Virus record (IMG/VR): IMGVR_UViG_3300045988_179268 | Span: 1-64,000 of that record | Direction: 5' to 3' (one strand) | From: a virus | DNA length: 64,000 bases | Part shown: positions 1 through 64,000 of the stretch, piece after piece | Layout of the letters: every line of letters begins with the position of its first letter | How positions within the stretch are numbered: position 1 is the first letter of the stretch | Translations under genes and position numbers: made by a program | The notes under the pieces: model-generated | Databases searched by the model: none | Told to the model about the DNA's origin: nothing | Seen by the model: only the letters and a program-made list of their open reading frames with translations

Positions 1-73
1 TAAATGCAACGGATAGTTGTTTTTGCAACAATTCGATACACCATTTAAACCTATGTTCAGATAGGATTATTTT

Positions 74-643
74 ATGACGACTTTCGGCTTTCAGGGCACT
101 ACATTGCCGCCACTTAGAGAGAATGTCCCTGTCCGACCTACGTATAGGGTTCCTAGTAAGGAAGAGCGTTCGCAAAAGCTTAAAATGTACGCGCTCATGT
201 CAGCTTTTGCCACAGCGTTGTGGTTTGCAATTACGGTAAGCTACATCACCCCTCGGTTAGGTGCTGACATTAACCCCGTTGCGTACTATTTCGTAAACAT
301 GGGGGCGATTCTCGTGATGCTTGCCATTCTCAATGTAGGGCTCTATTTCTCAAGGTTTTCACCAGCGAGAGTTCAATGCTACGACCAGGACTTTAACCCA
401 AAGCCTTATTCCACAAAGGTTACATTCTGGCAGTCTCAGGACTTTGCAAGTATTGATGCAGTGATTGTCCCAATGTTCATCCTTCTTGGGGGAGCTATCG
501 CATTATCTGTAGGTAACACAGCACCAATTTACTTATTTGCTATCGTTGCGTATGTTGTTAATTATATTTGGAAAATGTCTATTTATGACCTTTTCCCTAT
601 GCTAACAGACGCAGTAATTTGGGTAGAAGAAGAAAACCATTAA
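74..643 (+). CDS. integral membrane protein, function unknown
   Basis: 189-aa ORF with several long hydrophobic segments (LMSAFATALWFAITVSYI, GAILVMLAILNVGLYF, VIVPMFILLGGAIALSV, IYLFAIVAYVVNYIW). Followed by a hairpin plus T-run. No family recognised. Confidence 0.55.
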   Translation: MTTFGFQGTTLPPLRENVPVRPTYRVPSKEERSQKLKMYALMSAFATALWFAITVSYITPRLGADINPVAYYFVNMGAILVMLAILNVGLYFSRFSPARVQCYDQDFNPKPYSTKVTFWQSQDFASIDAVIVPMFILLGGAIALSVGNTAPIYLFAIVAYVVNYIWKMSIYDLFPMLTDAVIWVEEENH

Positions 644-647
644 ATAG

Positions 648-704
648 AAGCCCGTAAGGTTACGCCATCTCGCGATAGGCGGCAATAATCTTACGGGCTT
701 TTTT
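648..704 (+). terminator. intrinsic terminator
   Basis: aagcccgtaag (648-658) pairs with cttacgggctt (690-700). A T-run follows. Confidence 0.6.
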
Positions 705-706
705 GG

Positions 707-736
707 TTGCATTAGGTGTAAGATGCACGCTATGAT
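707..736 (+). promoter_or_regulatory. sigma70/SigA-like promoter
   Basis: TTGCAT (707-712), 18-nt spacer, TATGAT (731-736), about 40 nt upstream of the ATG at 777. Confidence 0.4.
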
Positions 737-776
737 GCCTATTACATCATACGAAAACTATTGAGGAAGGCTTAAA

Positions 777-1379
777 ATGGCTGACATCTCCACCCCGTCC
801 ACCCCTGAGGCTATTCAGGATGTATCCGTGCCACACACGTGCAATTCATGTACTGAGGGGGAGTTTTGTGCTTATGCGCCAGACCCGGAAATTCGGGACG
901 TGGCTAACCTCTTTGGCGCAATGGGCATCCTGGGAGTCCTGCTTTACATTATTGGTGAAGTCTTCGCAGGGCTGTCACGTCAGATTGTAGAGAAGTGGGA
1001 ACTGGTAGGGCAGGTCGCCGGATATAGTGGATACCTTTTCGGAGTCCTTCTCTTAATGACGGTACTAATGGCGTGCTTTACCCGTAGTTTCTCCGTCGGA
1101 GACGAGGGTAAAATCTTCACTAAGAAGTGGGTGTCATCCCTCGGTAAGGGCGTGCTGTTTATTATTGGCTTATTTGTACTTGCGGGCGCTGTCCTTACTG
1201 GTCTTTACCTTGTTGGCGGCATTTCAATGGTTTCAATTGTGGCGACAATGTTTGCCCCGGTGATGGCGTTAGTAGGCTTCTCAGGCAATATTCTTTATTC
1301 TATCCTGAATACTCGCTTTGTTGGCGGCTTGGTTTGTCGTATCGCCATGTTCTACGATGAAACTCGCAACAGGCACTAG
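777..1379 (+). CDS. integral membrane protein, function unknown
   Basis: 200-aa ORF with SD-like GAGGAAGG upstream. N-terminal Cys cluster (HTCNSCTEGEFC) followed by four or more hydrophobic helices. Confidence 0.55.
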   Translation: MADISTPSTPEAIQDVSVPHTCNSCTEGEFCAYAPDPEIRDVANLFGAMGILGVLLYIIGEVFAGLSRQIVEKWELVGQVAGYSGYLFGVLLLMTVLMACFTRSFSVGDEGKIFTKKWVSSLGKGVLFIIGLFVLAGAVLTGLYLVGGISMVSIVATMFAPVMALVGFSGNILYSILNTRFVGGLVCRIAMFYDETRNRH

Positions 1380-1413
1380 CGGCACCTTTAGGCGCGAATA
1401 GCGCCATACAGCT

Positions 1414-1447
1414 GGCACCTCCTAATTTTTAGGGGGTGCCATTTTTT
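1414..1447 (+). terminator. intrinsic terminator
   Basis: 11-bp stem ggcacctccta / tagggggtgcc with a 5-nt loop, followed by a T6 run. It overlaps the ATG at 1436 used by the ORF track. Confidence 0.65.
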
Positions 1448-1483
1448 CTACCTCCAAGCGGCACCTTTTGCTATTCGTTCTAT

Positions 1484-2713
1484 ATGACTCGATATGTTTT
1501 TGATAATGTCCTACCACCAAATATTGTGCTAGATGTAGGCAGTGAGGCAGGGCAACAGACGCTTCATCGGCTGGCATTAAAAGACCTCATCACAGTTAAA
1601 GAGAGTAAAGTCATTGATGGCGAGACTGTGAAGGTTATCTCATCCGAATCATATATACCATTAGAAAACGGTAAGCTGAACTATCTCAACACGGCGCTCC
1701 CTCATGATAATGGTAACGGTTTCACGACTTGCTCTCTTTTTGCGGGTGCTGGAGGGTCTGCCTTAGGGCTAGAACGTGCAGGATACAGTGTGAAGGCTTG
1801 CTACGAGTTAGACAAGAACGCACACGCCACACTGGTTACTAATCGCCCACAATGGAACCCTGCCCTCACCGACATCTCCGCCACAGACTTTAGCCAACTC
1901 AACGGCGTTATTGATGTTCTTGAGGGCGGCTTCCCATGTCAGCCGTTCAGCTATGCAGGCTCTCGCGCAGGATTTGCAGATACTAGAGGCACACTGTTCC
2001 ACCACTATCTAAGAGCAGTACGCGAAATTGAGCCAAAGGCATTCATTGCCGAAAATGTCCCTGGACTACTTACCAACGACAAGGGGCGCACATGGAAAAC
2101 CATTAAAGACAACCTCGAAATTGAAACACCCAGTGGATACAAGTACACCATTCACCACAAGGTACTAAAAAGTCACTGGTTAGGGGTACCTCAAAAACGT
2201 GACAGGCTTATCATTGTGGGAATCCGTAACGACCAGAATAACCCGTCTAACTACGAATTTCCTAAGTATCTAGCCCATACTGTGCCCCTTAAAGCCGCTT
2301 TAGATGGAGTGCCCGACTCGCCGGGTGCAACCTACAGCCCTGCCAAATACGACATTATGAAACAGGTGCCTGAGGGAGGGAATTGGCGTGACCTACCCGA
2401 AGAATTGCAGAATATTCTAACTAACGGTAAAGGCGGTATAGACGGCTCCTATTCAGGGACGGCTAAGCGCCTTTCATGGAATGAGCCCAGCCTCACTATC
2501 CTCGCCTCTCCTGCCCAAAGAAGAACTGAGCGTTGTCATCCTACAGAAACCCGCCCACTGACTGTCCGTGAGGCGGCAAGAGTCCAGACATTCCCAGATG
2601 AATGGGTATTTGAGGGCGGTGTCACGGCGCAGTATAGGCAGGTTGGCAATGCTGTACCGCCCAGGCTGGCGTATTTAGTTGGTAAATCAATTCTTCATCA
2701 TTTGAGACGTTAG
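1484..2713 (+). CDS. DNA (cytosine-5)-methyltransferase (Dcm family), apparently orphan
   Basis: Canonical C5-MTase motifs: FAGAGGSALG (I), GGFPCQPFSYAG (IV), ENVPGL (VI), QKRDRLIIVG (VIII), TVREAARVQTFPD (IX), GNAVPP (X). Start moved to ATG 1484 because 1436 lies inside the upstream terminator. TGcTATTCG ends 7 nt before this ATG, so the mRNA may be leaderless. Confidence 0.9.
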   Translation: MTRYVFDNVLPPNIVLDVGSEAGQQTLHRLALKDLITVKESKVIDGETVKVISSESYIPLENGKLNYLNTALPHDNGNGFTTCSLFAGAGGSALGLERAGYSVKACYELDKNAHATLVTNRPQWNPALTDISATDFSQLNGVIDVLEGGFPCQPFSYAGSRAGFADTRGTLFHHYLRAVREIEPKAFIAENVPGLLTNDKGRTWKTIKDNLEIETPSGYKYTIHHKVLKSHWLGVPQKRDRLIIVGIRNDQNNPSNYEFPKYLAHTVPLKAALDGVPDSPGATYSPAKYDIMKQVPEGGNWRDLPEELQNILTNGKGGIDGSYSGTAKRLSWNEPSLTILASPAQRRTERCHPTETRPLTVREAARVQTFPDEWVFEGGVTAQYRQVGNAVPPRLAYLVGKSILHHLRR

Positions 2714-2714
2714 G

Positions 2715-2743
2715 TTGCGCCGCATAAATTTGTGTGTTACACT
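2715..2743 (+). promoter_or_regulatory. promoter of tRNA-Gly cassette
   Basis: TTGCGC (2715-2720), 17-nt spacer containing TG (2735-2736), TACACT (2738-2743). The tRNA starts at 2754. Confidence 0.55.
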
Positions 2744-2753
2744 TGAATTGTTC

Positions 2754-2824
2754 GCGGCTGTAGCTCAATGGCAGAGCATATGCTTCCCAAGCATGGTACG
2801 CGGGTTCGATTCCCGTCAGCCGCT
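2754..2824 (+). tRNA. tRNA-Gly (anticodon CCC)
   Basis: Manual cloverleaf: acceptor GCGGCTG/CAGCCGC, anticodon stem TATGC/GCATG, loop TTCCCAA, T-arm GCGGG-TTCGATT-CCCGT, discriminator T. CCA is not encoded. Confidence 0.85.
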
Positions 2825-2843
2825 CGTTCAAGCAAAATTAATC

Positions 2844-2892
2844 GTTGCCGCAGGCGCTAAGACACTCGTTGTTGTTTAGTGCCTGCGGCAAC
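2844..2892 (+). terminator. stem-loop downstream of tRNA-Gly (no U-tract)
   Basis: Perfect 12-bp stem gttgccgcaggc / gcctgcggcaac with a 25-nt loop. Confidence 0.45.
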
Positions 2893-2914
2893 ACTTTGAG
2901 AACAAGGAGAAATT

Positions 2915-3310
2915 ATGAATCTTGACAACCTTAAAAACAATGTATGTACTCTCTCTACGCGCAATCTTGACCCTTCGCTAAATACTGCCGATATTCGTGT
3001 TGCGTTCACTAGCGACGATAAGGGCAAGCTTGACGATTACGTGCGAAGCGCGATTGGCTTCAACCTTACAGATAACTACCCAGTGTCGCCTTATGTGAAC
3101 AGTGTTGCAAGCATGTCGGGTATCGCGGGGGTTATTAAAGCGACTGGTAAGGAGAGTGCAGATGTGGTACACTACAATGTGTACGATTTGGATTCTATGC
3201 CTATCCCTCTCCCTAGTGAGTCATTTATGGACATCATGGAAGGATACATGGGGGAGGATTTGAATACTCAGCTCACTAACTGGGTTGAAGAACTTGGCAC
3301 CCATACCTAA
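2915..3310 (+). CDS. hypothetical protein
   Basis: 131-aa ORF with SD AAGGAG 7 nt upstream of the ATG. No recognisable motif. Confidence 0.55.
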   Translation: MNLDNLKNNVCTLSTRNLDPSLNTADIRVAFTSDDKGKLDDYVRSAIGFNLTDNYPVSPYVNSVASMSGIAGVIKATGKESADVVHYNVYDLDSMPIPLPSESFMDIMEGYMGEDLNTQLTNWVEELGTHT

Positions 3311-3328
3311 AAGTCGGAAAGGAAAATT

Positions 3329-3766
3329 GTGACCACCCCCGGAAACTTCAAGCTTGTCGATTCGCCGCTTACTGACGTTTTTCAGCATATGCAGGATGTT
3401 CGTGAGCTAACTGGGCAGATTGACCGTGACACTATCCTGCTCATGAAAGAGTTTCTTCTCACCTCTAATATGGAGAAGGTGTATGATGCTCTTGAGCGCT
3501 CCTTGACTGTCGCGATGGTCATGGGCGAGATTGACGCTCAGGACTTACGCCACTGGTATCAGCGCGTAGAGGGTGTTTTTAATAGCGTGAAGGTTCCAGG
3601 AATCGACGGTGATGTAGACCGATTTAATGTATCTGATGAGGTGTTACAGGACTTTGGACCGATTGCAACCCCTGAGAATATCCTCCGGGATGCTGGTCTT
3701 CTTACCATCGAGAGTGATAACGTCAGCTTTGTGGATGCTATCGTCGCAAACGTTCGCAAGAAGTAG
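3329..3766 (+). CDS. hypothetical protein
   Basis: 145-aa ORF with GTG start preceded by GGAAAGGAAA. Acidic, predicted helical. No recognisable motif. Confidence 0.5.
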   Translation: MTTPGNFKLVDSPLTDVFQHMQDVRELTGQIDRDTILLMKEFLLTSNMEKVYDALERSLTVAMVMGEIDAQDLRHWYQRVEGVFNSVKVPGIDGDVDRFNVSDEVLQDFGPIATPENILRDAGLLTIESDNVSFVDAIVANVRKK

Positions 3767-3785
3767 GCGTTGCATGTAGGCAGAT

Positions 3786-3814
3786 TTGAAAATTTGAAAA
3801 TCCTGTGATATACT
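3786..3814 (+). promoter_or_regulatory. near-consensus extended -10 promoter of tRNA-Ser cassette
   Basis: TTGAAA (3786-3791), 17-nt spacer with TG (3806-3807), TATACT (3809-3814). The 78-nt leader contains the stem agggtgaagc (3831-3840) / gcttcaccct (3875-3884). Confidence 0.6.
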
Positions 3815-3891
3815 TGCTACATAACTTAATAAGGGTGAAGCAAATACCTGGCACAAACACCGGCTTCGTTTCGCGCTTCACCCTAACACTT

Positions 3892-3980
3892 GGTGTCGTG
3901 TCTGAGTGGCTGAAAGAGCCTCACTGCTAATGAGGTAGCGCTGTAAAAGGCGCTCGCAGGTTCGAATCCTGTCGGCACCG
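3892..3980 (+). tRNA. tRNA-Ser (anticodon GCT), type II
   Basis: Manual cloverleaf: acceptor GGTGTCG/CGGCACC, 3-bp D-stem, anticodon stem CCTCA/TGAGG, loop CTGCTAA, 5-bp long variable arm (AGCGC/GCGCT), T-arm GCAGG-TTCGAAT-CCTGT, discriminator G. Confidence 0.85.
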
Positions 3981-3986
3981 CTTTAT

Positions 3987-4035
3987 ATAGAAGAAACCCC
4001 TCAACTTTGATAATAGGTTGAGGGGTTTCTTCTAT
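3987..4035. terminator. bidirectional stem-loop terminator
   Basis: Perfect 19-bp stem atagaagaaacccctcaac / gttgaggggtttcttctat between tRNA-Ser (+) and the convergent membrane gene (-). Confidence 0.7.
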
Positions 4036-4039
4036 ATCT

Positions 4040-4426
4040 TTAGGGGGCTGATTCGTCTTTCCCGGTTTTGCGTGTAAGTGCTGGTGGGTCAGCCAGCAGG
4101 TTACCGGCTGTTTGAAGTAGCGCGCCGCCTAGAATTAGCGCTAGGGCACCAAACGGGTCACCCCTACGTTCTGCATCCGCAACCGCCAAGAAAGCAACCC
4201 CACTGTATACGGTGAAGGTGAGAATCAGCATGAAATGAAAACCTTCATCCACCTTTAGAGTCCGGTAAAGCGTGAAGCCTACAGCCAGTAGCGCAATTAT
4301 GGGCAATACAGGGTTGCCAATTTGAACTGATACCCAGGCTGTCGCAATGCAATACGCAACACACCCTAACAACAGTAGAACTAGCTCACTGGTTGGCAGA
4401 TTTACTTTATGGATGAAGTTCTTCAT
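4040..4426 (-). CDS. small integral membrane protein
   Basis: 128-aa ORF with four hydrophobic segments. Convergent with tRNA-Ser. Confidence 0.55.
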   Translation of the reverse strand: MKNFIHKVNLPTSELVLLLLGCVAYCIATAWVSVQIGNPVLPIIALLAVGFTLYRTLKVDEGFHFMLILTFTVYSGVAFLAVADAERRGDPFGALALILGGALLQTAGNLLADPPALTRKTGKDESAP

Positions 4427-4511
4427 GTCTCGTCTCTAAGTTTTCTTTTTATGACTAATGTCTTATAGCTGAATATGTCACTTTCTGCCAGCTATGTGTA
4501 TTCTTAGAATT

Positions 4512-4520
4512 TGATACAAT
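4512..4520 (+). promoter_or_regulatory. extended -10 promoter upstream of secA
   Basis: TGaTACAAT, about 35 nt upstream of the secA ORF start. Confidence 0.45.
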
Positions 4521-4554
4521 AGTCAAGTATTCTAGAAACATCTGAGACTTATAT

Positions 4555-7500
4555 TTGAGAGGGACTTTCCTATTGGTTAATCCTATTGAGAAGGCTTTAC
4601 GATTTGGTGAACGCCGCGAAGAGAAGCGCGCCCAGAAACTAGTTGAAGCCATTGAACTTCTTGAGCCTATCTATGAAGACATGCCTGATGATGAGTTGCG
4701 TGCGCAGACCGATGAGTTTAAAGACCGAATCGCTAACGGTGAAGAGCTGGACACGATTCTTCCTGAGGCGTTTGCGGTTGTACGTGAGGCTTCTCACCGC
4801 GTACTAGGTAAACGCCAGTATCCTGTACAGCTATTGGGTGGTATTGCCTTGCATTTTGGGCAGGTAGCCGAAATGGGTACTGGTGAGGGCAAAGCTGTAA
4901 CCATCGACACGCTCATTCCCATGCCTGAGGGTGCCCGCCTCGCAGGAGACATCCATATTGGCGATACCGTGTATGCCGGTAATGGTGATTTAACTGTGGT
5001 TACAGGTGTTTTCCCTCAAGGTGAGCAGGACGTTTACCGTGTCTACTTCGAGGACGGCAGGTCTATTGATTGCAACCTTGAGCATCTTTGGGATGTATGT
5101 GACCAGTATGGGGTGTATGAGACAGTTGCCACTAGCCAGGTAATTGAGCGTCTACAGGCTGGCAATCTGGTCTTTATTCCCGCGCAGGGTGCTACAGCAT
5201 CTAAAAAGCCCGTCAGGGAGCATGTAACGCGCCTTCTGGACGATAATAATGCTTCAACCTCTCTTTACCTTGGTTGCTCCGAAAAGCCCTTAGAAGAGGA
5301 TTCTGGGGGTTCCTGGGCGCTACTGCGTAGTTTGATTGATTGTGGGGCTGTATTCACCACTATCGACCTTGAGGAAGTTTCTGCTGTTCATTACCAGTTG
5401 AATCTTGAGAAATACGAGGCATTGGAAGGCGCATATGACCTGGCTGAAATCCTAGATGACACAGTTCGCCCTGTCATGCCTTTCGGCTCCCAATACGTGC
5501 CGGGTTCTGAACAGCAGATTGAACAGCTCATCAAGCACGTTTCCACTTTACGTGTTTACGATAAGGTGACGGCTCATGCCTATTCAGAGGCGGCGGCGGA
5601 AGCTATTGCATGGGTTGCCCGGTCAATGGGCTGGTATGCCTGCATTGCGCCATCTCAGGGGTTCCTGCCCTGGGTTATCGACATTAATAAGAAGTCGAAG
5701 AAGAAGATTCAGGTTGTTGCAGTAGAGAGAATGGGGCGAACTGCCGAACAGGTCTGCTTCACTGTCTCTCACCCCACTCACCTATTCCTTGCTGGTGACC
5801 ATGTGGTGACCCACAACACCTTAACTGCTGTAGCGCCACTGTATCTTAACGCGCTTACTGGTAAGGGCGCGCATCTGGTCACTACTAACGACTACCTGGC
5901 GCGTGAGCAAGAGGAGCAGATGGGTCGAATCTATTCGTTCTTAGGGATGACTCACGGCGCTATTCAGGAGCAGATGTCTCCAAAGGAGCGTCAGGATATT
6001 TACTCGCGAGACATTGTTTATGGCACGAATAACCAGTTTGGCTTCGATTACCTGCGTGACAATATTGCAAAGAGTCCAGATGAGCTGGTTCAACGTGACT
6101 TGAACTATGTAATCATTGATGAGCTTGACTCTATCCTTATTGACGAAGCGGGCACACCACTCATTATTTCGGCCCCCGCTGGAGACACTTCCACGGCAGA
6201 GAAATGGTTTATGGCTAGTGCTGAAATTGTGGGCAACCTTAAACCCGATGTCCACTATGTTTTTGATTTAAAGAAGCGAACAGCCGAATTTCTAGACGCT
6301 GGATACGATGAGATTGAGAATCAGTTAGGCGGCAAGGAAAACGCGATTTTCAGTACGCATAGTGAACTACTGACATTCCTTAACGCCGCACTTAAAGCAG
6401 AAACGCTTTACACCCTAGACAAAGACTATATTGTCGTGGGTGACGAGGTGATGATTGTTGATGAGCATACTGGACGCGCGATGGAAGGTCGCCGGTACAG
6501 CCACGGTCTACACCAGGCGCTTGAAGCTAAAGAACGACGTAACGGCAAGTTTGAGGTTCAGATTCAGCCTGAAAACCCCACGGTGGCAACTATTACCTTG
6601 CAGAACTTCTTCCGCCTTTATGAGAAGATGTCTGGGATGACTGGTACGGCGGCTTCGGAGGCGGCTGAACTTGCAGACACCTACAACTTGACTGTACGCA
6701 CCATTCCACCGAACAAGGAGAAACAGCGCGTAGACCTTGAAGATGAAATTTACATCTCTGAGGCGAAAAAGTTTAAGGCTGTCGTCCAGGAAATTAAGGC
6801 TCTTCACGACGATTCTGAGGGCGAGTACACTACACCTGATGGGGAGAAGCGCCCCCTTGTACAGCCTATCCTTATTGGTACGACTAGCGTTGCCGCGTCT
6901 GAACGTTTATCTAGGATGCTGACTGCCGCTGGCATTAAGCATAATGTCCTTAATGCCAAGCATGTTGAACAGGAGGCGCATATCGTTGCGCAGGCAGGTC
7001 GTCTTGGGGCTGTCACCATTTCAACAAACATGGCTGGTCGTGGTACGGATATTCTTCTTGGTGGAAGCGCAGACATGCTTGTCGAGGAACAGATGCAAAT
7101 TATGGGACTTACCCCAGAGCATACGCCAACCGCTTACGAGGAACAACGTCACGCATTACAGCCTATTATGGACAGGAAAGTAGCTGAGGAAGCTGACTTG
7201 GTGCGTGAGCTTGGTGGCTTATACGTCATGGGTACAGCTAGACATGATTCTCGCCGTATTGATAATCAGCTTATTGGTCGTTCCGGTAGGCAGGGCGACC
7301 CCGGTCGTTCAAAGTTCTTCTTATCCTTGGAGGACGAACTGCTACGGTTCTACAGCCCCCGACAGGTGGCAGGTATTAGTCGCGTGATGGCTAAGACACC
7401 TGATGCGCCGCTGTCTGGCAAGATTCTGTCTAAAGCAATTGAGAATGCTCAGGCTTCTATCGACGGCAAGCATCGCGAAGGCAGGAAGAGTACTTTGGAG

Positions 7501-8079
7501 TATGATGACGTTCTCACGAAACAGCGTGAGAAGACGTACTCTGAGCGAAAGAAGCTTCTTCATGGAGATGCTGATTTTGTTCTTGACCAGGCTATCTGGT
7601 TTATTGAATGCGCCGTTTCGGAGGTTGTGGAACAATGGATTTCAGTTAATGGTGACCATCTGGACGACTGGGATTTGAAAGCCCTCTGGAGTCACCTTTA
7701 TGATGAGCTGGATTGGAAGCCGTCAATCACGGTGAAGGATGTTCTTGATGAATATCCTACTACCACGGAGCTTACTCGTGAAGTCCTCGTGAAGGAGCTT
7801 GTCTCTGCCGCTGTACAGCAGTGGGATGTTCGAGTGGAGTCTGGGCGAGAGGTTGCCGCTTCTTTCGCTAGGCAGGCGGCTTTAACTGCAATTGATGAAG
7901 AGTGGATTGCGCATCTGGCAGAGCTGGATTACCTCAAAGAAGGTATCGGCATGAGGGCGTATGCACAGAAAGACCCGAAGGTAGAATATCGCCTTGAAGC
8001 GGGCGACATGTATAACCAAATGAATACTGTTTTTGTAAAGAGAACCTTTACGAAAATTGTGCTTGGCGTTAAGCGCTAA
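4555..8079 (+). CDS. secA: preprotein translocase ATPase SecA, interrupted by an in-frame intein
   Basis: Collinear with bacterial SecA: AEMGTGEGK...TLTAVAPLYLNALTGKGAHLVTTNDYLA, VIIDELDSILIDEAGTPLIIS, TGMTGTA, TISTNMAGRGTDI, GRSGRQGDPG. TTG start at 4555 is assumed. No C-terminal zinc-binding tail. Confidence 0.93.
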   Translation: MRGTFLLVNPIEKALRFGERREEKRAQKLVEAIELLEPIYEDMPDDELRAQTDEFKDRIANGEELDTILPEAFAVVREASHRVLGKRQYPVQLLGGIALHFGQVAEMGTGEGKAVTIDTLIPMPEGARLAGDIHIGDTVYAGNGDLTVVTGVFPQGEQDVYRVYFEDGRSIDCNLEHLWDVCDQYGVYETVATSQVIERLQAGNLVFIPAQGATASKKPVREHVTRLLDDNNASTSLYLGCSEKPLEEDSGGSWALLRSLIDCGAVFTTIDLEEVSAVHYQLNLEKYEALEGAYDLAEILDDTVRPVMPFGSQYVPGSEQQIEQLIKHVSTLRVYDKVTAHAYSEAAAEAIAWVARSMGWYACIAPSQGFLPWVIDINKKSKKKIQVVAVERMGRTAEQVCFTVSHPTHLFLAGDHVVTHNTLTAVAPLYLNALTGKGAHLVTTNDYLAREQEEQMGRIYSFLGMTHGAIQEQMSPKERQDIYSRDIVYGTNNQFGFDYLRDNIAKSPDELVQRDLNYVIIDELDSILIDEAGTPLIISAPAGDTSTAEKWFMASAEIVGNLKPDVHYVFDLKKRTAEFLDAGYDEIENQLGGKENAIFSTHSELLTFLNAALKAETLYTLDKDYIVVGDEVMIVDEHTGRAMEGRRYSHGLHQALEAKERRNGKFEVQIQPENPTVATITLQNFFRLYEKMSGMTGTAASEAAELADTYNLTVRTIPPNKEKQRVDLEDEIYISEAKKFKAVVQEIKALHDDSEGEYTTPDGEKRPLVQPILIGTTSVAASERLSRMLTAAGIKHNVLNAKHVEQEAHIVAQAGRLGAVTISTNMAGRGTDILLGGSADMLVEEQMQIMGLTPEHTPTAYEEQRHALQPIMDRKVAEEADLVRELGGLYVMGTARHDSRRIDNQLIGRSGRQGDPGRSKFFLSLEDELLRFYSPRQVAGISRVMAKTPDAPLSGKILSKAIENAQASIDGKHREGRKSTLEYDDVLTKQREKTYSERKKLLHGDADFVLDQAIWFIECAVSEVVEQWISVNGDHLDDWDLKALWSHLYDELDWKPSITVKDVLDEYPTTTELTREVLVKELVSAAVQQWDVRVESGREVAASFARQAALTAIDEEWIAHLAELDYLKEGIGMRAYAQKDPKVEYRLEAGDMYNQMNTVFVKRTFTKIVLGVKR
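4894..5817 (+). mobile_element. intein (308 aa) in the SecA Walker-A loop; class-3-like with degenerate LAGLIDADG core
   Basis: Inserted between GEGK and TLTAV. Starts with Ala and ends VVTHN, followed by Thr +1. Block B is NLEHLW, block F QVCFTV. LLRSLIDCGA is LAGLIDADG-like. Confidence 0.85.
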
Positions 8080-8116
8080 CGACACTACGAATAGTGGTAC
8101 AATTAAATCATGATTA

Positions 8117-8162
8117 GATGTGGAGGTTGCCACCCGCTACTTGGGGTGACAACCTCCACATC
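8117..8162 (+). terminator. stem-loop after secA (no U-tract)
   Basis: About 19-bp stem gatgtggaggttgccaccc / ggggtgacaacctccacatc with one mismatch. A TGgTACAAT motif (8095-8103) lies just upstream of it. Confidence 0.5.
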
Positions 8163-8202
8163 CCTGTAGCTTTAGAGATTCAACATAATTAAAAGGAGTT
8201 TT

Positions 8203-9279
8203 ATGCCATCCACCACATGCACCGAGTGTGGCGGGGATTTGTCTTCTCTGATTATTGACCCTGATTGCGAGACTTGCTACAAGCGCCACCGTAGGATGTA
8301 TCGCCGTGGGCTAGTTAGCGATTATCCGGCAACTACAGCTTACCGTGATGCATTAGGGTCTAACTGCCCTTGCGGGACTGGTCACCTTGACCTGAATATG
8401 GGATGTAAAGCGTGCCAGTATCGTCACTACTGGTGGTATCTTCAAGGGTACGATTTTTCTTTATGGGTAGCTTACAGGGAGCAACGAACTGAGTATGCCT
8501 GTATGGAATGCCCCACTATCAATGAATCTGTCCCAACTCCCGGATGTTTAGGGTGCTATGAACGCATGGTCAATACTGGTATGTATAAAGTATGCCGTGC
8601 ATCAATGAAGGATATGCTTAACTATGCTGGCGGGCGTGGCGCAACTGTGGATGTTTGTAACGTCTGTTGTGCCCCCGCAACATTGTTCACCCCCGGTTGC
8701 GTTGCATGTGTGCGGGCGCATCAGACCATTGGTGAAGGCGGCAGGACACACACCCCTAAAATGATGTACATCATGAATTTACGTATCCGTTCTTTGGGCA
8801 TTGAAGTATTTCTGACCGACAAGCTTGCACCGCTTGAAGTCGAAGCTCACCCTTATAAGCCCCCACGTAGGGCTGACTCTTCGTGTGGCGAATGCGGCGG
8901 CAACGTTACACACTTCACCAAAGGGTGCGCCGCCTGCGAAGCTTATCACAGTAAGCGGTGGCGCGCAGGGAAACCTACTGCATATGCTGAGTACCTTACG
9001 TACAAAAACCTTGTCGAATCTGTTCATACTACGTGTGGTGGCGTTACAGATGATGGTCGAACTTGTCCAGCGCCGCTACATCTTTATATGCCGCATTGCA
9101 AAGAATGTAAAGCTCGGTGGAAACTATTGGCTAACGCCCCCAAAAAGACACTTCGTGAGAGAGGTGTGCCTGAATATCCAACCCCGGAACATGCAGTAAT
9201 TTTTTCGTTGCAATATAGGAACGCGGTAGAGTCGAAGGCTTGGTCGAAGATTCAGAATTTCCCCTCTACAGCGCGATAG
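8203..9279 (+). CDS. cysteine-rich protein with six tandem CxxC...CxxC zinc-ribbon-like repeats
   Basis: 358 aa with SD AAAGGAG. Repeats include CTECGG..DCETCYKRH, CPCGTG..GCKACQYRH, CMECPT..GCLGCYERM, CNVCCA..GCVACVRAH, CGECGG..GCAACEAYH and CGG..CPAP..HCKECKARW. Confidence 0.65.
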   Translation: MPSTTCTECGGDLSSLIIDPDCETCYKRHRRMYRRGLVSDYPATTAYRDALGSNCPCGTGHLDLNMGCKACQYRHYWWYLQGYDFSLWVAYREQRTEYACMECPTINESVPTPGCLGCYERMVNTGMYKVCRASMKDMLNYAGGRGATVDVCNVCCAPATLFTPGCVACVRAHQTIGEGGRTHTPKMMYIMNLRIRSLGIEVFLTDKLAPLEVEAHPYKPPRRADSSCGECGGNVTHFTKGCAACEAYHSKRWRAGKPTAYAEYLTYKNLVESVHTTCGGVTDDGRTCPAPLHLYMPHCKECKARWKLLANAPKKTLRERGVPEYPTPEHAVIFSLQYRNAVESKAWSKIQNFPSTAR

Positions 9280-9384
9280 GCGACTAGCAGTGCAGATAAC
9301 TGTCAGAGAAGTGCGTGAGAGTGCAAGTGAGGTATTGGGCGATGTATACGCTATTCTTCGTCATTTAACAAATTTTAAACTATA

Positions 9385-9434
9385 GATAAAGCTCACCCCT
9401 AACCACTAGATGATGGTTAGGGGTGAGCTTTATC
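9385..9434. terminator. bidirectional stem-loop terminator
   Basis: Perfect 21-bp stem gataaagctcacccctaacca / tggttaggggtgagctttatc between convergent genes. Confidence 0.7.
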
Positions 9435-9447
9435 TTCATAAGGGGCA

Positions 9448-10062
9448 CTAGGCGTTATTCAGCACACGCTCACGTTCCTCCTGATTGAAGTAAGGCTTGT
9501 ACGTGGGCTGGCTAGAGGTCAGCATTGCGTATGCGTATTCCTCCAGCTTGCGGCAACGCTCCTTTTCTTTGCGGGCGTTCTTGGCGCGCTTTGCCATGCT
9601 AATCGGGTCGTATGACTCTCGGTTAGCCATATCTTCCCTACGGCGTTCAGCGGCGCGCATAGCTGACGCTGATGCACTCATTGCCGCATAGGGCGATGGG
9701 CGGTAGCTTCGGATGTATGCCGCCCACGGGTTGTACTCGGCGGGCTTACCGGCAACACGAATCTGCTTGGGGAAGATGATGTTGCCGATAGCGATAATGT
9801 CGAACAGGAAGTCTGCGTTATTAGCCCATTCCTGCGCCGGGATAAACTTAATGTCACTATCCTCAGAAATGGACATCTTATCCTTCTTTCGGACATCAGT
9901 GTCAATAATGATGAAGATGTCTTCATCGCTTGCGGGGGTTGCCAGACCAGTTGCCTGTGAGCCGTAGTAGCCGTAGGCGATGATAGAGAGGGGGTTGATA
10001 CCGCGCTGGGTGGTTTCTTCAACAATATTTTCCCAGGCGGGTGACTTCTGATTGCCTACCAT
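9448..10062 (-). CDS. Pol-beta-superfamily nucleotidyltransferase-like protein
   Basis: YGSQATGLATPASDEDIFIIID matches the G[SG]-x(9-12)-[DE]x[DE] NTase signature. ATG 10062 has SD AAGGAG. The alternative ATG at 10107 sits at the predicted TSS, so it could be a leaderless start. Confidence 0.55.
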   Translation of the reverse strand: MVGNQKSPAWENIVEETTQRGINPLSIIAYGYYGSQATGLATPASDEDIFIIIDTDVRKKDKMSISEDSDIKFIPAQEWANNADFLFDIIAIGNIIFPKQIRVAGKPAEYNPWAAYIRSYRPSPYAAMSASASAMRAAERRREDMANRESYDPISMAKRAKNARKEKERCRKLEEYAYAMLTSSQPTYKPYFNQEERERVLNNA

Positions 10063-10112
10063 TTTTAATCTCCTTTGGGGTTGCTGGGCTACATGTCTTC
10101 CTTTCACTACTT

Positions 10113-10121
10113 AGTGTATCA
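10113..10121 (-). promoter_or_regulatory. extended -10 promoter (minus strand)
   Basis: The reverse complement reads TGaTACACT. The same ATGTGATACACTA string occurs at 13770-13781 on the + strand. Confidence 0.5.
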
Positions 10122-10186
10122 CATACTTAGCCGCTATACAAATGTATAACTATCCACAATGTATGTACATGTATGTGCTAGAAATA

Positions 10187-10195
10187 TGCTATACT
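10187..10195 (+). promoter_or_regulatory. extended -10 promoter
   Basis: TGcTATACT in the AT-rich divergent region, about 145 nt upstream of the ATG at 10342. Confidence 0.45.
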
Positions 10196-10341
10196 TATTT
10201 TGTAGTGATACACGCAACAGGTTAAAGCTCTAGTCAAGACTTTAAGATTGTTTCAAGTAGTACTTAAGGTAAGCTGATTCAAGATTAAAGTTATGCATTA
10301 GAGTTAATAAACCCCTATTAATCAGTATTGGAATATCATAT

Positions 10342-13300
10342 ATGAAGAATAAAAAGTTCTTTGCAATGGCATTGGCAACAGCCTCCCTCATGCCTTCCAC
10401 TTTTGCCTCTGCCGCAACCGTAGGCTCAAACCCGTGGGATAGCCATCATGGCGAAACCGCACCCACCAAGACCGTTAGCACCAGTAACGGTAAGCCGTGC
10501 CTCGTCACCGGGTACCGACTCGTGCCCCTGGATGAAAACGGCAACACTGTAAACGGTTTCTGTTTCAACAATGCTGACCCCACCCACGAAGTACTAGCAC
10601 CCTACGCCCCCGTAGACACCAATAAGACCACTGAACACCTCCATAAGGTTGAGGATACTGGCATGTGGGGCTCCGGTCAGCAGGTAGCACGCGATACCTT
10701 TGCCTACCAGAAGCTACCCGATAATACGCCCGTGCTGGATAATAGCCAGAACATCAATTCCCAGCACCTCGTGTACTCACGCACTATCAATAAGTGGCTG
10801 ACCGCTGAGAATGTGAACCGGGGCGGTGCTGGTCAGGAACTTATTCCCACCCTCACTGTCGATTCCTCTAACCCTAACCAGGAATATGTAGAGGTCGTAT
10901 CGCGTGATAACCGCGCCCTCACCAATGAAGCGACCCGCCGCCTCACTATGGGTTCTCGCCCTATGTCCCTGTGGTACCTAAAGCATCCGAATCCTTCCGG
11001 CGACAAGTCCTTGGCGACTTATGACGTGGCTACTGGTCTGTGGACTTCCATGTTCCACGTCATGCAGGATGCACCCGCACAGACCTACAGCACTACGGCG
11101 ACTATCAAGATGTCCGAAGACGGCACCGTCCCAAATGTTGAGAAGTGGATGGGCGCTAAGGACGAGTCCGCCCGCAAGAAGGTGAACTACGACACCGCGT
11201 ACTTCACTAACGCGCCCGTAGAAGGCAAGGCGCAGACAGTGGATGCACAGAGCGCTCAGCTACAGGCTGTACCTAGCACAAACACTACCGCTAAGGACGG
11301 TCTAACCCCGGTCTACACCCCGAACAACCACGTGTCCCCCTATTCTGCTGGCGATACTATCACGGTGCAAGCATATTCTCGTGACCTCAAGTTTGACCGT
11401 GATATGCGCTATCCTATCGGGCGCGGTCAGACTTTCCGCCTCGTGAATCCTGTTGAAGGTGTTTCCATTGACGCGCACACTGGCGCTATCACCGCTACTC
11501 GTGCGGCTGTAGAGAAGGCGGGTGGCACTCTGAATGTTCAGATTGAAGCAGACTGGACACCCGTCATTAAGTACTCTTCGGGTGGCTACATTCCCGCTAA
11601 GCCCAACTTTGGCGGCATGGGTGAAAACAACTACTGGCTGAACCTTATTTCTGGCACTTCATCTGTTGTGGGTATGGCTAATGAGAATACCCAGATTGGC
11701 ATTGATGAGCTTCGTAGCGGCAAGATTAACCATGCCCTGTCGGTGACTTTCCCGAACTACCAGCGCGGCGCGTCTTTCCCAGCGAAAATGGCAGACGGCA
11801 ATATCGACACCACCAAGTACCCGGAAGCTCCGCACGCCGGTCAGCGTTGGCGTTTGCCTAAGAACTTTGACACCGATGGCTACTTGCGCTCCATTGACAA
11901 GACCGACGACGCTATTCTGCGTATGCAGATTGAAGCCGCTAAGGAATACGGCGGCATCGTCACAGACCGCAACCTCGCAACGATTGCTTTCAACTTCGAG
12001 TCGGGCTGGTCTTACGCGCCTGCCGCACGTGAAGGCAAGAATATCTATACCGATGAGACTGTCGAAAATGGCTGGTTGAAGAAAATGTTCGACAAGCACA
12101 CCGGCGGCAACGCCGCGTTCCCGTGGCAGGCTGTCCAGTGGATGCCTGTGAACTACGCCGAGCTTCCTGCTGGCTCTCAGGGCAAGCAAAACACGCTTGT
12201 GAACTACGCGGCTGACGCTATTCCTGGCGATTTGTCTGTCCAAACATATTTGCCTGACCGTGTACATGAGAACGGCTACGTGGGTCACACCACCCATACT
12301 GGTCGTGACGTGCGCACCTACACCGTGACCAACGCGTTCTGGGTGCAGAACTTGCTGGCTGATTTCATGGAGACACCGGGCTTCTCAAACACGACCCAGA
12401 GCGATAACGGTGTAGTACAGTTTGAGGAGCTGGGTATCACGATTACCCCGACCCGTGAAGGCGTGTCTACCCCTCTGCACCTGGTGACTGAGAATCTACG
12501 CAAGTCCAAGGATTACCTCGCTTACGAAAAGTTGGAGGATAAGTCTCAGTGGACGGGTGTAACCGTACCTGAGCTTGACCACACCAAGTCCGTTATCCGC
12601 CAGGCTGGGCAGGAAGACGTGCCTGTCCTTAACGCGAAGACTAAAAAGTGGTATTTCCAGGATAAAGACCCGAGCTTCAAGTCTCGCGCTATCCCATACA
12701 CCGTCGGTGGCGTTCAGGAAGCTAACCCTCTAGCGGCTTCTGATTACCCGCGCCTCAAGACTGGCACCACCCAGATTGTGGACGTACTGGCTAATGATTC
12801 TACCAATTTTGGTAATAACAACGGCATGACCCTCACAGGTGTTAAGCTGTACAACGCCAACGGTGAAGAGGTCACCCAGTACGATAACGGCATGGCAACC
12901 TACCGTGTTGTGGACGTGCCTGGAAAGAATCGCCAGGGTATCGAGATTACCACCAAGACTAAGGAGGGTTTCGCGCCAACCTTATCCTACTCGGCTGTAC
13001 GCTCGGACGGCACCGTATCTGCTAAGGGCGCTGTTACCTTGCTGATTGGTTCTACTACCGGCAAGGCGATGGCTCTAGCGAATACCTCTAGCGAGAAGGG
13101 CGAATCTGCTACCCAGCCCGCAAACCCCGACCAGGTGGTTACTGAGAAGGGCGAGCCTGAAGTTGCCGAGAATCCCGAGTTTACGGGTGGCGCTAATGGT
13201 GAGCCTGCTGTTAATGAGGTTCCTGAGTATCAGGGCGGCGCTAACGCGGTAGAGGCTGACTCTAATACGAAGGGCGACTTTACCGGCGGCGTGAATGGTG

Positions 13301-13674
13301 TTGAGCCCGCTGTTCGTGAGAATGACCCTGAATATAAGGGTGGCGCTAATGGTGAGCCTGCGACTGCTGAACCGAAGGGTGAAGCTACCGTACCGGCACC
13401 GTCTGTTGCACCTACTGACACTAATGTTGGTGTGGGTGGTACTTCTAATGATTCTACCCCCGTGGCACCTGCTACGGTACCTACTGAGCCGGGTAAGCCT
13501 GAACAGCCTGAATCTGCCAAGCCGGAAGAGCCGGGTAAGCTAGTAGAGGTTAAGACTGGTCACGGGCATTCTTCTCAGGCAGGTATTTTAGGTGTCTTTG
13601 GAGCAGTGTTTGCGGCGCTAGTTGCTGGAGTGGTTTCTATGCGACCTAAGACAGAGGTTCGTGACCACGAGTAG
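10342..13674 (+). CDS. large secreted surface protein with C-terminal EVKTG sorting signal
   Basis: Signal peptide MKNKKFFAMALATASLMPSTFASA. Central conserved-looking block: INHALSVTFP..PAKMADG..GQRWRLP..YGGIVTD. C-terminus is EVKTG (13546-13560), then a hydrophobic helix and a basic tail. Confidence 0.8.
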   Translation: MKNKKFFAMALATASLMPSTFASAATVGSNPWDSHHGETAPTKTVSTSNGKPCLVTGYRLVPLDENGNTVNGFCFNNADPTHEVLAPYAPVDTNKTTEHLHKVEDTGMWGSGQQVARDTFAYQKLPDNTPVLDNSQNINSQHLVYSRTINKWLTAENVNRGGAGQELIPTLTVDSSNPNQEYVEVVSRDNRALTNEATRRLTMGSRPMSLWYLKHPNPSGDKSLATYDVATGLWTSMFHVMQDAPAQTYSTTATIKMSEDGTVPNVEKWMGAKDESARKKVNYDTAYFTNAPVEGKAQTVDAQSAQLQAVPSTNTTAKDGLTPVYTPNNHVSPYSAGDTITVQAYSRDLKFDRDMRYPIGRGQTFRLVNPVEGVSIDAHTGAITATRAAVEKAGGTLNVQIEADWTPVIKYSSGGYIPAKPNFGGMGENNYWLNLISGTSSVVGMANENTQIGIDELRSGKINHALSVTFPNYQRGASFPAKMADGNIDTTKYPEAPHAGQRWRLPKNFDTDGYLRSIDKTDDAILRMQIEAAKEYGGIVTDRNLATIAFNFESGWSYAPAAREGKNIYTDETVENGWLKKMFDKHTGGNAAFPWQAVQWMPVNYAELPAGSQGKQNTLVNYAADAIPGDLSVQTYLPDRVHENGYVGHTTHTGRDVRTYTVTNAFWVQNLLADFMETPGFSNTTQSDNGVVQFEELGITITPTREGVSTPLHLVTENLRKSKDYLAYEKLEDKSQWTGVTVPELDHTKSVIRQAGQEDVPVLNAKTKKWYFQDKDPSFKSRAIPYTVGGVQEANPLAASDYPRLKTGTTQIVDVLANDSTNFGNNNGMTLTGVKLYNANGEEVTQYDNGMATYRVVDVPGKNRQGIEITTKTKEGFAPTLSYSAVRSDGTVSAKGAVTLLIGSTTGKAMALANTSSEKGESATQPANPDQVVTEKGEPEVAENPEFTGGANGEPAVNEVPEYQGGANAVEADSNTKGDFTGGVNGVEPAVRENDPEYKGGANGEPATAEPKGEATVPAPSVAPTDTNVGVGGTSNDSTPVAPATVPTEPGKPEQPESAKPEEPGKLVEVKTGHGHSSQAGILGVFGAVFAALVAGVVSMRPKTEVRDHE
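13171..13365 (+). repeat. tandem peptide repeats PE[FY]xGG[AV]NG (four copies)
   Basis: NPEFTGGANGEPA / VPEYQGGANAVEA / GDFTGGVNGVEPA / DPEYKGGANGEPA near the C-terminus of the 10342 protein. Coordinates are approximate. Confidence 0.7.
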
Positions 13675-13707
13675 AGAATGAGTGTGCGCATTCTTTCTTT
13701 AGGGTGT

Positions 13708-13763
13708 TAATATTGTAAAGCACGCCGCCTTTCCTTATGAGGGTGGCGTGCTTTACAATATTA
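13708..13763 (+). terminator. stem-loop terminator
   Basis: 22-bp stem taatattgtaaagcacgccgcc / ggtggcgtgctttacaatatta with one G-U pair. Confidence 0.7.
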
Positions 13764-13771
13764 GAAATATG

Positions 13772-13780
13772 TGATACACT
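13772..13780 (+). promoter_or_regulatory. extended -10 promoter
   Basis: TGaTACACT directly after the terminator. The leader contains TTTTATTCACT. Confidence 0.5.
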
Positions 13781-13830
13781 ACGTATCGTTCAGTTTTATT
13801 CACTAATTCTTAATTAAAGGAGCATTAACC

Positions 13831-14028
13831 TTGAAAACTGTCCGCGATATTTATTACTCACTGCGTGCGCGGGTGGCGCGTGCTGACCGCAACGCCGCTT
13901 TTACCGCCAGTCGCCCTGACCCTGTGCGCGCCCTTGCTCGTAACTCTGTTTGGTCTTCTCAGCGAAGGGTCCCAATCAGAGTAGACGCGACAGGCAACCT
14001 GCCCTGGGCAGACTATCCCACTCGGTAA
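13831..14028 (+). CDS. small basic hypothetical protein
   Basis: 65-aa ORF with TTG start 8 nt after SD AAAGGAG. Arg-rich. Confidence 0.4.
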   Translation: MKTVRDIYYSLRARVARADRNAAFTASRPDPVRALARNSVWSSQRRVPIRVDATGNLPWADYPTR

Positions 14029-14072
14029 GCCTTTTTCATTTTTAACACCAATTACAGTAAGGACACACTATC

Positions 14073-14216
14073 TTGAATATTGTAACGAATACTACCCATA
14101 ACTCCGATTCTAACTACGGCATTAATTTCATGAGGGGCGCGCTGATTGCTCTACCTATTTCTGCCGCGTTCTGGGGCGCACTTGCTCTCGTCCTTCATGC
14201 AGTTGGAATTGTTTAA
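14073..14216 (+). CDS. possible small membrane protein (47 aa, below the ORF-track cutoff)
   Basis: TTG start after AAGGA. Translation LNIVTNTTHNSDSNYGINFMRGALIALPISAAFWGALALVLHAVGIV contains one transmembrane helix. Confidence 0.3.
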   Translation: MNIVTNTTHNSDSNYGINFMRGALIALPISAAFWGALALVLHAVGIV

Positions 14217-14250
14217 CCTTTACCTATAGAGAATTGCAATACACACAATA

Positions 14251-14850
14251 ATGTACGTTACAGCATACGAAAGTATTCAGCCTATTTTTTGGCTTATCCC
14301 CCTCAGTATTCTAGGGGTATTACTACTACTGTTTATCTTCATTGAACTTATCTTCATCTCTCTGCCTGGCAAGGATGCCGACGGTAACAGGGCTAGTGTT
14401 ACGCTTAAGGAACTGATGGTACGCACGCAGGAGAAGTCTCTTGCCACATTCGGAACCTTAGCCGTTATTGTCCTGTCCGCTGTTGGGTGGATTTGGTGGA
14501 GCGACTATAACGACAGGTCAGTAGAGCTTTCCTCTAGCATCACGGAGCACACTACGGTATCGGAAGACCAGTTGCGTCAGTGGCGTGGGGATGAGATTGG
14601 GATGAATCTTGTATATTCCCATACCACTAAAGAGGGGACACCTGTCTTTAAAGATTTCGGTAATCCTGCTAAGCATGTTTATCGTCAGTGCCCGTTAATT
14701 TTGACGGACGAACAGAAGGGTGAGCCTTCCATTTGGGGCTCACGAGAAGTCAAAGTCAAAATTACGCCTCGATGCACAAACGTTACAACTGACGGAGAGA
14801 ATGTGCCTATCACTACACCAAAACCAGCCCCTTCTACTAGCCGCAAGTGA
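14251..14850 (+). CDS. membrane-anchored hypothetical protein
   Basis: 199 aa with two N-terminal hydrophobic helices followed by a soluble domain. No motif recognised. Confidence 0.5.
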   Translation: MYVTAYESIQPIFWLIPLSILGVLLLLFIFIELIFISLPGKDADGNRASVTLKELMVRTQEKSLATFGTLAVIVLSAVGWIWWSDYNDRSVELSSSITEHTTVSEDQLRQWRGDEIGMNLVYSHTTKEGTPVFKDFGNPAKHVYRQCPLILTDEQKGEPSIWGSREVKVKITPRCTNVTTDGENVPITTPKPAPSTSRK

Positions 14851-14908
14851 CCTTGCTATATTGTGTATGTGAACTTAAGCCTTTTTAGGTTGCTCTCCTC
14901 ATAGTGGA

Positions 14909-14967
14909 GCCGCCCAGCTATGCTTCTACCTCATGTTGAGGTGGTTTAGTGGTACTGGGCGGCTTTT
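14909..14967 (+). terminator. intrinsic terminator
   Basis: gccgcccag / ctgggcggc stem enclosing an inner hairpin, followed by TTTT. Confidence 0.55.
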
Positions 14968-15033
14968 AACGCACATAAAAGGGGAAGATATTTAAAATTC
15001 AAGAAGACGTTAAATTGAAAACAGGATTAAAAT

Positions 15034-16548
15034 ATGCAATGCTACCACATCTCACCTAATGGGCGTTCCAACTCGTGTAAGGGGAGGGACGTTTGCGCGT
15101 ACAGGCACCTTAATGACGGTAATGGTGTCCCTCATTATGATACTAGGGCTGAGGCTGATGAGGCGGCTGAGAGAATTTCTGCCGAAGCTGTCCTTAAGGG
15201 TAAGGTTCCAGCTGAACGTTCAACTTTAACTAAGGAGCAGGTGTCCCTCATTCCAGAGCATGATGCCGCCGCGTATGCCGCTGATAGTCATGCCCGCATT
15301 GATTACGCTGTTATGAAGAATGAGCCTGTTGATAAGCTGTATGCGGATGATACTGCCACCTCTGTATCGGAGCCCACTTATGTTTCAACAACGCCTTTAG
15401 AGTTGTGGGAAAATGTAGAAACCACAACTATTATGGGTATTGCTAAAGTTGGTCAGGCGGGGTTAGGTTCATCTTCTTCTGCGAATGTGGAGAGGGCAAA
15501 AAGTATATTTGATGCGCATAAGCGTGATAAGACAAATAGTCAGACGACGGCGGCAGTTGTTGCCGCTGACAAGAAGTACCCTTCGTATGAGCAGTTAGCA
15601 AAGCATAAATCTCAATATCTTAAACGCATTAAGGGTATTGGTGAGGAGCGGTATATTGGTTATGCAAACACCGCATATAGTCATTATATTTACAACCATA
15701 ACAAGGCTTTAGCACGGCAAACTGGCGTACTTCTAGAGCGACTTATGACAGCTTCCCACTTACCGGAATCATTGCGGTCGTCATATGCTCTTGATGAGGA
15801 TACGCAGGTCGCTATTCGTCAGGCTGTAGCATCTGCTTTGCAGAACCACCCTGAATATCAGGTTTGGCTTCAATCCAACGAGACAGATGTTGATGAGGAT
15901 GGGGTGGCTTACCCGCGTACTGCGCAACAGATGCGTGAGCTATTGGATGCGTGTTCATCGAAGCCGACAGAGTTTGGGTATCTTATTATCAACCCGAACC
16001 TTAATAACGTTGGAACGTCCACGCCTGAGCTTGAGGAACTTCTTATTGTTGCTGAGACTTTCCCTCCTGAAAGAACGCCTCGGCAGATGGTTATTGCGCA
16101 AGCACCAGCCCGCAATGAGGAATTGAAAGAGGACATTAAGGCACTAGAGTGGAATGACATTATTTCCCATAGTTACATGAGCATGGCGGAGCAGGAGCGT
16201 CGCCGTAAATTTACGTCTTCCAGTTACGCCCATTACCATAATGAGATGTTCCGTGATTTGGGGGAGCGTGAAGCTCTTCGCAATATTGCGCCTGGCGACA
16301 TTGTTTGCCGCCCTAACCACAGCACGGGTGGTCAGCAGTATGCTGTGGTGCTAGAGACAACTGAGGACGGAGTTCTCTACCAGACCGTCGCATCGTATAA
16401 CTCTGACAACTCGCCGGTTTTGTCTAACGCAGATAGGGCACTTGGTTTGTATCGTGCTGGCGCTAGTAAAACAGAAACCCCTATAGGGTTTACCGCATAT
16501 CCTGATACTATCGCTGTTGAAGATTACGAGGGATGGGTTGCATGGTAG
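15034..16548 (+). CDS. hypothetical protein with N-terminal Cys/His module
   Basis: 504 aa. The N-terminus MQCYHISPNGRSNSCKGRDVCAYRH..PHYDTRAEADEAAE is shared with the ORF at 21189. Confidence 0.6.
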   Translation: MQCYHISPNGRSNSCKGRDVCAYRHLNDGNGVPHYDTRAEADEAAERISAEAVLKGKVPAERSTLTKEQVSLIPEHDAAAYAADSHARIDYAVMKNEPVDKLYADDTATSVSEPTYVSTTPLELWENVETTTIMGIAKVGQAGLGSSSSANVERAKSIFDAHKRDKTNSQTTAAVVAADKKYPSYEQLAKHKSQYLKRIKGIGEERYIGYANTAYSHYIYNHNKALARQTGVLLERLMTASHLPESLRSSYALDEDTQVAIRQAVASALQNHPEYQVWLQSNETDVDEDGVAYPRTAQQMRELLDACSSKPTEFGYLIINPNLNNVGTSTPELEELLIVAETFPPERTPRQMVIAQAPARNEELKEDIKALEWNDIISHSYMSMAEQERRRKFTSSSYAHYHNEMFRDLGEREALRNIAPGDIVCRPNHSTGGQQYAVVLETTEDGVLYQTVASYNSDNSPVLSNADRALGLYRAGASKTETPIGFTAYPDTIAVEDYEGWVAW

Positions 16549-16572
16549 CGTCGCTTAGCTACTGGGCGGAAT

Positions 16573-16619
16573 AAAAATGTGGTTACTTGACTTATTTTTT
16601 GCCAAGTAACCACATTTTT
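16573..16619 (+). terminator. stem-loop terminator
   Basis: Perfect 17-bp stem aaaaatgtggttacttg / caagtaaccacattttt. Confidence 0.65.
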
Positions 16620-16821
16620 ATGCACAAAAACCCCTCCATAATGCCGCAAGTAATGTCACCTTTAAATAGTTATGCATCGCACTTCTTTGCTATGTTATTC
16701 GAGTATGCCTGCATTGGCATGGTTCAACTACTCTGCTTTGAACCAATAGACCTTGATAATTACGGTTGTACGTTCAAAGAGCTATGCGACCCGAGAAACA
16801 TATTTGAAGGAAACACGACTT

Positions 16822-19809
16822 TTGAGTAAGAAGACCAATATTAACGTGAAGAAGACTGTCATTGCGTCCGCACTTTTGACCGCTACTATCGCTGGCACTG
16901 TAGCTCCGGCGGTGGCAAATGGTGAGCCAAAGGGCAAGAAAGAGCCTCTAACTGCCGGTTCAACTATTACCGTCTCTGAGACAGAAACCATTAAGAATGA
17001 TGCGGACACCCGTCTTCACGGAGATACAGCTACTACGGAAGCCGCCCCAACCCTACAGGGCGCTGTAGCGGTAGACAACATTAAGGTTGCTTTAGCTGAA
17101 ACCCCGGAAGAGGGCGCGAAGAGAGGTGGTGCAACCGTTGGTTGGGGTGCTAAAGCTCAGGCTATTGATAAGCAGAACCTAACCGGCGCGCAGGATGCAA
17201 CTATCTCCAACGCCAACGCCCCAACCCTAGCTGTCGTTCCGCTAACTACTAAGAGTGGCTGGAAGCCTTCGTGGGGCATTCTTGGTCAGGATGTGTCTAA
17301 CCATCAGCCGAATATTAACTGGGCGGCACAGTACGCGGGCGGTAGCCGTTTCTCCTGGATGAAAACCAGTGAAGGCACCACCTACGTAGACCCCACGTTC
17401 TCCAAGCACTATATGGGTGCACGTGATGCTGGTCTTGTGACCGGCGGTTACCACTTCGCGTTACCGTCACAGTCATCTGGTCGCACTCAGGCGGAAATTT
17501 TCATCAAGAACGGTGGTGGGTGGACTGCCGACGGTAAGACCTTACCCGGTATGCTTGACCTTGAGTATAACCCCTACCCGTCATTGGGTAACACCTGCTT
17601 CGGCATGTCTCAGTCACAGTTGAAGGCGTGGACGTGGGACTTCATGAACACGTATAAGGAGAAGACAGGGCGCTACCCGACTATTTACTCCACAACTGAC
17701 TGGTGGAACACTTGCATGGGCGGTACGGGTGAGTTTAAGGCGGCTCCGCTTCATATCGCCAACTATTCTACTGGCCCTGGATACATGCCTGGCGGCTCAA
17801 CCAGCTTCGACATCTGGCAATTTTCATCGGTAGCGCCTTTCGCGGGCGATAGCAACGTGTTTAACGGTTCGCAGGCTGAGTTGGATAACTTTGTTCGCGA
17901 CCCTAACTATGTGTCTAAGTGGCAGAGTAACGGTAAGGTTTCACCTGCTCCAACTGGCTTCCGTTCTGCTCATGCTCCCGAGGCTCCCAAGCCTGCACCT
18001 GTTGTTGATAATGGTGACCGTAACTTCGGCAATGGTGGCTTCATCAATATTCATAGTGGTATTGGTAGCTACTGGAACAAGAACCAGGAGCGTTACGGTA
18101 CACCTATCGGTCGCGAGCTTGCACTACCTAACGGCTGGGCGCAAGACTTCACTAACGGCTACCGCATCCTTCACCGTAAGGACGGTAAGGGTGGTGCCGT
18201 CTACCTGCGTGGCGCGATTGGTGACCTATGGGTAAAGAACGGCAATGAGTACGGCAAGTTTGGCTACCCGCTAACCGATGAATATTCATTCCGTGAATCT
18301 GCACAGCAGGACTTCGATAGTGGCAAGAAGCTGATTTGGTCTGAAAAAAATGGCGTGCATGTCATGACGAACTTCAAGCCAATTATTCAGAAATGGTTTG
18401 ACCTTGGCGACGTGCGTGGTGTTGGTACCCCGATTACTGATGAGGTTACTAACGGTGACGTTATCCATCAGGATTTCCGCACCAATGACGGCTTTAAGAT
18501 TACCCGTATCAGTTGGAACACCCGCACTAACGCTGTTGCTGTAACGAATGTTAATGAGCAGAGCTCTAATGGCTTCATTATTAAGGGTGGCATCCGTGAG
18601 TATCTGAATAGGATAGGCACCGATTATGGTGGTGCCGCCGGTAATGAGCGCACTATTGATGCTTTGCGTGGCGTGTGGGAGCAGGACTTTAAGAGTGGTC
18701 ACCGTGTAGTCTACTCGTATGGTGCGCAGGGTAAGAGTGTTTGGACTCGTGGCGCTATTGGCGGCAAGTGGGTTCGTTCTGGTGGTTCTGCGGGTACGTA
18801 CCGCTACCCGACGGATGAAGAGAAGCTTCGCGATGGTATTTATTACCAGGATTTCGCATCTGGTCACCGTCTGGCATGGACGGAACGCACGGGTACTCAT
18901 GAGATTTGGATGCGTGGTGCTATCGGCGGCAAGTGGATGACTAACCCGTCGTTCTATGGTGCGCCTGCTACTGATGAGATGCATCGCGGCAACGGCGTTG
19001 TAACGCAGGACTTCATTACCAATAGCGGTCAGAATAATAAGATGGTGTGGACTGAGAAGACCGGCGCACACAACATTGACATTAACAGTGCTATTGCACG
19101 TAAGTGGCTAACCTACGGCGAAATTGGCAAGAACAAGCTTGGTGTTCCCGTAAGCGAAGAATACCATGTGAATGGTGGTCGCGCGCAGGACTTCAAAAAT
19201 GGCGACGACTACTACATTATCGGCTGGGATGCTTCTACTAACCGCACACACGTTATCCAGTTCAACAGCGAAGTCGGCAAGAAGTGGGCTCGTGAAGGTC
19301 ACTGGGACAAGCATGGATTCCCACAGAGCGACGTGGTAGGTAACCGTAACGCTACTACTCAGTGGTTCTCACGTACTGGTAAGCTCAGCACTCTACATAA
19401 TATCGCGCACGGGTCAGCTGTAGTGCCTGCAAGCCTGTCTGCTGAGCCGCTAGTCAATCAGCAGGTCAGCAACATTAAGGATAGGATTGTGGCGACTGCT
19501 AAAACCGGGCTTGGGGGCACCTACGTTTGGGGCGGCAAGACATTCAAGTCTTGGGACTGCTCTGGCTTCGTCTCCTGGGTTTACGCCCAGCACGGCATCA
19601 AGCTCACCCCTTACACCTTCGCGATGAAGAATGAGTTGAAGCCTACCGTCACTCCTCAGCCTGGCGACATTGTGTTCCAGAATGGTTACAACCATGTCGG
19701 TATCTATTTGGGCGACGGTAAGATGATTTCTGCTCTCAATCCGTCGAATGGCACGCTTATCCACCCGGTGAACTGGATGCCTGTTGATGGATACTACACG
19801 GCTAAGTAA
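16822..19809 (+). CDS. secreted cell-wall hydrolase: GH25 muramidase, LGFP-type repeats and C-terminal NlpC/P60 endopeptidase
   Basis: TTG 16822 is preceded by GAAGGAAA (alternative GTG at 16846). Signal peptide ..ASALLTATIAGTVAPAVANG. GH25 block GQDVSNHQPNINW..FSWMKTSEGTTYVDPTF..GGYHFALP. NlpC/P60 block GGTYVWGGKTFKSWDCSGFV..GYNHVGIYLGDG. Confidence 0.85.
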   Translation: MSKKTNINVKKTVIASALLTATIAGTVAPAVANGEPKGKKEPLTAGSTITVSETETIKNDADTRLHGDTATTEAAPTLQGAVAVDNIKVALAETPEEGAKRGGATVGWGAKAQAIDKQNLTGAQDATISNANAPTLAVVPLTTKSGWKPSWGILGQDVSNHQPNINWAAQYAGGSRFSWMKTSEGTTYVDPTFSKHYMGARDAGLVTGGYHFALPSQSSGRTQAEIFIKNGGGWTADGKTLPGMLDLEYNPYPSLGNTCFGMSQSQLKAWTWDFMNTYKEKTGRYPTIYSTTDWWNTCMGGTGEFKAAPLHIANYSTGPGYMPGGSTSFDIWQFSSVAPFAGDSNVFNGSQAELDNFVRDPNYVSKWQSNGKVSPAPTGFRSAHAPEAPKPAPVVDNGDRNFGNGGFINIHSGIGSYWNKNQERYGTPIGRELALPNGWAQDFTNGYRILHRKDGKGGAVYLRGAIGDLWVKNGNEYGKFGYPLTDEYSFRESAQQDFDSGKKLIWSEKNGVHVMTNFKPIIQKWFDLGDVRGVGTPITDEVTNGDVIHQDFRTNDGFKITRISWNTRTNAVAVTNVNEQSSNGFIIKGGIREYLNRIGTDYGGAAGNERTIDALRGVWEQDFKSGHRVVYSYGAQGKSVWTRGAIGGKWVRSGGSAGTYRYPTDEEKLRDGIYYQDFASGHRLAWTERTGTHEIWMRGAIGGKWMTNPSFYGAPATDEMHRGNGVVTQDFITNSGQNNKMVWTEKTGAHNIDINSAIARKWLTYGEIGKNKLGVPVSEEYHVNGGRAQDFKNGDDYYIIGWDASTNRTHVIQFNSEVGKKWAREGHWDKHGFPQSDVVGNRNATTQWFSRTGKLSTLHNIAHGSAVVPASLSAEPLVNQQVSNIKDRIVATAKTGLGGTYVWGGKTFKSWDCSGFVSWVYAQHGIKLTPYTFAMKNELKPTVTPQPGDIVFQNGYNHVGIYLGDGKMISALNPSNGTLIHPVNWMPVDGYYTAK
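18040..19370 (+). repeat. about eight LGFP-like cell-wall-binding repeats
   Basis: Recurring unit G-A-I-x-x-K/L-W..G..G-x-P-x-[ST]-[DE]-E..QDF..G, for example YGKFGYPLTDEY, YRYPTDEE, LGVPVSEEY, HGFPQSD. Boundaries are approximate. Confidence 0.6.
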
Positions 19810-19814
19810 TAGTG

Positions 19815-19823
19815 TGCTATAAT
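19815..19823 (+). promoter_or_regulatory. consensus extended -10 (TGcTATAAT) just after the hydrolase stop codon
   Basis: TG at 19815-19816 and TATAAT at 19818-19823. No ORF lies between it and the hairpin at 19900. Confidence 0.45.
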
Positions 19824-19899
19824 TAAATTGTTAATTATTCACCCCAAGATGTACCGGCAAGGTGGTGTCTAGGGTGGGGCACTTAACGCATTTTCACTT

Positions 19900-19949
19900 A
19901 AGGTGGGCGCTTCAAGCATTCCTAGAAACGTGCTTGAAGCGCCCACCTT
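19900..19949 (+). terminator. stem-loop terminator
   Basis: Perfect 19-bp stem aaggtgggcgcttcaagca / tgcttgaagcgcccacctt. Confidence 0.7.
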
Positions 19950-19976
19950 GCTTGTTGGCAACATCTGTGATATACT
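19948..19976 (+). promoter_or_regulatory. promoter of the third tRNA cassette
   Basis: TTGCTT (19948-19953), 17-nt spacer with TG (19968-19969), TATACT (19971-19976). Confidence 0.55.
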
Positions 19977-20014
19977 TTATGAGATAAATCTTCTTGACGT
20001 AAATCAAGATGTAT

Positions 20015-20100
20015 GACGGTGTGGCTGAATGGATTAGGCGGCAGTCTGCAAAACTGTTACACCCCTAGCGGGTATGCGGGTTCAAATCCCGTCACCGTCT
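20015..20100 (+). tRNA. type-II (long variable arm) tRNA with GCA (Cys) anticodon
   Basis: Manual cloverleaf: acceptor GACGGTG/CACCGTC, 3-bp D-stem, anticodon stem GCAGT/ACTGT, loop CTGCAAA, 18-nt variable region with ACCC/GGGT stem, T-arm GCGGG-TTCAAAT-CCCGT, discriminator T. Confidence 0.7.
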
Positions 20101-20105
20101 CAAAT

Positions 20106-20150
20106 ACAGAAGAAGCCCCAACCTGAAATTCAGGTTGGGGCTTCTTCTGT
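20106..20150. terminator. bidirectional stem-loop terminator
   Basis: Perfect 20-bp stem acagaagaagccccaacctg / caggttggggcttcttctgt between the tRNA (+) and pspA (-). Confidence 0.75.
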
Positions 20151-20217
20151 CACACCTTTGCGGGTAACAGCCTTTTTACCTATAGATTATGCATCGTTGG
20201 GTGACATGAAAGAACGC

Positions 20218-20943
20218 TTACGCCTTTGCCTGCTTAGCCTTCAAAGCGGCGAGGCGGTCATCAAGCTCAGCGTCACGCTTGATGGCTTCCAAGTCATTGA
20301 ACTGGTCGTTAATGTTGGAAGTTGCGAGTTCCTGCTGACCCATAGCGTATGCTTCTTCGCGGCGCACCTTCTCCTCGATGCTTGCCATTGCGGAGGTTGC
20401 GTCAAGAGTGGTGATGTTCTTGCTTGCCTCTGCCATGATGGTCTGTGCCTGAGCGGTCTTGCGGCGTGCGTTCAGTTCGTCACGCTTCTCCTTGACTTCC
20501 TCAAGCTTTGCGCGCATCTTGTCCAGACCGTCGCGAAGAACCGCTACGTTGTCACGCTGGGACTGAATCTGCGGAGCGTCAGTCTCGTTGCGCTTTTCAA
20601 GCTTCAACTGGTTACCAAGCGCGGTCTTTGCGAGGTTGTCATACTTGTCGGCGTTGGCTACATCACCTTCGGCGCGGAACTTGTCTGCCGCATTGGATGC
20701 GGCGAGTGCCTTGTCGCCCCATTCGATTGCTTCCTGCGCGCGGGTGTCGTAGTCCTTCTCTGCAAGTCGGAGGGTGCCGATAAGCTGTGCTACAGCGGCT
20801 TCTGCTTCACGAATGTTGTTGGTGTAGTCGCGGATAAGCTGGTCCAGCATCTTCTGAGGGTCTTCTGCCTTGTCAAGTAGTGCGTGGATGTTAGCCTTTG
20901 CGAGGTCTGCAACGCGGGTGAAGATGGTTACCTTCTGTGCCAT
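20218..20943 (-). CDS. pspA: PspA/IM30 family (phage shock protein A-like) membrane-stress protein
   Basis: MAQKVTIFTRVADLAKANIHALLDKAEDPQKMLDQLIRDY... is typical of the PspA N-terminus. The protein is an all-helical coiled coil of about 240 aa. Start set at the second ATG (20943), preceded by AAAGGTG. Confidence 0.85.
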   Translation of the reverse strand: MAQKVTIFTRVADLAKANIHALLDKAEDPQKMLDQLIRDYTNNIREAEAAVAQLIGTLRLAEKDYDTRAQEAIEWGDKALAASNAADKFRAEGDVANADKYDNLAKTALGNQLKLEKRNETDAPQIQSQRDNVAVLRDGLDKMRAKLEEVKEKRDELNARRKTAQAQTIMAEASKNITTLDATSAMASIEEKVRREEAYAMGQQELATSNINDQFNDLEAIKRDAELDDRLAALKAKQAKA

Positions 20944-20976
20944 AGTAATATGCACCTTTCATGGTTAAGTTGTTGG

Positions 20977-20998
20977 GTGTCCACGGGTTTGTGTCCAC
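20977..20998 (-). promoter_or_regulatory. direct repeat GTGTCCAC x2 (14-nt period) in the pspA 5' UTR; candidate operator
   Basis: GTGTCCAC at 20977-20984 and 20991-20998 (+ strand reading). It lies between the putative -10 and the RBS of pspA. Confidence 0.3.
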
Positions 20999-21007
20999 CA
21001 TGTCTAA

Positions 21008-21016
21008 ACTATAGCA
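21008..21016 (-). promoter_or_regulatory. extended -10 promoter of pspA
   Basis: The reverse complement reads TGcTATAGT. Confidence 0.5.
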
Positions 21017-21122
21017 CATTTTTTTCTGGCGGGGCAAATGGTTTGATGGTCGTGTTTCCTGTGTGTTGCCTGCGGGTTTTAGAGGGCGGCTTCCTTTGAT
21101 ATACAGGTTGTGTTGAATAGCT

Positions 21123-21131
21123 TGCTATATA
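21123..21131 (+). promoter_or_regulatory. extended -10-like promoter
   Basis: TGcTATATA, about 58 nt upstream of the ATG at 21189. Confidence 0.35.
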
Positions 21132-21188
21132 AGCTCTTTTCGCGTTATATTTTGTATATTTTTGAAGATTTTAGAAGGTCGATGATTT

Positions 21189-23444
21189 ATGGCTAAGGGA
21201 CAGTATCATATTAATAATGACAACCGTCGTCTTCCCTGTAGCGCTGAGTTTAAGTGTGAGTTTGCATCTAACGCACCACATTTTAATACTCCAAGGGAAG
21301 CTGACGACTGGCTTGAGATGGAAGCTTTGAGTCGTAGCGTTTATGACACTATGGCGGAGGAGTTCGGCAAGGAGAATCTTGACCCTAAGATGATGGCTAG
21401 TATGGGTATTACGGAATGGACTCTTCATGCACGTGACCCTGAGAACTACCCGTACCCTGGCGACCCGGCGGAGCTACTGCCAGCAACTCAGGGTGAGACT
21501 GATACTGTGGTAGAAGAATCTCCGAAGGTTGAATCTACGGCAACCTTGGTTGAGTCTATTGACAATGTGAGCATCATTGACATTGACCTTAACGTTCCAC
21601 CACCAGTCAAGGAAGAGGTGGCTAAGGCATCTCAGCCTATTCCTATGGAGACTCTTGAGGCGGCTATTGATAACTTCCATATTGTAGATATTGATATTGC
21701 GCCACCACCGCAAGCTGTAGAGCCAGAAAAGCCTGCCCAGGAAGAGTTTGTCGAATACGGTCGAGATAGTGCCGGGTGGCTTGACCCTGAGACGGGTCAG
21801 TTCGCCCTTGATTTCGACGTTTCATCTATGCGTATTGCCCGTCCCATCTACGACATTGACGATGACCGCTACTGGGAGCCAGAGACGGATGATGAGATGG
21901 TAGAAGAGGCTTTACGTTATGCTGGGTGGGAAGATGATGACGTAGCGGAAGCTTTGGCTAAGCGTATGGAGATTCGAAGTGAGGAGGAAAATGGCTATAG
22001 GGAGCGTTGGACTGCCTCGGATGTTCGTCATGCTGTGCCAAGCTGGATTGCCCGTAATTTTGATAAGCCCATTGATGAGGTAGAGGCTGAGGAGGCTCTT
22101 AAGGCTTGGGGGGAGACAGCGCAGGGGCGCGGACGAGTTTCCACCTATGAGAGTATTGATGCTTTAGACGGTGAGCCTGAGGAGAACGAAACTAACTGCG
22201 TCGTTGAGTTTGACATTGTGGATGAGTTTTCTGAGCCAGACACTTTGCTGACCGGAACGCCAGTTCAGGGCGAAGCGAATGAGGGCTGGGCATTCGTTCA
22301 GGGCATGGCTGGTGGCGACTACAACTTTGATGGGGGTGACTATAGCCTTTATGCTGAGCGTAATGATGACGGTTCTATTACGCGGTATGTGGACAAGGAC
22401 GCGCTAGTTGCAGTGAATATTGACCCTATGCATCAGTATGTTAGCCAGCAGGTAGCTAAACGTAAGTATGGGTCTAAAGAGGACGAGGTTGCTTACCGTG
22501 CATACCGTTGGGATGCGAAGGAACGCGAACAGTTGAAGGCGTACCATGATTTCTTGACTTCTGACTCCGCGTTCGCTGACCTTGAGATGACTCCTCAGCA
22601 GAAAGATGCACTGAATAGCCTGCGTAAACTACAGTATCAGTCTGCTGTGATTGATAACCTTATGGAAGATTACGTTTCCGATTCGTCGTATGACATGGAT
22701 AAAGATGACGCGCTTATTGATTTGAAGATGCGCCTTAAGTATGACGGTTACCACGACTCTGATGATTTCATTACACATGTTCAGGAAGGATTAAGGAGCG
22801 GCAACTATAAGATTGACTCAGACTCGGATACTCCAACATTGAGTGACATTAAGAAGGGCAATCGCTCTAGGGACGGTTGGGATAATAGGCTTAAGAGTTT
22901 ACGCGGCAGGGCGGCGCGTGGCGGGTCTTACACTGACATGTCCAATGCTGTAGCTAAGCGTTCTTACGTACCTAATGTCAGCACTGTTAAGAAGCCGGAA
23001 GAGGTTACTCAAGCTGAGACTGTTATGGCGGCTTTTGCTGGTCGCACAATTGCGCGACAGGAAGCTTTAACCTATAAGCGCGGCAACCTAGCAAGAGTGA
23101 CACTCGATAACGCTTCGAGGGGCTGGGCTCAGGCTTGGGATAGGGGTATTGACAAGTCCCGTAACAACGATTTTATGGTGACGTATAAAGATGCAGAGGG
23201 ACGCACCAGGTTTGGGTATGCACCCCAGACTAAGAAGGATGGAACTCTGGACATCGTGCATTTACCGGCAGAGGCAACTTTGGTGGATGCGGATGGTCTA
23301 GAGTATCCAGACCCATACTTCATTAAGGCGGCGCGCGGTGAGTATTTCTTTGGAGGTACTGCATTCAAACCAGGTGATGTGGAGAATATTGAAGTGAATA
23401 GTGATGACACTACGACTTCGAAGTATGACTTGAAGTTATGGTAG
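21189..23444 (+). CDS. large acidic hypothetical protein with N-terminal Cys/His module
   Basis: 751 aa. The N-terminus YHINNDNRRLPCSAEFKCEF..APHFNTPREADDW parallels the ORF at 15034. The rest is very acidic with no recognised domain. Confidence 0.6.
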   Translation: MAKGQYHINNDNRRLPCSAEFKCEFASNAPHFNTPREADDWLEMEALSRSVYDTMAEEFGKENLDPKMMASMGITEWTLHARDPENYPYPGDPAELLPATQGETDTVVEESPKVESTATLVESIDNVSIIDIDLNVPPPVKEEVAKASQPIPMETLEAAIDNFHIVDIDIAPPPQAVEPEKPAQEEFVEYGRDSAGWLDPETGQFALDFDVSSMRIARPIYDIDDDRYWEPETDDEMVEEALRYAGWEDDDVAEALAKRMEIRSEEENGYRERWTASDVRHAVPSWIARNFDKPIDEVEAEEALKAWGETAQGRGRVSTYESIDALDGEPEENETNCVVEFDIVDEFSEPDTLLTGTPVQGEANEGWAFVQGMAGGDYNFDGGDYSLYAERNDDGSITRYVDKDALVAVNIDPMHQYVSQQVAKRKYGSKEDEVAYRAYRWDAKEREQLKAYHDFLTSDSAFADLEMTPQQKDALNSLRKLQYQSAVIDNLMEDYVSDSSYDMDKDDALIDLKMRLKYDGYHDSDDFITHVQEGLRSGNYKIDSDSDTPTLSDIKKGNRSRDGWDNRLKSLRGRAARGGSYTDMSNAVAKRSYVPNVSTVKKPEEVTQAETVMAAFAGRTIARQEALTYKRGNLARVTLDNASRGWAQAWDRGIDKSRNNDFMVTYKDAEGRTRFGYAPQTKKDGTLDIVHLPAEATLVDADGLEYPDPYFIKAARGEYFFGGTAFKPGDVENIEVNSDDTTTSKYDLKLW

Positions 23445-23466
23445 TCGATATGTGACCTTTTTACTT

Positions 23467-23510
23467 AGTGGGGTTTCAGTGCTTGTATGGGTACTGAAAC
23501 CCCACTTTTT
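23467..23510 (+). terminator. intrinsic terminator
   Basis: 14-bp stem agtggggtttcagt / actgaaaccccact followed by TTTTT. Confidence 0.75.
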
Positions 23511-23528
23511 CACACCCAACCATAAGAT

Positions 23529-23558
23529 TTGCATTACTTGCTAGACGTGTGGTACACT
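23529..23558 (+). promoter_or_regulatory. promoter
   Basis: TTGCAT (23529-23534), 18-nt spacer with TG (23550-23551), TACACT (23553-23558). The leader carries TTATTCACTT twice (23598-23607 and 23609-23618). Confidence 0.55.
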
Positions 23559-23648
23559 AAATTTCGTCGGGTTTCCTGAAAGGGGGATTCGGCAAACTTA
23601 TTCACTTTTATTCACTTAACTTCAACTCTAAAAGGAGTCTTACCTATC

Positions 23649-25256
23649 ATGTTTATTTCCCGTCGTTCTCTGATTGCTGGCGCTACCGCTGGCGGCGCAC
23701 TGCTTGCACTGAATGCACCTGCCGCAAACGCACGCAACCGCTTCGTTGCCGCCACCACGGAGCCCACTGTTAAGAAGGTGGCAACCCCTGCGGTTGGTCA
23801 CGCCATCAAGCGAGGCAATAGCACCACGTCGCTCTCTGCAATTAATTCTGTCACCGTTTCCCCGTGGAACAACATTGTCACTCCTGGCTACGGCGACTAT
23901 AACGCAAACGGCGACACTTACGGCACTAGCCGAGTTTGCCTTTCCGCCTTCGACGCAAACGGTAACTCCCTGATGCAGTTTAAGCCTGCTGGCTCCGAGG
24001 CTGTCACTGCACAGTATGCGGCTGGACGTATCTATGTACCGCTAACTGACCCCTCTCAGCCCGCAAACTTCCGCGACCTGTGGAACCGCACCGCTGTATG
24101 GGAGTCGGATACTACCGGCAAGAACTGGACTCTTCGCGATATTCGTGACCCGCAGGGTCGCCCGTACAAAGCAGAACACATTTGGGACATCTGCTCCGCA
24201 CCGGGCACTAATGAAACCCTGTTTATCAGCATTAGTTCCCACAAGGACACTATTCATGGTCTTGCGTATGAAGAGGGCGTAGTTCTGATGGGCGACTTCG
24301 AGGGTGGCTTCGTTCCGGCATATATCTCCTCTGCGCCGAACCAGTCCGTGCGCCTGCTTCCGACGGCTAAGCAGAAGGCTCAGGGTGGTAACATTATTGT
24401 TCGCGCCACCCGTAATGTACGAGGTCAGGGCAAGGAGGATATTCTCATTATTCTGACTGATGGCGACGGCACTAAGCTCCAGGCTGTTCGTGACGACGGC
24501 TTCTCCCGTTCGAATGTAACTAATCCTAACGTTTACTCTGACGAGCATGGCTACGACCACAACTGGACTGTGAGCGATGTATTCACCTCTCCGGCTACTG
24601 TTCTTCCGTCTGACGTTCATGAGTTTGCTGATGGTTGGCGCTTTGAGCCGGGTGACATGAAGTCTGACCGCAACGTTCGCGGCATTCAGGGTTATCTGCG
24701 CCACCGTGACAAGTCTAAGGGCTTTGACCTTGCTATCCCGAATGAGGAGAACCCTGAAAAGGATATGGGTATCCTGCACACCTATATGTCGTCCAACTCT
24801 GAGGTGTGGCACGCCATCCGTTCCCAGTTTGGCGACCTGACCATCATCAATACCCAGAGCCAGCTGGTGTGGCATGTCAATAAGGGCGACTTTAAGCGCT
24901 ACAAGACTGCCGACACCAATGATAAGCTTCGCAATGAGCTGTTGAAGGTTTCGGGTGATAGCTTTGGCGTGATTCTGAGTGGCAATTCGGGCAACCCGAA
25001 GCTGGTATTCGGCACCTCTGACGGCTATCTGCTTTACATTGACGGTCTTCTTCCTTACGCTGAGGCGAAGGACATGAAGCGTCGCGCTGGCACTGACAAG
25101 CGATTCAGTGATGATTACGAATACGAGACTTATAAGTATGGCATGAATTTCGCCGAGTATCGTAAGCGTGACATGGCAGATATTGCTGAGGCGCGCCGCC
25201 TAAACAAGGCTCAGGGATTGCGCCCCCGAACCTACTACAAGCGAATTGCTGACTAA
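23649..25256 (+). CDS. secreted hypothetical protein with Tat-type signal
   Basis: N-terminus MFISRRSLIAGATAGGALLALNAPAANA (SRRxLI twin-arginine motif). 535 aa with a basic C-terminal tail. No domain recognised. Confidence 0.6.
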   Translation: MFISRRSLIAGATAGGALLALNAPAANARNRFVAATTEPTVKKVATPAVGHAIKRGNSTTSLSAINSVTVSPWNNIVTPGYGDYNANGDTYGTSRVCLSAFDANGNSLMQFKPAGSEAVTAQYAAGRIYVPLTDPSQPANFRDLWNRTAVWESDTTGKNWTLRDIRDPQGRPYKAEHIWDICSAPGTNETLFISISSHKDTIHGLAYEEGVVLMGDFEGGFVPAYISSAPNQSVRLLPTAKQKAQGGNIIVRATRNVRGQGKEDILIILTDGDGTKLQAVRDDGFSRSNVTNPNVYSDEHGYDHNWTVSDVFTSPATVLPSDVHEFADGWRFEPGDMKSDRNVRGIQGYLRHRDKSKGFDLAIPNEENPEKDMGILHTYMSSNSEVWHAIRSQFGDLTIINTQSQLVWHVNKGDFKRYKTADTNDKLRNELLKVSGDSFGVILSGNSGNPKLVFGTSDGYLLYIDGLLPYAEAKDMKRRAGTDKRFSDDYEYETYKYGMNFAEYRKRDMADIAEARRLNKAQGLRPRTYYKRIAD

Positions 25257-25272
25257 TAACCTGTAACAGGTG

Positions 25273-25323
25273 AACGTATGGCGGGCTAATCTTGGTTGCT
25301 TCCAGGTTAGCCCGCCATACGTT
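25273..25323 (+). terminator. stem-loop terminator
   Basis: Perfect 17-bp stem aacgtatggcgggctaa / ttagcccgccatacgtt. Confidence 0.65.
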
Positions 25324-25367
25324 ATACTAAGAATGCTCTACATAAATATACTTGAAAGGAATGTCTT

Positions 25368-26264
25368 ATGACCGAAAGTCTCAATGAAGGTGCCGCCTCG
25401 CTACCCACACAGCCCACTGAGACATCACGTAACGTAGATACCCAGGCGGAAGCCACGGAAGGGCACGATAGCCATTCTACGGGGCTACTGAGGCTTTTAG
25501 GATACGGCATTACGGCTGTGACCCTCGCTTTTCTATTCAGTAATGCTTTGGTCTGGGTTCTCAGCAAACCTATTTCTAGCCTTAACCTACCTGTGGGTAG
25601 TCATCATGTCTTTTCAATGGTTTACAGTGTCGCAATTATTCTTGTAACTTTTGGTATTGCGAAAGCAGTTTCAGCTAGAGTGGGCATGAGGCTTTGGTCT
25701 GTGGCATTGGGTGTTTTCAATCCAGCGCACGCATATAGGTATTTGTGGAGTGGTGTGCTTGGTGCTGTTGTACTTATGGCTATCAGCGTTGGTTCTGCTG
25801 TCCTTCTGGGTGGCAGGTCTGCGGCTGATGCAGTGGCACCCTACCAGGTGATGAATCTGCCGACTTTGGCGGCGTACTTTGGTTTCACTGTTGCCCTTGC
25901 TCCCATTGCTGAGGAGATGCTTTTTCGAGGCGTACTGATGTCTGTTGTCCGCAACAGTGTTATTCCTGGCGCTAAGGTTCTCATGGTTGGTATTTCAGCA
26001 TTTGGGTTCATGTTTTATCATGTGGCGGGTGCGTTTATCTCAGCAGTCAATCTGGCAGTAGCCTCCGGCTCCTTCGAGGTGCTGACAACTACTGTCGTGG
26101 CGTTACTACCTCAGATTGTAATGTACCTACTATCAGGCATTGCGCTATGCGTGCTGGCTTTGAAGACGCAAAATATTTACGCCTCTTGGCTTGCCCACGC
26201 TATCTACAACATGGCTTTGCTGTACGGGGTGAACAGTATTCTTGTTGGATGGGTCACTGGTTAA
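25368..26264 (+). CDS. CPBP-family (CAAX protease-like) intramembrane metalloprotease
   Basis: Polytopic membrane protein with the EEMLFRGVL, FMFYH and LAHAIYN motifs (EExxxR / FxxxH / H of the CPBP family). Confidence 0.75.
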   Translation: MTESLNEGAASLPTQPTETSRNVDTQAEATEGHDSHSTGLLRLLGYGITAVTLAFLFSNALVWVLSKPISSLNLPVGSHHVFSMVYSVAIILVTFGIAKAVSARVGMRLWSVALGVFNPAHAYRYLWSGVLGAVVLMAISVGSAVLLGGRSAADAVAPYQVMNLPTLAAYFGFTVALAPIAEEMLFRGVLMSVVRNSVIPGAKVLMVGISAFGFMFYHVAGAFISAVNLAVASGSFEVLTTTVVALLPQIVMYLLSGIALCVLALKTQNIYASWLAHAIYNMALLYGVNSILVGWVTG

Positions 26265-26266
26265 GG

Positions 26267-26295
26267 TTGCGCCGCTATACTTTTAGTGGTACAAT
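26267..26295 (+). promoter_or_regulatory. candidate promoter
   Basis: TTGCGC (26267-26272), 17-nt spacer with TG (26287-26288), TACAAT (26290-26295). The GGTTGCGCCGC string is also present at 2713-2723. It lies upstream of a canonical terminator, so its function is ambiguous. Confidence 0.35.
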
Positions 26296-26325
26296 TTTTA
26301 TTGCTTTCAAGGTTTAATGCCTTGT

Positions 26326-26378
26326 GGAGCCGACTTTTATGTAGCAGTTTCGCTCATAGAAGTCGGCTTCGCTTTTTT
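26326..26378 (+). terminator. intrinsic terminator (hairpin plus T6)
   Basis: ggagccgacttttat / atagaagtcggcttc stem (about 15 bp including G-U pairs) followed by gcTTTTTT. Confidence 0.7.
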
Positions 26379-26646
26379 GTTAAGACAGGTGCGTTGGCTG
26401 AACTCCCAAAGCGTCCCTGGATTCCTTGAAGGTCTACCATTTGGGAGGCGGAAGACCCAATTTTGGGTTCGCATTGCATTAAGCAGGTACGATTTAGGAA
26501 TGTGTGATGCAACGCGAACTCTTGAGGCGAAGACTTCCATGCATTACTTACATGTGAAAGTTAGGCAAGTATCTGACATGCCAAGCCTGACAGCTAATTT
26601 CGTAAGCCGCTGACAGATATTCCCTACAGAAAGTTACTTCCCTATT

Positions 26647-27726
26647 ATGGGTAAGAAGAATTTTTACACTAAGCTCGCTCTGACCACTCCGATTATTGCC
26701 GCGCTGATTGCACCTTCTGCGGCTTATGCTGATACTGCTAATACGGCAGTTGAGCAGGTTCCGGCAACCTTTACGGCACCCGCTTCTACGGGCTCTTATT
26801 ACGACCTTGTGGATGTCAATAACACTAAAGTAGTTGAACTCAGCAATGAAGAGCGTGTGGCTCTTAGGAATGTTTACCTTGATGCGGGTGACGTGAGTAT
26901 CGACGCTGTGTCTTTGAACAACCTCCAGAATGAGGCGGCGCGTAAGGCTCAGGCTCGCGGCAAGGCAATGGACAAGGTTTTGACTGCGCTTGACGATACC
27001 CGCAATGAGCTTGCGGCTAAGGCTGATGCAGAGAAGAAGGCTGAGGAAGAAGCCAAGGTAGCTAAGCTTAAGGCTGAGGAAGCAAAGAAAGCTGAGGAGC
27101 TTGCGGCTAAAGCACTTGCTGACGCAAAGTCAGCAGAAGAGGCTACCTCCGCCACTTCCCCCACTAGCCTAAACGCGGCTAATGAGGCAACTACGGTTGC
27201 TGTACAATCCAACTCTCAGCAGGCATATACGCCGACTACTTCGACTGCATCCAACAATAACACCCCTGCTACTGTTGCACCTGCCACTGTCAGTGGCAAC
27301 GGAACCTACGCATCCAATTTTGATGTTCGTGTAGCAGATACCGCTTCGAAGACTGCGACAAGCTCTGTTGATACCGCTAATTTGGACGCTACCCGTGCTG
27401 GTATCGTGAATACCGCAAAGACTGGCATTGGTGGCGCTTATATTTGGGGCGGTAAGACGTTCCGTGCATGGGACTGCTCCGGCTTCGTTTCTTGGGTTTA
27501 CGCCCAGCATGGCATTAAGCTTACTGCTTACACTTACGCAATGGCTGGTGAGCTTAAGGTGACCAACTCCCCGAAGCCTGGCGACATTGTTTTTCAGAAT
27601 GGCTACAGTCACGTCGGTATCTACATTGGTGACGGCAAGATGATTTCTGCACTGAATCCGTCTGAGGGTACCATCGTCCACTCTACTTCCATCATGTCTG
27701 TGGATGGTTACTACACCGCCCTTTAA
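26647..27726 (+). CDS. secreted NlpC/P60 peptidoglycan endopeptidase with A/E/K-rich coiled-coil linker
   Basis: Signal peptide ..IAALIAPSAAYA. AEKKAEEEAKVAKLKAEEAKKAEE linker. C-terminal GGAYIWGGKTFRAWDCSGFV..GYSHVGIYIGDG is closely paralogous to the C-terminus of the 16822 gene. Confidence 0.85.
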   Translation: MGKKNFYTKLALTTPIIAALIAPSAAYADTANTAVEQVPATFTAPASTGSYYDLVDVNNTKVVELSNEERVALRNVYLDAGDVSIDAVSLNNLQNEAARKAQARGKAMDKVLTALDDTRNELAAKADAEKKAEEEAKVAKLKAEEAKKAEELAAKALADAKSAEEATSATSPTSLNAANEATTVAVQSNSQQAYTPTTSTASNNNTPATVAPATVSGNGTYASNFDVRVADTASKTATSSVDTANLDATRAGIVNTAKTGIGGAYIWGGKTFRAWDCSGFVSWVYAQHGIKLTAYTYAMAGELKVTNSPKPGDIVFQNGYSHVGIYIGDGKMISALNPSEGTIVHSTSIMSVDGYYTAL

Positions 27727-27729
27727 AAT

Positions 27730-27758
27730 TTGCACATAAAGCTACCGCCTGGTAGAAT
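27730..27758 (+). promoter_or_regulatory. promoter just after the NlpC/P60 stop codon
   Basis: TTGCAC (27730-27735), 17-nt spacer with TG (27750-27751), TAGAAT (27753-27758). Confidence 0.5.
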
Positions 27759-27869
27759 ATGTAGCAGAGGAGAAGCCGTAAGGCATATCCCTTTCGACCC
27801 GTAATTATGTAACTACAACTAGCAGTGACTCGCCCGGCTGTGATTACTAATTGAGGTTTCGCAAATAAG

Positions 27870-27907
27870 GTTAAGCCCCGTAAGATTCAGTACTTGCGGG
27901 GCTTAAC
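27870..27907 (+). terminator. stem-loop terminator
   Basis: 15-bp stem gttaagccccgtaag / cttgcggggcttaac with one G-U pair. T-rich sequence follows within 10 nt. Confidence 0.6.
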
Positions 27908-28016
27908 TGTGTGCTTTTTGAAATAACCCCTAAATTCAGATAGACATCAAAGTGCATCGTGCGATATGTTGTAAGTGTCACATTGGTTATTTATTTGAAA
28001 GGCATGTGGTGCCATT

Positions 28017-28691
28017 ATGGGTTTCGTTTACCCTGTCACTGATTCTCCCGCTTACGAGTATGGGCTTGTTGCCACCCCGGAAGGTGAGACTGTCCCCGCG
28101 CTTGTGGATGGCTCTACGGTCTGGGTTCTCAATGTTGAGGATGGGCTGATTAGTCTCGTTAATATTGGTGCAGGCGCATTGTCTGGGTTGGATACCTCAC
28201 GTGGTGTTTTCCAGCGTGAGACGGACTATAGGACGTGGGTTCTGGATGCCGCTGAGTATATCGCTAAGGTTGCTCACGAGGGAATGGTTGATGCGGGCGG
28301 CAATGACTACTACGGTGGGCATGTAATTAATGTGGCTATGCAGGTCAGTGAGGACACTCATGGTAATGAATTTGCGGTAGCGGTAGCGTATCTGCATGAT
28401 GTCCTGGAGCAGACTAAGGTCACCGCGCATGAGTTGCGTAAGGTTATGCCCGAGGAAGTGCTAGATGCTGTTGTTGCTTTGACGCATGGTGAGCATGAAG
28501 ACTCATACCGCCTATACCTTTCCCGTGTCACAAAGAATCCTTTGGCGGCACTTGTGAAGCGTGCAGAGGTTGAGGATAACCGTGATGTTACTCGTCTACG
28601 TGAAGTTACTGATAAGGCGGCGTGGGAGTTGCTAAAGTATGACTTTGCGGCGCGCTACCTAGATGATAAGTTGAAGAAAACTTCTATCTAA
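28017..28691 (+). CDS. HD-domain phosphohydrolase (SpoT/Mesh1-like small hydrolase)
   Basis: GGHVINVA...AVAYLHDVLEQT...AVVALTH...VKRAEVEDN resembles the H..HD..D pattern of the RelA/SpoT-type HD hydrolase domain. The N-terminal roughly 70 aa are unassigned. Confidence 0.6.
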   Translation: MGFVYPVTDSPAYEYGLVATPEGETVPALVDGSTVWVLNVEDGLISLVNIGAGALSGLDTSRGVFQRETDYRTWVLDAAEYIAKVAHEGMVDAGGNDYYGGHVINVAMQVSEDTHGNEFAVAVAYLHDVLEQTKVTAHELRKVMPEEVLDAVVALTHGEHEDSYRLYLSRVTKNPLAALVKRAEVEDNRDVTRLREVTDKAAWELLKYDFAARYLDDKLKKTSI

Positions 28692-28925
28692 AATCTGCTT
28701 CCCACTCTAGACCTATTTGGGTTATTGTGGGTTCTGCATAGTTGGGTCAGGGCATCTGAAAGGTATTACTTCCTTATGCGTGTCCGCTATTGGTTCTGCT
28801 ATGTATTTTATGACCGTGAAGCACCTGAAATTTGTAGGGTGGCTTCACCGCCGGGGCGTTGATGCACCAAAGAACGCTCAGCGTCCCGGCAATTGTTCTG
28901 TAACCTATCATTGGAGACAACCCTA

Positions 28926-31900
28926 ATGGCTAAGACTACCTCAAAGAAGGTACTAACCGCACTTCCCATGCTTGCGCTTGCCGCTGTCCCGACCGTGAGC
29001 GGTATCGCTCCGGCGTTCGCGGCTGATGCAAACGCTACTACTGCTACCACCTTGAACGGCAACCTTGCGGGCGCTTCACTCAAGGTGGCTGGCGGCGAGG
29101 AAGTGCAGACTCTCACCAATGGTCGTGGTGGCGTGACCCGTCAGGTAACCCTCACCATCCCAAACCTTGATGGGGCACTCAAGGCAGGGCAGACTACCGA
29201 GATTGAGCTTATCCCCACTTTGGCGGCTGGCTCCGAAGGTAAGGAAAACGCCAACAACCTTCTGTTCACTACTAAGATGGCAGATGTTCTTGATGCAAGT
29301 GGCAAGAAGATTGGCACTCTGTCTAACCACCCGACGAATAGCCGCATTATCCGCATTACCTGGAATGATGCGATTACTGAGAACCCGCGTGACATTAGCG
29401 CGAACTTCACAGCAAATATTGACCCGCTGAATGATGAGAAGGTTCTCAAGACCTATGACCTGAAGTATAAGGCAACAGGTATTGGCACCATCAATGGCGG
29501 TCAGATTAAGCTGAATCCTGCCGCCAGCCAGGTGGACTTCATTGGACCTGGTGGTGTTTGGTACGGCGGTCAGGGTGTCGCAAAGTGTGGCGTGCCTGAT
29601 GCGTTCTTGAAGGGTCAGACTGTCCCGAATGGTGTCGTTAAGGGTGGCACCTACGAAATTGAGCTGATTATTGACCCTGCGAAGCAACAGTTCCGTATTG
29701 GTCAGGGTGAAGCTGATGACTATCTCAAGAAGAACCCCAATTTTACTGTAACCCAGTCAGTTCCTTCCAAGGAAATTAACGGTCGCTTCTACTACCTCCA
29801 CAATGAAGACCTTCTTGAATGGGGCAAGAAGAACCCTGAGCTTCGCAAGTACTTCACTCTTGCTGGTCACCGCACTGCGGCTGAGCAGAAGGCTTGGGCA
29901 GACCCCGAGGGTGACTTGAGCATCATTAACCCTGAAAATCTGTCTGTCCGTGCGGCAACTGGTAGCTTCGCCAACACTGTCCGTAACGAGTTGAAGGAAC
30001 GCGGTGTCACTGAGCCTCTGGTAACTATCGACTTTGAGAAGTCCACCCCCGGCAAGCTGGTTCTCAAGTACACCGCTTTGTGGGATGGCATGTCGTTCTG
30101 GTTCTCCACCACCTCGCCTGATGTCACTAAGGTTGTTGAGCAGGAGCCTCACTGGAAGGTTAAGGATTACGGCCCCGGTATCGACTCCGAGGGTAAGCGT
30201 TGTGGTGACGTACAGCTGACCGCTGAGGCAATCCGAAACAAGGAAACGACATTCACCTTTGAGGGTCGCACCTACCGCACTGACGTTGCCGGTCGCCCGC
30301 AGACTGGTTTTATTACCGCATGGGGTGGCTACAGCTACGAGGACGGTTCCGCTGAGTCTTACGCTTTGCCCAAGGATGGTAACGAGCAGAAGCAGGGCGC
30401 TTACGGTGTCACCCTGACTGCTGACCTGATGGAGAACTCCTCTACGGTTAAGCCGTACACCCTGGATAAGACTAAGACTATCTTCTCCACTACGGATGGT
30501 GCGACCATCTCTGAGAACGGCAAGAAGATTGTGGTTCCGGGTAAGGCGACCATCACTATCGACGCTAATGGTGTCGCAACTGCCGTCCCCGAGAAGGGGT
30601 TCAGCGGCACCGTGACCGTGAACTACAATATTTACGACAGCGGCAAGGCAACCACTAAGGTTCCTTCCACTGCAACGTTCACGTGGGCTAAGCAGTCGAA
30701 CCTGACTGTTGCCCCGGCTGAGAAGACTGTTCTGGTGAACAGCGAGAAGTCCCACACCCTTGACCCGCTGGCTACCGCTAAGGTTGAGGGTAGCACCGTC
30801 GATGCTTCTACTTTGAAGCTTGGCGATGGTAAGGGCTCCACGTCTTACAGCTTCGGTGATTCCGGCGTGACCGCCAAGGTTGTAAACGGTAAGGTCGTTT
30901 TCGACCACCCGCAGAACATTGTTGGCGATTTCACTCTCCGTTACATCGTTTCGACTGCTGATGGCAAGGAAGCTGAGTCTACTGTTACCTTGCACATTCA
31001 GCCCATCAACACGGCTATCGGTATCGTCACTAAGATTAACGGTGACGATGCGAACATTAACCCGGTGAAGTTGAAGCTTGATGAGAATGGTAATGCTACC
31101 GGCAAGGTCACGGTTGATGTGACTAACACCTCTGGCTCTGCTGTCACTTTGAACGCTAACACTTTGACTGTCGCTAATGCGGCGGGCGCTAAGGTAACCT
31201 TGCCTGCTGGCTTCACTCTTGCCCCTGGTGAGACGAAGACCCTTGAGGTTGGCACCGTTTCCGTGGCTTCGGGTAAGACTGCTGAGGTTACCTACAAGGC
31301 AACCCAGACTGCTAATATTTTTAAGCGTTGGGATGGCACTAAGGTTTCCGGTACTGTTGGTACTGCTCAGACTGTGAGTGACCCTGCTAAGGCTACTGCT
31401 GAGGTGGTTTCTGAGGTTCCGGGCAACCCTCCGGTTGTCGCAGATAACCCGGAAGCTACCTACACCGAGCCGAAGGCATCCGATGACAGCTACACCATCA
31501 CCACTGATGAGACTGTCCTAGAGGGCGTGCTGAGCAACGATAAGGGTGGTTCCATTAACGGTGTTGATGACCCGCTGGACGCGAAGACTATTCGCTTCCA
31601 GGCTGAGGATGGTTCTTGGGTTACTTCTCGAACCTTCGAGGGTAAGGGCACATACACTGTTGATGAGAACGGTGTCGTAAAGTTCCTCCGTGTGGCAGGT
31701 TACACTGGTGAGCTTCCTGAGGTGACTTACCAGGTTTCCACGGTTTCAGGTTTGAGCACTCAGGCGGTGATTCGTCTTGAGCACAAGGTTGAGCCGCCGG
31801 TAACTCCTAAGCCTGAGGAGCCGAAGGTTGAGAAGCCTGTCGAGCCTGTGAAGCAGGTGGAAGCTAAGACTGGTCGTGACACTGGTAACGGTGTTGCTGG

Positions 31901-31982
31901 TCAGGCTGGCTTGTTTGCCGCTATTGGTGCTGGTCTTGGGGCTTTGTTCCTGGGTAAGCGCCGTAAGGGTGAGCAGGAGTAA
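28926..31982 (+). CDS. large secreted surface protein (Ig-like/adhesin-type beta domains) with EAKTG sorting signal
   Basis: Start moved to the ATG at 28926. Signal peptide MAKTTSKKVLTALPMLALAAVPTVSGIAPAFA. C-terminus is PEEPKVEKPVEPVKQV-EAKTG (31860-31874), then a hydrophobic helix and KRRKGEQE. Confidence 0.8.
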   Translation: MAKTTSKKVLTALPMLALAAVPTVSGIAPAFAADANATTATTLNGNLAGASLKVAGGEEVQTLTNGRGGVTRQVTLTIPNLDGALKAGQTTEIELIPTLAAGSEGKENANNLLFTTKMADVLDASGKKIGTLSNHPTNSRIIRITWNDAITENPRDISANFTANIDPLNDEKVLKTYDLKYKATGIGTINGGQIKLNPAASQVDFIGPGGVWYGGQGVAKCGVPDAFLKGQTVPNGVVKGGTYEIELIIDPAKQQFRIGQGEADDYLKKNPNFTVTQSVPSKEINGRFYYLHNEDLLEWGKKNPELRKYFTLAGHRTAAEQKAWADPEGDLSIINPENLSVRAATGSFANTVRNELKERGVTEPLVTIDFEKSTPGKLVLKYTALWDGMSFWFSTTSPDVTKVVEQEPHWKVKDYGPGIDSEGKRCGDVQLTAEAIRNKETTFTFEGRTYRTDVAGRPQTGFITAWGGYSYEDGSAESYALPKDGNEQKQGAYGVTLTADLMENSSTVKPYTLDKTKTIFSTTDGATISENGKKIVVPGKATITIDANGVATAVPEKGFSGTVTVNYNIYDSGKATTKVPSTATFTWAKQSNLTVAPAEKTVLVNSEKSHTLDPLATAKVEGSTVDASTLKLGDGKGSTSYSFGDSGVTAKVVNGKVVFDHPQNIVGDFTLRYIVSTADGKEAESTVTLHIQPINTAIGIVTKINGDDANINPVKLKLDENGNATGKVTVDVTNTSGSAVTLNANTLTVANAAGAKVTLPAGFTLAPGETKTLEVGTVSVASGKTAEVTYKATQTANIFKRWDGTKVSGTVGTAQTVSDPAKATAEVVSEVPGNPPVVADNPEATYTEPKASDDSYTITTDETVLEGVLSNDKGGSINGVDDPLDAKTIRFQAEDGSWVTSRTFEGKGTYTVDENGVVKFLRVAGYTGELPEVTYQVSTVSGLSTQAVIRLEHKVEPPVTPKPEEPKVEKPVEPVKQVEAKTGRDTGNGVAGQAGLFAAIGAGLGALFLGKRRKGEQE

Positions 31983-32176
31983 GTTTCTTCTAGTGTAACA
32001 GGTAGCCCTGTTTAGTATTTGCGGGTGTTCCGCGTTCCTGACTTTGTTGGGGCGTGGGGCACCCGCTTTTTTATTGGGGTGCAGATAGTTTCTGCTATAT
32101 CTCTTTCTGTAAGCTTTGTTATTTACATCACACTCGCGATTATTTGTTGGAGGGTGTGGGAAGAGAGTCTTTTTAT

Positions 32177-34015
32177 ATGGCGAATATTTCTAAGCGTAAG
32201 GCAGGGGCTACCGCGTTGGCTGTGTCAATGCTGACTGGTACAGCGGTGGCTAATGCGGCTAATATTGTGCCGAAGAACCCGGTTCCTGCTGGTTCGTGTC
32301 TTATGAGTCAGTATCAGCCGGGCTTAGGTTGCCCGGACTGGGCAGATGAGTTTGATGGGGCAGAGGTCAATAAGGATTTCTGGAGCGTTTACGACGGCTA
32401 TTCTGAGGTGAATCAAGACCCTTATGGTAGGTACACGAAAGATGCCGTAACTGTTAAAGATGGTCAGCTTCATCTAACAACGAAAGTTGGGACTAACGGG
32501 CAGAAGGGACAATCTGCCGAGATGAGCACCAACAACAAGGCGGCATTTGAAGACGGGTACTGGGAGTTTAAAGTATCCAGCTATTCAGGCTTTGGGCATG
32601 TTGGTGGCTACTTGTATGGTAACGGCAATGTTGCTGGACCTCAGCAGGGAGAAATTGACGGCTACGAGGCGTTCGGTAGCACCAATAAGGACACTCGCAA
32701 TGAGGCAGGTAAGAAGGAAAAGTTTGACCAGTCGAACAAGAACCAAAGCATTATCCACTACAGCCAGGGCGCTATTGACGCACAAACAGGTAAGAAAGTA
32801 ACTCACGGTAAGGCTACTTGGCTCCCAAATAAGCCTGTCGGTGAACCTGTTGTTGTTGGCATTCTAAAGACTGCTGATGGCGTGAAGATTTTCCGCGACG
32901 GTGTTTTAGTTCAGGAGATGAAATCCACTGACCCAAACTACGCTAAAACGTTCCCTGCCGGTCAGCCACTTAACACTACATTGACTGCACGAGTTTCAAA
33001 TGTCTATTGGGGCTTGCAGAGCAACCCCACAGGCGGGATTTCTTTTGATTATGTGCGACACTACCCACTAGTAACAGTATCCCCCACGCCGACCGCATCA
33101 CCATCGGCAACCGTTGAGGCTCCAAAGCCAGTAGCGACAATAGAACCGACTGTTGCGGCACCCACCCCTTCCGCAACAGCTGAACCCAAGCCTTCTACAG
33201 CGACTCCTAGCCCAGTAGAGACTACAGCTACCCCAATTACTTCTCCAACGCCCACACTTAGCGTTGAGCCCACTATGGAGCCTAAGCCAACAGAAAGTAC
33301 CGTAGCGCCTTCCGCAACGCCTACGATTGAAGCTGTAGCACCTACACCAACTACTGATGCACCTAAGCCGGTAGAGACTACAGCTGTTCCAGTACCGTCG
33401 TCTAAGGCAACCCCTACTGAGGATGCGTCTAAGCCTGCTGAGCCGACACCTTCGGCTACGGTAGCTTCGCCATCACCTATTGTGACAGTGACGCCCTCTT
33501 CCGAACCTAGTGTGATGCCTTCCGCGGAGGCTTCTTCTCCGACGGCATCTACCTCACCATCACCTAGTGCGAGTGAAAATGTGTCACCTTCTCCTACAAG
33601 CGGGACTGCTACGGCTGAGGTGACCACTCCAAGCACCCCCATTGCGTCCAGTAGTGAAAAGTCTGGTAATGATTTAGTGCCCGACCCCAGTGCGTCACCG
33701 TCCCAGCAGGCATCGCCTTCGCCTTCTACTGAAAGCCTTATTCCTTCTCCTGAGGGAGATGAAGCGTTAAAGAATAAGAGTGGCGACAGGGTTGTTGATT
33801 CCAGTAACCCCTCTAGCATTAAAGGAAGTGATGCTTTGTCTACATCGAATGATTCGACTGGTAAGCCTAAACAGCCTGTAGTTGCGAAGACTGGTCATGA
33901 TGCCAAATCTGGAGGCTGGGTGACGGCTGGTATCGCGGCAATTGTTGTCGGCGTTATTGCTGTTGCCGGGTGGTTCTTTTTGTTCAAGTCACATAACGAT
34001 AACGACGGTCAGTAA
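32177..34015 (+). CDS. secreted GH16-like (concanavalin-type) glycoside hydrolase with P/T/S-rich stalk and VAKTG sorting signal
   Basis: Start moved to the ATG at 32177. Signal peptide MANISKRKAGATALAVSMLTGTAVANA. DEFDG..FWS..DGQLHL..GYWEFK..GEIDGYEAFG matches the GH16 ExDxxE catalytic strand. VAKTG at 33881-33895 is followed by a TM helix and KSHNDNDGQ. Confidence 0.75.
   Translation: MANISKRKAGATALAVSMLTGTAVANAANIVPKNPVPAGSCLMSQYQPGLGCPDWADEFDGAEVNKDFWSVYDGYSEVNQDPYGRYTKDAVTVKDGQLHLTTKVGTNGQKGQSAEMSTNNKAAFEDGYWEFKVSSYSGFGHVGGYLYGNGNVAGPQQGEIDGYEAFGSTNKDTRNEAGKKEKFDQSNKNQSIIHYSQGAIDAQTGKKVTHGKATWLPNKPVGEPVVVGILKTADGVKIFRDGVLVQEMKSTDPNYAKTFPAGQPLNTTLTARVSNVYWGLQSNPTGGISFDYVRHYPLVTVSPTPTASPSATVEAPKPVATIEPTVAAPTPSATAEPKPSTATPSPVETTATPITSPTPTLSVEPTMEPKPTESTVAPSATPTIEAVAPTPTTDAPKPVETTAVPVPSSKATPTEDASKPAEPTPSATVASPSPIVTVTPSSEPSVMPSAEASSPTASTSPSPSASENVSPSPTSGTATAEVTTPSTPIASSSEKSGNDLVPDPSASPSQQASPSPSTESLIPSPEGDEALKNKSGDRVVDSSNPSSIKGSDALSTSNDSTGKPKQPVVAKTGHDAKSGGWVTAGIAAIVVGVIAVAGWFFLFKSHNDNDGQ
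33080..33830 (+). repeat. low-complexity Pro/Thr/Ser/Ala-rich stalk
   Basis: SPTPTASPSATVEAPKPVATIEPTVAAPTPSATAEPKPSTATPSP... Boundaries are approximate. Confidence 0.7.
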
Positions 34016-34035
34016 TAAGTAATTTAGTTTTTGTT

Positions 34036-34079
34036 TTGTAGGCGGCGCGAGAGTAATTATGTTCTCGCGCCGCCTACAA
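34036..34079 (+). terminator. stem-loop terminator
   Basis: Perfect 17-bp stem ttgtaggcggcgcgaga / tctcgcgccgcctacaa. Confidence 0.7.
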
Positions 34080-34136
34080 CTTTTACTGCAAGTAAGATAG
34101 AATTGTTTGTACGGTTTTTACGTTAAGGAGATTTAA

Positions 34137-35237
34137 TTGAATACCCAGAATCCCGTTATCCACATTGTTGCGCATATGAGCGAAGATAGGCGGCGTGTCG
34201 GATTCCTGCCTGTTGCAGGTGGTTCGCTCGATGCTTTGAGTGTCCCCGTTGTCCAGTCAGTTTTTACAGGTAAGTCCATTCCTGATGGTCAGCCTACCAT
34301 TATTGAGGTCATTGATGAGTTGCGTGGTTGCGGGTATGACCGTGCCGATTTTGTTCTTGTTGCTTGGGATGCTCAGCGCATTTTGAGTGAGACTAAACGC
34401 GCAATTCCTGCTTTAAGTGCATTGGTTGGTGGCAAAGTGGTTGAGATGGAGTCCCTAGCTTTGGCTTTTAGCGGGTTGCCGTCAGACTCGCCGTATCGCT
34501 TCGTTCGTCCTGATGGCGGGTTGGCGCTAGTTGATGCTGTTCAGGATGTCTATTCTTTATATAAAGATAACATTATGAACCTTGCCACTTCTTATGATGC
34601 TATGCGCATTAGCGAGCACATCGGAAGCGGGGACGATTCTGACGGTGAAACGTTGAGGTCGCCTGCGTTGCTAGGTATTGGCGGCAAGAAAACGGCTGGC
34701 AAGGACACATTTGCTGGTCTTCTCGGCGATAACTGGGTGGTTATTGGTATGTCTGACCCGTTGTATGAGGTGTTGCTTGAACTTAATCCAAAGATTACAT
34801 ATGAGGCGGATGGTGATGCCGCTAATGTTGTTTATCTTTCCAATTATCTGCATAGTGTATGTGGTGGTGATTGGACTTTGGCTAAGCGAAACTCGGATGT
34901 TCGAGAAATGTTACAGCGGCTAGGCACTAATGTTGTGCGAAATATGGTTGATGAGGATGCCTGGGTGGATATGATGTCTGTCCGTGTGTTGCAACTTCAT
35001 TCTGAGGGCAAGAATGTTGCTGTCACTGGCATTAGGTTCCCCAATGAGCTTGCCCGTATTAAGGATATGGGTGGCAGTTCCGTCTGGGTTGAGAATAATC
35101 GAATCGACTCACCTGATACGCATATTTCTGAGCTATCTCTAATGCCTCGGGATTTCGATTTCACTGTCTACAATAATGGGTCTTTAGATGATTTGAATCA
35201 TTCTGCGAAGCAGGTTGCAGATATGGTTTCCGGCTAG
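34137..35237 (+). CDS. two-domain protein; C-terminal half resembles phage-type deoxynucleoside monophosphate kinase
   Basis: TTG start after TAAGGAG. P-loop-like GIGGKKTAGKDTFAGLL, plus LQRLGTNVVRNMVDEDAWV and VTGIRFPNELARIK. The N-terminal roughly 170 aa are unassigned. Confidence 0.5.
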   Translation: MNTQNPVIHIVAHMSEDRRRVGFLPVAGGSLDALSVPVVQSVFTGKSIPDGQPTIIEVIDELRGCGYDRADFVLVAWDAQRILSETKRAIPALSALVGGKVVEMESLALAFSGLPSDSPYRFVRPDGGLALVDAVQDVYSLYKDNIMNLATSYDAMRISEHIGSGDDSDGETLRSPALLGIGGKKTAGKDTFAGLLGDNWVVIGMSDPLYEVLLELNPKITYEADGDAANVVYLSNYLHSVCGGDWTLAKRNSDVREMLQRLGTNVVRNMVDEDAWVDMMSVRVLQLHSEGKNVAVTGIRFPNELARIKDMGGSSVWVENNRIDSPDTHISELSLMPRDFDFTVYNNGSLDDLNHSAKQVADMVSG

Positions 35238-35240
35238 ATT

Positions 35241-35331
35241 TTATTCACAAGAGTAAATATTTACTAGCATTTTCTTTTTGAAACCTCGTGTATTTTGCAA
35301 CAAACTCAAGTTTTAGTGAATAAATATTCAC
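35241..35331 (+). promoter_or_regulatory. cluster of TATTCAC-type sites and palindromes in an intergenic region
   Basis: TTATTCAC (35241-35248), perfect palindrome AGTAAATATTTACT (35252-35265) and inverted repeat GTGAATAAATATTCAC (35316-35331). Confidence 0.4.
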
Positions 35332-35369
35332 AACGACTAGTTTGGTTGCCTATCAGATGAGGAGCTTTT

Positions 35370-36953
35370 TTGGCTATTGACACTAACCGATTACCAGATG
35401 AGGGGAAGCCCACCGACGGAGTGAAACGCGCGCCCGCGCCTTCGGTGGGCGACTTGAATAATCCTGCCAATGTTGCGGAGATGTACACCCATATTCGCGC
35501 ATCTCATGGTGAAAAGATTCGCCTAAGTGAGCAGATGCGTAAATCTAAGGTTATGAAGTCGCCGGACAGTATTGACGAAATCTTCTACACTGCGCCACCT
35601 AAACGCGCCTACCCACTGTCGCCTGACCACCCAATTTTTTTGCGCGGCGCTGAGCTAGGTATCGACGTGCTTTCTGACCGTCTTTACAAGATAGTTTTAT
35701 CCACATATACGAAGGGGCTTTATACAGAGGATGAAGTGGATTGTTTCACTACTGCCCCTAGTGGTAAGCCTCCCAAGTTGCTGTGGGACATTATTGATGA
35801 AGCCCGCATCCCTGAGTGGGCTAAATCTAGGTTCTTCTTCCCCTCAGGCAAGCGCCGCAAACGCGCCGCCGCCATGTTGCCGCTCCCCACAGTATCGCCG
35901 GAGGAATCACAGGAAGGTGTGCGCCCTGTTACTCCAGAGGAGGCTTACTTCGGGGCACCTGAGGAGAGGCTGGTTGAGGAGCTACTTCCTTGGGATACGT
36001 CTTCTTTCGATAGCAAACTTTTCATCCCTGGGCTACACGGTCAGCATAAGGTCATGAGGAACAGGTATAGAGGCTTAATTGACTCTGTAGACGCAACTAT
36101 TACATTGGGTAACATGTTGCGTCTTGCCCCATTCTTGCAGATGGGCGATAACTCTGGTGACGAGTATAAGAACGTTTCGCCTGTGATTGAAAATGCGGTG
36201 CTTATGAATGAGGTGTGGGCGCGAGGCAGATTGTCGGCTGTGCCTTTCGTGAATCTCATTGGGGCTAATGAGATGCTTTACCTGAATCTGCCAAAGTCTC
36301 AGGCGGATAATTATTTGAAAGACACGGCTGAGGGTGTCAATTTTGTTCGTGAGGGTTGGCTAACCGATGAAAAGCGTAATCCGGCGGCTTTCAGATATTA
36401 TGTTGCAGTGGAAGCCGACGGCAGGTTGATTACTCATGCTGGGCTTTCCTATGGCGAGTGGGTAAATATTGGTCGCCCACAGACGGCGCGGCAAGCCGCA
36501 TACGCGCTCAACATGAAGTATCTAGGGACTTTGTACCAGGGAGAATGTCTGCGTCTCGGCAATGGGGTTAATTTTGCCGCAAACCCTATTATGGCTCATT
36601 CCATTGCAGAAGTGTATAGTTCGTGGATGTCCACGCCAGAACGTTGCCCGTTCCCTCAACTTCATGGGTCTATTTCCTTGCGTGACGCTACAGGACACGA
36701 AGTCTTGAGTACGTATCTTCATCCGATGTATTATGCGGAAAAGATGCGTTATCATCGTTGGGGTACCAGTATTACGTTAAATGGAACGCCGTTCTATGCT
36801 GTAGAGGGTCCCCGCAAGTCTCTGATTAAGCTTGACGATTATCAGAGGGGGTTCGGCGCTTATGTTCAAAGCACTCATAAGAAGCACGCTCAAGCTATCT
36901 ATCATCCCAATGTTCCGACACTGGTTAGTGCTGACGGAATGACGATTCTTTAA
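35370..36953 (+). CDS. hypothetical protein; C-terminal half resembles a degenerate calcineurin-like metallophosphoesterase
   Basis: TTG start 5 nt after GAGGAG. In order: IPGLHGQH, MGDNSGDEY, IGANEM, LITHAGLS, QLHGSIS, which parallel the DxHG / GDxxDRG / GNHE / HxG / GH motifs with key residues replaced. Confidence 0.4.
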   Translation: MAIDTNRLPDEGKPTDGVKRAPAPSVGDLNNPANVAEMYTHIRASHGEKIRLSEQMRKSKVMKSPDSIDEIFYTAPPKRAYPLSPDHPIFLRGAELGIDVLSDRLYKIVLSTYTKGLYTEDEVDCFTTAPSGKPPKLLWDIIDEARIPEWAKSRFFFPSGKRRKRAAAMLPLPTVSPEESQEGVRPVTPEEAYFGAPEERLVEELLPWDTSSFDSKLFIPGLHGQHKVMRNRYRGLIDSVDATITLGNMLRLAPFLQMGDNSGDEYKNVSPVIENAVLMNEVWARGRLSAVPFVNLIGANEMLYLNLPKSQADNYLKDTAEGVNFVREGWLTDEKRNPAAFRYYVAVEADGRLITHAGLSYGEWVNIGRPQTARQAAYALNMKYLGTLYQGECLRLGNGVNFAANPIMAHSIAEVYSSWMSTPERCPFPQLHGSISLRDATGHEVLSTYLHPMYYAEKMRYHRWGTSITLNGTPFYAVEGPRKSLIKLDDYQRGFGAYVQSTHKKHAQAIYHPNVPTLVSADGMTIL

Positions 36954-37053
36954 ACTCTCTGCTATATATGTTATGCGAAAAACGCAAGCATCTGGCAAGA
37001 TGTCAGGTGTCCAAATCGAGTTTTGCGCATATGTGTGTATTGTGAATTGCCTA

Positions 37054-37099
37054 AAGGGGCGTTCAGACCATTGTTAGGTATATGGTCTGAACGCCCCTT
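37054..37099. terminator. bidirectional stem-loop terminator
   Basis: Perfect 17-bp stem aaggggcgttcagacca / tggtctgaacgcccctt between convergent genes. Confidence 0.7.
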
Positions 37100-37122
37100 C
37101 CGGTTCGTATAACAGGATTTTG

Positions 37123-37956
37123 TTATGCTACTGGTTCTGCTACCACCACATGATTATCAGTGTAAGTCCAGGTGCCATTTTTATAGGTTCCGTGGCACGT
37201 CGCCATGATAAGTTTGCGGGAGCCGTTCTTATCGGTCACGTCCCACCATTTGCTCAAATCGACCTGTGGGACTTTAGGCTCAATACGGGTTACTTTCCAT
37301 GTAGTCATAATTCCGTTCTCGTCCGTGGTGTAGACTGTATTTCCGCGTTCGCAGGCGACAATGGCACTCATGGGGGCGGGGACACCATTTGCCCAGTTTA
37401 CGTGACCCACTAGCAATGTCGTCCCTTTGTTGCTGGTCAGTGGCGCTGAGTCGGTGTAAACGCCGATTCTGTATGTTACAGGGATATTGATTTCTGTCCT
37501 GCCCGTTGTGGGGTTGTCAGTCCCTCCCGTGTATTGGAGTCCAGCGTTAAACCCTACATCTGGGATTCGGATAGTCATAGGGTTGATATTGTTCCAGTCT
37601 AGGTTTTTAGGTTGCTGACCCAATCCGGGGGTTGTATCCTCGGGCATATGGTCGATGCTATCAATATCGCCGCTTGTCTCTGCATGGTAATTTGGGGAGG
37701 CGGTGGTGGCAGTAGTATCGGTAGTAGGTTGTGATGGGGTTGGGGTAATTGAGGCGTTCCCGCTGTTTGACTGCTGAATTTCTGCAATTTGCGAAGCGCT
37801 GGGTGCATTGAATGATTCTGCTTGACGATTCACGTTCTCACGGTTTACTGAGTCAAAGTAGTATCCTGCACCGCCACCTAATGCGCTTGCGGCGGCAACT
37901 ACACCAACACCCTTCAATACATCGCGGCGGCTAGTCTTTTTCTGATTATCGGTCAT
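37123..37956 (-). CDS. sortase-like cysteine transpeptidase (class E/F-like) with twin-arginine signal-anchor
   Basis: N-terminus TSRRDVLKGVGVVAAASALGG. MTIRIPDVGFNAGLQ resembles the sortase PxxLxIPxxG strand. His motif TLLVGHVNW, Cys motif LIMATCHG. No Arg occurs in the 23 residues after the Cys (HGTYKNGTWTYTDNHVVVAEPVA). Confidence 0.7.
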   Translation of the reverse strand: MTDNQKKTSRRDVLKGVGVVAAASALGGGAGYYFDSVNRENVNRQAESFNAPSASQIAEIQQSNSGNASITPTPSQPTTDTTATTASPNYHAETSGDIDSIDHMPEDTTPGLGQQPKNLDWNNINPMTIRIPDVGFNAGLQYTGGTDNPTTGRTEINIPVTYRIGVYTDSAPLTSNKGTTLLVGHVNWANGVPAPMSAIVACERGNTVYTTDENGIMTTWKVTRIEPKVPQVDLSKWWDVTDKNGSRKLIMATCHGTYKNGTWTYTDNHVVVAEPVA

Positions 37957-37997
37957 GAGTTTCAGGCTTTCCAGGCATCATTTTATGCCTATAAAGA

Positions 37998-38006
37998 TGA
38001 TATAAT
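37998..38006 (+). promoter_or_regulatory. consensus extended -10 promoter
   Basis: TGaTATAAT, directly followed by TATTCAC, about 70 nt upstream of the ATG at 38077. Confidence 0.5.
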
Positions 38007-38076
38007 TATTCACACCATTATAGCTCACGGTACGGTTTTTAAAATCATTTTTCTTTAGAAATTGGAGAGATACGTT

Positions 38077-38697
38077 ATGCCCAAAGAAGACAAGAAGTCC
38101 ACACATTACAACCTGCCCCGCCCAGGTTACGGTAGTGTTTATGGTGGTGCCTCCACTGCCGAAGAGATTGTAAGTTCACTAGAGGCAAGAGAGGAGAATA
38201 ACACCACCTTATCCGTCGAGGAGCTTGAGGCGGAACTTGATGAGCGTGACTTGCATAGTTTAGCTGTTCTGTCTTTGATGATTGTCGAAAGAATGAAGGA
38301 ACTGCGTGCCGCTTTGCTTCGAGAGATGGACGCTAAACGCAAGTATGCGGCGGCAGTGTACGCTTACGATAATGCTTTTACTCTGGCTTGCCGTGAAGTG
38401 AGGTCGGGTGGTCATCTAGAGGATTCAGGTGAAGAAGGCGCTAAAGGTAGGCGTTTAACTGAGACTGAGGTAAAGGAGTACGCCACGCTCATGTGTAAGG
38501 GCTATGCGGTGGATAAGGTCATGGCATCAGATGCGTTGCAGACAGCTTCTACTGAGGTGAATATTATTCGTGGCGAAGTTAGTGCTATCAATAGCCTGAC
38601 TAATAATGAGCGCACCCTGCTAAACACTACGGATGCTGTTTATAAGAACGCGCGGTCAGCACTAAATGCTGACGCACGCAAGAAGAATCACGCCTAA
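38077..38697 (+). CDS. coiled-coil hypothetical protein
   Basis: ATG 38077 is preceded by GGAGAG. About 206 aa, predicted helical, no motif. Confidence 0.5.
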   Translation: MPKEDKKSTHYNLPRPGYGSVYGGASTAEEIVSSLEAREENNTTLSVEELEAELDERDLHSLAVLSLMIVERMKELRAALLREMDAKRKYAAAVYAYDNAFTLACREVRSGGHLEDSGEEGAKGRRLTETEVKEYATLMCKGYAVDKVMASDALQTASTEVNIIRGEVSAINSLTNNERTLLNTTDAVYKNARSALNADARKKNHA

Positions 38698-38719
38698 TTT
38701 CAAGGATGCTAACTAACTG

Positions 38720-39406
38720 ATGTCGCTCAGCAAGTCTCACATGAATAATGCGGATAGGATGGCTTCTATCCGTTCGTCAGCTGTTTCTGCGCCGCCGCCA
38801 CCAGATACGGAGCATGTTAAGCCACAAGGTAAGACTAGAAGGTTCCCGAGGCTTGTAACGGGTCTATTTGTCGGCATGTTAGTGGTGGCGGGTGCTGGGT
38901 ATGGTGCTTATAAAAGCGGCGTAACACCTGATACGCTCATAAGTAAAGTTTCGCCTACAGTCACCCAGTATCGTGTTGCGGGTGATTCAATGTTGCCCAC
39001 CTTTCAGGACGGGCAGATTCTTCTTTTTGAGAACCCACAGTCGGAACCTATTAATCGTGGCGATATTGTCGTCGCAGAAATGCCTGCCGTATGGCAATAT
39101 GCCAGCGCTACGCAGGGTGTCGTGGTGAAGAGGGTCGCCGCCGCTGAGGGAGACACGGTTTCTGTTATCGCGGGCGCTGTTCATGTAAATGGCGAACAAA
39201 TCACCCCTGTTCAGCCTACTTGCCAAGCAGATGAATATCAGCGTGTCCTTGGTGCTGGTGAGCTTTTTGTACTAGGCGACAATCGTTCCAATTCCCTAGA
39301 CTCTCTTAGTGTTCTCTGTACAGGTAAGGTTGAGGCAGATGCAGATGTACTTGTTCACACTTCCGCCGTTAAAGCCCACGGGAAAACTCCTGTTGTGAAA
39401 GGTTAG
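38720..39406 (+). CDS. lepB: signal peptidase I (S26 family)
   Basis: N-terminal TM anchor. GDSMLPTF (catalytic Ser), VVKRVAAAEGD (catalytic Lys box) and VLGDNRSNSLDS. Confidence 0.85.
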   Translation: MSLSKSHMNNADRMASIRSSAVSAPPPPDTEHVKPQGKTRRFPRLVTGLFVGMLVVAGAGYGAYKSGVTPDTLISKVSPTVTQYRVAGDSMLPTFQDGQILLFENPQSEPINRGDIVVAEMPAVWQYASATQGVVVKRVAAAEGDTVSVIAGAVHVNGEQITPVQPTCQADEYQRVLGAGELFVLGDNRSNSLDSLSVLCTGKVEADADVLVHTSAVKAHGKTPVVKG

Positions 39407-39417
39407 GTGACGTTCAA

Positions 39418-40329
39418 ATGAGTAAGGAATTTCAGCGAGTCACCCTCATTGCTGAGCCACATGATTTATTCCGCGACTACCTTACCCGCAAAGCATGTAA
39501 AGAGCTTATGGACTCCAGTGGTGGCGATTTGGTGCGTGCTGGATTGGTGCAAGAAGCTACAGCCGTAGATTTGTTTGGTGGGGTACATGTATATCTCGTG
39601 GAATGCCCCTCAAAGGCAGACGTGGAGATAGCAGTTAAGACCCTTGCTAATTGTAGCGGCGAACCTTGGGGAGGTCTTGTAATCTCAACTGGCGCGCCTA
39701 TGAACTCACTCAGAGGTTTATTGAAGAAAGCCGAAGAGATGAATGTTTCTGTGCTTAAGCCCAAGTCCTCTAAGAATCGTGTACGCAAGGAACTTGAAGA
39801 GACAGGTTTATCTCGTCCTATCGTTAATTTCATGGTTGAACATGCGGGGGAGGATTTAAATCATGTCGTTCCGTTGCTTGATTTCATCTCAACGTTACCT
39901 TTTGATGACAGGAAAAGGCTTACCCTCCAGGAGGTAGACCACTGCATCCCAATTGAGCCAGGGACTCGCGCCCCTTGGGATATTTTAGACGCTTTAGTAA
40001 GGCGTGATGTGGCTAAGGTGATTAGTTCTATTGACCGTGCGGGCGGAGGTTCAACTTTTCCGCTGGCTGTCCTTAAGACAAAACTTTCAGACACTCTAAA
40101 AGTTGCGTCTTACCTGGAATTTAAACCTAAAGCATCTTTGGATGATGTCGTGAAGGCGTTCGATGGTAGCAAATGGAGTTTGAAAGAGCCTTATGCTTTG
40201 GCGCGCAGGGCAGGCTTTCAGGGTATAATGGAGATAGCCAATAGCCTCAGTGCATTCTTAAGGAACCCTAACAGAAACTACTCTGTTGATGAGTTTAAAG
40301 ATTTTTGCCTGGGCTTATGTTTTAAATAA
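39418..40329 (+). CDS. possible DNA polymerase III delta (HolA)-like clamp-loader subunit
   Basis: 303 aa. Size, predicted helical C-terminal region and placement in a replication-gene run support the call. Sequence similarity was judged by eye only. Confidence 0.3.
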   Translation: MSKEFQRVTLIAEPHDLFRDYLTRKACKELMDSSGGDLVRAGLVQEATAVDLFGGVHVYLVECPSKADVEIAVKTLANCSGEPWGGLVISTGAPMNSLRGLLKKAEEMNVSVLKPKSSKNRVRKELEETGLSRPIVNFMVEHAGEDLNHVVPLLDFISTLPFDDRKRLTLQEVDHCIPIEPGTRAPWDILDALVRRDVAKVISSIDRAGGGSTFPLAVLKTKLSDTLKVASYLEFKPKASLDDVVKAFDGSKWSLKEPYALARRAGFQGIMEIANSLSAFLRNPNRNYSVDEFKDFCLGLCFK

Positions 40330-40371
40330 CGTTTATTCCCATGAGAGATAGATTGCGAGGATTGCACATAT

Positions 40372-42411
40372 ATGACAAAAGGTAAGAAGGGTGCGCAGGA
40401 AGCGCTCACAGCCTCAGAGAAGCCGAAACTGCCTCTCCTGGCTGAGGTGGAAGACCTTAACTTTGAAGAGGCTTACAGTCGTCTTGTAGGCACTGATGAT
40501 AAGGGTGAACTTTACCTTGGTTTTGCTAATGCGTTAGAAGCGGCTACTAGTGCTACAGGTACAAGCCAGTTTGAAGCGCTGGTACGTATCCTTGTAGGTG
40601 AGAACGTCTTCATTGCCGGTGGGCCTGGCACAGGTAAGAGTTCCATTGTTCATTTGGCGTGCCGTGTTTTCGATATGCACGGTGTCGAGTATGAAGTCGC
40701 CGCTTCCACGGGCGCGGCGGCAGAAAACATTAAGGGCGTGACTATCCACAGCCTGTTTGGTGTAGATAAAAATAAGCATTGGGATAGTGAAGGTCGCGCT
40801 TCCTACATGTTCCATAAGTCGGAGCGTTTACGCCAGATTGATACGCTCATCATTGATGAGGTTTCAATGGTGTATGGACAGCTGTGGCAAGAGATGGATG
40901 AATATCTTCGCCGTATCCGCAAAAGCGATAAAGCTTTTGGTGGAATCCAAATTATTGCAGTGGGCGACTTTAACCAGTTGAACGCTGTGCCTGACCGAGA
41001 CTTTGAGCATCAACACTATTCCGGTTTCCCGTTTACCACTCCTGCGTGGGCTGATGCTCATTTTAGGTATTGTTTCTTGACTGAGGCTCACCGTGCAACA
41101 GACCCCGAGTTGGTGCGTATCATTAAGCACATGTCTGCTAACGCTTTAACTCCTCAGGATTTTGAGAGTTTGGCGAAGCGTTCAATTACGCAGGAGGAAG
41201 CGGATGCTCTTGACCGAGAGAATGGCGCTGATGCTGAGCCTACTATCCGAATTTACACTCGCAACATGGAGGTTGCTCAGCATAACGCGAAACGTATCGC
41301 TGAGCTTGACGGCGACTCTTTGATGTTTGAGTCTGAGGCTAAGCTACTAACTCTTGAAGACACGCTTACCCCAACTCAGCTTGCTCAGTGGAAAGCCGTG
41401 AAGAGTAGGGCGGCTAATGAGATTGAGCTTAAGATTGGCACTAAGGTTGTCGCTGATATGCCGACTATGGCGTACCGTGGTGGCAGTGCAGACGATAAGA
41501 ACATTAAGAAGAACTTTTGGGTTGGCGACGAGAGTACCAAGATTTCTAATGGTTCGATGGGGTATGTTCGAGCGTTTTCCACGATTGAAGGCGATGGCTA
41601 CTATACGTCTGTAGATGAGATTCCTGAGGATATTGACGTTTTCCCTGTTGTCCAGTTTGGTAGCGGTCTTTACCTTGTCCCGAACGTCGATAGCACGATT
41701 GAACGTCCTGTTCAGAAAGATGACGGCAAGTGGGTTAGTTCGCCTTATGTCCATAGTTCCATGTTCCCGTTAAAACCGGGTTACGCGATTACAGTTCATA
41801 AGTCTCAGGGGCAGACGTATGACGGCGCTGTTCTGGATTTAAGTTCCTCTTTTACGGAGGGTTTGGGGTATGTGGCTCTTTCGCGCGTGCGCCGTCTGGA
41901 TACGGCTTACATTTTGGGCTCTAACCCAAAGTCGTGGCAGGTTGATGAAGAGTCGGTTTCTATCATGGCTTCCATTACGGCGTGGGCGGCTGAGGACACT
42001 AAGGTTTTCCGTGAGCAAATCACTGATTACGATGACGCTTACAAGGCTTTCGTGTTTTTGGGCAAAAAGAACAATGCGGTCTTATCTGAGGTTCCAGACC
42101 GCATCCTTGTAGCAACACCTAATTCTAAGACAGCTTCTTTGGCGTTAAGCACAGGTGGTTCCACTCCAACAGGTTCCAGCAGTGATACAGGGCTTTCTGG
42201 AACCCCTGTATCCCGTGATTCCTTAAAGCGAGGTTGGATTGTATGCCAGAGACTAGAGCCTCTACATACGTCCACTGCGCCTGATGCGCGTTCTTCCGTG
42301 CCAGCTTTTGAAGATAGGATGGCGCATATCAAGGCGACCGGCGACGCGGATGCTATGGTGGCGCTTATGGTGGACATGATGGAAGAGTATGCTAATTTAG
42401 CTGGGCTTTAA
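40372..42411 (+). CDS. RecD/Pif1-family SF1B DNA helicase
   Basis: Walker A FIAGGPGTGKSS, ASTGAAAENI, TIHSLFG, Walker B LIIDEVSMV, AVGDFNQLNAV, and C-terminal AITVHKSQGQTYD / GYVALSRVR. Confidence 0.85.
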   Translation: MTKGKKGAQEALTASEKPKLPLLAEVEDLNFEEAYSRLVGTDDKGELYLGFANALEAATSATGTSQFEALVRILVGENVFIAGGPGTGKSSIVHLACRVFDMHGVEYEVAASTGAAAENIKGVTIHSLFGVDKNKHWDSEGRASYMFHKSERLRQIDTLIIDEVSMVYGQLWQEMDEYLRRIRKSDKAFGGIQIIAVGDFNQLNAVPDRDFEHQHYSGFPFTTPAWADAHFRYCFLTEAHRATDPELVRIIKHMSANALTPQDFESLAKRSITQEEADALDRENGADAEPTIRIYTRNMEVAQHNAKRIAELDGDSLMFESEAKLLTLEDTLTPTQLAQWKAVKSRAANEIELKIGTKVVADMPTMAYRGGSADDKNIKKNFWVGDESTKISNGSMGYVRAFSTIEGDGYYTSVDEIPEDIDVFPVVQFGSGLYLVPNVDSTIERPVQKDDGKWVSSPYVHSSMFPLKPGYAITVHKSQGQTYDGAVLDLSSSFTEGLGYVALSRVRRLDTAYILGSNPKSWQVDEESVSIMASITAWAAEDTKVFREQITDYDDAYKAFVFLGKKNNAVLSEVPDRILVATPNSKTASLALSTGGSTPTGSSSDTGLSGTPVSRDSLKRGWIVCQRLEPLHTSTAPDARSSVPAFEDRMAHIKATGDADAMVALMVDMMEEYANLAGL

Positions 42412-42439
42412 GGCTGTATTGCGCGCCCTTTGAAAGTTG

Positions 42440-42448
42440 TGGTATAGT
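42440..42448 (+). promoter_or_regulatory. extended -10 promoter
   Basis: TGgTATAGT. An imperfect hairpin follows in the leader. Confidence 0.4.
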
Positions 42449-42510
42449 TGGTGTATCCCCTGATTCGAGAGGGGCGCACCAACTATTTCCATTTCAATCA
42501 AGGAGGACAA

Positions 42511-42756
42511 ATGACCCCTAACGCAACCTATCATGACATTAAGACCCATCTGGCTAAGCCTAACGAAATCGAGGCTGTAACCAGCATTGAGGCAAGTAAT
42601 AAGGATTATGTAATTCAGAAGAACGCAAAGAACTTCCTTAAGTCCGGCAAGGAATACGTGAAGCTTTTTGAGGAAGTTCAGGAGAACATGGATAAGCTTA
42701 CCCCTGAGATGTGTGCTGAGATTAAGGCTATTATCGGTCTGGTTCGCGCTTTCTAG
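42511..42756 (+). CDS. small hypothetical protein (81 aa)
   Basis: ATG 42511 lies 5 nt after AAGGAGG. No motif. Confidence 0.55.
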   Translation: MTPNATYHDIKTHLAKPNEIEAVTSIEASNKDYVIQKNAKNFLKSGKEYVKLFEEVQENMDKLTPEMCAEIKAIIGLVRAF

Positions 42757-42770
42757 CATGGCTTGCCATT

Positions 42771-42779
42771 TGGTATAAT
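42771..42779 (+). promoter_or_regulatory. consensus extended -10 promoter abutting a hairpin
   Basis: TGgTATAAT. The predicted TSS (about 42786) falls inside the left arm of the hairpin at 42783-42808. Confidence 0.5.
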
Positions 42780-42782
42780 TTT

Positions 42783-42808
42783 GAACGGGCACCAGTAGGT
42801 GTCCGTTC
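42783..42808 (+). terminator. hairpin plus T-rich tail (terminator of the small upstream gene)
   Basis: gaacgggcacc / ggtgtccgttc (11 bp, one G-U pair), loop agta, followed by tttccgtcttt. Confidence 0.5.
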
Positions 42809-42833
42809 TTTCCGTCTTTAAAGGGGTTGTACC

Positions 42834-44093
42834 TTGTTCACTGTAGCTCATCTGTCAGACCTGCATCTAGGCTACCGCGATAACGCTTCGCTTAACCGAC
42901 TAGGGGTAGACCCCATTGATGGAGAACTTATTCCTGTTCGTGAGCTTGATGGGTATCTCGCGTGGGAGGAGGCTATTGATGGGATTATTGCTGACGAAGC
43001 AGATGCTGTAGTTATTGCGGGAGATATTGGTCATGAACCTAACCCGTCAAATCGTGCTAGACTTCACATGCAGTTGGGGTTAATGCGCCTCGCTGAGGCA
43101 GGAATCCCTGTCCACAATATTACGGGCAACCATGACACTAATGACGTTAAAGGGGACATTGCTTTTACAGCTTTGTTACATAGACCTGATGCAGGAATCT
43201 ATTCCCACGCAAATCCCTACCAGATGTATAAGCTGAACGACGACATTGCGTTACATATGGTGAGTCACCACATGTACACAGAGAATGTTGATGTCATGAA
43301 GCAGGTCAATCCAGTTAAGGGCGCTATCAACATTCTTACCACACATGGTTCTCTGATTGACCCGCTTCTCAAAGAGCGTATCCGTGTTAATGATACTGTG
43401 CGCGAAGTCGTCATCCCTGATTCTTTCCTTTATGCTGATTGGGATGCCATGATGCTTGGGCATATCCATGAGCGAGGTTTTGTTGGAGATGAGAGTAACG
43501 GTATCTTTTACAATGGTTCACTTATTAGGCGCGGCTTTTCTGACGCTAAGGGCGCTTTAGGGCGTGGCTACACGCTATGGCATATTGCCCCTGACGGGTC
43601 TGTGACCCGAGAGATGAAGTCCGTGAGGCAACGTCCACAGGAAGACCTACCGCCGATTTACGCCGAGGGGATGGACTCAGCAACTCTCACAGAGGCTATC
43701 CTTTCCAACCTCCCAGATTTAGCGGACGGCGTTGAGTATAACCAGGATGATGCACCTATCCTGCGTCAGAGGGTTTTTGGTGCCACGCCATCAGTTTTTG
43801 CTACCCGCGACCAAGCACTTATTGATGATGCCGCCCGTTTTGCGCTATCATATAATCTTGCGCCTCGCGCTTCTAAAGAAGAGAAACCCGATACATCTAC
43901 ATCTGAGGATGCTGTCGAAATTCCGCAGATTCAGACTGGAGGGCTAGGCGCTGTCTACAACTCATGGACAGAACGCTCTGAAACACTGAACAGTATTACA
44001 GACCCGGAAGTTCGACAGAGGGTCACTAGCCTAGCCGAGTCTTATTTGAAGCGCGGCGAGGAGCGTGTCTTCGAGAAGAGCGTTTCCAACTAA
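42834..44093 (+). CDS. Mre11/SbcD-like metallophosphoesterase nuclease
   Basis: TTG start. VAHLSDLHLG, VVIAGDIGHE, ITGNHD, TTHGS, LGHIHERG. No SbcC/Rad50 partner lies adjacent. Confidence 0.7.
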   Translation: MFTVAHLSDLHLGYRDNASLNRLGVDPIDGELIPVRELDGYLAWEEAIDGIIADEADAVVIAGDIGHEPNPSNRARLHMQLGLMRLAEAGIPVHNITGNHDTNDVKGDIAFTALLHRPDAGIYSHANPYQMYKLNDDIALHMVSHHMYTENVDVMKQVNPVKGAINILTTHGSLIDPLLKERIRVNDTVREVVIPDSFLYADWDAMMLGHIHERGFVGDESNGIFYNGSLIRRGFSDAKGALGRGYTLWHIAPDGSVTREMKSVRQRPQEDLPPIYAEGMDSATLTEAILSNLPDLADGVEYNQDDAPILRQRVFGATPSVFATRDQALIDDAARFALSYNLAPRASKEEKPDTSTSEDAVEIPQIQTGGLGAVYNSWTERSETLNSITDPEVRQRVTSLAESYLKRGEERVFEKSVSN

Positions 44094-44133
44094 CTTTATA
44101 ACCACTTAACATTTAACGAGGAGAATTAACTTT

Positions 44134-44973
44134 ATGGACAACTTTTTCGATTACCTATTCGAGGACTTCTATAGCCACCTGGAAGCCTCTACTCGCATTG
44201 CATTTGCGGGTGACTGGCATATGAATCTGGAGCGAGTGGACAAGGTTCTTGATAGAGTAGAACGAATGGGTGCAGATGTCGTTCTGCATGTTGGGGATTT
44301 TGGGTATTTCCCTGCCCTTGAAGACTATGACGCTTTCATTTCCAGGGTAACTGCCCGCGCCAAGCTTCATAATTATTTCATTGTTTTCATTGAGGGTAAC
44401 CATGAGCAGTACACTAATAGCCGGTACCCCCGCTGGCAGAGTGAGACTGTTCTGACACGTGATGGGTTGAACACGCTTCGCAATAAAGCAGATGAGAATG
44501 GTTTCGTCTTAGTATCGCCCCGTGTTCTGTGGGCGACTCGCGGAGCAACCGCAAAAATTGGAACCGCTGGGGGTAAGCGCGGTGTAAGCTTCATTGGATG
44601 TGGTGGCGCAGGAAGTATCAACCGTGAGTTTGAGCAGATGCGGCGCTTCTGGTCACCTGATGAGCGTGTCACCGCTGATGACGTAGCGGCTGTCAAGCGT
44701 GGCGCTGAGCGTCTGGATGGCATTGTGGACATTATGCTGACTCATGATGCCCCTAGCGGCGCACCTGTGCCCAAGAGTCGCATTAAAGGCTCCCTGGATA
44801 AGGTTCAGGCGCATGTCCTTAAGGAAGCAGAGGAGACTCGCAAGAACATTGCTGAGGCTGTCTCTGTCGCGAAACCCTCCGTGCTATTTCACGGGCATTG
44901 GCATGTGCGTAACAACGGAACTAATGTCCCTATCGACACTAATTCTGGTCGCACAGTAATCCCTTCGGTTTAG
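44134..44973 (+). CDS. calcineurin-like metallophosphoesterase
   Basis: IAFAGDWHMN, VLHVGDFGYF, FIEGNHEQY, MLTHDAP, FHGHWH. Ends at TAG 44971-44973, followed in frame by 38 more sense codons. Confidence 0.75.
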   Translation: MDNFFDYLFEDFYSHLEASTRIAFAGDWHMNLERVDKVLDRVERMGADVVLHVGDFGYFPALEDYDAFISRVTARAKLHNYFIVFIEGNHEQYTNSRYPRWQSETVLTRDGLNTLRNKADENGFVLVSPRVLWATRGATAKIGTAGGKRGVSFIGCGGAGSINREFEQMRRFWSPDERVTADDVAAVKRGAERLDGIVDIMLTHDAPSGAPVPKSRIKGSLDKVQAHVLKEAEETRKNIAEAVSVAKPSVLFHGHWHVRNNGTNVPIDTNSGRTVIPSV

Positions 44974-45122
44974 TCTCTTGGGGATGAGTTGCGTGCAGGA
45001 GACAACCTTTGTTTTACTGATACGCATCTGTGGGACTGCGATGCAGATGAGTTAAACAAGCGCCTTATTCAAGGCGATTTGTGGGTCTAATAATGGTAAT
45101 CTGAACTTTAAGGTTTTAAGCT

Positions 45123-45272
45123 ATGTCTCTTAAGAATATGTACGCTTATTTAGGTAAGCTTCTTTGCCGTGTTGGTGCTCACCATTGGGATGGTTGCGCT
45201 TTCGCTTACGCATCACAATGTGAGCGTTGCTTCAAACTATCGCCTGGTAGTGAGAAGCATTTTAAATCTTGA
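45123..45272 (+). CDS. possible small Cys-containing protein (49 aa, below the ORF-track cutoff)
   Basis: ATG..TGA ORF translating to MSLKNMYAYLGKLLCRVGAHHWDGCAFAYASQCERCFKLSPGSEKHFKS. No clear SD. Confidence 0.2.
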   Translation: MSLKNMYAYLGKLLCRVGAHHWDGCAFAYASQCERCFKLSPGSEKHFKS

Positions 45273-45310
45273 TTTGTCAGACTTGACGTTGTTGAATAAA
45301 GGAAGTTTTT

Positions 45311-45865
45311 ATGTCTAAGCCACTTATCCCTGCTTTGCCGAAAAAGATTCGCCCTGATGAGGAGTTTGAATCACGTGCTTTACGTCAGTTCCACGATGTT
45401 TTTGGGCACCGAAACGGCTTCACTGACCCGCTGGACATGGATAGTTTGGAGGGGAAGAAAGAGCTTGTTCGACGCTTCAACTTCTTAGGTGAGGAGTTTG
45501 CGGAGCTTGGAGGGGCTATTTTTGATGAAGTTGATAGGCTGTTCCTTATGGCGGCTATTAACTTCGTCATTAGCCGTCACCGCGTCGAAGACCTAAAGGT
45601 GGATAAGGTGGAAGTTATTGACGCTTTGGGCGACATTCGTTATATTGACAGTGGTATGTTTGTATGCTTCGGCATTCCTCTAGAGTATGCCGCCCGTGAA
45701 ATCCATGCTTCCAATATGTCTAAATTAGGTTCAGATGGTAAGCCCATTTACAGGGAGGACGGTAAAATCCTCAAGGGTGAAAATTACGTCCCCCCGAACC
45801 TCGCGCCTTTACTAGAAGGCAAGACTACAGAGAACATGGAGAACTGGGTGACCGATGATGAGTAA
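45311..45865 (+). CDS. MazG-like all-alpha nucleoside triphosphate pyrophosphohydrolase
   Basis: FLGEEFAELGGAI and DALGDIRYI resemble the paired EExxE / D motifs of MazG-type NTP-PPases. AAAGGAAG lies upstream. Confidence 0.5.
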   Translation: MSKPLIPALPKKIRPDEEFESRALRQFHDVFGHRNGFTDPLDMDSLEGKKELVRRFNFLGEEFAELGGAIFDEVDRLFLMAAINFVISRHRVEDLKVDKVEVIDALGDIRYIDSGMFVCFGIPLEYAAREIHASNMSKLGSDGKPIYREDGKILKGENYVPPNLAPLLEGKTTENMENWVTDDE

Positions 45866-47069
45866 GTCTGGTAATGATTCACCCGTGGAGAGCGTTGATG
45901 CCTCTGAGGGGGTTAAGAAATCCTTTAAGGAGCGCCTGCTAAGCTTCGCAGGTAAAGCCAAGGGCGGAGCGGTTAGTTTCCTTGAGGGGTCTTATGGGCG
46001 TTTAGCACTGCCCGCTGTAAGCATTACGCTGTTCTTGTCTTTAATTTCCCCACTAATGCCAGGTATGGCTTGGTGGGCACCTTGGCTTTGGTTCTTCACG
46101 TCAGCGGGGTTCCTTTTCATACTGAGCCGTTCCATAGTAGTTATTAAAGTGTTAGTTACTTTAGCTATTATTGGCTATTGTATGGTGACAATGCACGATG
46201 TGGCTATTTATGCTTCACCGTATAGTGGCTGGGAGTTCTTTGCCGGGTTTTCACCGCTTCTTGGATTAGGAATATCTCTTACGTTGTCCATGTTTGGGAC
46301 TTACGGGATTTCCCGGTGGACTCATCAGCCTCTAGTGGCTATTTTGGCAACTACGGCGGGTGTTATTGTCACGGCGGCGACACTGAATCCTGCTTTGGGT
46401 GGAGCTGTCCTAATGGGCATTTCAGTTCTTACCTCATCCCTATGGTATAGGTATGGCATTAAGATGTTCTATTGGCGTTCTAAAATGCCTTTATTCGTCA
46501 AGCCGAAGCATCTTGAAGCCAAGCTTAAGCGGGAAGCGGCTATAATTAATGACCCGAAAAACAGTAAGACGAAGTATGACTCAGAGTGGTTCTACTACCC
46601 GTATGTAGCGCCTCGTAGTGGTGCGCCGTCACCTGTTTTCGTTATTGGCGACCGTGCTTATTTATTTTTCCCCGTTAGTCTTACAGCGCCTTTTGTTTTG
46701 GAAGAAAAGACGGGTCTTTTTGGGGATAAGGTGAAGTCACGTAAGCTGACGTATAAGGGGAAGCCTGTTGAGCCGTGGCTTTTTGATAAAGTGATTTCCA
46801 GGACACCTCCTGGTGTTATCCCTGTGCTTATGGATGTGCAGAATGCTTGTCCGCCGGATAAACGCAATATTACTTTAGCTATTCCTGATTCGCCTTTGAA
46901 CTCTGCCGGTGAACCTATCCGCTATCTTGAGGTTGGTATTATCAACGCCCGTGAGGTTAATAGTGCGGCAAAGGAACTTCATATCGTTAAACGTGCTGAA
47001 GCTATTTACCATTCGAAGCCGACTTTGGACGAAAAAACGCAGGCTCGTTTGAAGCGTTTAAAAATTTAA
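45855..47069 (+). CDS. polytopic membrane protein with C-terminal soluble domain, function unknown
   Basis: 404 aa. The start overlaps the upstream stop (ATGATGAGTAA), suggesting translational coupling. About six hydrophobic helices. Confidence 0.55.
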   Translation: MMSKSGNDSPVESVDASEGVKKSFKERLLSFAGKAKGGAVSFLEGSYGRLALPAVSITLFLSLISPLMPGMAWWAPWLWFFTSAGFLFILSRSIVVIKVLVTLAIIGYCMVTMHDVAIYASPYSGWEFFAGFSPLLGLGISLTLSMFGTYGISRWTHQPLVAILATTAGVIVTAATLNPALGGAVLMGISVLTSSLWYRYGIKMFYWRSKMPLFVKPKHLEAKLKREAAIINDPKNSKTKYDSEWFYYPYVAPRSGAPSPVFVIGDRAYLFFPVSLTAPFVLEEKTGLFGDKVKSRKLTYKGKPVEPWLFDKVISRTPPGVIPVLMDVQNACPPDKRNITLAIPDSPLNSAGEPIRYLEVGIINAREVNSAAKELHIVKRAEAIYHSKPTLDEKTQARLKRLKI

Positions 47070-47249
47070 TACCCTTTTTCGCTTTGGTGCGGCACCAGAT
47101 GCATGTGCTATTATTGCTAATGTTGGAAGACATGGTACTACCTCCTTTCTTCTAGTGTTAAGTGATTAAGTGGTTAAGAGAGGGCACGTTCCATCATCTT
47201 TTGGGGCGTGTCCTCTCTTATGCTATCTGAGAGAGTATAGGACGATTAC

Positions 47250-48761
47250 TTGATTTCTCCTGAATCATTCGTGAACCTACATACCCACTCAACGTACTCG
47301 ACGTTGGATGGGTTTTCTAGCGTTAGTGAGTACATTAGTCGTGCCGTAGAGGTTGGACAGACCGCTTTAGGTATCACTGACCACGGCAATATGCATGGGA
47401 TTTATGAGCTAATTACTGGGTGCCAGAAAGCTGGGATTACACCTGTTCCAGGTTGCGAGTTTTATGTTGCGCCGCTGAATCCTGATGGTGCTAAGGTTCA
47501 GTCACCCGTTTACTATGGTGAGCCTGGCGCTGATGGTGATGTTTCAGGTAGAGGCAATTATTTGCATTTAACGATGTGGGCTGTCAATGATGAGGGTCTA
47601 CGTAACATGTTTGAGTTGCAGATGTTGGCTTCTTCCCCGGAGCATAAACGTGCAGGGTACCCACGTATTGATTTAGATATGATGCGTGAACATTCCGCAG
47701 GTGTTGTTGTCTCGACGGGCTGTCCGTCAGGTGAGATTTCCACCCGATTCCGCTTAGGTCAAGATGCTGAGGCATATAAGTATGCCGAAACTCTGGTTAG
47801 TATCTATGGGAAAGATAACGTGTTTGTCGAAGTTATGAACCATAACATGACTTCTGACCTTGAACGCGATTTGCTGATGAAGCAGATTAAACTGGCTGAG
47901 ACGCTAGGGTTAAGACTTTTAGCTACGAATGATTGCCATTATGCGCATCATTCTGATGCCCCGCATCATGAGGAGATGCTGGCTATTGGTACTGGTTCCA
48001 CTATGAATGATTTGCCTAAGGAACAAGGTGGGCGAAGGTTCTGCTTTGACGGTGACCAGTATTTCTTGAAGACTGCTGAACAGATGTTAGAGCTTTTCCC
48101 TGAGGATGTTTACCCTGGTGCTGTAACAAATACAGCAGTTCTGGCAGATATGGTGGAGGATTTCTCATTATTTGAGTACAGGTCTGACTTGCGACCCATC
48201 CCGCATATTCCAGCTGACGAAACAGAGGAAAGTTATCTGCGTAGAGTTGTCACGTCTCTTGCGTATGAGCAGTTCCACGATGATGAGGTGAAGTATCGGG
48301 CTGTACTTGATAGGGCGGCTAAAGAGCTTGATGTTCTAGCGTCAGCGAACTATTGCGGTTACATGCTTATTGTTGCTGAGTACGTGAATTGGTTCAGGGA
48401 TAGTTTCAGTGTTCGTAACAGCTCAGGCGACGTTGTGATGAGTGCTGTTGGTATTGCTCGTGGCTCGGCGGGCGGCTCTATTGTTGCTTATTTGTTGGGT
48501 ATTACAGATATTGACCCTATCGAGTACGGGTTGTTTTTTGAGCGTTTCATTTCGGCGGGACGTGTAGACCAGGCTGAAATTTCGGTAGGTGATGGCGCGT
48601 CTGTCGTCCTTCCAGTCTCGGAGAAGGTCAAAGTTCTTACCGAAGATGGGGTTGAGGTTGAGAAGTATATTCACCAGGTAGCAGAAGGTGACTGGGTTTT
48701 GGTTGAACCTGATACGCCTATCGGCAATATTTTTAGCAGTCCCGTTCCGGCTGAGGTCTAG
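47250..48761 (+). CDS. dnaE: DNA polymerase III alpha (DnaE), N-terminal fragment (PHP domain to start of palm)
   Basis: FVNLHTHSTYSTLDG, GITDHGNMHG, ATNDCHY, ..YLLGITDIDPIEYGLFFERFISAGRV, then a 64-aa non-DnaE tail (48567-48758) and a stop codon. Confidence 0.85.
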   Translation: MISPESFVNLHTHSTYSTLDGFSSVSEYISRAVEVGQTALGITDHGNMHGIYELITGCQKAGITPVPGCEFYVAPLNPDGAKVQSPVYYGEPGADGDVSGRGNYLHLTMWAVNDEGLRNMFELQMLASSPEHKRAGYPRIDLDMMREHSAGVVVSTGCPSGEISTRFRLGQDAEAYKYAETLVSIYGKDNVFVEVMNHNMTSDLERDLLMKQIKLAETLGLRLLATNDCHYAHHSDAPHHEEMLAIGTGSTMNDLPKEQGGRRFCFDGDQYFLKTAEQMLELFPEDVYPGAVTNTAVLADMVEDFSLFEYRSDLRPIPHIPADETEESYLRRVVTSLAYEQFHDDEVKYRAVLDRAAKELDVLASANYCGYMLIVAEYVNWFRDSFSVRNSSGDVVMSAVGIARGSAGGSIVAYLLGITDIDPIEYGLFFERFISAGRVDQAEISVGDGASVVLPVSEKVKVLTEDGVEVEKYIHQVAEGDWVLVEPDTPIGNIFSSPVPAEV

Positions 48762-48782
48762 TTTTTAAAGGCGGTTTTAGGT

Positions 48783-50012
48783 ATGAGTGAAGAAGTTGTA
48801 GAAGAAGTTGCTGTTTCAGTTGTTGAGGAGGCAGATTCCGTTGAGCCTACTCAAGCTCAGCCCACAGAGTACGTTGAGTTTCACAGGAAATATCAGCCGC
48901 GTGTCTGGGATGACTTTATTGGGCAGGAGCATATTGTTGCGCCGTTAAAGCGTGACATTATCGAGAACCGCCGTGTCCAGGGTCGCCTATTTCGTGGCGC
49001 GGCTGGAACTGGTAAGTCTAGCATGGTGAAGGTTTTCACTAAGGCGATGAATTGTGAGGGTCGCCCTGCTGATTCTGCTGACCCGTGCCTTGTGTGTGAT
49101 TCGTGTGTCCGTTTTGATGCGGAGGAGAATGGCGGAATGTATTATTTCGTTGGTTCCGTCACAAGTGGTGTAGATGATGTTCGTGCTATCGTTAATGCTG
49201 GTCGTGTTAAGCAGATGATGAAAGCGCCATACATCATTATGGATGAGTGTCACGCTCTGTCGAAGTTTGCCTGGGATGCGTTTTTGGCATACCTGGAAAA
49301 TAAGGACGACATGGATAGTGTTCCTATTATTTTCTGTACCACGGAGGCGGGCGGCATTAAAGCCTCTATTTCAACCCGTGTCCAAGAGTATAAGTTCAGG
49401 AATATCCCTGTCCCTGTTTTGGAGCAGTATGTTAAGGATATTGCTAGGCGTGAGGGTGTGGAAATCACCGACAATGGTGCTTCTTGGTGTGCTCGTGCCG
49501 CCCAGGGTTCAGCCCGTGGCGCGCTAAAGCGTTTAGAAGAGTATCTGCGTAACCCTGACCTTTACTCTGTTGATGAGTCATTCGCCACAGTCCTCATGAG
49601 AGAGTTCATCCTTGGCGATGTACCTAAGCTTCATAAAGCTTTGGAGTCCGTCAAGCAGATTGACTCAGCCTTACGTGACGGCACAGAGCTTGCGATGAAC
49701 CAGCTGAGGCATTACATTGCGCGGCAGAATAAGGCTACGGTCAGTCTAGGAGATTTGCCTTTTGCCGACTTACCTAAGCAGAACGTAGGTTTGTCTATGA
49801 TGGAGCAGAATCTACCGTCTGATAAGGCAATGAAAGTACTTAAACTTATGGCAGAGACTTTCCACGGATTCTGGAATACTACCGACGAGAATATTATCTT
49901 CGAAATTCTTTGGCTAGACCTTACGGTAAGGATGCATGAACTGCTGGAAGATAGGCGCGCGAAGCAAAAAGAGCTTGAGCTACATCAGAATAATTCACAG
50001 GGGCGGAAGTAA
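48783..50012 (+). CDS. DnaX-like AAA+ clamp-loader ATPase (gamma/tau-like)
   Basis: FIGQEHIV, Walker A FRGAAGTGKSS, Zn module NCEG..PCLVCDSC, Walker B IIMDECHALS, sensor-1 FCTTE, SRC-like STRVQEYKF and GSARGAL. Confidence 0.8.
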   Translation: MSEEVVEEVAVSVVEEADSVEPTQAQPTEYVEFHRKYQPRVWDDFIGQEHIVAPLKRDIIENRRVQGRLFRGAAGTGKSSMVKVFTKAMNCEGRPADSADPCLVCDSCVRFDAEENGGMYYFVGSVTSGVDDVRAIVNAGRVKQMMKAPYIIMDECHALSKFAWDAFLAYLENKDDMDSVPIIFCTTEAGGIKASISTRVQEYKFRNIPVPVLEQYVKDIARREGVEITDNGASWCARAAQGSARGALKRLEEYLRNPDLYSVDESFATVLMREFILGDVPKLHKALESVKQIDSALRDGTELAMNQLRHYIARQNKATVSLGDLPFADLPKQNVGLSMMEQNLPSDKAMKVLKLMAETFHGFWNTTDENIIFEILWLDLTVRMHELLEDRRAKQKELELHQNNSQGRK

Positions 50013-50015
50013 TTC

Positions 50016-52730
50016 ATGGGGACTATTGAGAAACGTATTATTGACGGCAAGACATATGTTCGCGTGGCGGGGAATAAAGTTGTTCAGCCTGGTTCGCCAC
50101 CAGATATTGATACAGACTTCCATACAGCCCATAGGGACGCGGCGTTTGAGCATGTAGCTCAGCTGTATGGGGCTGACCATTCTGCGCGTCTGCCTACTAA
50201 CCAGATGCTTAAAACACGCGCGTCTATCAAAGATGGTGCGCGAGTGTATGGTGTGCCGCCTGCGCAGGCTAACTATGTGACGAGTCTTTTGCCAGATAGT
50301 CTAGGCGTTACCTTCGCTAAGGTGTATGACCCTGAGAGTGACGAGTTTGCGGGTGCTGAGCGTTTCCGTGAAGCTGTCAGCACGCCTTTCTGGGAGAAGC
50401 CTCTAGCTTGTGCTAAAGCTCTTGAGGGGCGTATCCGTGGTCGAGGTGTTCACGCTTGCGGACTTCTGATTTCCTCTAGTCCGCTACAGCATCATGTTCC
50501 CGTTGATACTGCTAAGGATGGCACTGTCGTTGCGGGGTTTGAATATGGTGCCTGCGAGAGCATGGGGCTGATTAAGTTTGACTTCTTAGGGCTGGATACT
50601 GTCGATATTCTTTGCGATGCGGCACGTCTAGCAGTGCAAGCCGGGAAAGATGTGCCTGACTTCCGTAAGATGGTTCGAGAAAGCCGCTTTGATGACGCTG
50701 AGACGTTCCGCTTACTGGGTAAGGGCGATACGGTTGGCATCTTCCAGCTAGGCAACTCTGCTGTTGCTGACCTTTTCACGAAGTTCACCCCTAGCACGCT
50801 GGGTGACATTTCAGCTATTACGGCACTTTATCGCCCTGGGCCAATGAGTGCTGGTAGCCATATCCAGTATGTTGAGCGTCGGGCTGGGCGTGAGGAGATT
50901 AAGCCGATTCATGCTGATTTTGTAGGTTCGCCATTAGATAGCATTCTTGCTGACACTAGTGGTCTGCTGGTTTATCAGGAGCAGGTAATGTCAATTGCCT
51001 CGCTTATCGCCGGTATGACCCCTCAAGAAGGTGACGACTTGCGTCGCGCTATCGGTAAGAAGAAGCACGATTTGATGCTTGCATACGCTGAGCGGTTCAT
51101 TGAGGGTGGCGCGGGTAACGGGTATAGCCGAGAAGCTATGCAGGCGTTGTGGGACAGAATTGTCGGATTCGCTGAGTACGGGTTCAATAAATCGCACTCT
51201 GACGCTTACGCGGCAATGGCTTACCTGGCGTTATACATGAAGGCGCATTTTCCAGCTGAATTTTATGCGGCGGCGATTGCCCGCAAGGTGTCAATGGGTT
51301 CATCTGGCAGAGATAAAGTTCAGGAACTCATTGAGGACGCTAAACGTCGAGGCGTTCGACTTGATGTACCTGACGTTAATTTCTCTAGCGCTGACATTGG
51401 TCTAAACGGTGACGGTAACCTTGCGTTTGGATTCTCAATGCTTAAAGGTGTTGGCTCTAAGGATGCTGAGGTTATTGTTTCTGAGCGTGAGAGGGCTGGA
51501 CTGTACTCAAGTTTCAAGGACTTCGTTGTTCGTAGCTTCAACGCAGGCAAGGTCACTAAAACAACGTATGAGGGGTTAGCTAAGGCTGGCGCTTTTGATG
51601 TGTTCGGTCTTTCTCGCAAAGCCGTCTTGGAAGCAATTCCGGGGTATTTAGATTTACTACGAAAAGAGAGGGCTAAGCTTAGGAGGCAGGCGCTAAAGCT
51701 GGCTAAGGAAACAGGCGTTGAGCCGTCCCCTGATGCTGAGCTTGTCTCTGGCGAATCGTTGCCGGAAGATGAAGCGTTAAGTCGAGATGATTATCCGCTG
51801 GTTGAGCGTCTGCGCCATGAAGCTGAGGTTGCTGGGCAGTATATGACGGGTCATCCGATGGCATCTGTGCCCGAGAGGGTACCTGTGATGCGTGGTTGTA
51901 CTGTGAGTGAGCTTATGGCTTCGGAACAGCCGGTGAAGGGTGCGGTAGTGATGGCGGCTATCGTTGCGTTGGATGACAAGACGCATAAGAAGTTTGGGCG
52001 TAAGGTCATTGCCACTTTGGATGATGGTACGGGCGTTATTGCTGGGTATGTTTCTAATAGCCTTCTTGCGCGGGAGGACTTGTGGGTTGCTGAGCAGAAT
52101 ATTAAGAGTGCTTATATTAATGGTGATGCGATTGATTCGTCTGATGCTTCTAAGGTTGATGCCGCGAATATTCAATCCAGCCCTAAGCTACAGCCGTACC
52201 ACGTCTATTCGCTACATGTGAACTACACCCCGGCGCGTAAGATTGTAAATGATGATGGGGAGGTTAATTACCGTCCACCATATTTGAACATTTTGCACGC
52301 CCGACAGGTTCCGTTGTCTGCTTCGGGAGATATGTGCGCCCGGCTAAGGGTCGATATTTCACGCGGCGGCTCTATGGGGGATGTTGTGAGTAAGTTGCGT
52401 GAAATTGTGGGCGGGCTTCATTCCGCTGATTCCACCCGCCACGTTCCGCTGATGGTTGCGCTTTATGACTCGTCAAAGCCGGGGTGTGGCGTGGACTTGC
52501 CCAGCAAGTTCCTTTATGCGGCGCGTGAGGGCACCTCTAAGGGAGTTTCATGGTCAGATTTGCCTGTTGCTCCAATGGAAGCTTCTACGGCGGCTATGCG
52601 AGATTTAGTGGATAAGATGGATTATGTGGAAGTGCCCATGCGGGTTCCTTTCATGAATGCCACGCGGAATACTTTAGTGAAAGTTTTCGGGGAGGGTTCA
52701 TTTGATTGGGGTCATTTCCTGGTTTCTTAA
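50016..52730 (+). CDS. dnaE: DNA polymerase III alpha (DnaE), C-terminal fragment (palm, fingers, beta-binding and OB regions)
   Basis: After a 26-aa non-DnaE leader it resumes at SPPDIDTDF (matching SMPDFDVDF in E. coli). Also GLIKFDFLGLDT, YRPGPM, VYQEQVM and FNKSHSDAYA. Confidence 0.85.
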   Translation: MGTIEKRIIDGKTYVRVAGNKVVQPGSPPDIDTDFHTAHRDAAFEHVAQLYGADHSARLPTNQMLKTRASIKDGARVYGVPPAQANYVTSLLPDSLGVTFAKVYDPESDEFAGAERFREAVSTPFWEKPLACAKALEGRIRGRGVHACGLLISSSPLQHHVPVDTAKDGTVVAGFEYGACESMGLIKFDFLGLDTVDILCDAARLAVQAGKDVPDFRKMVRESRFDDAETFRLLGKGDTVGIFQLGNSAVADLFTKFTPSTLGDISAITALYRPGPMSAGSHIQYVERRAGREEIKPIHADFVGSPLDSILADTSGLLVYQEQVMSIASLIAGMTPQEGDDLRRAIGKKKHDLMLAYAERFIEGGAGNGYSREAMQALWDRIVGFAEYGFNKSHSDAYAAMAYLALYMKAHFPAEFYAAAIARKVSMGSSGRDKVQELIEDAKRRGVRLDVPDVNFSSADIGLNGDGNLAFGFSMLKGVGSKDAEVIVSERERAGLYSSFKDFVVRSFNAGKVTKTTYEGLAKAGAFDVFGLSRKAVLEAIPGYLDLLRKERAKLRRQALKLAKETGVEPSPDAELVSGESLPEDEALSRDDYPLVERLRHEAEVAGQYMTGHPMASVPERVPVMRGCTVSELMASEQPVKGAVVMAAIVALDDKTHKKFGRKVIATLDDGTGVIAGYVSNSLLAREDLWVAEQNIKSAYINGDAIDSSDASKVDAANIQSSPKLQPYHVYSLHVNYTPARKIVNDDGEVNYRPPYLNILHARQVPLSASGDMCARLRVDISRGGSMGDVVSKLREIVGGLHSADSTRHVPLMVALYDSSKPGCGVDLPSKFLYAAREGTSKGVSWSDLPVAPMEASTAAMRDLVDKMDYVEVPMRVPFMNATRNTLVKVFGEGSFDWGHFLVS

Positions 52731-52750
52731 ACCAGCGGTTTAATCCCTAG

Positions 52751-52789
52751 AAGAGGGGTGTGTAGCTATATTTTCTATACACCCCTCTT
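52751..52789 (+). terminator. stem-loop terminator
   Basis: 15-bp stem aagaggggtgtgtag / ctatacacccctctt with one G-U pair. Confidence 0.6.
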
Positions 52790-52833
52790 GTTTCATGTGA
52801 TGCCTATCAATTTTACTGAAAGTTGGTCATTCT

Positions 52834-60849: not shown

Positions 60850-62181
60850 ATGCTTTCTGATTCTCAGGGTAAGGTATTGAAGTTTATCGCAGACCGCCCG
60901 CCTCTAGCTCAGCATTTAGGGGAGCCTCTGCTGACAGGTCGTCGTTTGACTAGAGAAGAGATTTCCGCGCCTTTACCCTCTTTGATTGCGCCTAGCTCTG
61001 CTGGCGTGGTGTCTCCTATGGATATTTTGCGCGCAAATTTGTTGCGTAGGTTGGAGGCGGCGAACCGCGCCATTGGGGTACAGTATATTCCTCCCGCATC
61101 TGCTGTGGGCGAGGTTAAGGCGGTAATGACTCGTGATGCGTTAATCATTGAGGATACCGACCTTTTGCGTAGGTTGGCTAATGCTAAGCTTTCGCCGTCG
61201 TTGGTGATGTCCCTGTATGGGTGTCTTGGAAGTTTCGCTGTGAAACGTTTTTCGTGGGCTTTCGGGATTGGCTCTGATTCTGTTGAGATGAAGCGTGGTT
61301 CAGCGTTTCATGAGGTGTTTGAAAAGTTGATGGCGCTACCGTCGGATGAGCGTTCCTCTGAGCGTGCTGAGGCGCTTACGGGGGAGGTTCTGAAAAGTTC
61401 AGAGTATCAGTTAGTTTCCGATGACCCTGAGCAGATTCAGTGGCTTTCTGAGACTGTCCGCAAAGCTTTTAGTTTCCGCCGACCAGGGGAGGCTCCTGAG
61501 TCGCCGTCGGATACAGTTCTGTTCTCCATGCCTGACGGCAAGTTGCCGCTTGAGGTGCCTATTTCCGGCGCTATTGGTGGTGCTAAGCGTGAGACTTTCG
61601 GTATTATTGACCGCATTAGTGTTGCGCCGGATGGGTCTGTCGTGGTTCAGGATTACAAGACTGGCTCTAAGATGAAGCCGTATAACCTTGCAATTAAGAA
61701 GCGTTCAGGTAAGGATGCGGGTAAGACTATCCCTCGTTTGCCGGAAGTTTCCGTAAGTCGTGAAGGTCTTGAGTCTTGGAGTATCCCTGACGGTTTCCGT
61801 GAGGCTTTCCAGCAGTATAGTTATTTGCTTCTAGCTGAGCAGAACGGGCTGGAAGCTACGAAAGCTGAGCTATTGTTCCCTGCTGTGGACGATGCTTTAA
61901 ATGTGGCTTCGGTGCCCCCTCTCCTATCTTCGCTGGATGACCCGTCGGATGAGGCTGTCGCTTTTGATGCATGGGTGAAAGAAGCTTATGCTACTGCTGA
62001 TGAGAAGGTCGATGAGCTGGCTTCCTCCGGCGTTTTCCCGTTTGCGCCGTCTTTCCTTTGTTCTTGGTGCCCTTTGGCGAAGATGTGCCCTCAGTTCCAG
62101 CCACATGCGGGTAAGGGTGCGGCGGTTGCCGCTGGTCAGCCTGACGTGGTGCCTCATATTGCTCCGCTTACTGCCGAGTAG
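60850..62181 (+). CDS. PD-(D/E)xK nuclease of the Cas4/AddB/RecB-exonuclease type with a four-Cys cluster
   Basis: Start set at the ATG at 60850. GSAFHEVFEKL, GIIDRISV..VVVQDYKTG (D..D/ExK). Cys near the N-terminus (YGCLGSF) plus C-terminal CSWCPLAKMC (CxxCx5C). Confidence 0.7.
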   Translation: MLSDSQGKVLKFIADRPPLAQHLGEPLLTGRRLTREEISAPLPSLIAPSSAGVVSPMDILRANLLRRLEAANRAIGVQYIPPASAVGEVKAVMTRDALIIEDTDLLRRLANAKLSPSLVMSLYGCLGSFAVKRFSWAFGIGSDSVEMKRGSAFHEVFEKLMALPSDERSSERAEALTGEVLKSSEYQLVSDDPEQIQWLSETVRKAFSFRRPGEAPESPSDTVLFSMPDGKLPLEVPISGAIGGAKRETFGIIDRISVAPDGSVVVQDYKTGSKMKPYNLAIKKRSGKDAGKTIPRLPEVSVSREGLESWSIPDGFREAFQQYSYLLLAEQNGLEATKAELLFPAVDDALNVASVPPLLSSLDDPSDEAVAFDAWVKEAYATADEKVDELASSGVFPFAPSFLCSWCPLAKMCPQFQPHAGKGAAVAAGQPDVVPHIAPLTAE

Positions 62182-62246
62182 CGGATATTTTTGCGGGGCG
62201 CGCCCCTAAATCATTTTATTGTTATTTTTTTATGGAGGTTTTTATC

Positions 62247-62447
62247 TTGGGTGTTTCTAATGAGAATGTTGATATGGTCAATAATTTCCCCGTGGTTAAA
62301 TCGAACACTTCGGATAACGCGGTCGGAAATATGACATACCTTAACGGTAAGCTATATAGTTTTAATGGTTTCTGGGCTTCACCTGATTTTATTGATAAGT
62401 GGTTACATGATGAACCTGCAACAGATAAGGCACATCCCGAATCATAG
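62247..62447 (+). pseudogene. isolated fragment homologous to the extreme C-terminus of the FtsK-like protein
   Basis: MTYLNGKLYSFNGFWASPDFIDKWL parallels MVYLNGKLYDFQGFFAAPEFIDNWL of the 56933 product. GGAGG plus TTG start, identical in layout to the 62626 gene. Confidence 0.45.
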
Positions 62448-62625
62448 GTCTAGCTTATAATATTGCGCACCATGCGGCACTGTTATAGTGGCTGACTAGC
62501 TGGTATATTTGTTGTGTTGCCCGCTATATAGGGTTTGATGACCTTGTGTTGTGGGCGACATATGCTTTACGCCTTGGTTGAATATTTTTTAGGTTTATTT
62601 CACTCTACTTGTGGAGGTTTTTATT

Positions 62626-63822
62626 TTGGCTATTTCTAAGAAGAAGGCGGGCGCGGTAGTTGCTTTAGCTGTTGTAGCTGGCGCACCGTTCGCACCCCTG
62701 ATTGCTGATGAGCTTGAGACTCCCCCTGCACCTGTGGCATCTGAGGCTGACACATCTAATATTGCTGTTGGGGCGCTTGCGCCGTATGCGGCGGAGGCTG
62801 ATGGTGGTACGGTTTATTCTTCCGCGCTTGATGCACGTTTCCGTGTAGAGAAGGCTCAGGCTTCCTCTGGTAGTGCTTACACGGATATTGTGTTGGTGAA
62901 CACTTCTGACGTGGTAAGTACTCACACGTGGGTTCCTCTTGATTCTTTGCGCGACAGCTTGCCGGAAGGTTCCACGTTCGGTTCCGTCTCTGGCGGTTCA
63001 GGTGAGATTGCTAAGGGTTCCGCTTTAGTGGAAAGCAATATTGCGCCTGCTGAGTTAGTTGAGGCTGATAAGGATTACTGGTATGTCCCGAATCTGATTT
63101 CGGGTGGCGAGGCACGTCTCTCTGTTGTGCAGAAGGTTGAGCCTACTCCTGCGCCTACTCCTGACCCAACACCAGAGCCTACCCCTGAGAAGTCTGAGGA
63201 GCCAGCGCCCACCCCATCACCTGAGAGTCCTGCGCCTTCGGATGAAGCTACAACTCCTACCCCTGAGAAGTCTGAGGAGCCAACCCCTGCGCCTGTAGAG
63301 GATAAGAAGGCTAACACTCCTGCTCCTGCGGCGGCGGAAGTTTCCGCTAAGGCTGACGCTGTATATAAGGCTCCTAGCCCACTGTCTGTACCGGATGATA
63401 ATGCTACTCGCCATGATGCGGCTGGGCGTGTCGTCAGTACTGCGCCTGTTGTAGACATCAAGAAGGATGCGGACACAGGTAACACTGTCACTACGTTTGA
63501 AGATGGTGGCGCAGTGACGACGACTTCTGCCGGTGAGGTTGTTGAGAGCACTCTTGGGTCTACTGTGACGACTACGGGTGAGCCTGTTGTTTCTGCTGTG
63601 CCGGTGGCTACTGTCAGTAACGCTAGTGTTACGTCTTCGTCTGGCAAGTCTTCTACTGCTAATTCGGTGAAGGGGCAGACGTTGCGTACTGGCGCGGCTG
63701 GTGTGGCTAACCTGCCTGCTATTACTCCAGCGGCTATTCCGTTGGGTCTGGCTGGCGGTTCACTAGTGTTGGCTGGTACTCTTATTGGTGCTTCTGCTTT
63801 GAAGAACCGTAAGCGTGACTAG
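62626..63822 (+). CDS. secreted surface protein with P/T/E-rich stalk and TLRTG sorting signal
   Basis: TTG 62626 lies 8 nt after GGAGG. Signal peptide (M)AISKKKAGAVVALAVVAGAPFAP. TLRTG at 63679-63693, then a hydrophobic stretch and KNRKRD. Confidence 0.7.
   Translation: MAISKKKAGAVVALAVVAGAPFAPLIADELETPPAPVASEADTSNIAVGALAPYAAEADGGTVYSSALDARFRVEKAQASSGSAYTDIVLVNTSDVVSTHTWVPLDSLRDSLPEGSTFGSVSGGSGEIAKGSALVESNIAPAELVEADKDYWYVPNLISGGEARLSVVQKVEPTPAPTPDPTPEPTPEKSEEPAPTPSPESPAPSDEATTPTPEKSEEPTPAPVEDKKANTPAPAAAEVSAKADAVYKAPSPLSVPDDNATRHDAAGRVVSTAPVVDIKKDADTGNTVTTFEDGGAVTTTSAGEVVESTLGSTVTTTGEPVVSAVPVATVSNASVTSSSGKSSTANSVKGQTLRTGAAGVANLPAITPAAIPLGLAGGSLVLAGTLIGASALKNRKRD
63178..63282 (+). repeat. 27-bp perfect direct repeat (two copies, 78 bp apart)
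   Basis: cctacccctgagaagtctgaggagcca at 63178-63204 and 63256-63282, encoding PTPEKSEEP. Confidence 0.85.
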
Positions 63823-63834
63823 CTAAATTTTGTT

Positions 63835-63878
63835 GAAGCGCCTGCTTTCACGCTGTTGTGGTGTGAGGCAGGCGCTTC
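63835..63878 (+). terminator. stem-loop terminator
   Basis: Perfect 11-bp stem gaagcgcctgc / gcaggcgcttc. Confidence 0.5.
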
Positions 63879-63903
63879 GTTATCATTTTATGAGGTGAGA
63901 AGT

Positions 63904-64000
63904 GTGAAGGATTTCCGTTCGTGGCTGGCTAAGCCTAATGAGGCTGTTGATGGTGATAATGATAAGTCGGACGTTGAGAAGCCTGTTTGGTGGAAGCGTA
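63904..64000 (+). CDS. 5' end of an ORF running off the window
   Basis: GTG start after GAGGTGAG. VKDFRSWLAKPNEAVDGDNDKSDVEKPVWWKR... stays open to the window edge. Confidence 0.3.
   Translation, partial: MKDFRSWLAKPNEAVDGDNDKSDVEKPVWWKR

Follow-up and report, generated by a model that had tools for sequence, protein, structure and literature searches.

The class 3 route of protein splicing has been established by experiment for homologues of the intein described here (PMC2807308, PMC6195587). The founding member, the MP-Be DnaB intein of mycobacteriophage Bethlehem, is a full-length intein with an endonuclease domain, is carried on a mobile element of an actinobacterium, has Pro as its first residue and therefore no N-terminal nucleophile, and combines Thr at +1 with Trp, Cys and Thr (WCT) at block positions B:12, F:4 and G:5 (PMC2807308). 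Two further class 3 members, Msm DnaBi1 (PDB entries 6bs8/6own) and MchDnaB1 (M. chimaera DnaB-1; 6rix/6riy), are mini-inteins, and splicing of a class 3 DnaB intein is known to be reversibly blocked by oxidants and zinc (PMC6195587). The cyanophage-like gp41-1, a naturally split mini-intein of a helicase, belongs to class 1 (6qaz); a variant engineered with the WCT residues (6riz) did not splice productively, cleavage predominating and splicing being almost absent (PMC7664689). A survey of actinobacteriophages described class 3 splicing domains combined with LAGLIDADG domains, some of them degraded, at nucleotide-binding sites, and proposed such sites as the route for switching between host proteins. 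It found no more than four host proteins with class 3 inteins, and its text has no mention of SecA or a translocase. In the literature that we searched, coverage of which was incomplete, no published SecA intein was found, in agreement with the sequence-only reading of the present DNA, which knew of none of class 3. The class 3 type is already known; SecA, for which we found no earlier report of it, joins the list of intein host proteins.

SecA is the motor of the general secretion pathway. The SecA gene studied here lies in a window of 64,000 nucleotides, positions 1 to 64,000 of the IMG/VR virus record IMGVR_UViG_3300045988_179268. Within this window, positions 4894-5817 most probably encode a class 3 intein that is functional, has been passed on by vertical descent and has lost its mobility, and which sits in the GEGK/T sequence (the slash marks the insertion point) of an accessory SecA. 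The gene and its parts are as follows.

4573..8079, + strand: SecA precursor gene, 1168 codons and stop, placed by SecA family scores and homologue starts
4573..4893, + strand: N-extein, 107 aa, whose end (...AEMGTGEGK) supplies the start of Walker A
4894..5817, + strand: intein, 308 aa, Ala1 to Asn308, assigned to class 3 by homology, fold model and clade conservation
5818..8079, + strand: C-extein, whose Thr+1 (5818-5820) completes Walker A (GEGK/TL)

The mechanical ORF spans 4555-8079 (+) with a TTG start at 4555. The TTG at 4573 is the probable true start, being preceded by GAGAGGG at 4557-4563 and followed by a protein whose homologues begin MVNPIEK; the stop codon is TAA (8077-8079), and the frame is uninterrupted across its 1168 codons. 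The ORF scores 939 bits with the NCBIfam model PRK12904 (cut-off 814) and 897 bits with TIGR00963 (cut-off 800), and contains four Pfam domains (SecA_DEAD, SecA_PP_bind, P-loop_SecA and SecA_SW), while all NCBIfam SecA2 models stay below their own cut-offs. The protein is thus a housekeeping-type SecA by equivalog score and an extra, element-borne copy by location. The C-extein holds Walker B (IIDELDS) and the preprotein-binding, NBD2 and wing/scaffold domains. The 308-residue insert lies between Lys(-1) (codon 4891-4893) and Thr+1 of Walker A; the Pfam SecA_DEAD match ends upstream of it and picks up again at profile position 104. Since the nearest intein-less SecAs have an uninterrupted GEGKTL, removal of the insert restores the SecA motif exactly. 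The split of the Walker A loop that had been proposed from the letters was therefore right to the base.

This SecA is an accessory copy on an extrachromosomal or phage-like element of roughly 300-370 kb. Further genes of the element specify signal peptidase I, sortase, cell-wall hydrolases and large proteins resembling adhesins. By size and gene content only, the element can be likened to the Inocles, giant extrachromosomal elements of the oral microbiome that likewise measure a few hundred kb and encode DNA polymerase III alpha, a RecD-like helicase, signal peptidase, sortase, LPXTG or adhesin-like surface proteins and cell-wall enzymes (PMC12340149). Inocles have a G+C content of 24-32% and Streptococcus affinities, whereas the carrier element has a G+C content of 49% and its affinities are actinobacterial, as seen in LGFP repeats and in the nearest SecAs, which come from Rothia and Flaviflexus. 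Assignment to one of the named Inocle taxa was ruled out by this difference in G+C. The Inocle paper mentions neither SecA nor inteins (PMC12340149). Because the SecA is an element-borne extra copy and not the housekeeping SecA of the cell, any control exerted through it would concern the element's own export pathway.

The insert (4894-5817) translates without a stop, from AVTIDT to HVVTHN, and can be divided into two splicing lobes and a central domain, with block positions numbered after PMC2807308.

4894..5184, + strand: Hint N-terminal lobe, residues 1-97 with blocks A and B, from PDB sequence alignment and pLDDT 93-98
5056..5097, + strand: block B, GRSIDCNLEHLWDV, with Asn61 (B:7), His64 (B:10) and Trp66 (B:12)
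5185..5697, + strand: central domain, residues 98-268, a probable degenerate LAGLIDADG-type remnant by alignment to relatives
5698..5817, + strand: Hint C-terminal lobe, residues 269-308 with blocks F and G, EQVCFTVSHPTHLFLAGDHVVTHN, from PDB alignment and clade invariance

Every residue cited by the sequence-only reading, namely Ala1, the Trp next to the block B His, the Cys in QVCFTV, the terminal Thr-His-Asn and Thr+1, was found. The insert has the intein features of a block B His64 (5083-5085), a C-terminal His307-Asn308 and a hydroxyl nucleophile at +1. Position 1 is Ala (GCT, 4894-4896) and not Cys, Ser or Thr, as in class 3, and the alignment places the full WCT set at Trp66 (B:12; 5089-5091), Cys288 (F:4; 5755-5757, within EQVCFTV) and Thr306 (G:5; Thr306-His307-Asn308 occupying 5809-5817).

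No intein or endonuclease family was found in the insert by Pfam and NCBIfam scans. This silence is a failure of the models and not evidence against an intein. A word-indexed search returned a single relative and the rest required exhaustive phmmer, which against 1.84 billion representatives gave 8,176 matches at E<=1e-3, 1,561 of them at E<=1e-10. Approximately 100 N-terminal and 45 C-terminal residues of the insert match both splicing lobes of inteins in 115 proteins. Among PDB sequences the matches are inteins (E 1.8e-9 to 4e-5): the gp41-1 WCT variant 6riz (1.8e-9), class 3 Msm DnaBi1 6bs8/6own (3.3e-7), wild-type gp41-1 6qaz (5e-7) and class 3 MchDnaB1 6rix/6riy (1.7e-5 and 4.3e-5). Thus, of the proposed check by intein profiles and class 3 alignment, the curated Pfam and NCBIfam models found nothing and the alignment to Msm DnaBi1 and MchDnaB1 succeeded. 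As the curated intein models miss the SecA inteins, annotation pipelines will label such proteins plain SecA.

Residues 1-75 of the intein align to Msm DnaBi1 and residues 3-68 to gp41-1, and the C-terminal lobe aligns to VRCVEV...PTHN of Msm DnaBi1 and ELICIEV...LTHN of the gp41-1 WCT variant. Trp66, Cys288 and Thr306 fall on Trp67, Cys118/124 and Thr137/143 of Msm DnaBi1 and MchDnaB1 (PMC6195587, PMC7664689). With these two inteins the SecA intein shares Ala1, the block B xxxH-x-W, the block F Cys, Thr-His-Asn, a hydroxyl residue at +1 and insertion into an ATPase P-loop directly after Gly-Lys; it differs in its host (SecA, not DnaB), in having Thr and not Ser at +1 and Asn and not Asp at B:7, and in its 170-residue central domain, where the DnaB mini-inteins have a short linker. 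It also lacks a Cys where Msm DnaBi1 has Cys48, described as the redox partner (PMC6195587). The best PDB sequence matches, gp41-1 and its WCT variant, are approximately 40% identical over residues 3-68 (PQG...Y.V...DG..I.C..EHL[WF]) and share the C-terminal LF.A.D..THN. Natural gp41-1 has Cys1, and Phe and Asp at the positions of Trp66 and Cys288; the 6riz substitutions C1A, F65W and D107C align with Ala1, Trp66 and Cys288. Judged by the block positions published for MP-Be DnaB, the WCT positions, the lack of an N-terminal nucleophile, Thr+1, the full length and the residence on an actinobacterial mobile element are all shared with that intein; the extein is different, and the first residue is Ala where MP-Be has Pro (PMC2807308).

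The same signature runs through the wider family. Among 134 inteins extracted from the best 150 of the 8,176 matches, His B:10 is found in 134/134 and Trp B:12 in 132/134, and where the C-terminal lobe could be aligned Cys F:4 occurs in 127/127, Thr G:5 in 125/126 and His-Asn in 126/126. Ala occupies position 1 in 84 of the 134; at +1, 111 have Thr and 19 have Ser, and Gly-Lys directly precedes the intein in at least 92. The insertion in the SecA Walker A sequence therefore uses the same micro-site as most relatives in helicases and other ATPases, and this common site favours the view that P-loops are what enables inteins to move from one protein to an unrelated one. In a six-frame translation of the window the SecA intein was the only match to a class 3 profile. 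A split intein at a DnaE break was considered and rejected, the tails having no Cys/Ser start, His-Asn end or WCT residues.

An AF2 model of the intein (pLDDT 90.5, pTM 0.87) is consistent with this assignment. In Foldseek it matches the PI-SceI, TliVMA and PhoVMA inteins (E about 4e-9), as well as the class 3 inteins 6bs8 and 6rix with TMt 0.80-0.83; 34 PDB chains fall at E<=1e-3, all those listed being inteins or Hint domains. The Hint fold on which the earlier proposal depended is thus present in the model, with TMt of 0.80-0.83 to the mini-inteins. Homology to proven class 3 inteins, the family signature, the Hint model and conservation over seven lineages together support the class 3 (WCT) identity first suggested from the letters.

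The following mechanism can be proposed, on the model of MP-Be DnaB and Msm DnaBi1. The precursor, its nucleotide-binding loop interrupted, would not be expected to bind or hydrolyse ATP. Ala1 offers no N-terminal nucleophile, and Cys288, with His64 assisting and Trp66 holding it in position, would instead attack the Lys(-1)-Ala1 peptide bond to form a thioester-branched intermediate. The N-extein would then be handed to the hydroxyl of Thr+1, Asn308 would cyclise with the help of His307 to release the intein, and an O-to-N shift would yield mature SecA with an intact GEGKTL loop. Cys288 is accordingly only the presumed splicing nucleophile, by comparison with these homologues, and a class 2-like route, as in KlbA, deserves consideration, in which Thr+1 attacks the N-terminal junction directly and Cys288 positions or activates other residues. 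Ala1 is common to class 2 inteins, and in a model of MP-Be DnaB the distances to the scissile bond are similar for Thr+1 and the block F Cys (5.2 and 4.9 Å; PMC2807308). Moreover, the WCT graft on gp41-1 made no class 3 splicing, so that the motif alone is no proof of the route and does not suffice to decide between the two. Nevertheless, the block F Cys of MP-Be DnaB is absolutely required and its thiol-labile branched intermediate has been shown, the KlbA inteins, which are the known class 2 examples, are the Ala1 inteins outside the WCT group (PMC2807308), and the SecA intein is homologous to proven class 3 inteins, with the F:4 Cys present in every aligned relative from the best 150 matches. 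We therefore regard the class 2-like route as improbable and retain class 3 splicing as the preferred reading. If it does splice within so compact a loop, this naturally occurring, full-length intein with Thr+1 and Lys(-1) would be a useful comparison for work on the class 3 mechanism and for engineering.

Splicing by the window intein presumably occurs, because the exteins and the intein are under strong purifying selection, and a SecA with a P-loop broken for good would not stay under such constraint. Relative to the closest relative (L015), dN/dS is 0.026 for the N-extein, 0.049 for the C-extein, 0.05-0.08 for the intein and 0.083 for its central domain. All seven lineages of the SecA clade bear the intein, with extein identities of 62-95%, and Ala1, His64, Trp66, Cys288, Thr306, His307, Asn308 and Thr+1 are invariant among them; Cys60 (B:6) is likewise invariant among the SecA inteins. 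The insert might still be a splicing-dead relic, with the SecA being a pseudogene, working with 308 residues in its P-loop or having some other function. An in-frame TAG is found in the SecA of a related contig (L013/L014), where the window has CAG, and a class 3-like Arthrobacter intein has been reported as a pseudogene (PMC3196547). The latter differs in having Asp for Cys (WDT; PMC2807308), and the intact 1168-codon frame, SecA domains all above curated thresholds, the extein dN/dS of 0.03-0.05 and eight catalytic or junction residues unchanged down to 62% identity make a relic very improbable, leaving a functional intein as the preferred interpretation.

Across the clade, extein identities of 95, 88, 73, 69, 67 and 62% are accompanied by Hint-N identities of 93, 70, 63, 59, 57 and 48%. 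Intein divergence follows extein divergence, which on these identities is a pattern of vertical descent, and no intein-free allele was found within the SecA clade. Identity to relatives is 57-76% in the Hint lobes and 28-49% in the central domain. No Pfam family matches the central domain at E<=1, and a search of PDB sequences with its profile gave nothing meaningful; the aligned domains of six related inteins contain LAGLIDADG_3 in four and Hom_end in five. Comparison with relatives by hhalign covers only the second half and is weak (E 4e-4, probability 35%). The modelled domain (pLDDT 86.8) has the canonical order of elements in its second half-domain, and in the first one hairpin is missing and no first helix can be made out clearly; its best PDB matches are I-Tsp061I, I-DmoI and WhiA, all weak (E 0.02-0.06, TM about 0.3). 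These scores, with hhalign at 35% and Foldseek at E 0.02, suggest a LAGLIDADG-type remnant. The earlier proposal had placed its motif at LLRSLIDCGA; this sequence does exist (residues 144-153), but by alignment and model it is no catalytic LAGLIDADG helix. It forms the second helix of the first half-domain and corresponds to AIAWVARSMGW of the second half-domain and to the helix of LLRSLGY type in related inteins.

The positions that align with LLGDG and LMDTDG of LAGLIDADG_3-positive relatives instead read SLYLG and LIKHVS. The Asp of LLGDG is replaced by Leu or Val in 7/7 lineages, the LMDTDG position shows LIKHVS and a four-residue gap, and no catalytic acidic residue stands at either aligned motif in any of the seven clade members. 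Endonuclease activity has probably been lost, as judged by an alignment that lies in a poorly conserved region, and with its catalytic acidic residues lost the intein would no longer home and would be fixed in the SecA lineage. The decaying endonuclease of the sequence-only reading therefore holds as to degeneracy, the acidic residues being gone, and fails as to free decay, dN/dS being 0.08 against the closest relative; this value (0.083) agrees better with a domain that is still required in some way than with simple decay. A full-size central domain under purifying selection in the closest pair could alternatively point to an endonuclease that is active through non-canonical catalytic residues and still spreads the intein among SecA genes. 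In line with such mobility, the identical GEGK/T site is occupied by class 3-like inteins in at least five further SecAs, which are element-borne and only distantly related; weak, sub-threshold LAGLIDADG_3 matches occur in two of them, one of which also matches Hom_end above its cut-off. Against it stand the loss of acidic residues from both motifs throughout the clade, the divergence of intein and extein in step and the uniform presence of the intein, and we give continuing mobility very little credence. The preferred reading remains an intein that no longer homes.

Public metagenomes contain at least six distinct lineages of SecA with such inteins, and those whose contigs were examined look mobile or extrachromosomal. 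In a crude neighbour-joining tree of the splicing lobes the 12 SecA inteins fall inside a clade of 26 of the 131 tips and do not form one clean clade; the tree is too crude to decide between one and several invasions of SecA. When IMG/VR and GTDB genomes were scanned with the insert, the matches were distant inteins only (27-53% identity), none of them a close relative in SecA. The gene had no megablast match among INPHARED phages, and in tblastn against phages and plasmids the SecA matches were confined to the exteins (<=76% of the query), with no intein-bearing SecA. A profile search with an alignment of the SecA-intein junction was dominated by short fragments of SecA and proved uninformative. 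Many of the SecA matches labelled 'phage' resemble host contigs.

The anatomy implies only that the SecA precursor should be inactive until it is spliced; post-translational control of export by splicing is speculation, which a class 3 intein in SecA makes directly testable. It is conceivable, though unlikely, that the intein is kept as a switch and not as a parasite, the state of Cys288 and Cys60 letting redox or metal conditions decide when the export line is activated. If so, the line gated would comprise the SecA, signal peptidase, sortase and adhesins of a giant element, the constrained and catalytically dead endonuclease domain would be a sensor or binding module, and recurrence at the same site in unrelated element SecAs would reflect selection and not P-loop homing alone.

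The insert lies within a gene that passes the NCBIfam equivalog thresholds for SecA (PRK12904, 939 bits against a cut-off of 814; TIGR00963, 897 against 800) and encodes all four Pfam SecA domains:

4555-8079, + strand, SecA ORF

Translation likely starts at TTG 4573, eight bases past GAGAGGG, and the closest homologues open MVNPIEK. The Pfam SecA_DEAD match is interrupted by 308 codons without a stop (window 4894-5817) and picks up at profile position 104 beyond them. AAA (Lys, 4891-4893) precedes the insert, the upstream sequence reading AEMGTGEGK, and ACC (Thr, 5818-5820) follows it. In the nearest intein-less SecAs, those of Rothia and Flaviflexus (~50% identity), the loop is uninterrupted. 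Because the flanks join into the motif read in these proteins, the insert divides the Walker A loop precisely between Lys and Thr, as the sequence-only reading had it, and every residue listed there was found at its place.

Pfam and NCBIfam recognize no intein or endonuclease family in the insert at E ≤ 1. Searched exhaustively with phmmer, 1.84 billion representatives gave 8,176 matches at E ≤ 1e-3. When the best 150 of these were re-aligned, 115 proteins proved to contain inserted elements, often two in one protein, whose paired N- and C-terminal lobes correspond to residues 1-100 and 265-308; 134 complete relatives were extracted from the same 150 matches. Among these 134, the first residue is Ala in 84, the terminus is Thr-His-Asn in 132, position +1 carries Thr 111 times and Ser 19 times, and at least 92 directly follow the Gly-Lys of a P-loop. 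In their profile alignment the block B His is universal (134/134) and is followed two residues on by Trp in 132; the block F Cys is present in all 127 aligned sequences and Thr precedes His-Asn in 125 of 126. The residues so kept are those that define the class 3 WCT triplet (PMC2807308). Significant PDB sequence matches are to inteins only: gp41-1 carrying C1A, F65W and D107C (6riz; E = 1.8e-9), class 3 Msm DnaBi1 (6bs8/6own; 3.3e-7), wild-type gp41-1 (6qaz; 5e-7), class 3 MchDnaB-1 (6rix; 1.7e-5) and its N145AA form (6riy; 4.3e-5). Ala1, Trp66 and Cys288 align to all three positions engineered in 6riz and to Ala1, Trp67 and Cys118 of Msm DnaBi1. Of the proposed check by intein profiles and class 3 alignment, the curated Pfam and NCBIfam models thus stayed silent, whereas alignment to Msm DnaBi1 and MchDnaB-1 was positive. 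Cys60 (window 5071-5073, block B position 6) is shared by all eight aligned SecA inteins; many members of the wider family, and gp41-1 too, have a Cys here.

An AlphaFold2 model of the intein, built from a 20-sequence alignment, reached a pLDDT of 90.5 and a pTM of 0.87. Its top Foldseek matches in the PDB are the full-length LAGLIDADG inteins PI-SceI, TliVMA and PhoVMA (E ~4e-9), followed by class 3 mini-inteins with target-normalised TM scores of 0.80-0.83. With inteins matched in this way the Hint fold stands, and refutation for want of a Hint-fold match fails.

A query with the spliced SecA recovers a separate SecA clade, its members 1,163-1,183 residues long, with extein identities to the window protein of 95, 88, 73, 69, 67 and 62%. 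Every SecA of the clade carries the intein at the identical place; beyond it, at ~50% identity, lie ordinary intein-less actinobacterial SecAs. Ala1, His64, Trp66, Cys288, Thr306, His307, Asn308 and Thr+1 are unchanged in all seven clade lineages. Against the closest relative (L015), dN/dS is 0.026 for the N-extein and 0.049 for the C-extein, and 0.080, 0.083 and 0.052 for the N-terminal splicing lobe, central domain and C-terminal splicing lobe, respectively. We infer from these sequences that the intein probably splices, since a SecA with a permanently broken P-loop would escape such constraint. The WCT motif alone is no proof of splicing, because gp41-1 given WCT by grafting did not splice productively (PMC7664689). 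Intein divergence parallels extein divergence across the clade, a pattern of vertical inheritance.

For the central domain, the alignment used related inteins in which this region is recognized by Pfam LAGLIDADG_3 or Hom_end. LLRSLIDCGA, previously taken for the LAGLIDADG helix, was misassigned: alignment and model place it in the next helix of the first half-domain, where its counterparts are AIAWVARSMGW in the second half and an LLRSLGY-type helix in relatives. The first LAGLIDADG motif (PYxLGxLLGDG) instead aligns with NNASTSLYLGCS, the catalytic Asp position being Leu or Val in 7/7 lineages, and the second (LLQGLMDTDGS) with EQLIKHVS plus a four-residue gap. Modelled alone (pLDDT 86.8), the domain is canonical in its second half (helix-hairpin-helix-hairpin) and eroded in its first. 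Its best PDB neighbours, I-Tsp061I, I-DmoI and WhiA, are all LAGLIDADG folds, matched weakly (E 0.02-0.06, TM ~0.3), and profile-profile comparison covers the second half only (E 4e-4, probability 35%). Over long distances, divergence of the domain is two to three times that of the splicing lobes (identity to relatives 28-49% versus 57-76%; dN against the related locus L013 0.44 versus 0.17-0.23). The idea of a decaying endonuclease therefore survives in part: the acidic motif residues are gone, but free decay is contradicted by the closest pair, in which the domain and the lobes are equally constrained. In our reading the domain appears to be LAGLIDADG-derived, with catalysis lost and the domain retained; it could be kept for folding or splicing competence, or for a secondary role.

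The window is unlike a normal stretch of chromosome. Neither Pfam nor PHROG assigns a family to many of its large ORFs. Its recognizable products include a C-5 DNA methylase, a GH25-LGFP-NlpC/P60 wall hydrolase and a second NlpC/P60 protein, adhesin-like giants, two CAAX-protease-like proteins, a RecD/Dda-like helicase, an FtsK-like protein, a PD-(D/E)XK nuclease and a deoxynucleotide monophosphate kinase domain, together with:

37123-37956, - strand, sortase
38720-39406, signal peptidase I
58620-59819, - strand, RecA

No virion genes were seen within the 64 kb. Syntenic contigs span 145-367 kb (e.g. L011, L015 and L016), and the family is abundant in public metagenomes, with SecA clusters of 128-296 member sequences. 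Given this gene content and context, the window SecA is an accessory copy, part of the element's own equipment for secretion and surface display. The gene repertoire resembles that of Inocles (PMC12340149), giant extrachromosomal elements of the oral microbiome; their G+C content, however, is 24-32% against 49% here, and the affinities of the window are actinobacterial. Three tRNA genes are scattered between the element genes:

2754-2825, tRNA Gly-CCC
3892-3981, tRNA Ser-GCT
20015-20101, predicted tRNA Cys-GCA, overlapping the start of a mechanical ORF (20074-20880)

Directly downstream of SecA, ORF 8203-9279 encodes a protein of 358 residues outside any Pfam family, very rich in paired Cys (CxxC...CxxC repeats, e.g. 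CTECGG...CETCYKRH); in L011 and L015 an ORF of 358-402 residues, likewise without a Pfam family and alike in size and position, also follows SecA. Cas12f1-like TnpB genes (PF07282), absent from the window, lie a few kilobases from SecA in some relatives (L013/L014, 134-1747; L016, 1-257) and indicate insertion-sequence traffic in these elements. DNA polymerase III alpha (DnaE) occupies two ORFs within 47250-52730:

47250-48761, DnaE N-half (PHP domain and NTPase positions 2-104)
48783-50012, clamp-loader-like AAA gene between the halves
50016-52730, DnaE C-half (NTPase positions 100-260, finger domain, HHH)

About 55 beta-rich residues are added at the end of the N-half and ~25 residues at the start of the C-half, ahead of PPDIDTDF; split-intein hallmarks were found in neither tail.

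By analogy, the SecA intein would be a textbook class 3 intein with no new mechanism. Mycobacterial DnaB-1 inteins are closest in structure and insertion site (after the P-loop Gly-Lys), and the gp41-1 group is equally close in sequence; what differs from known class 3 inteins is the host protein. A full-text literature search of incomplete coverage found no description of a SecA intein, so 'undescribed', as the sequence-only reading had supposed of class 3, is provisional. A 2025 survey of inteins in actinobacteriophages places class 3 in four host proteins only and leaves SecA unmentioned, and two collections of annotated phage or plasmid records held no intein-bearing SecA. Conditional splicing is documented for class 3 Msm DnaBi1 (PMC6195587, PMC7360933 and PMC8557812). 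That the SecA intein is retained to switch the element's export pathway in response to redox state or metals seems improbable. The finding is solid and slightly unexpected; it helps annotation, since curated models miss the insert, and is useful for testing whether splicing can gate export.

Class-3-type inteins of 211-352 residues occupy the identical site in five further SecAs (P0033, P0060, P0081, P0102 and P0119). Contigs were looked up for three of these five and look element-like as well, with a Rep3 initiator, NUMOD1-interrupted NrdD, GmrSD and SLH/Rib surface proteins. On the P0081 contig (L017, 13149-16443), NrdD lies in two pieces around a NUMOD1-containing ORF, which is an intron or free-standing homing-endonuclease arrangement, and the Rep3 initiator gene stands at the contig end. 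In L013 (3754-3756), and also in L014, SecA has an in-frame TAG in place of the CAG (Gln) found in the window and other relatives, and the L013 gene is therefore annotated as two ORFs (447 and 719 residues); this single case may reflect a nonsense mutation, a sequencing error or amber read as Gln.

Follow-up and report, generated by a model that had tools for sequence, protein, structure and literature searches.

A giant element of a probable actinobacterial host carries a divergent class F-type sortase and surface proteins ending in [Ala/Val]-x-Thr-Gly

Reviews still give His, Cys and Arg as the catalytic set of all sortases. Class F alone among sortase classes still lacks a settled physiological role and settled natural substrates, and Asn in place of the Arg is named as a hallmark of its actinobacterial members in the passages of PMC8703055 and PMC6998099 that cite Malik & Kim 2019. 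A tripartite sorting domain with a [V]-x-T-G core, GVDTG (NCBIfam NF058571), adjoins class F sortase genes; no publication describing this signal was found in a literature search. Class E sortases recognise LAxTG (PMC8225981, PMC5148588). Inocles, giant extrachromosomal elements of oral Streptococcus, encode their own sortase, an S26 signal peptidase and surface proteins with sortase signals (PMC12340149). Here we analysed 64,000 nucleotides (the window; positions 1 to 64,000 of IMG/VR record IMGVR_UViG_3300045988_179268) of an element that carries a divergent class F sortase and three or four surface proteins with [Ala/Val]-x-Thr-Gly ends, not LPxTG. The missing-Arg trait of the sortase is already known from the literature; the new part is the setting, a giant element with a sortase, a nearby signal peptidase I and an intein-bearing SecA.

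Table 1. Coordinates of the features discussed in the text.
Feature	Coordinates	Strand	Basis or remarks
SecA homologue with intein of about 316 aa in the Walker A motif	4555..8079	+	four SecA Pfam domains
Secreted surface protein, 1110 aa, SIALI-17 repeats	10342..13674	+	domain match, C-terminal signal
EVKTG motif	13546-13560	+	in 10342..13674
CPBP/Rce1-like intramembrane protease	25368..26264	+	Pfam PF02517, 52.5 bits
Adhesin-like secreted protein, about 1018 aa from ATG 28926	28926..31982	+	CshA-repeat, Big_9 and cadherin-like domains
EAKTG motif	31860-31874	+	in 28926..31982
Secreted protein, N-terminal globular domain and long Pro/Thr/Ser-rich stalk	32177..34015	+	weak beta-glucanase-like match
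VAKTG motif	33881-33895	+	in 32177..34015
Divergent class F-type sortase, 277 aa	37123..37956	minus	Pfam, AF2, Foldseek, residue conservation
Asn268	37153-37155	minus	canonical-Arg column
Cys254	37195-37197	minus	LIMATCHG
His185	37402-37404	minus	LLVGHV
RR of the Tat-type anchor	37924-37929	minus	SRRDVLK
Type I signal peptidase (S26)	38720..39406	+	Pfam Peptidase_S26, 72.6 bits
Pro/Thr-rich secreted protein, 403 aa, C-terminal hydrophobic segment and KNRKRD tail	62611..63822	+	
TLRTG motif	63679-63693	+	in 62611..63822

The sortase gene product matches Pfam PF04203 (46.5 bits versus a gathering threshold of 26.6, E = 3.7e-12), and no second sortase was found among the ORFs scanned in the window. 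Its N-terminus scores as a Tat signal (PF10518, 24.6 bits versus a cut-off of 22.7; TIGR01409, 21.3 versus 16.7). The AF2 model (pLDDT 88.9) has the eight-stranded beta-barrel fold, and its top Foldseek matches in the PDB are all sortases of classes A, C and E (probability 1.00). His185 and Cys254, the latter in MATC at the TLxTC-like Cys motif, are invariant in 131 aligned relatives. The column of the canonical Arg holds Asn268, within a D-N-x-V-V-x-A-x-P strand; the residue is N in 127 of these relatives and R in 3. Likewise, in an HMM alignment with SrtA (PDB 7s54), YtdNvvVtAe pairs with WEKRIIVHAE, placing the N on the catalytic Arg, and none of the 23 residues downstream of Cys254 is an Arg that could serve as the catalytic residue of strand beta8. 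These results bear out the preliminary description of a single sortase-like gene with a Tat-like anchor, His and Cys motifs and an Arg-free C-terminus, and the alignments to sortase profiles and structures reveal no conserved Arg in the expected column. That description had taken the missing Arg for an oddity of this enzyme; the relatives and the published class F hallmark contradict it. It had also proposed that an Arg from elsewhere in the fold takes over, of which we see no indication: the sole widely conserved Arg, R247 (112/131), is found on strand beta7, at its far end, seven residues upstream of Cys254.

The best NCBIfam match of the sortase is the class F model NF033748, at 48.2 bits far under its 166-bit cut-off; the profile-search relatives P0014, P0041 and P0158 (47-107 bits) fall under this cut-off as well. 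All six plasmid tblastn matches carry the annotation class F sortase, which is also the NCBI name of the cluster of Kocuria homologues. With the class F sortases of Actinomycetota (NF033748; IPR042001; Malik & Kim 2019) the enzyme shares the beta-barrel, the His, the Cys and the Asn for Arg. The Asn sits in a Y-x-D-N-x-V-V-x-A-x-P C-terminal strand, the protein has a single-pass N-terminal anchor, its gene is linked to that of a surface protein whose signal is not LPxTG, and the named relatives found are all annotated class F. It differs from them in being only about 27-33% identical to the named members, in TCHG where TCGG is usual, in its Tat-type signal anchor, in a long N-terminal linker (residues 50-80 are well predicted) and in its location on a giant mobile or viral element, not a chromosome or ordinary plasmid.

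A filter for a C-terminal hydrophobic stretch followed by a basic tail was applied to the 76 ORFs that reach 100 aa in any of the six frames. Five passed, one being an antisense ORF within the 62611 gene. The four real proteins all carry [AVL]xTG no more than 22 residues upstream, where 0.043 per protein would be expected from background, and all four have signal-peptide-like N-termini. Downstream of each motif come 4-18 residues, then an uncharged stretch of 17-26 residues and a K/R-containing tail: LVEVKTG-HGHSSQ-hydrophobic-RPKTEVRDHE in the SIALI-17 protein, VEAKTG-RDTGNGVAGQ-hydrophobic-KRRKGEQE in the adhesin-like protein and VVAKTG-HDAK-hydrophobic-KSHNDNDGQ in the stalk protein. The four tripartite signals previously reported thus translate exactly as given, and, also as reported, they are of neither canonical type: C-terminal LPxTG and LAxTG are absent from the whole window. 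The 44-position C-terminal model of GVDTG (NF058571, cut-off 29 bits) matches none of the four proteins at E <= 0.1, and the LPXTG anchor model TIGR01167 (cut-off 15.9 bits) scores only the adhesin-like protein (28893; 28926..31982), at 14.8 bits (E = 0.035). The window system shares the architecture and the sortase linkage of GVDTG, but its tails have no Gly-Gly before the motif, Ala is as frequent as Val at P3 and x is mostly Lys.

The block adhesin/Pro/Thr-rich protein/dNMP kinase/unknown/sortase/unknown/S26 peptidase is syntenic in relatives down to 58% sortase identity, with the signals kept. VEAKTG[RH]D is present in every orthologue of the adhesin-like protein (L001-L005, L007). Orthologues of the SIALI-17 protein end in PVEAKTGH or PIEAKTGH, so that P3 alternates between V and A, and those of the stalk protein in VVAPTGHD, IVAATGHD or LVAATGHD, which means that the residue preceding TG is free. 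The claim that a basic residue always precedes TG thus holds for the window (K or R in 4/4 motifs) but not for these orthologues, with P or A, nor for class F-linked signals elsewhere, with E, Q or D.

The same observation bears on the mechanism that had been built on this claim, in which the substrate Lys or Arg supplies the charge missing from the enzyme. R or K also precedes TG in the Kocuria neighbours, but the P or A within orthologues of one and the same protein, and the E, Q or D facing enzymes with the same Asn, make charge compensation untenable as a general mechanism. Processing by a CPBP protease had been offered as a further possibility, with two such genes in the window; we found one among the ORFs scanned and no specific link between it and the sorting signals. 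Another CPBP gene lies near a related sortase (L032), but CPBP genes are common and have no conserved linkage, and L001-L007 keep the sortase-substrate block with no adjacent CPBP gene. We regard either route, compensation or CPBP processing, as very improbable.

The fourth signal is less secure than the others. Motif, hydrophobic helix and tail are present as described, but TLRTG is separated from the hydrophobic segment by 18 residues, and the orthologues (L037, L038) retain TLRTG plus a canonical LPVTG 10 residues downstream, nearer the hydrophobic segment; its window counterpart is a degraded LPAIT. The distance and the downstream LPVTG make this protein a doubtful fourth substrate.

These proteins could also be plain tail-anchored membrane proteins with an uncleaved xTG, the sortase-like protein being dead or a protease and not a transpeptidase. 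The missing canonical Arg and the weakly defined P4 and P5 would fit. We nevertheless find this improbable: His, Cys and Asn are conserved over about 1000 relatives, which speaks for a functional active site, T-G and the P3 residue are kept in orthologues of the window proteins while the flanking residues drift, and motif, spacing and tail together form a classical sorting-signal architecture.

A comparable arrangement was observed at other class F loci. In all four Kocuria loci a surface protein ending in [IL][ML]VRTG or VDVKTG (e.g. ILVRTG, VDVKTG), a TM segment and RRR lies near the sortase homologue, adjacent to it in three and ~230 bp upstream of a partial match in the fourth. In Nocardioidaceae and Pseudonocardia the gene upstream of the sortase encodes a GGVETG-TM-RRR end; the Nocardioidaceae protein (neighbour in L018), our positive control for NF058571, scores 32.6 bits, and the Pseudonocardia protein, at 20.3, is under the 29-bit cut-off. 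A surface-anchored protein ending in GGVQTG adjoins the class F sortase of C. acnes plasmid p11-79, and an Arthrobacter plasmid with a class F sortase encodes a VWA protein ending in VATETG. Moreover, at the five metagenomic loci of the subfamily where the neighbour's C-terminus falls on the contig (L027, L028, L029, L032, L033), the sortase has next to it, or no more than about 1 kb away, a large protein whose C-terminus consists of a TM segment and a basic tail. As read from these sequences, the core common to the signals here and at class F loci is [A/V/T]-x-T-G. Looser motifs at remoter loci of the subfamily (VTVQTD, INKTD, VVVQSA) indicate that the rule is not strict.

A housekeeping class E sortase of the host might instead anchor the proteins via A-x-T-G, the element sortase serving another purpose or substrate. 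In the class E/LAxTG system (S. coelicolor SrtE1, PDB 5cuw, a Foldseek match of similar fold and from the same actinobacterial host range), Ala at P3 and T-G at P1/P1' are common to two of the four window signals, and Ala recurs in the VAPTG and VAATG orthologues. The canonical LPVTG in orthologues of the fourth protein would be usable by a housekeeping sortase, and class F sortases have no known physiological role (PMC13251363). But class E sortases keep the catalytic Arg and need Leu at P4, where the window signals have E, V, E and T, and two of the proteins have Val or Leu at P3. Sortase and substrates are syntenic throughout the element family, and in each of the independent class F or class F-like loci of Kocuria, Nocardioidaceae, Pseudonocardia, Arthrobacter and Cutibacterium the enzyme goes with [V/A/T]xTG proteins. 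Hence we consider the class E explanation unlikely, though less so than tail anchoring.

Together, these results make it rather probable that the divergent class F sortase is the centre of a self-contained module for cell-wall sorting. The enzyme would be inserted via its Tat-type N-terminal signal anchor and would work with His185 and Cys254, Asn268 being at the position of the Arg of other sortases. Three adhesin-like proteins of the element, possibly a fourth, would be exported with cleavable signal peptides, probably aided by the S26 signal peptidase and the SecA that the element encodes, and held back by the C-terminal hydrophobic segment and basic tail. A hydrophobic-x-[A/V]-x-T-G signal would be cut at its Thr-Gly bond, and the proteins would be passed to the host peptidoglycan precursor. 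[A/V]xTG would be the form that this element uses of the [V/A/T]-x-T-G signal seen with class F sortases in general.

The S26 peptidase is likely the partner that cuts the N-terminal signal peptides off the substrates. Its gene is divergent to that of the sortase with one gene between, a neighbourhood kept in L001-L003 (58% sortase identity) and matched in L004 by size-matched ORFs at the corresponding positions. The insert of the SecA homologue matches intein-bearing PHROGs (junctions GEGK/AVTIDT and VVTHN/TLTAV), and this export ATPase possibly belongs to the same surface-display toolkit.

Some observations speak against the module. To our knowledge, no class F sortase of the Asn type has been characterised biochemically with a signal of the VxTG type. 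P. acnes SrtF, the sole characterised 'class F' enzyme, is a reported LPXTG user (PMC8225981), and a quadruple class F sortase knockout of Actinoplanes missouriensis gave no phenotype (PMC13251363). The tails without an NF058571 match and the sortase score of 48 versus 166 bits point the same way, and the A-x-T-G in EAKTG and VAKTG might be accepted by a host class E sortase (LAxTG).

The element is probably a giant phage- or plasmid-like replicon of about 300-370 kb with an actinobacterial host. Its relatives are metagenomic contigs of 300-367 kb, part of them in IMG/VR as viral contigs of 307-361 kb. ORFans are in the majority, tRNAs are present and the strand/GC-skew organisation is strong; G+C is 46-54% in the window and 49% in the element. 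Tat, LGFP repeats, the class F sortase and an actinophage-like DnaE are actinobacterial hallmarks. Among 20 ORFs compared with PHROGs, from the 64 kb of the element that are visible, none matched capsid, portal, terminase or tail genes. Inocles resemble this element in size (245-395 kb), in their mostly ORFan content, tRNAs and strand/GC-skew organisation, and in the surface-protein machinery mentioned above. By description they are set apart by 24-32% G+C, a Streptococcus host, a class A sortase and LPXTG-like motifs (PMC12340149), versus 49% G+C, actinobacterial hallmarks, a class F sortase and an [A/V]xTG signal here.

The locus does not overturn current understanding, and its most conspicuous trait, the missing Arg, was already published. 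With the comparative loci, it offers a concrete, testable pairing: [V/A]xTG-tailed adhesins and a sortase of the Asn type. An orthogonal sortase/signal pair could be of use in protein ligation. Beyond Streptococcus, too, giant extrachromosomal or viral elements encode their own sortase, signal peptidase and SecA, suggesting that surface remodelling may recur as a strategy of giant elements. It is a tentative and rather doubtful extension that intein-bearing SecA, signal peptidase I, Tat-anchored Asn-type sortase and cargo form a complete orthogonal surface-display kit, the [A/V]xTG without P4 Leu being unreadable to host LPxTG/LAxTG sortases. If true, the set would be the first natural enzyme and substrates to define class F function, and a giant virus- or plasmid-like replicon could redecorate the actinobacterial cell wall independently of the host machinery.

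The four pentapeptides reported in the preliminary description were confirmed by translation. Between each motif and a K/R-containing tail lie a short spacer and 17-26 uncharged residues, and the N-terminus is signal-peptide-like in all four proteins. A generic filter for a C-terminal hydrophobic stretch with a basic tail was run on the window's 76 ORFs that reach 100 aa in any of the six frames; five passed, one of them an antisense ORF. In the four genuine proteins, [AVL]xTG lies within 22 residues upstream, against an expectation of 0.043 per protein derived from the frequency of this pattern across the window's proteins. No LPxTG or LAxTG was found at a C-terminus in the whole 64-kb window, and the NCBIfam GVDTG sorting domain model (NF058571) does not capture these tails. 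The SIALI-17 repeats (NF043031, 51.6 bits, cut-off 30) occupy residues ~913-1061 of their protein, just upstream of its sorting signal; this protein is also weakly similar to repeat regions of streptococcal ZmpA/ZmpD.

Features of the window and, for the surface proteins, their sorting signals in orthologous loci
Feature	Positions	Strand	Details
tRNA-Gly (CCC)	2754-2825		
tRNA-Ser (GCT)	3892-3981		
SecA	4555-8079		intein at ~4894-5841, insert of ~316 aa in Walker A, MGTGEGK/AVTIDTL...HVVTHN/TLTAV
SIALI-17 protein	10342-13674	plus	long ORF; EVKTG 13546-13560; window VEVKTGH; orthologues VEAKTGH, IEAKTGH
Wall hydrolase	16753-19809		1018 aa; GH25 muramidase, five LGFP repeats, NlpC/P60 endopeptidase
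tRNA-Cys (GCA)	20015-20101		
ORF beside tRNA-Cys	20074-20880		
CPBP/Rce1-like protease	25368-26264		
Second NlpC/P60 protein	26647-27726		
Adhesin	28893/28926-31982	plus	long ORF; EAKTG 31860-31874; window VEAKTGRD; orthologues VEAKTG[RH]D, kept in all
PT-rich protein	32054/32177-34015	plus	long ORF; VAKTG 33881-33895; window VVAKTGHD; orthologues VVAPTGHD, IVAATGHD, LVAATGHD
Sortase	37123-37956	minus	277 aa
Sortase linker segment	37717-37809	minus	residues ~50-80
Sortase twin-arginine signal	37888-37956	minus	SRRDVLK
S26 peptidase	38720-39406		
DnaE, first part	47250-48761		
Clamp loader	48783-50012		
DnaE, second part	50016-52730		
FtsK/SpoIIIE-like ATPase	56933-57925		short, 330 aa; PHROG "FtsK/SpoIIIE-like protein"
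RecA	58620-59819	opposite	full-length
Fourth surface protein	62611-63822	plus	long ORF; TLRTG 63679-63693; LPAIT within 63679-63760

The signals were compared with those of orthologous loci on related contigs (L001-L007 and L034-L038; sortase identity 58-78%). Across the window and its orthologues T-G is fixed, P3 is A or V, and P5 or P4 is hydrophobic, while the preceding residue of TG varies in the element family. Since K, P or A occurs at this position, it is free; the basic residue had been described as invariant, but it is replaced by P or A in orthologues, and its apparent invariance is, on these alignments, a sampling effect of viewing a single genome. In the doubtful fourth protein, TLRTG is retained in orthologues together with a canonical LPVTG ten residues downstream, closer to the hydrophobic segment. 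The LPVTG of L037 and L038 (~2050-2230) reads LPAIT in the window, apparently through loss of two residues. This copy may have lost its housekeeping-sortase signal or may use TLRTG; the choice of motif, if either is used, is uncertain.

The sortase ORF exceeds the Pfam threshold for Sortase, and its Tat signal scores above the cut-offs of Pfam and TIGRFAM alike. The catalytic motifs place His185 within LLVGHV and Cys254 within LIMATCHG. A word-index protein search returned only 12 close homologues, all metagenomic, whereas searching 1.84 billion representatives with a profile yielded 1084 relatives; tblastn against phages gave no match. The best NCBIfam match is class_F_sortase, at 48 bits below the 166-bit cut-off, and the profile-search relatives P0014, P0041 and P0158 likewise fall below it. 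The six tblastn matches in PLSDB plasmids, from Arthrobacter, Paenarthrobacter, Streptomyces and Cutibacterium at 27-33% identity, all carry the annotation "class F sortase", which is also the NCBI name for the Kocuria homologue cluster. From the plasmid annotations, the cluster name and the best NCBIfam family, we therefore call the enzyme a divergent class F-type sortase. It is distinguished by TCHG instead of TCGG, a Tat-type signal anchor and a long linker. The RR pair of the anchor is invariant in 13 close homologues. It is missing from most aligned Kocuria-type relatives, and a Tat-inserted sortase is unusual. The linker segment NAPSASQIAEIQQSNSGNASITPTP is modelled with pLDDT 92-97 despite its place outside the catalytic barrel; its packing against the domain may resemble that of lids or N-terminal appendages in class C, E and B sortases.

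As the preliminary description stated, the 23 residues following Cys254 contain no Arg. Among 131 aligned relatives G178, H185 and C254 are invariant, and position 268 is Asn in 127 and Arg in three, which end in the ordinary sortase sequence YSDRLVVFA. PDB searches with the single sequence or a 13-sequence profile gave marginal sortase A matches only, and the 131-sequence profile was required. With it, YtdNvvVtAe of the family stands opposite WEKRIIVHAE of the class A sortase 7s54; the HMMER alignment to S. aureus SrtA (1ija) keeps the same register and stops at profile position 218, chain K196, one residue short. Because the two HMMER alignments and the three Arg-bearing relatives (same MAFFT column) agree, Asn268 is assigned to the catalytic Arg position. 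An hhalign local alignment to S. aureus SrtA that ended with T266 opposite R197 was rejected as an edge artefact. The AF2 model built from the 131-sequence alignment (pLDDT 88.9) comprises beta7 (248-259) with Cys254 and beta8 (262-275) with Asn268, and Foldseek matched it in the PDB exclusively to sortases (classes A, C and E). R130 and R262 were rejected as substitutes, being unconserved beyond the close family. R247, the sole widely conserved Arg, was also rejected: it lies seven residues before Cys254 at the distal end of beta7, and the strand geometry would make it an implausible catalytic residue. The missing Arg is thus not peculiar to the window's enzyme but a class F trait, with Asn268 in its place. 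Asn in place of the catalytic Arg has been published as a hallmark of actinobacterial class F sortases (Malik & Kim 2019, as cited in PMC8703055), and it is described for those of Streptomyces too (PMC6998099); several reviews still assert His-Cys-Arg in all sortases (PMC8225981, PMC13257024).

The same pairing was found in other lineages. In four of four Kocuria genomes a neighbouring surface protein, in one case a Big_8/MSCRAMM-like adhesin, ends with I[ML]VRTG or VDVKTG, a TM segment and RRR. In a Nocardioidaceae MAG and in Pseudonocardia, the gene just upstream of the sortase ends with GGVETG, TM and RRR; the Nocardioidaceae protein passes NF058571 (32.6 vs 29 bits) and the Pseudonocardia protein falls below it (20.3). 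The "VaFE repeat-containing surface-anchored protein" of C. acnes plasmid p11-79 ends with GGVQTG, TM and RRH, and a VWA protein of an Arthrobacter alpinus plasmid with VATETG, TM and RRSK. In seven metagenomic loci from the closer subfamily, the sortase has a large ORF beside it or nearby; a TM segment and basic tail are present in all five neighbours whose C-terminus is on the contig, with looser motifs (VTVQTD, INKTD, VVVQSA, FDTG). The shared core [V/A/T]-x-T-G lacks the Leu-Pro of LPxTG and seems to be a signal of the class as a whole, and the window's tails are, by their motifs, a variant of it. This class-level signal is recorded in NCBIfam, and a literature search on VETG/GVDTG signals gave no relevant paper. 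The orthologues and these other class F loci refute the proposal that a substrate Lys/Arg before TG compensates for the missing Arg; the earlier sequence observation holds and the compensation mechanism does not. At locus L027 (1-1318, 6001-9887), the subfamily sortase P0016 and a 982-aa tail-anchored neighbour are separated by ~4.7 kb from the gene of a TrwC-type relaxase, so conjugative elements also carry this subfamily.

From the observed fold, residues, signals, linkage and conservation, we infer the following pathway. The substrates would be exported via Sec and their signal peptides removed, plausibly by the element's S26 peptidase, whose gene is syntenic with the sortase in annotated relatives (L001-L003). 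The C-terminal helix and basic tail would retain them in the membrane, where Cys254 of the Tat-anchored sortase would attack the T-G bond with the assistance of His185. Asn268 would supply the hydrogen bonding done by Arg in other sortase classes (Arg197 of SrtA contacts the P1/P2 backbone), and a host peptidoglycan precursor would resolve the acyl-enzyme. In the chief alternative, a class E sortase of the host, whose signal is LAxTG, would handle the A-x-T-G proteins; however, P4 is never Leu, and the fact that class F sortases and [V/A/T]xTG proteins are linked across lineages favours the element's own enzyme. A CPBP/Rce1-like protease is encoded in the window and another (L032, 2533-3474) 2.5 kb from the related sortase P0015 on an unrelated contig; this repeated proximity may be coincidence.

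The window resembles a piece of a giant replicon, mobile or viral. Almost all genes are on one strand, the cumulative GC skew climbs monotonically, and roughly every second ORF is without a match in Pfam or PHROG. Among the genes that could be recognised are those for a C5 methylase, a SecA with an intein, a Pif1-like helicase and a clamp-loader subunit. The SecA insert matches intein-bearing PHROGs (terminase, primase, DnaC-like), and an intein of class 3 type is suggested by Ala at its position 1, a Cys within the block-F-like VCFTV, and Thr at +1. DnaE is split, with PHP and the beginning of the NTPase domain in the first ORF, the rest in the second and a delta'-like/AAA clamp loader between them; the nearest relatives of the larger part are DnaE-like polymerases of actinophages, with 35-37% identity to those of Streptomyces phages and of a human faecal phage contig. 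The two NlpC/P60 proteins are enzymes of wall remodelling or lysis, with a wall-binding module of actinobacterial type. A role as a TraB-type ATPase of actinomycete conjugation or segregation is conceivable for the FtsK-like protein and is relevant to the plasmid-versus-phage question. The tRNA-Cys gene overlaps the start of a listed ORF, whose true start is therefore probably further downstream.

Public metagenomes contain the identical sortase sequence again, on contigs that reach 319-367 kb, and IMG/VR relatives of 307 and 361 kb are listed as viral contigs. Two IMG/VR contigs of the element, 3300045988_174371 and _174689, measure roughly 360 kb. A near-identity DNA search with 28000-40000 found no match in PLSDB plasmids or INPHARED phages. 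No capsid, portal or terminase gene was seen in the 64 kb, a PHROG scan of 20 ORFs gave no structural match, and a literature search on sortases in jumbo phages returned nothing relevant. The Tat signal, LGFP repeats, class F sortase and actinophage-like polymerase make an actinobacterial host likely. Among cellular sortases the nearest relatives are in Micrococcaceae (Kocuria, Arthrobacter), a weak pointer to a host in that family, such as Rothia or Kocuria. In its context, the element's closest published analogues are the Inocles of oral Streptococcus, 245-395 kb in size, which also encode a sortase, S26 signal peptidases and sorting-signal proteins, LPXTG-like in their case; their sortase belongs to class A and their G+C content is 24-32% (PMC12340149).

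The absence of the catalytic Arg in class F sortases was already known. Of interest beyond this is the predicted pairing, which would give the class F sortases, a poorly understood group, a clean natural set of enzyme and substrates. Its signal is an [A/V]xTG variant that current models do not capture, and its genes share a giant element, probably of an actinobacterium, with those for SecA and a signal peptidase.

Follow-up and report, generated by a model that had tools for sequence, protein, structure and literature searches.

In the huge phage from which the window derives (the whole stretch of DNA analysed, 64,000 nucleotides), the Pol III alpha subunit DnaE is encoded as two halves with a dnaX-like clamp-loader gene between them. 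Sequence comparison and structure models suggest that the two halves probably assemble non-covalently, through a Hint-like relic that is split between them and is catalytically dead. The host of the phage is probably actinobacterial.

Gene layout and polymerase domains

The program-made ORF list places three tightly packed ORFs on the + strand: the DnaE N-half (ORF1, 47250-48761, 503 aa, TTG start), the dnaX-like gene (ORF2, 48783-50012, 409 aa) and the DnaE C-half (ORF3, 50016-52730, 904 aa, ATG start). The dnaX-like gene is separated from the N-half by 21 nt and from the C-half by 3 nt, and a promoter and terminator scan of the locus found no excess of such sites over shuffled sequence. These coordinates and the Pfam matches agree with a preliminary description of this DNA, which read DnaE as two genes with a dnaX-like gene between them. 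The locus is divided as follows.

47250..48566, + strand: DnaE N-half, polymerase part (residues 1-439), comprising PHP (residues 10-198) and, from the palm region, the first ~240 residues, with the end ...FFERFISAGRV (Pfam; junction alignment to 2hpi/2hnh)
48567..48707, + strand: predicted Hint-like insert, N-side piece (N-half residues 440-486, DQAEISVG...YIHQVAEGDWVLVE) (AF2, hhalign, charge)
48708..48761, + strand: C-terminal end of the N-half, modelled with low confidence (residues 487-503, PDTPIGNIFSSPVPAEV), and stop codon (pLDDT)
48783..50012, + strand: dnaX-like clamp-loader ATPase, gamma-like, 409 aa (Pfam, phrog_5846, 1njf alignment)
50016..50093, + strand: predicted Hint-like insert, C-side piece (C-half residues 1-26, MGTIEKRIIDGKTYVRVAGNKVVQPG) (AF2, leader conservation)
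50094..52730, + strand: DnaE C-half, polymerase part (residues 27-904), from SPPDIDTDF on (Pfam; junction alignment)

Taken together, the halves carry the PHP, palm DxD, fingers and HhH that define the DnaE family, and depart from it in being two ORFs with a 1.2-kb gene between them rather than a single polypeptide. By Pfam, the N-half contains PHP (PF02811, E 5e-35, residues 10-198), and the C-half contains the fingers (PF17657, E 5e-43) and HhH (PF14579, HHH_6, E 5e-20). The DNA_pol3_alpha profile of 260 positions is divided between them, with positions 2-104 in the N-half and 100-260 in the C-half. Among the palm motifs of the C-half, SPPDIDTDF aligns to E. coli 398-406 and KFDFLGL is present, in keeping with a palm that has the DxD and a third Asp (E. 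coli D401, D403 and D555). For the C-terminal OB fold / tau-binding region, PF01336 is matched in bacterial relatives and not in the C-half, whose residues ~680-904 are without any Pfam match. No second replicative polymerase was seen in the 64-kb window of a genome of ~320 kb or more.

The N-half reads ...FFERFISAGRV up to residue 439 and continues into a 64-aa tail, while the C-half opens with a 26-aa leader and resumes at SPPDIDTDF. When tail and leader were deleted in silico, the joined junction aligned without a gap to Taq alpha 425-526 (2hpi, E 4e-27) and to E. coli alpha 363-464 (2hnh, E 8e-22). Because the alignment runs end to end without a gap, the break is exact to the residue, as first described. 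Its location needs correction: the split had been placed at the PHP-palm junction, whereas the alignment puts it inside the palm, between the equivalents of E. coli V397 and S398 and 3 residues before D401 of the DxD. D401 and D403 of E. coli alpha are reported to be catalytic residues (Lamers 2006).

The gene between the halves encodes a clamp-loader ATPase. ORF2 matches DNA_pol3_delta2 (1e-12), AAA and the DnaX lid in Pfam, as well as the phrog_5846 clamp loader (E 5e-40), and aligns to E. coli gamma residues 3-229 (1njf, E 1e-22). It has the Walker A (GTGKSS), Walker B (IMDECH), zinc module (four Cys, NCEG...PCLVCDSC) and Arg finger of AAA+ clamp loaders, with STR replacing SRC and the Arg retained. 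The gamma alignment thus bears out its earlier reading as a complete, same-strand DnaX-like gene with Walker A and B, a zinc module and an SRC-like motif. The tau-specific C-terminal domains IV-V (DnaB/alpha binding) were not found in the 409-aa ORF2. Homology to solved tau/gamma chains stops at residue ~259 and only ~150 residues remain, so the product is gamma-like in length.

A conserved insert with a predicted Hint-like fold

One conserved insert of ~62-90 aa is divided between the tail (64 aa) and the leader (26 aa). Six contiguous relatives (P0159, P0161, P0163, P0174, P0176 and P0185) carry the insert uninterrupted, as 61-63 aa flanked by ERFLSPGRG and PGS(A/P)PDIDTDF. By hhalign, the window insert is a homologue of this uninterrupted form (99.4%, E 2.5e-20). 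The leader is kept in all 55 split C-halves; the terminal stretch of the N-half tail differs in length and sequence between relatives. The tail core is acidic (mean charge -5.8, negative in 97% of tails, -8 in the window) and the leader basic (mean +2.6, positive in 84%, +3 in the window), a sequence pattern that resembles split inteins. Purifying selection acts on the insert also in its uninterrupted form, and a His is conserved as Y-x-H in 112 of 119 sequences, within (K/R)-Y-(I/V)-H-(Q/E)-L. The conserved His suggests a possible role for the insert beyond docking the halves.

With the window halves modelled as one covalently fused chain, AF2 returned a pLDDT of 91.7 and a pTM of 0.87. Strands are predicted in the tail at residues 441-445, 451-455, 459-463, 469-473 and 482-485 (pLDDT 76-92) and in the leader at fused-model residues 509-512, 515-519 and 522-527 (pLDDT 75-91), and confidence falls to ~50 over N-half residues 491-500. 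The insert was also modelled in isolation, as the contiguous P0159 insert (pLDDT 79.6, six strands). Here the leader-equivalent strand (63-74) can form H-bonds only with tail-equivalent strands, and the models place both in the same beta domain.

The isolated model was compared with known and predicted structures by Foldseek. In the PDB, the best 22 matches are inteins (prob 1.00, TMq 0.52-0.60), with an rmsd of 1.9-6.3 A over 61-88 columns; most superpose at ~2-4 A over 61-69 columns, and gp41-1 at 1.9 A over 62. In BFVD, large terminases, which are known intein hosts, and unnamed phage proteins make up most of the best matches, and the annotations 'Intein C-terminal splicing region' and 'Hint module' also appear among them; the majority of the alignments span 59-62 columns at an rmsd of 1.5-2.1 A. 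Both libraries sustain the earlier suggestion that the tails resemble Hint termini. Statistical support for the matches is modest (E-values 0.002-0.1), and they cover little of the intein targets (TMt 0.2-0.4). The insert is about half the size of a mini-intein, the matched intein structures having ~125 aa or more, and the Hint fold recognized across the N and C pieces covers about half of a Hint domain.

When insert profiles were aligned by hhalign to nine canonical inteins from the same protein family, the probability was 2-3%, which is not significant; only fold and context therefore speak for intein ancestry. The halves might accordingly dock non-covalently through a beta domain that is unrelated to inteins, a half-Hint lookalike perhaps with its own function near the active site. 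The hhalign result, Foldseek E-values of only 1e-2 to 1e-3 with a TMt of 0.2-0.4, purifying selection on the uninterrupted insert and the nearly invariant His would all fit such a domain. We nevertheless consider it unlikely. All of the best 22 PDB matches are inteins, and the next class, Hfq, reaches a TM of just 0.33 at an rmsd of ~10 A; the second library independently yields terminases and intein- or Hint-annotated entries. Further, inteins typically show such a location beside catalytic residues, such a charge pattern and a break that precedes the terminal strand(s).

Residues required for splicing are lacking throughout the family. Position 1 of the insert is variable (A57, D17, S17, N14, P6, H6 and E3 of 120), with Asp in the window. 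The insert ends in Gly in all 55 C-halves, after P, A or S, which makes the Asn cyclisation step impossible. Block B TxxH is absent across the family, where the sole conserved His is that of the (K/R)-Y-(I/V)-H-(Q/E)-L motif, and no WCT-type motif occurs in the tails or leaders. Among the features of a split intein, the position-1 nucleophile, TxxH and C-terminal Asn are thus missing, and the +1 Ser is found (54 of 55 C-halves, Thr in the other one). This Ser is uninformative because it is equally conserved in insert-free DnaE (SMPD). The family-wide counts match the preliminary description, which had noted the lack of a position-1 nucleophile, TxxH and a terminal HN/Asn.

These residues bear directly on whether tail and leader form a working small split intein that yields one covalent DnaE by trans-splicing. 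The Hint-like fold, the +1 Ser, a charge pattern shared with natural split inteins (N piece acidic, C piece basic) and the abundance of canonical inteins elsewhere in the gene family would suit such an activity. It is nonetheless very improbable: Gly at the last position precludes Asn cyclisation, position 1 is mostly Ala, Asp or Asn, TxxH and WCT-type motifs are absent and the +1 Ser is kept just as well in intein-free DnaE. In addition, the insert has 62-90 aa against ~125 aa or more in the matched inteins, and contiguous relatives carry the same residue-poor insert.

Distribution among huge phages

The split is not peculiar to the window genome but common to a large clade of huge phages, of which it is the ancestral state. 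A survey of related genomes for the same architecture found more than 100 N-half clusters (480-515 aa) and ~55 clusters of PHP-less C-halves, on hundreds of viral contigs of 200-730 kb and at least 25 sequenced loci. The exact window proteins occur on 4 contigs, and the 90% clusters of the three proteins comprise 111, 58 and 126 sequences, drawn from independent samples and located on contigs of 300-412 kb. These recurrences, together with the split in distant relatives, answer the concern over an assembly artefact raised at the outset. No near-identical DNA was found in the phage collection, where the tblastn matches are contiguous DnaEs of 35-38% identity. Canonical inteins abound in this gene family, inserted at sites other than the one described here.

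Gene order in the relatives indicates a conserved linkage of dnaX to the N-half, which is tighter than that between the halves. dnaX lies almost always directly after the N-half, while the C-half is adjacent, follows dnaX or lies ~170-210 kb away. Both halves co-occur wherever sequence suffices. On three contigs they are ~174-209 kb apart on the same strand, which excludes read-through or frameshifting in cis, so that any association must be in trans. Frameshift, read-through and assembly error are likewise ruled out by the intact gene between the halves and the hundreds of independent contigs. In some lineages the C-terminus of the N-half bears an SSB-like acidic tail ending in D-I-P-F.

That the halves do not reassemble at all, with an N-half that acts on its own (e.g. 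as exonuclease or pyrophosphatase through PHP) and a C-half that is inactive or has another role, is hardly credible: the ~170-210 kb spacing in some lineages and the closer linkage of the N-half to dnaX would allow it, but the break cuts the palm 3 residues before the DxD, all polymerase motifs are kept across co-occurring halves, tail and leader have been kept as a complementary pair throughout the clade, and the 64-kb window, out of ~320 kb or more, showed no second replicative polymerase.

Proposed assembly and relation to known systems

Docking without splicing, as the preliminary description had proposed, is therefore our preferred reading. Insert homology, fold and the missing residues agree with it; physical association of the halves and the absence of splicing are what we infer from them. 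An ancestor of the phage group would have gained a small Hint-type domain in DnaE directly before the DxD strand, and this domain, without splicing residues, would remain in the mature enzyme, much as some relatives retain an uninterrupted insert of ~62 aa. In the window lineage, a break in the gene would then have fallen in the loop that precedes the final strand(s) of the Hint-like domain, leaving an acidic five-strand piece at the end of the N-half and, at the start of the C-half, a basic piece with one to three strands. After translation, the pieces may complete one beta domain by strand complementation, like a split intein before splicing, and docking would rebuild the palm and active site with no peptide bond made. 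The three genes would be co-transcribed and are probably translationally coupled, which would supply matched halves together with the clamp-loader ATPase.

Known split enzymes share parts of this arrangement. In Aeromonas phage Aeh1, where NrdA is split by mobE, and in T4-like phages with split gp43, the two polypeptides reassemble non-covalently and are active. We know of no dedicated docking domain described for these splits, unlike the present case, in which a conserved split minidomain appears to form the interface. Contiguous phage DnaEs, such as the 'DnaE-like DNA polymerase III alpha' of a Streptomyces phage cluster, are 35-38% identical to both halves and have the same domain order; in contrast to the window DnaE, they are single polypeptides with no insert at the R-V|S-x-P-D site.

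Group 2.2 jumbo phages have a 'minimal split Pol III alpha', whose catalytic module lies in two proteins and was proposed to reconstitute (Iyer et al., 2021, PMC7824862). That enzyme is without PHP and other domains and stands beside a family B polymerase, with no Hint-like insert described (PMC7824862), whereas the window DnaE is full-size with PHP, fingers and HhH. In the 'fractured genes' of marine metagenomes, all five catalytic residues of the inteins are intact and a homing endonuclease gene separates the halves (Dassa et al., 2009, PMC2677866). These phage-like loci likewise consist of neighbouring same-strand halves, of dnaE and other replication genes, with a gene in between and split Hint pieces at the break; in the window, the intervening gene is a housekeeping DnaX-like clamp loader instead of a free-standing homing endonuclease, and the Hint pieces appear dead. 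A parallel in form is the cyanobacterial Ssp/Npu split DnaE, in which Pol III alpha is also encoded in two genes, possibly far apart, with complementary Hint-fold parts at the end of the N piece (acidic) and the start of the C piece (basic). The cyanobacterial intein is located in the fingers, at site a (PMC4760082), has ~137-160 aa with Cys1, TxxH and Asn-Cys, and splices. The window site lies in the palm before the DxD, and its insert has 62-90 aa, no catalytic residues and is predicted to be retained in the enzyme. No description of this architecture was found in the literature searched, including the PaBG paper, Timinskas 2014 and an actinobacteriophage intein preprint.

Current annotations of huge-phage genomes give each half the label 'DNA polymerase III alpha' or no name, and the halves could pass for pseudogenes. 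More tentatively, across the huge-phage clade the dead mini-Hint may have been domesticated as a polymerase heterodimerisation module, freeing the halves to drift ~200 kb apart and creating a new C-terminus beside the active site, with the SSB-like D-I-P-F tail in some lineages; pairing of the N-half with dnaX would then reflect coupled assembly of polymerase and clamp loader. The adjacency of the N-half and dnaX and the SSB-like tails of sister lineages suggest unexplored wiring of the huge-phage replisome. The locus offers a natural system for testing intein domestication and possibly a source of tiny orthogonal association tags (~47 aa and 14-26 aa). If the docking model is true, a replicative polymerase of the C family can tolerate an interruption of its backbone 3 residues from the catalytic aspartates, and an intein may persist as a permanent non-splicing docking domain instead of being lost. 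Were domestication of the mini-Hint borne out, it would be a natural, non-splicing 'intein zipper' and a new mode of replisome construction and regulation.

Structure of the locus and position of the break

The two DnaE halves lie on either side of a DnaX-like gene:

47250-48761, + strand: ORF1, N-half of DnaE, 503 aa, TTG start
48783-50012, + strand: ORF2, DnaX-like clamp loader, 409 aa
50016-52730, + strand: ORF3, C-half of DnaE, 904 aa

The gaps are 21 nt (ORF1/ORF2) and 3 nt (ORF2/ORF3), the stretch GGCGGAAG within the end of ORF2 precedes the ORF3 start, and a consensus scan found no excess of promoter- or terminator-like sites at the locus. The simplest reading is that the three genes are co-transcribed and translationally coupled. 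Pfam assigns PHP and DNA_pol3_alpha (palm) profile positions 2-104 of 260 to ORF1, positions 100-260 followed by finger and HhH domains to ORF3, and clamp-loader families to ORF2. ORF2 aligned to E. coli gamma residues 3-229 (E 1e-22), and the motifs that the preliminary description had read in it are seen in this alignment: Walker A (GTGKSS), a four-Cys zinc module, Walker B (DECH) and an SRC-like motif, in which S-T-R replaces S-R-C with the arginine retained. At 409 aa, the protein is gamma-like, not tau-like.

After removal of ORF1's 64-aa tail and ORF3's 26-aa leader, the joined remainders aligned gapless, end to end, to Pol III alpha of Taq (425-526) and of E. coli (363-464). The break therefore falls between the residues equivalent to V397 and S398 in E. 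coli, as exact to the residue as had been proposed, and precedes D401 of the catalytic D401/D403 pair (E. coli numbering) by three residues. The accompanying label of a 'PHP-palm junction' was wrong, because ~240 residues of the palm region sit in the N-half.

Tail and leader as one predicted Hint-like domain

Six related DnaEs (P0159, P0161, P0163, P0174, P0176 and P0185; ~1290-1550 aa) are uninterrupted and carry a 61-63-aa insert between ERFLSPGRG and PGS(A/P)PDIDTDF, for example GAMYQIDYTDGTSEEANTGDKREVVNSDKDVEKYVHELTPGESVEHDGIVKEIKSLEVIRPG. The N-half tails (consensus G-x-T-Y-x-I-T-Y-D-D-G-T-x-E-E-I-V-S...K-Y-I-H-Q-L-x-V-G-D-x-V) correspond to the N-part of this insert, and the C-half leaders (K-K-I-x-S-I-x-V-(I/V)-x-(P/A)-G) to its final strand. 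More distant bacterial and phage DnaEs contain no insert, with ERFLNPER(V/I) followed directly by SMPD. The window-clade insert is slightly diverged, with an extra leader hairpin, and profile comparison gave a 99.4% probability that it is homologous to the uninterrupted insert. The hairpin, EKRIIDGKTYVRV (within 50016-50093), resembles the tail strand YIHQVAEGDWVLV (within 48660-48707) enough that MAFFT placed one onto the other; this likeness may reflect a small internal duplication, or chance.

The window N-half and C-half residues 1-600 were modelled as one covalent chain (pLDDT 91.7, pTM 0.87). Five strands are predicted in the tail (441-485) and three in the leader (C-half residues 6-24) at pLDDT 75-92, in keeping with the docking tails first proposed, and low pLDDT (~50) is confined to the linker around the artificial junction. 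In the model of the isolated insert, the tail-equivalent strands are the only structured elements with which the leader-equivalent strand (63-74) could hydrogen-bond. The two pieces also differ in net charge, with acidic tail cores (averaging -5.8, 97% negative; window -8) and basic leaders (averaging +2.6, 84% positive; window +3), a pattern of acidic N piece and basic C piece described for natural split inteins (PMC2677866). We consider it probable that the two-piece DnaE assembles non-covalently, with strand complementation completing a Hint-like minidomain that is catalytically dead and would stay part of the enzyme.

The uninterrupted insert was modelled by AlphaFold2 on a 93-row alignment, yielding six strands (pLDDT 79.6). 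In a Foldseek search of the PDB with this model, the top 22 matches were all inteins, including PhoCDC21-1, RadA, PolII, TvoVMA, TFIIB, MchDnaB-1, the class-3 Msm DnaB intein, gp41-1 and NpuDnaB (probability 1.00, E 0.01-0.13, TMq 0.52-0.60; rmsd 1.9-6.3 Å over 61-88 columns, most ~2-4 Å over 61-69). The next class was Hfq, at TM ~0.33 and rmsd ~10 Å. The best BFVD matches were mostly large terminases and unnamed phage proteins, together with entries that carry the annotation 'Intein C-terminal splicing region' or 'Hint module' (E 2e-3 to 0.1; most over 59-62 columns, rmsd 1.5-2.1 Å). Inteins are known to occur in terminases (PMC2677866), and the segments aligned in these particular matches may be inteins. 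The intein matches in both databases indicate that the insert, as modelled, has a Hint-like fold of roughly half mini-intein size (TMt 0.2-0.4). Comparison with nine canonical inteins of the same gene family by hhalign gave 2-3% probability and no sequence-level link, as might be expected if the halves docked in the same manner through a domain not of intein origin; given the structural matches, a non-intein origin seems unlikely.

The lack of intein splicing residues noted in the window's tail and leader extends to its relatives. The position aligned with E. coli V397 is G in 114/120 and V in 6/120, and the first insert residue varies (n=120: A 57, D 17, S 17, N 14, P 6, H 6, E 3). No TxxH block was found across the insert family. 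Leaders end in Gly in 55/55, preceded by P (42), A (10) or S (3). In all known intein classes, branch resolution is impossible without a terminal Asn, Gln or Asp. The +1 residue is Ser in 54 of 55 and Thr in one, and this Ser is uninformative on splicing because it is equally conserved in insert-free DnaE. Several relatives contain textbook inteins (C...VHN followed by S) between GRG and SVGGS, ~40 residues upstream, and keep the same tail; genuine inteins are therefore easily recognised here, and tail and leader do not constitute one. Trans-splicing by an aberrant mini split intein, to which the +1 Ser lends no weight, is thus highly improbable, and independent action of two halves that divide the palm profile between them is scarcely credible.

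The GRG/SVGGS inteins, found in the N-half relatives P0018, P0022, P0052, P0067, P0075, P0093, P0100, P0119 and P0120, are either mini-inteins or carry a Pfam match to a TnsA-like endonuclease. Inteins also occur inside the C-half of relatives (P0133, P0145, P0152 and others); this split DnaE is an intein hot spot.

Distribution and evolution of the split

The window's exact three proteins are recorded on four contigs. Their 90%-identity clusters hold 111, 58 and 126 members, on contigs of ~300-412 kb, all metagenome-derived and none from NCBI or UniRef. The survey of related genomes recovered the same architecture widely: the N-half search returned >100 clusters (480-515 aa, same C-terminal tail, contigs up to 727 kb), and the C-half search ~55 clusters of PHP-less proteins (790-940 aa), each starting with a short leader and then S-x-P-D-x-D-x-D. 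The same split on many metagenome contigs excludes the assembly or frameshift artefact that the preliminary description had left to be checked, and the split is real.

Gene order in the window and related loci
L003: uninterrupted gene with insert
L006: halves adjacent (TAA-A-GTG), dnaX ~8 kb downstream
Window, L004, L007-L011, L016: N-half, dnaX, C-half
L005, L017, L018, L024: N-half, dnaX, one extra gene, C-half
L001: five genes between halves, dnaX among them
3300006292_000168, 3300045988_170943, 3300008363_000089: N-half and dnaX, C-half ~174-209 kb off on the same strand and contig

In all subclade-B loci except L001, a dnaX-like gene is the earliest recognised homologue after the N-half and usually adjoins it. 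The N-half-dnaX linkage is more conserved than the position of the C-half. The order PRA-PH, an unknown 370-400-aa protein and DnaE-N is syntenic in distant relatives. In L006 (9990-10010) the ORFs lie one base apart (TAA A GTG), with the C-half in the +1 frame; a single indel with stop loss could fuse or split such a gene, which may explain repeated transitions.

Neighbour-joining analysis of the N-part common to these proteins (409 columns, 200 bootstraps) places all insert-bearing DnaEs in one monophyletic group (199/200). One subclade unites the uninterrupted forms and, nested among them, the adjacent-split L006 (200/200), and the other comprises every split form in which dnaX follows the N-half, window included (174/200). 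This topology indicates that the insert was gained once. Tentatively, given the crude method and small sample, the gene underwent at least two breaks in the same loop, or a single break followed by re-fusion.

The system is like a split intein halted at the association step. It is similar to cyanobacterial split DnaE and to the 'fractured genes' of Dassa et al. (PMC2677866) but belongs to neither kind, for it has no catalytic residues and no homing endonuclease gene between the halves. The 'minimal split Pol III alpha' that Iyer et al. describe (PMC7824862) is a different system. The insert site also differs from the mapped PolIII-alpha intein sites, which comprise a hot spot in the fingers and an additional site in PHP (PMC4760082). 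No description of the architecture was found in the literature searched. This is a real case of conserved gene fission with an intein-type interface, in a form apparently undescribed so far.

Genomic setting and the free end of the N-half

Other genes in the window include the following:

1436-2713, + strand: C5 cytosine methylase
4555-8079, + strand: full-length SecA homologue, 1174 aa (SecA_DEAD E 1e-106)
16753-19809, + strand: 1018-aa protein with GH25 muramidase, five LGFP repeats and NlpC/P60
25368-26264 and 59986-60774, + strand: two Rce1-like CAAX protease homologues
34137-35237, + strand: dNMP kinase
37123-37956, - strand: sortase with TAT signal
38720-39406, + strand: type I signal peptidase (S26)
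58620-59819, - (opposite) strand: bacterial-type RecA, 456 bits

SecA, signal peptidase and sortase form a secretion and surface-anchoring toolkit that is unusual for a virus. The LGFP repeats, and Actinomycetaceae DnaEs as the best-scoring named cellular matches to the C-half, suggest an actinobacterial host.

Most split C-halves carry a beta-clamp-binding-like G-x-S-L-F-D motif at the equivalent of residues ~585-593 (alignment consensus), where the window clade has SGESLPEDE (about 51760-51800). No beta-clamp gene was seen within the 64-kb window.

In sister lineages (L005 9001-10647, encoding P0117; also P0045, P0058, P0068 and P0089), the N-half tail continues for a further 60-100 residues of acidic, low-complexity sequence, ending at the very C-terminus in ...ELADIPF, ...ELDSIPF, ...DLSLIPF, ...DIASVPF or ...DLDRIPF; such an end is absent from the window's own N-half. 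By sequence, these ends resemble the bacterial SSB C-terminal tip, which reads ...DDDIPF and requires a free carboxyl end. At this position of DnaE, only a split gene can supply one.
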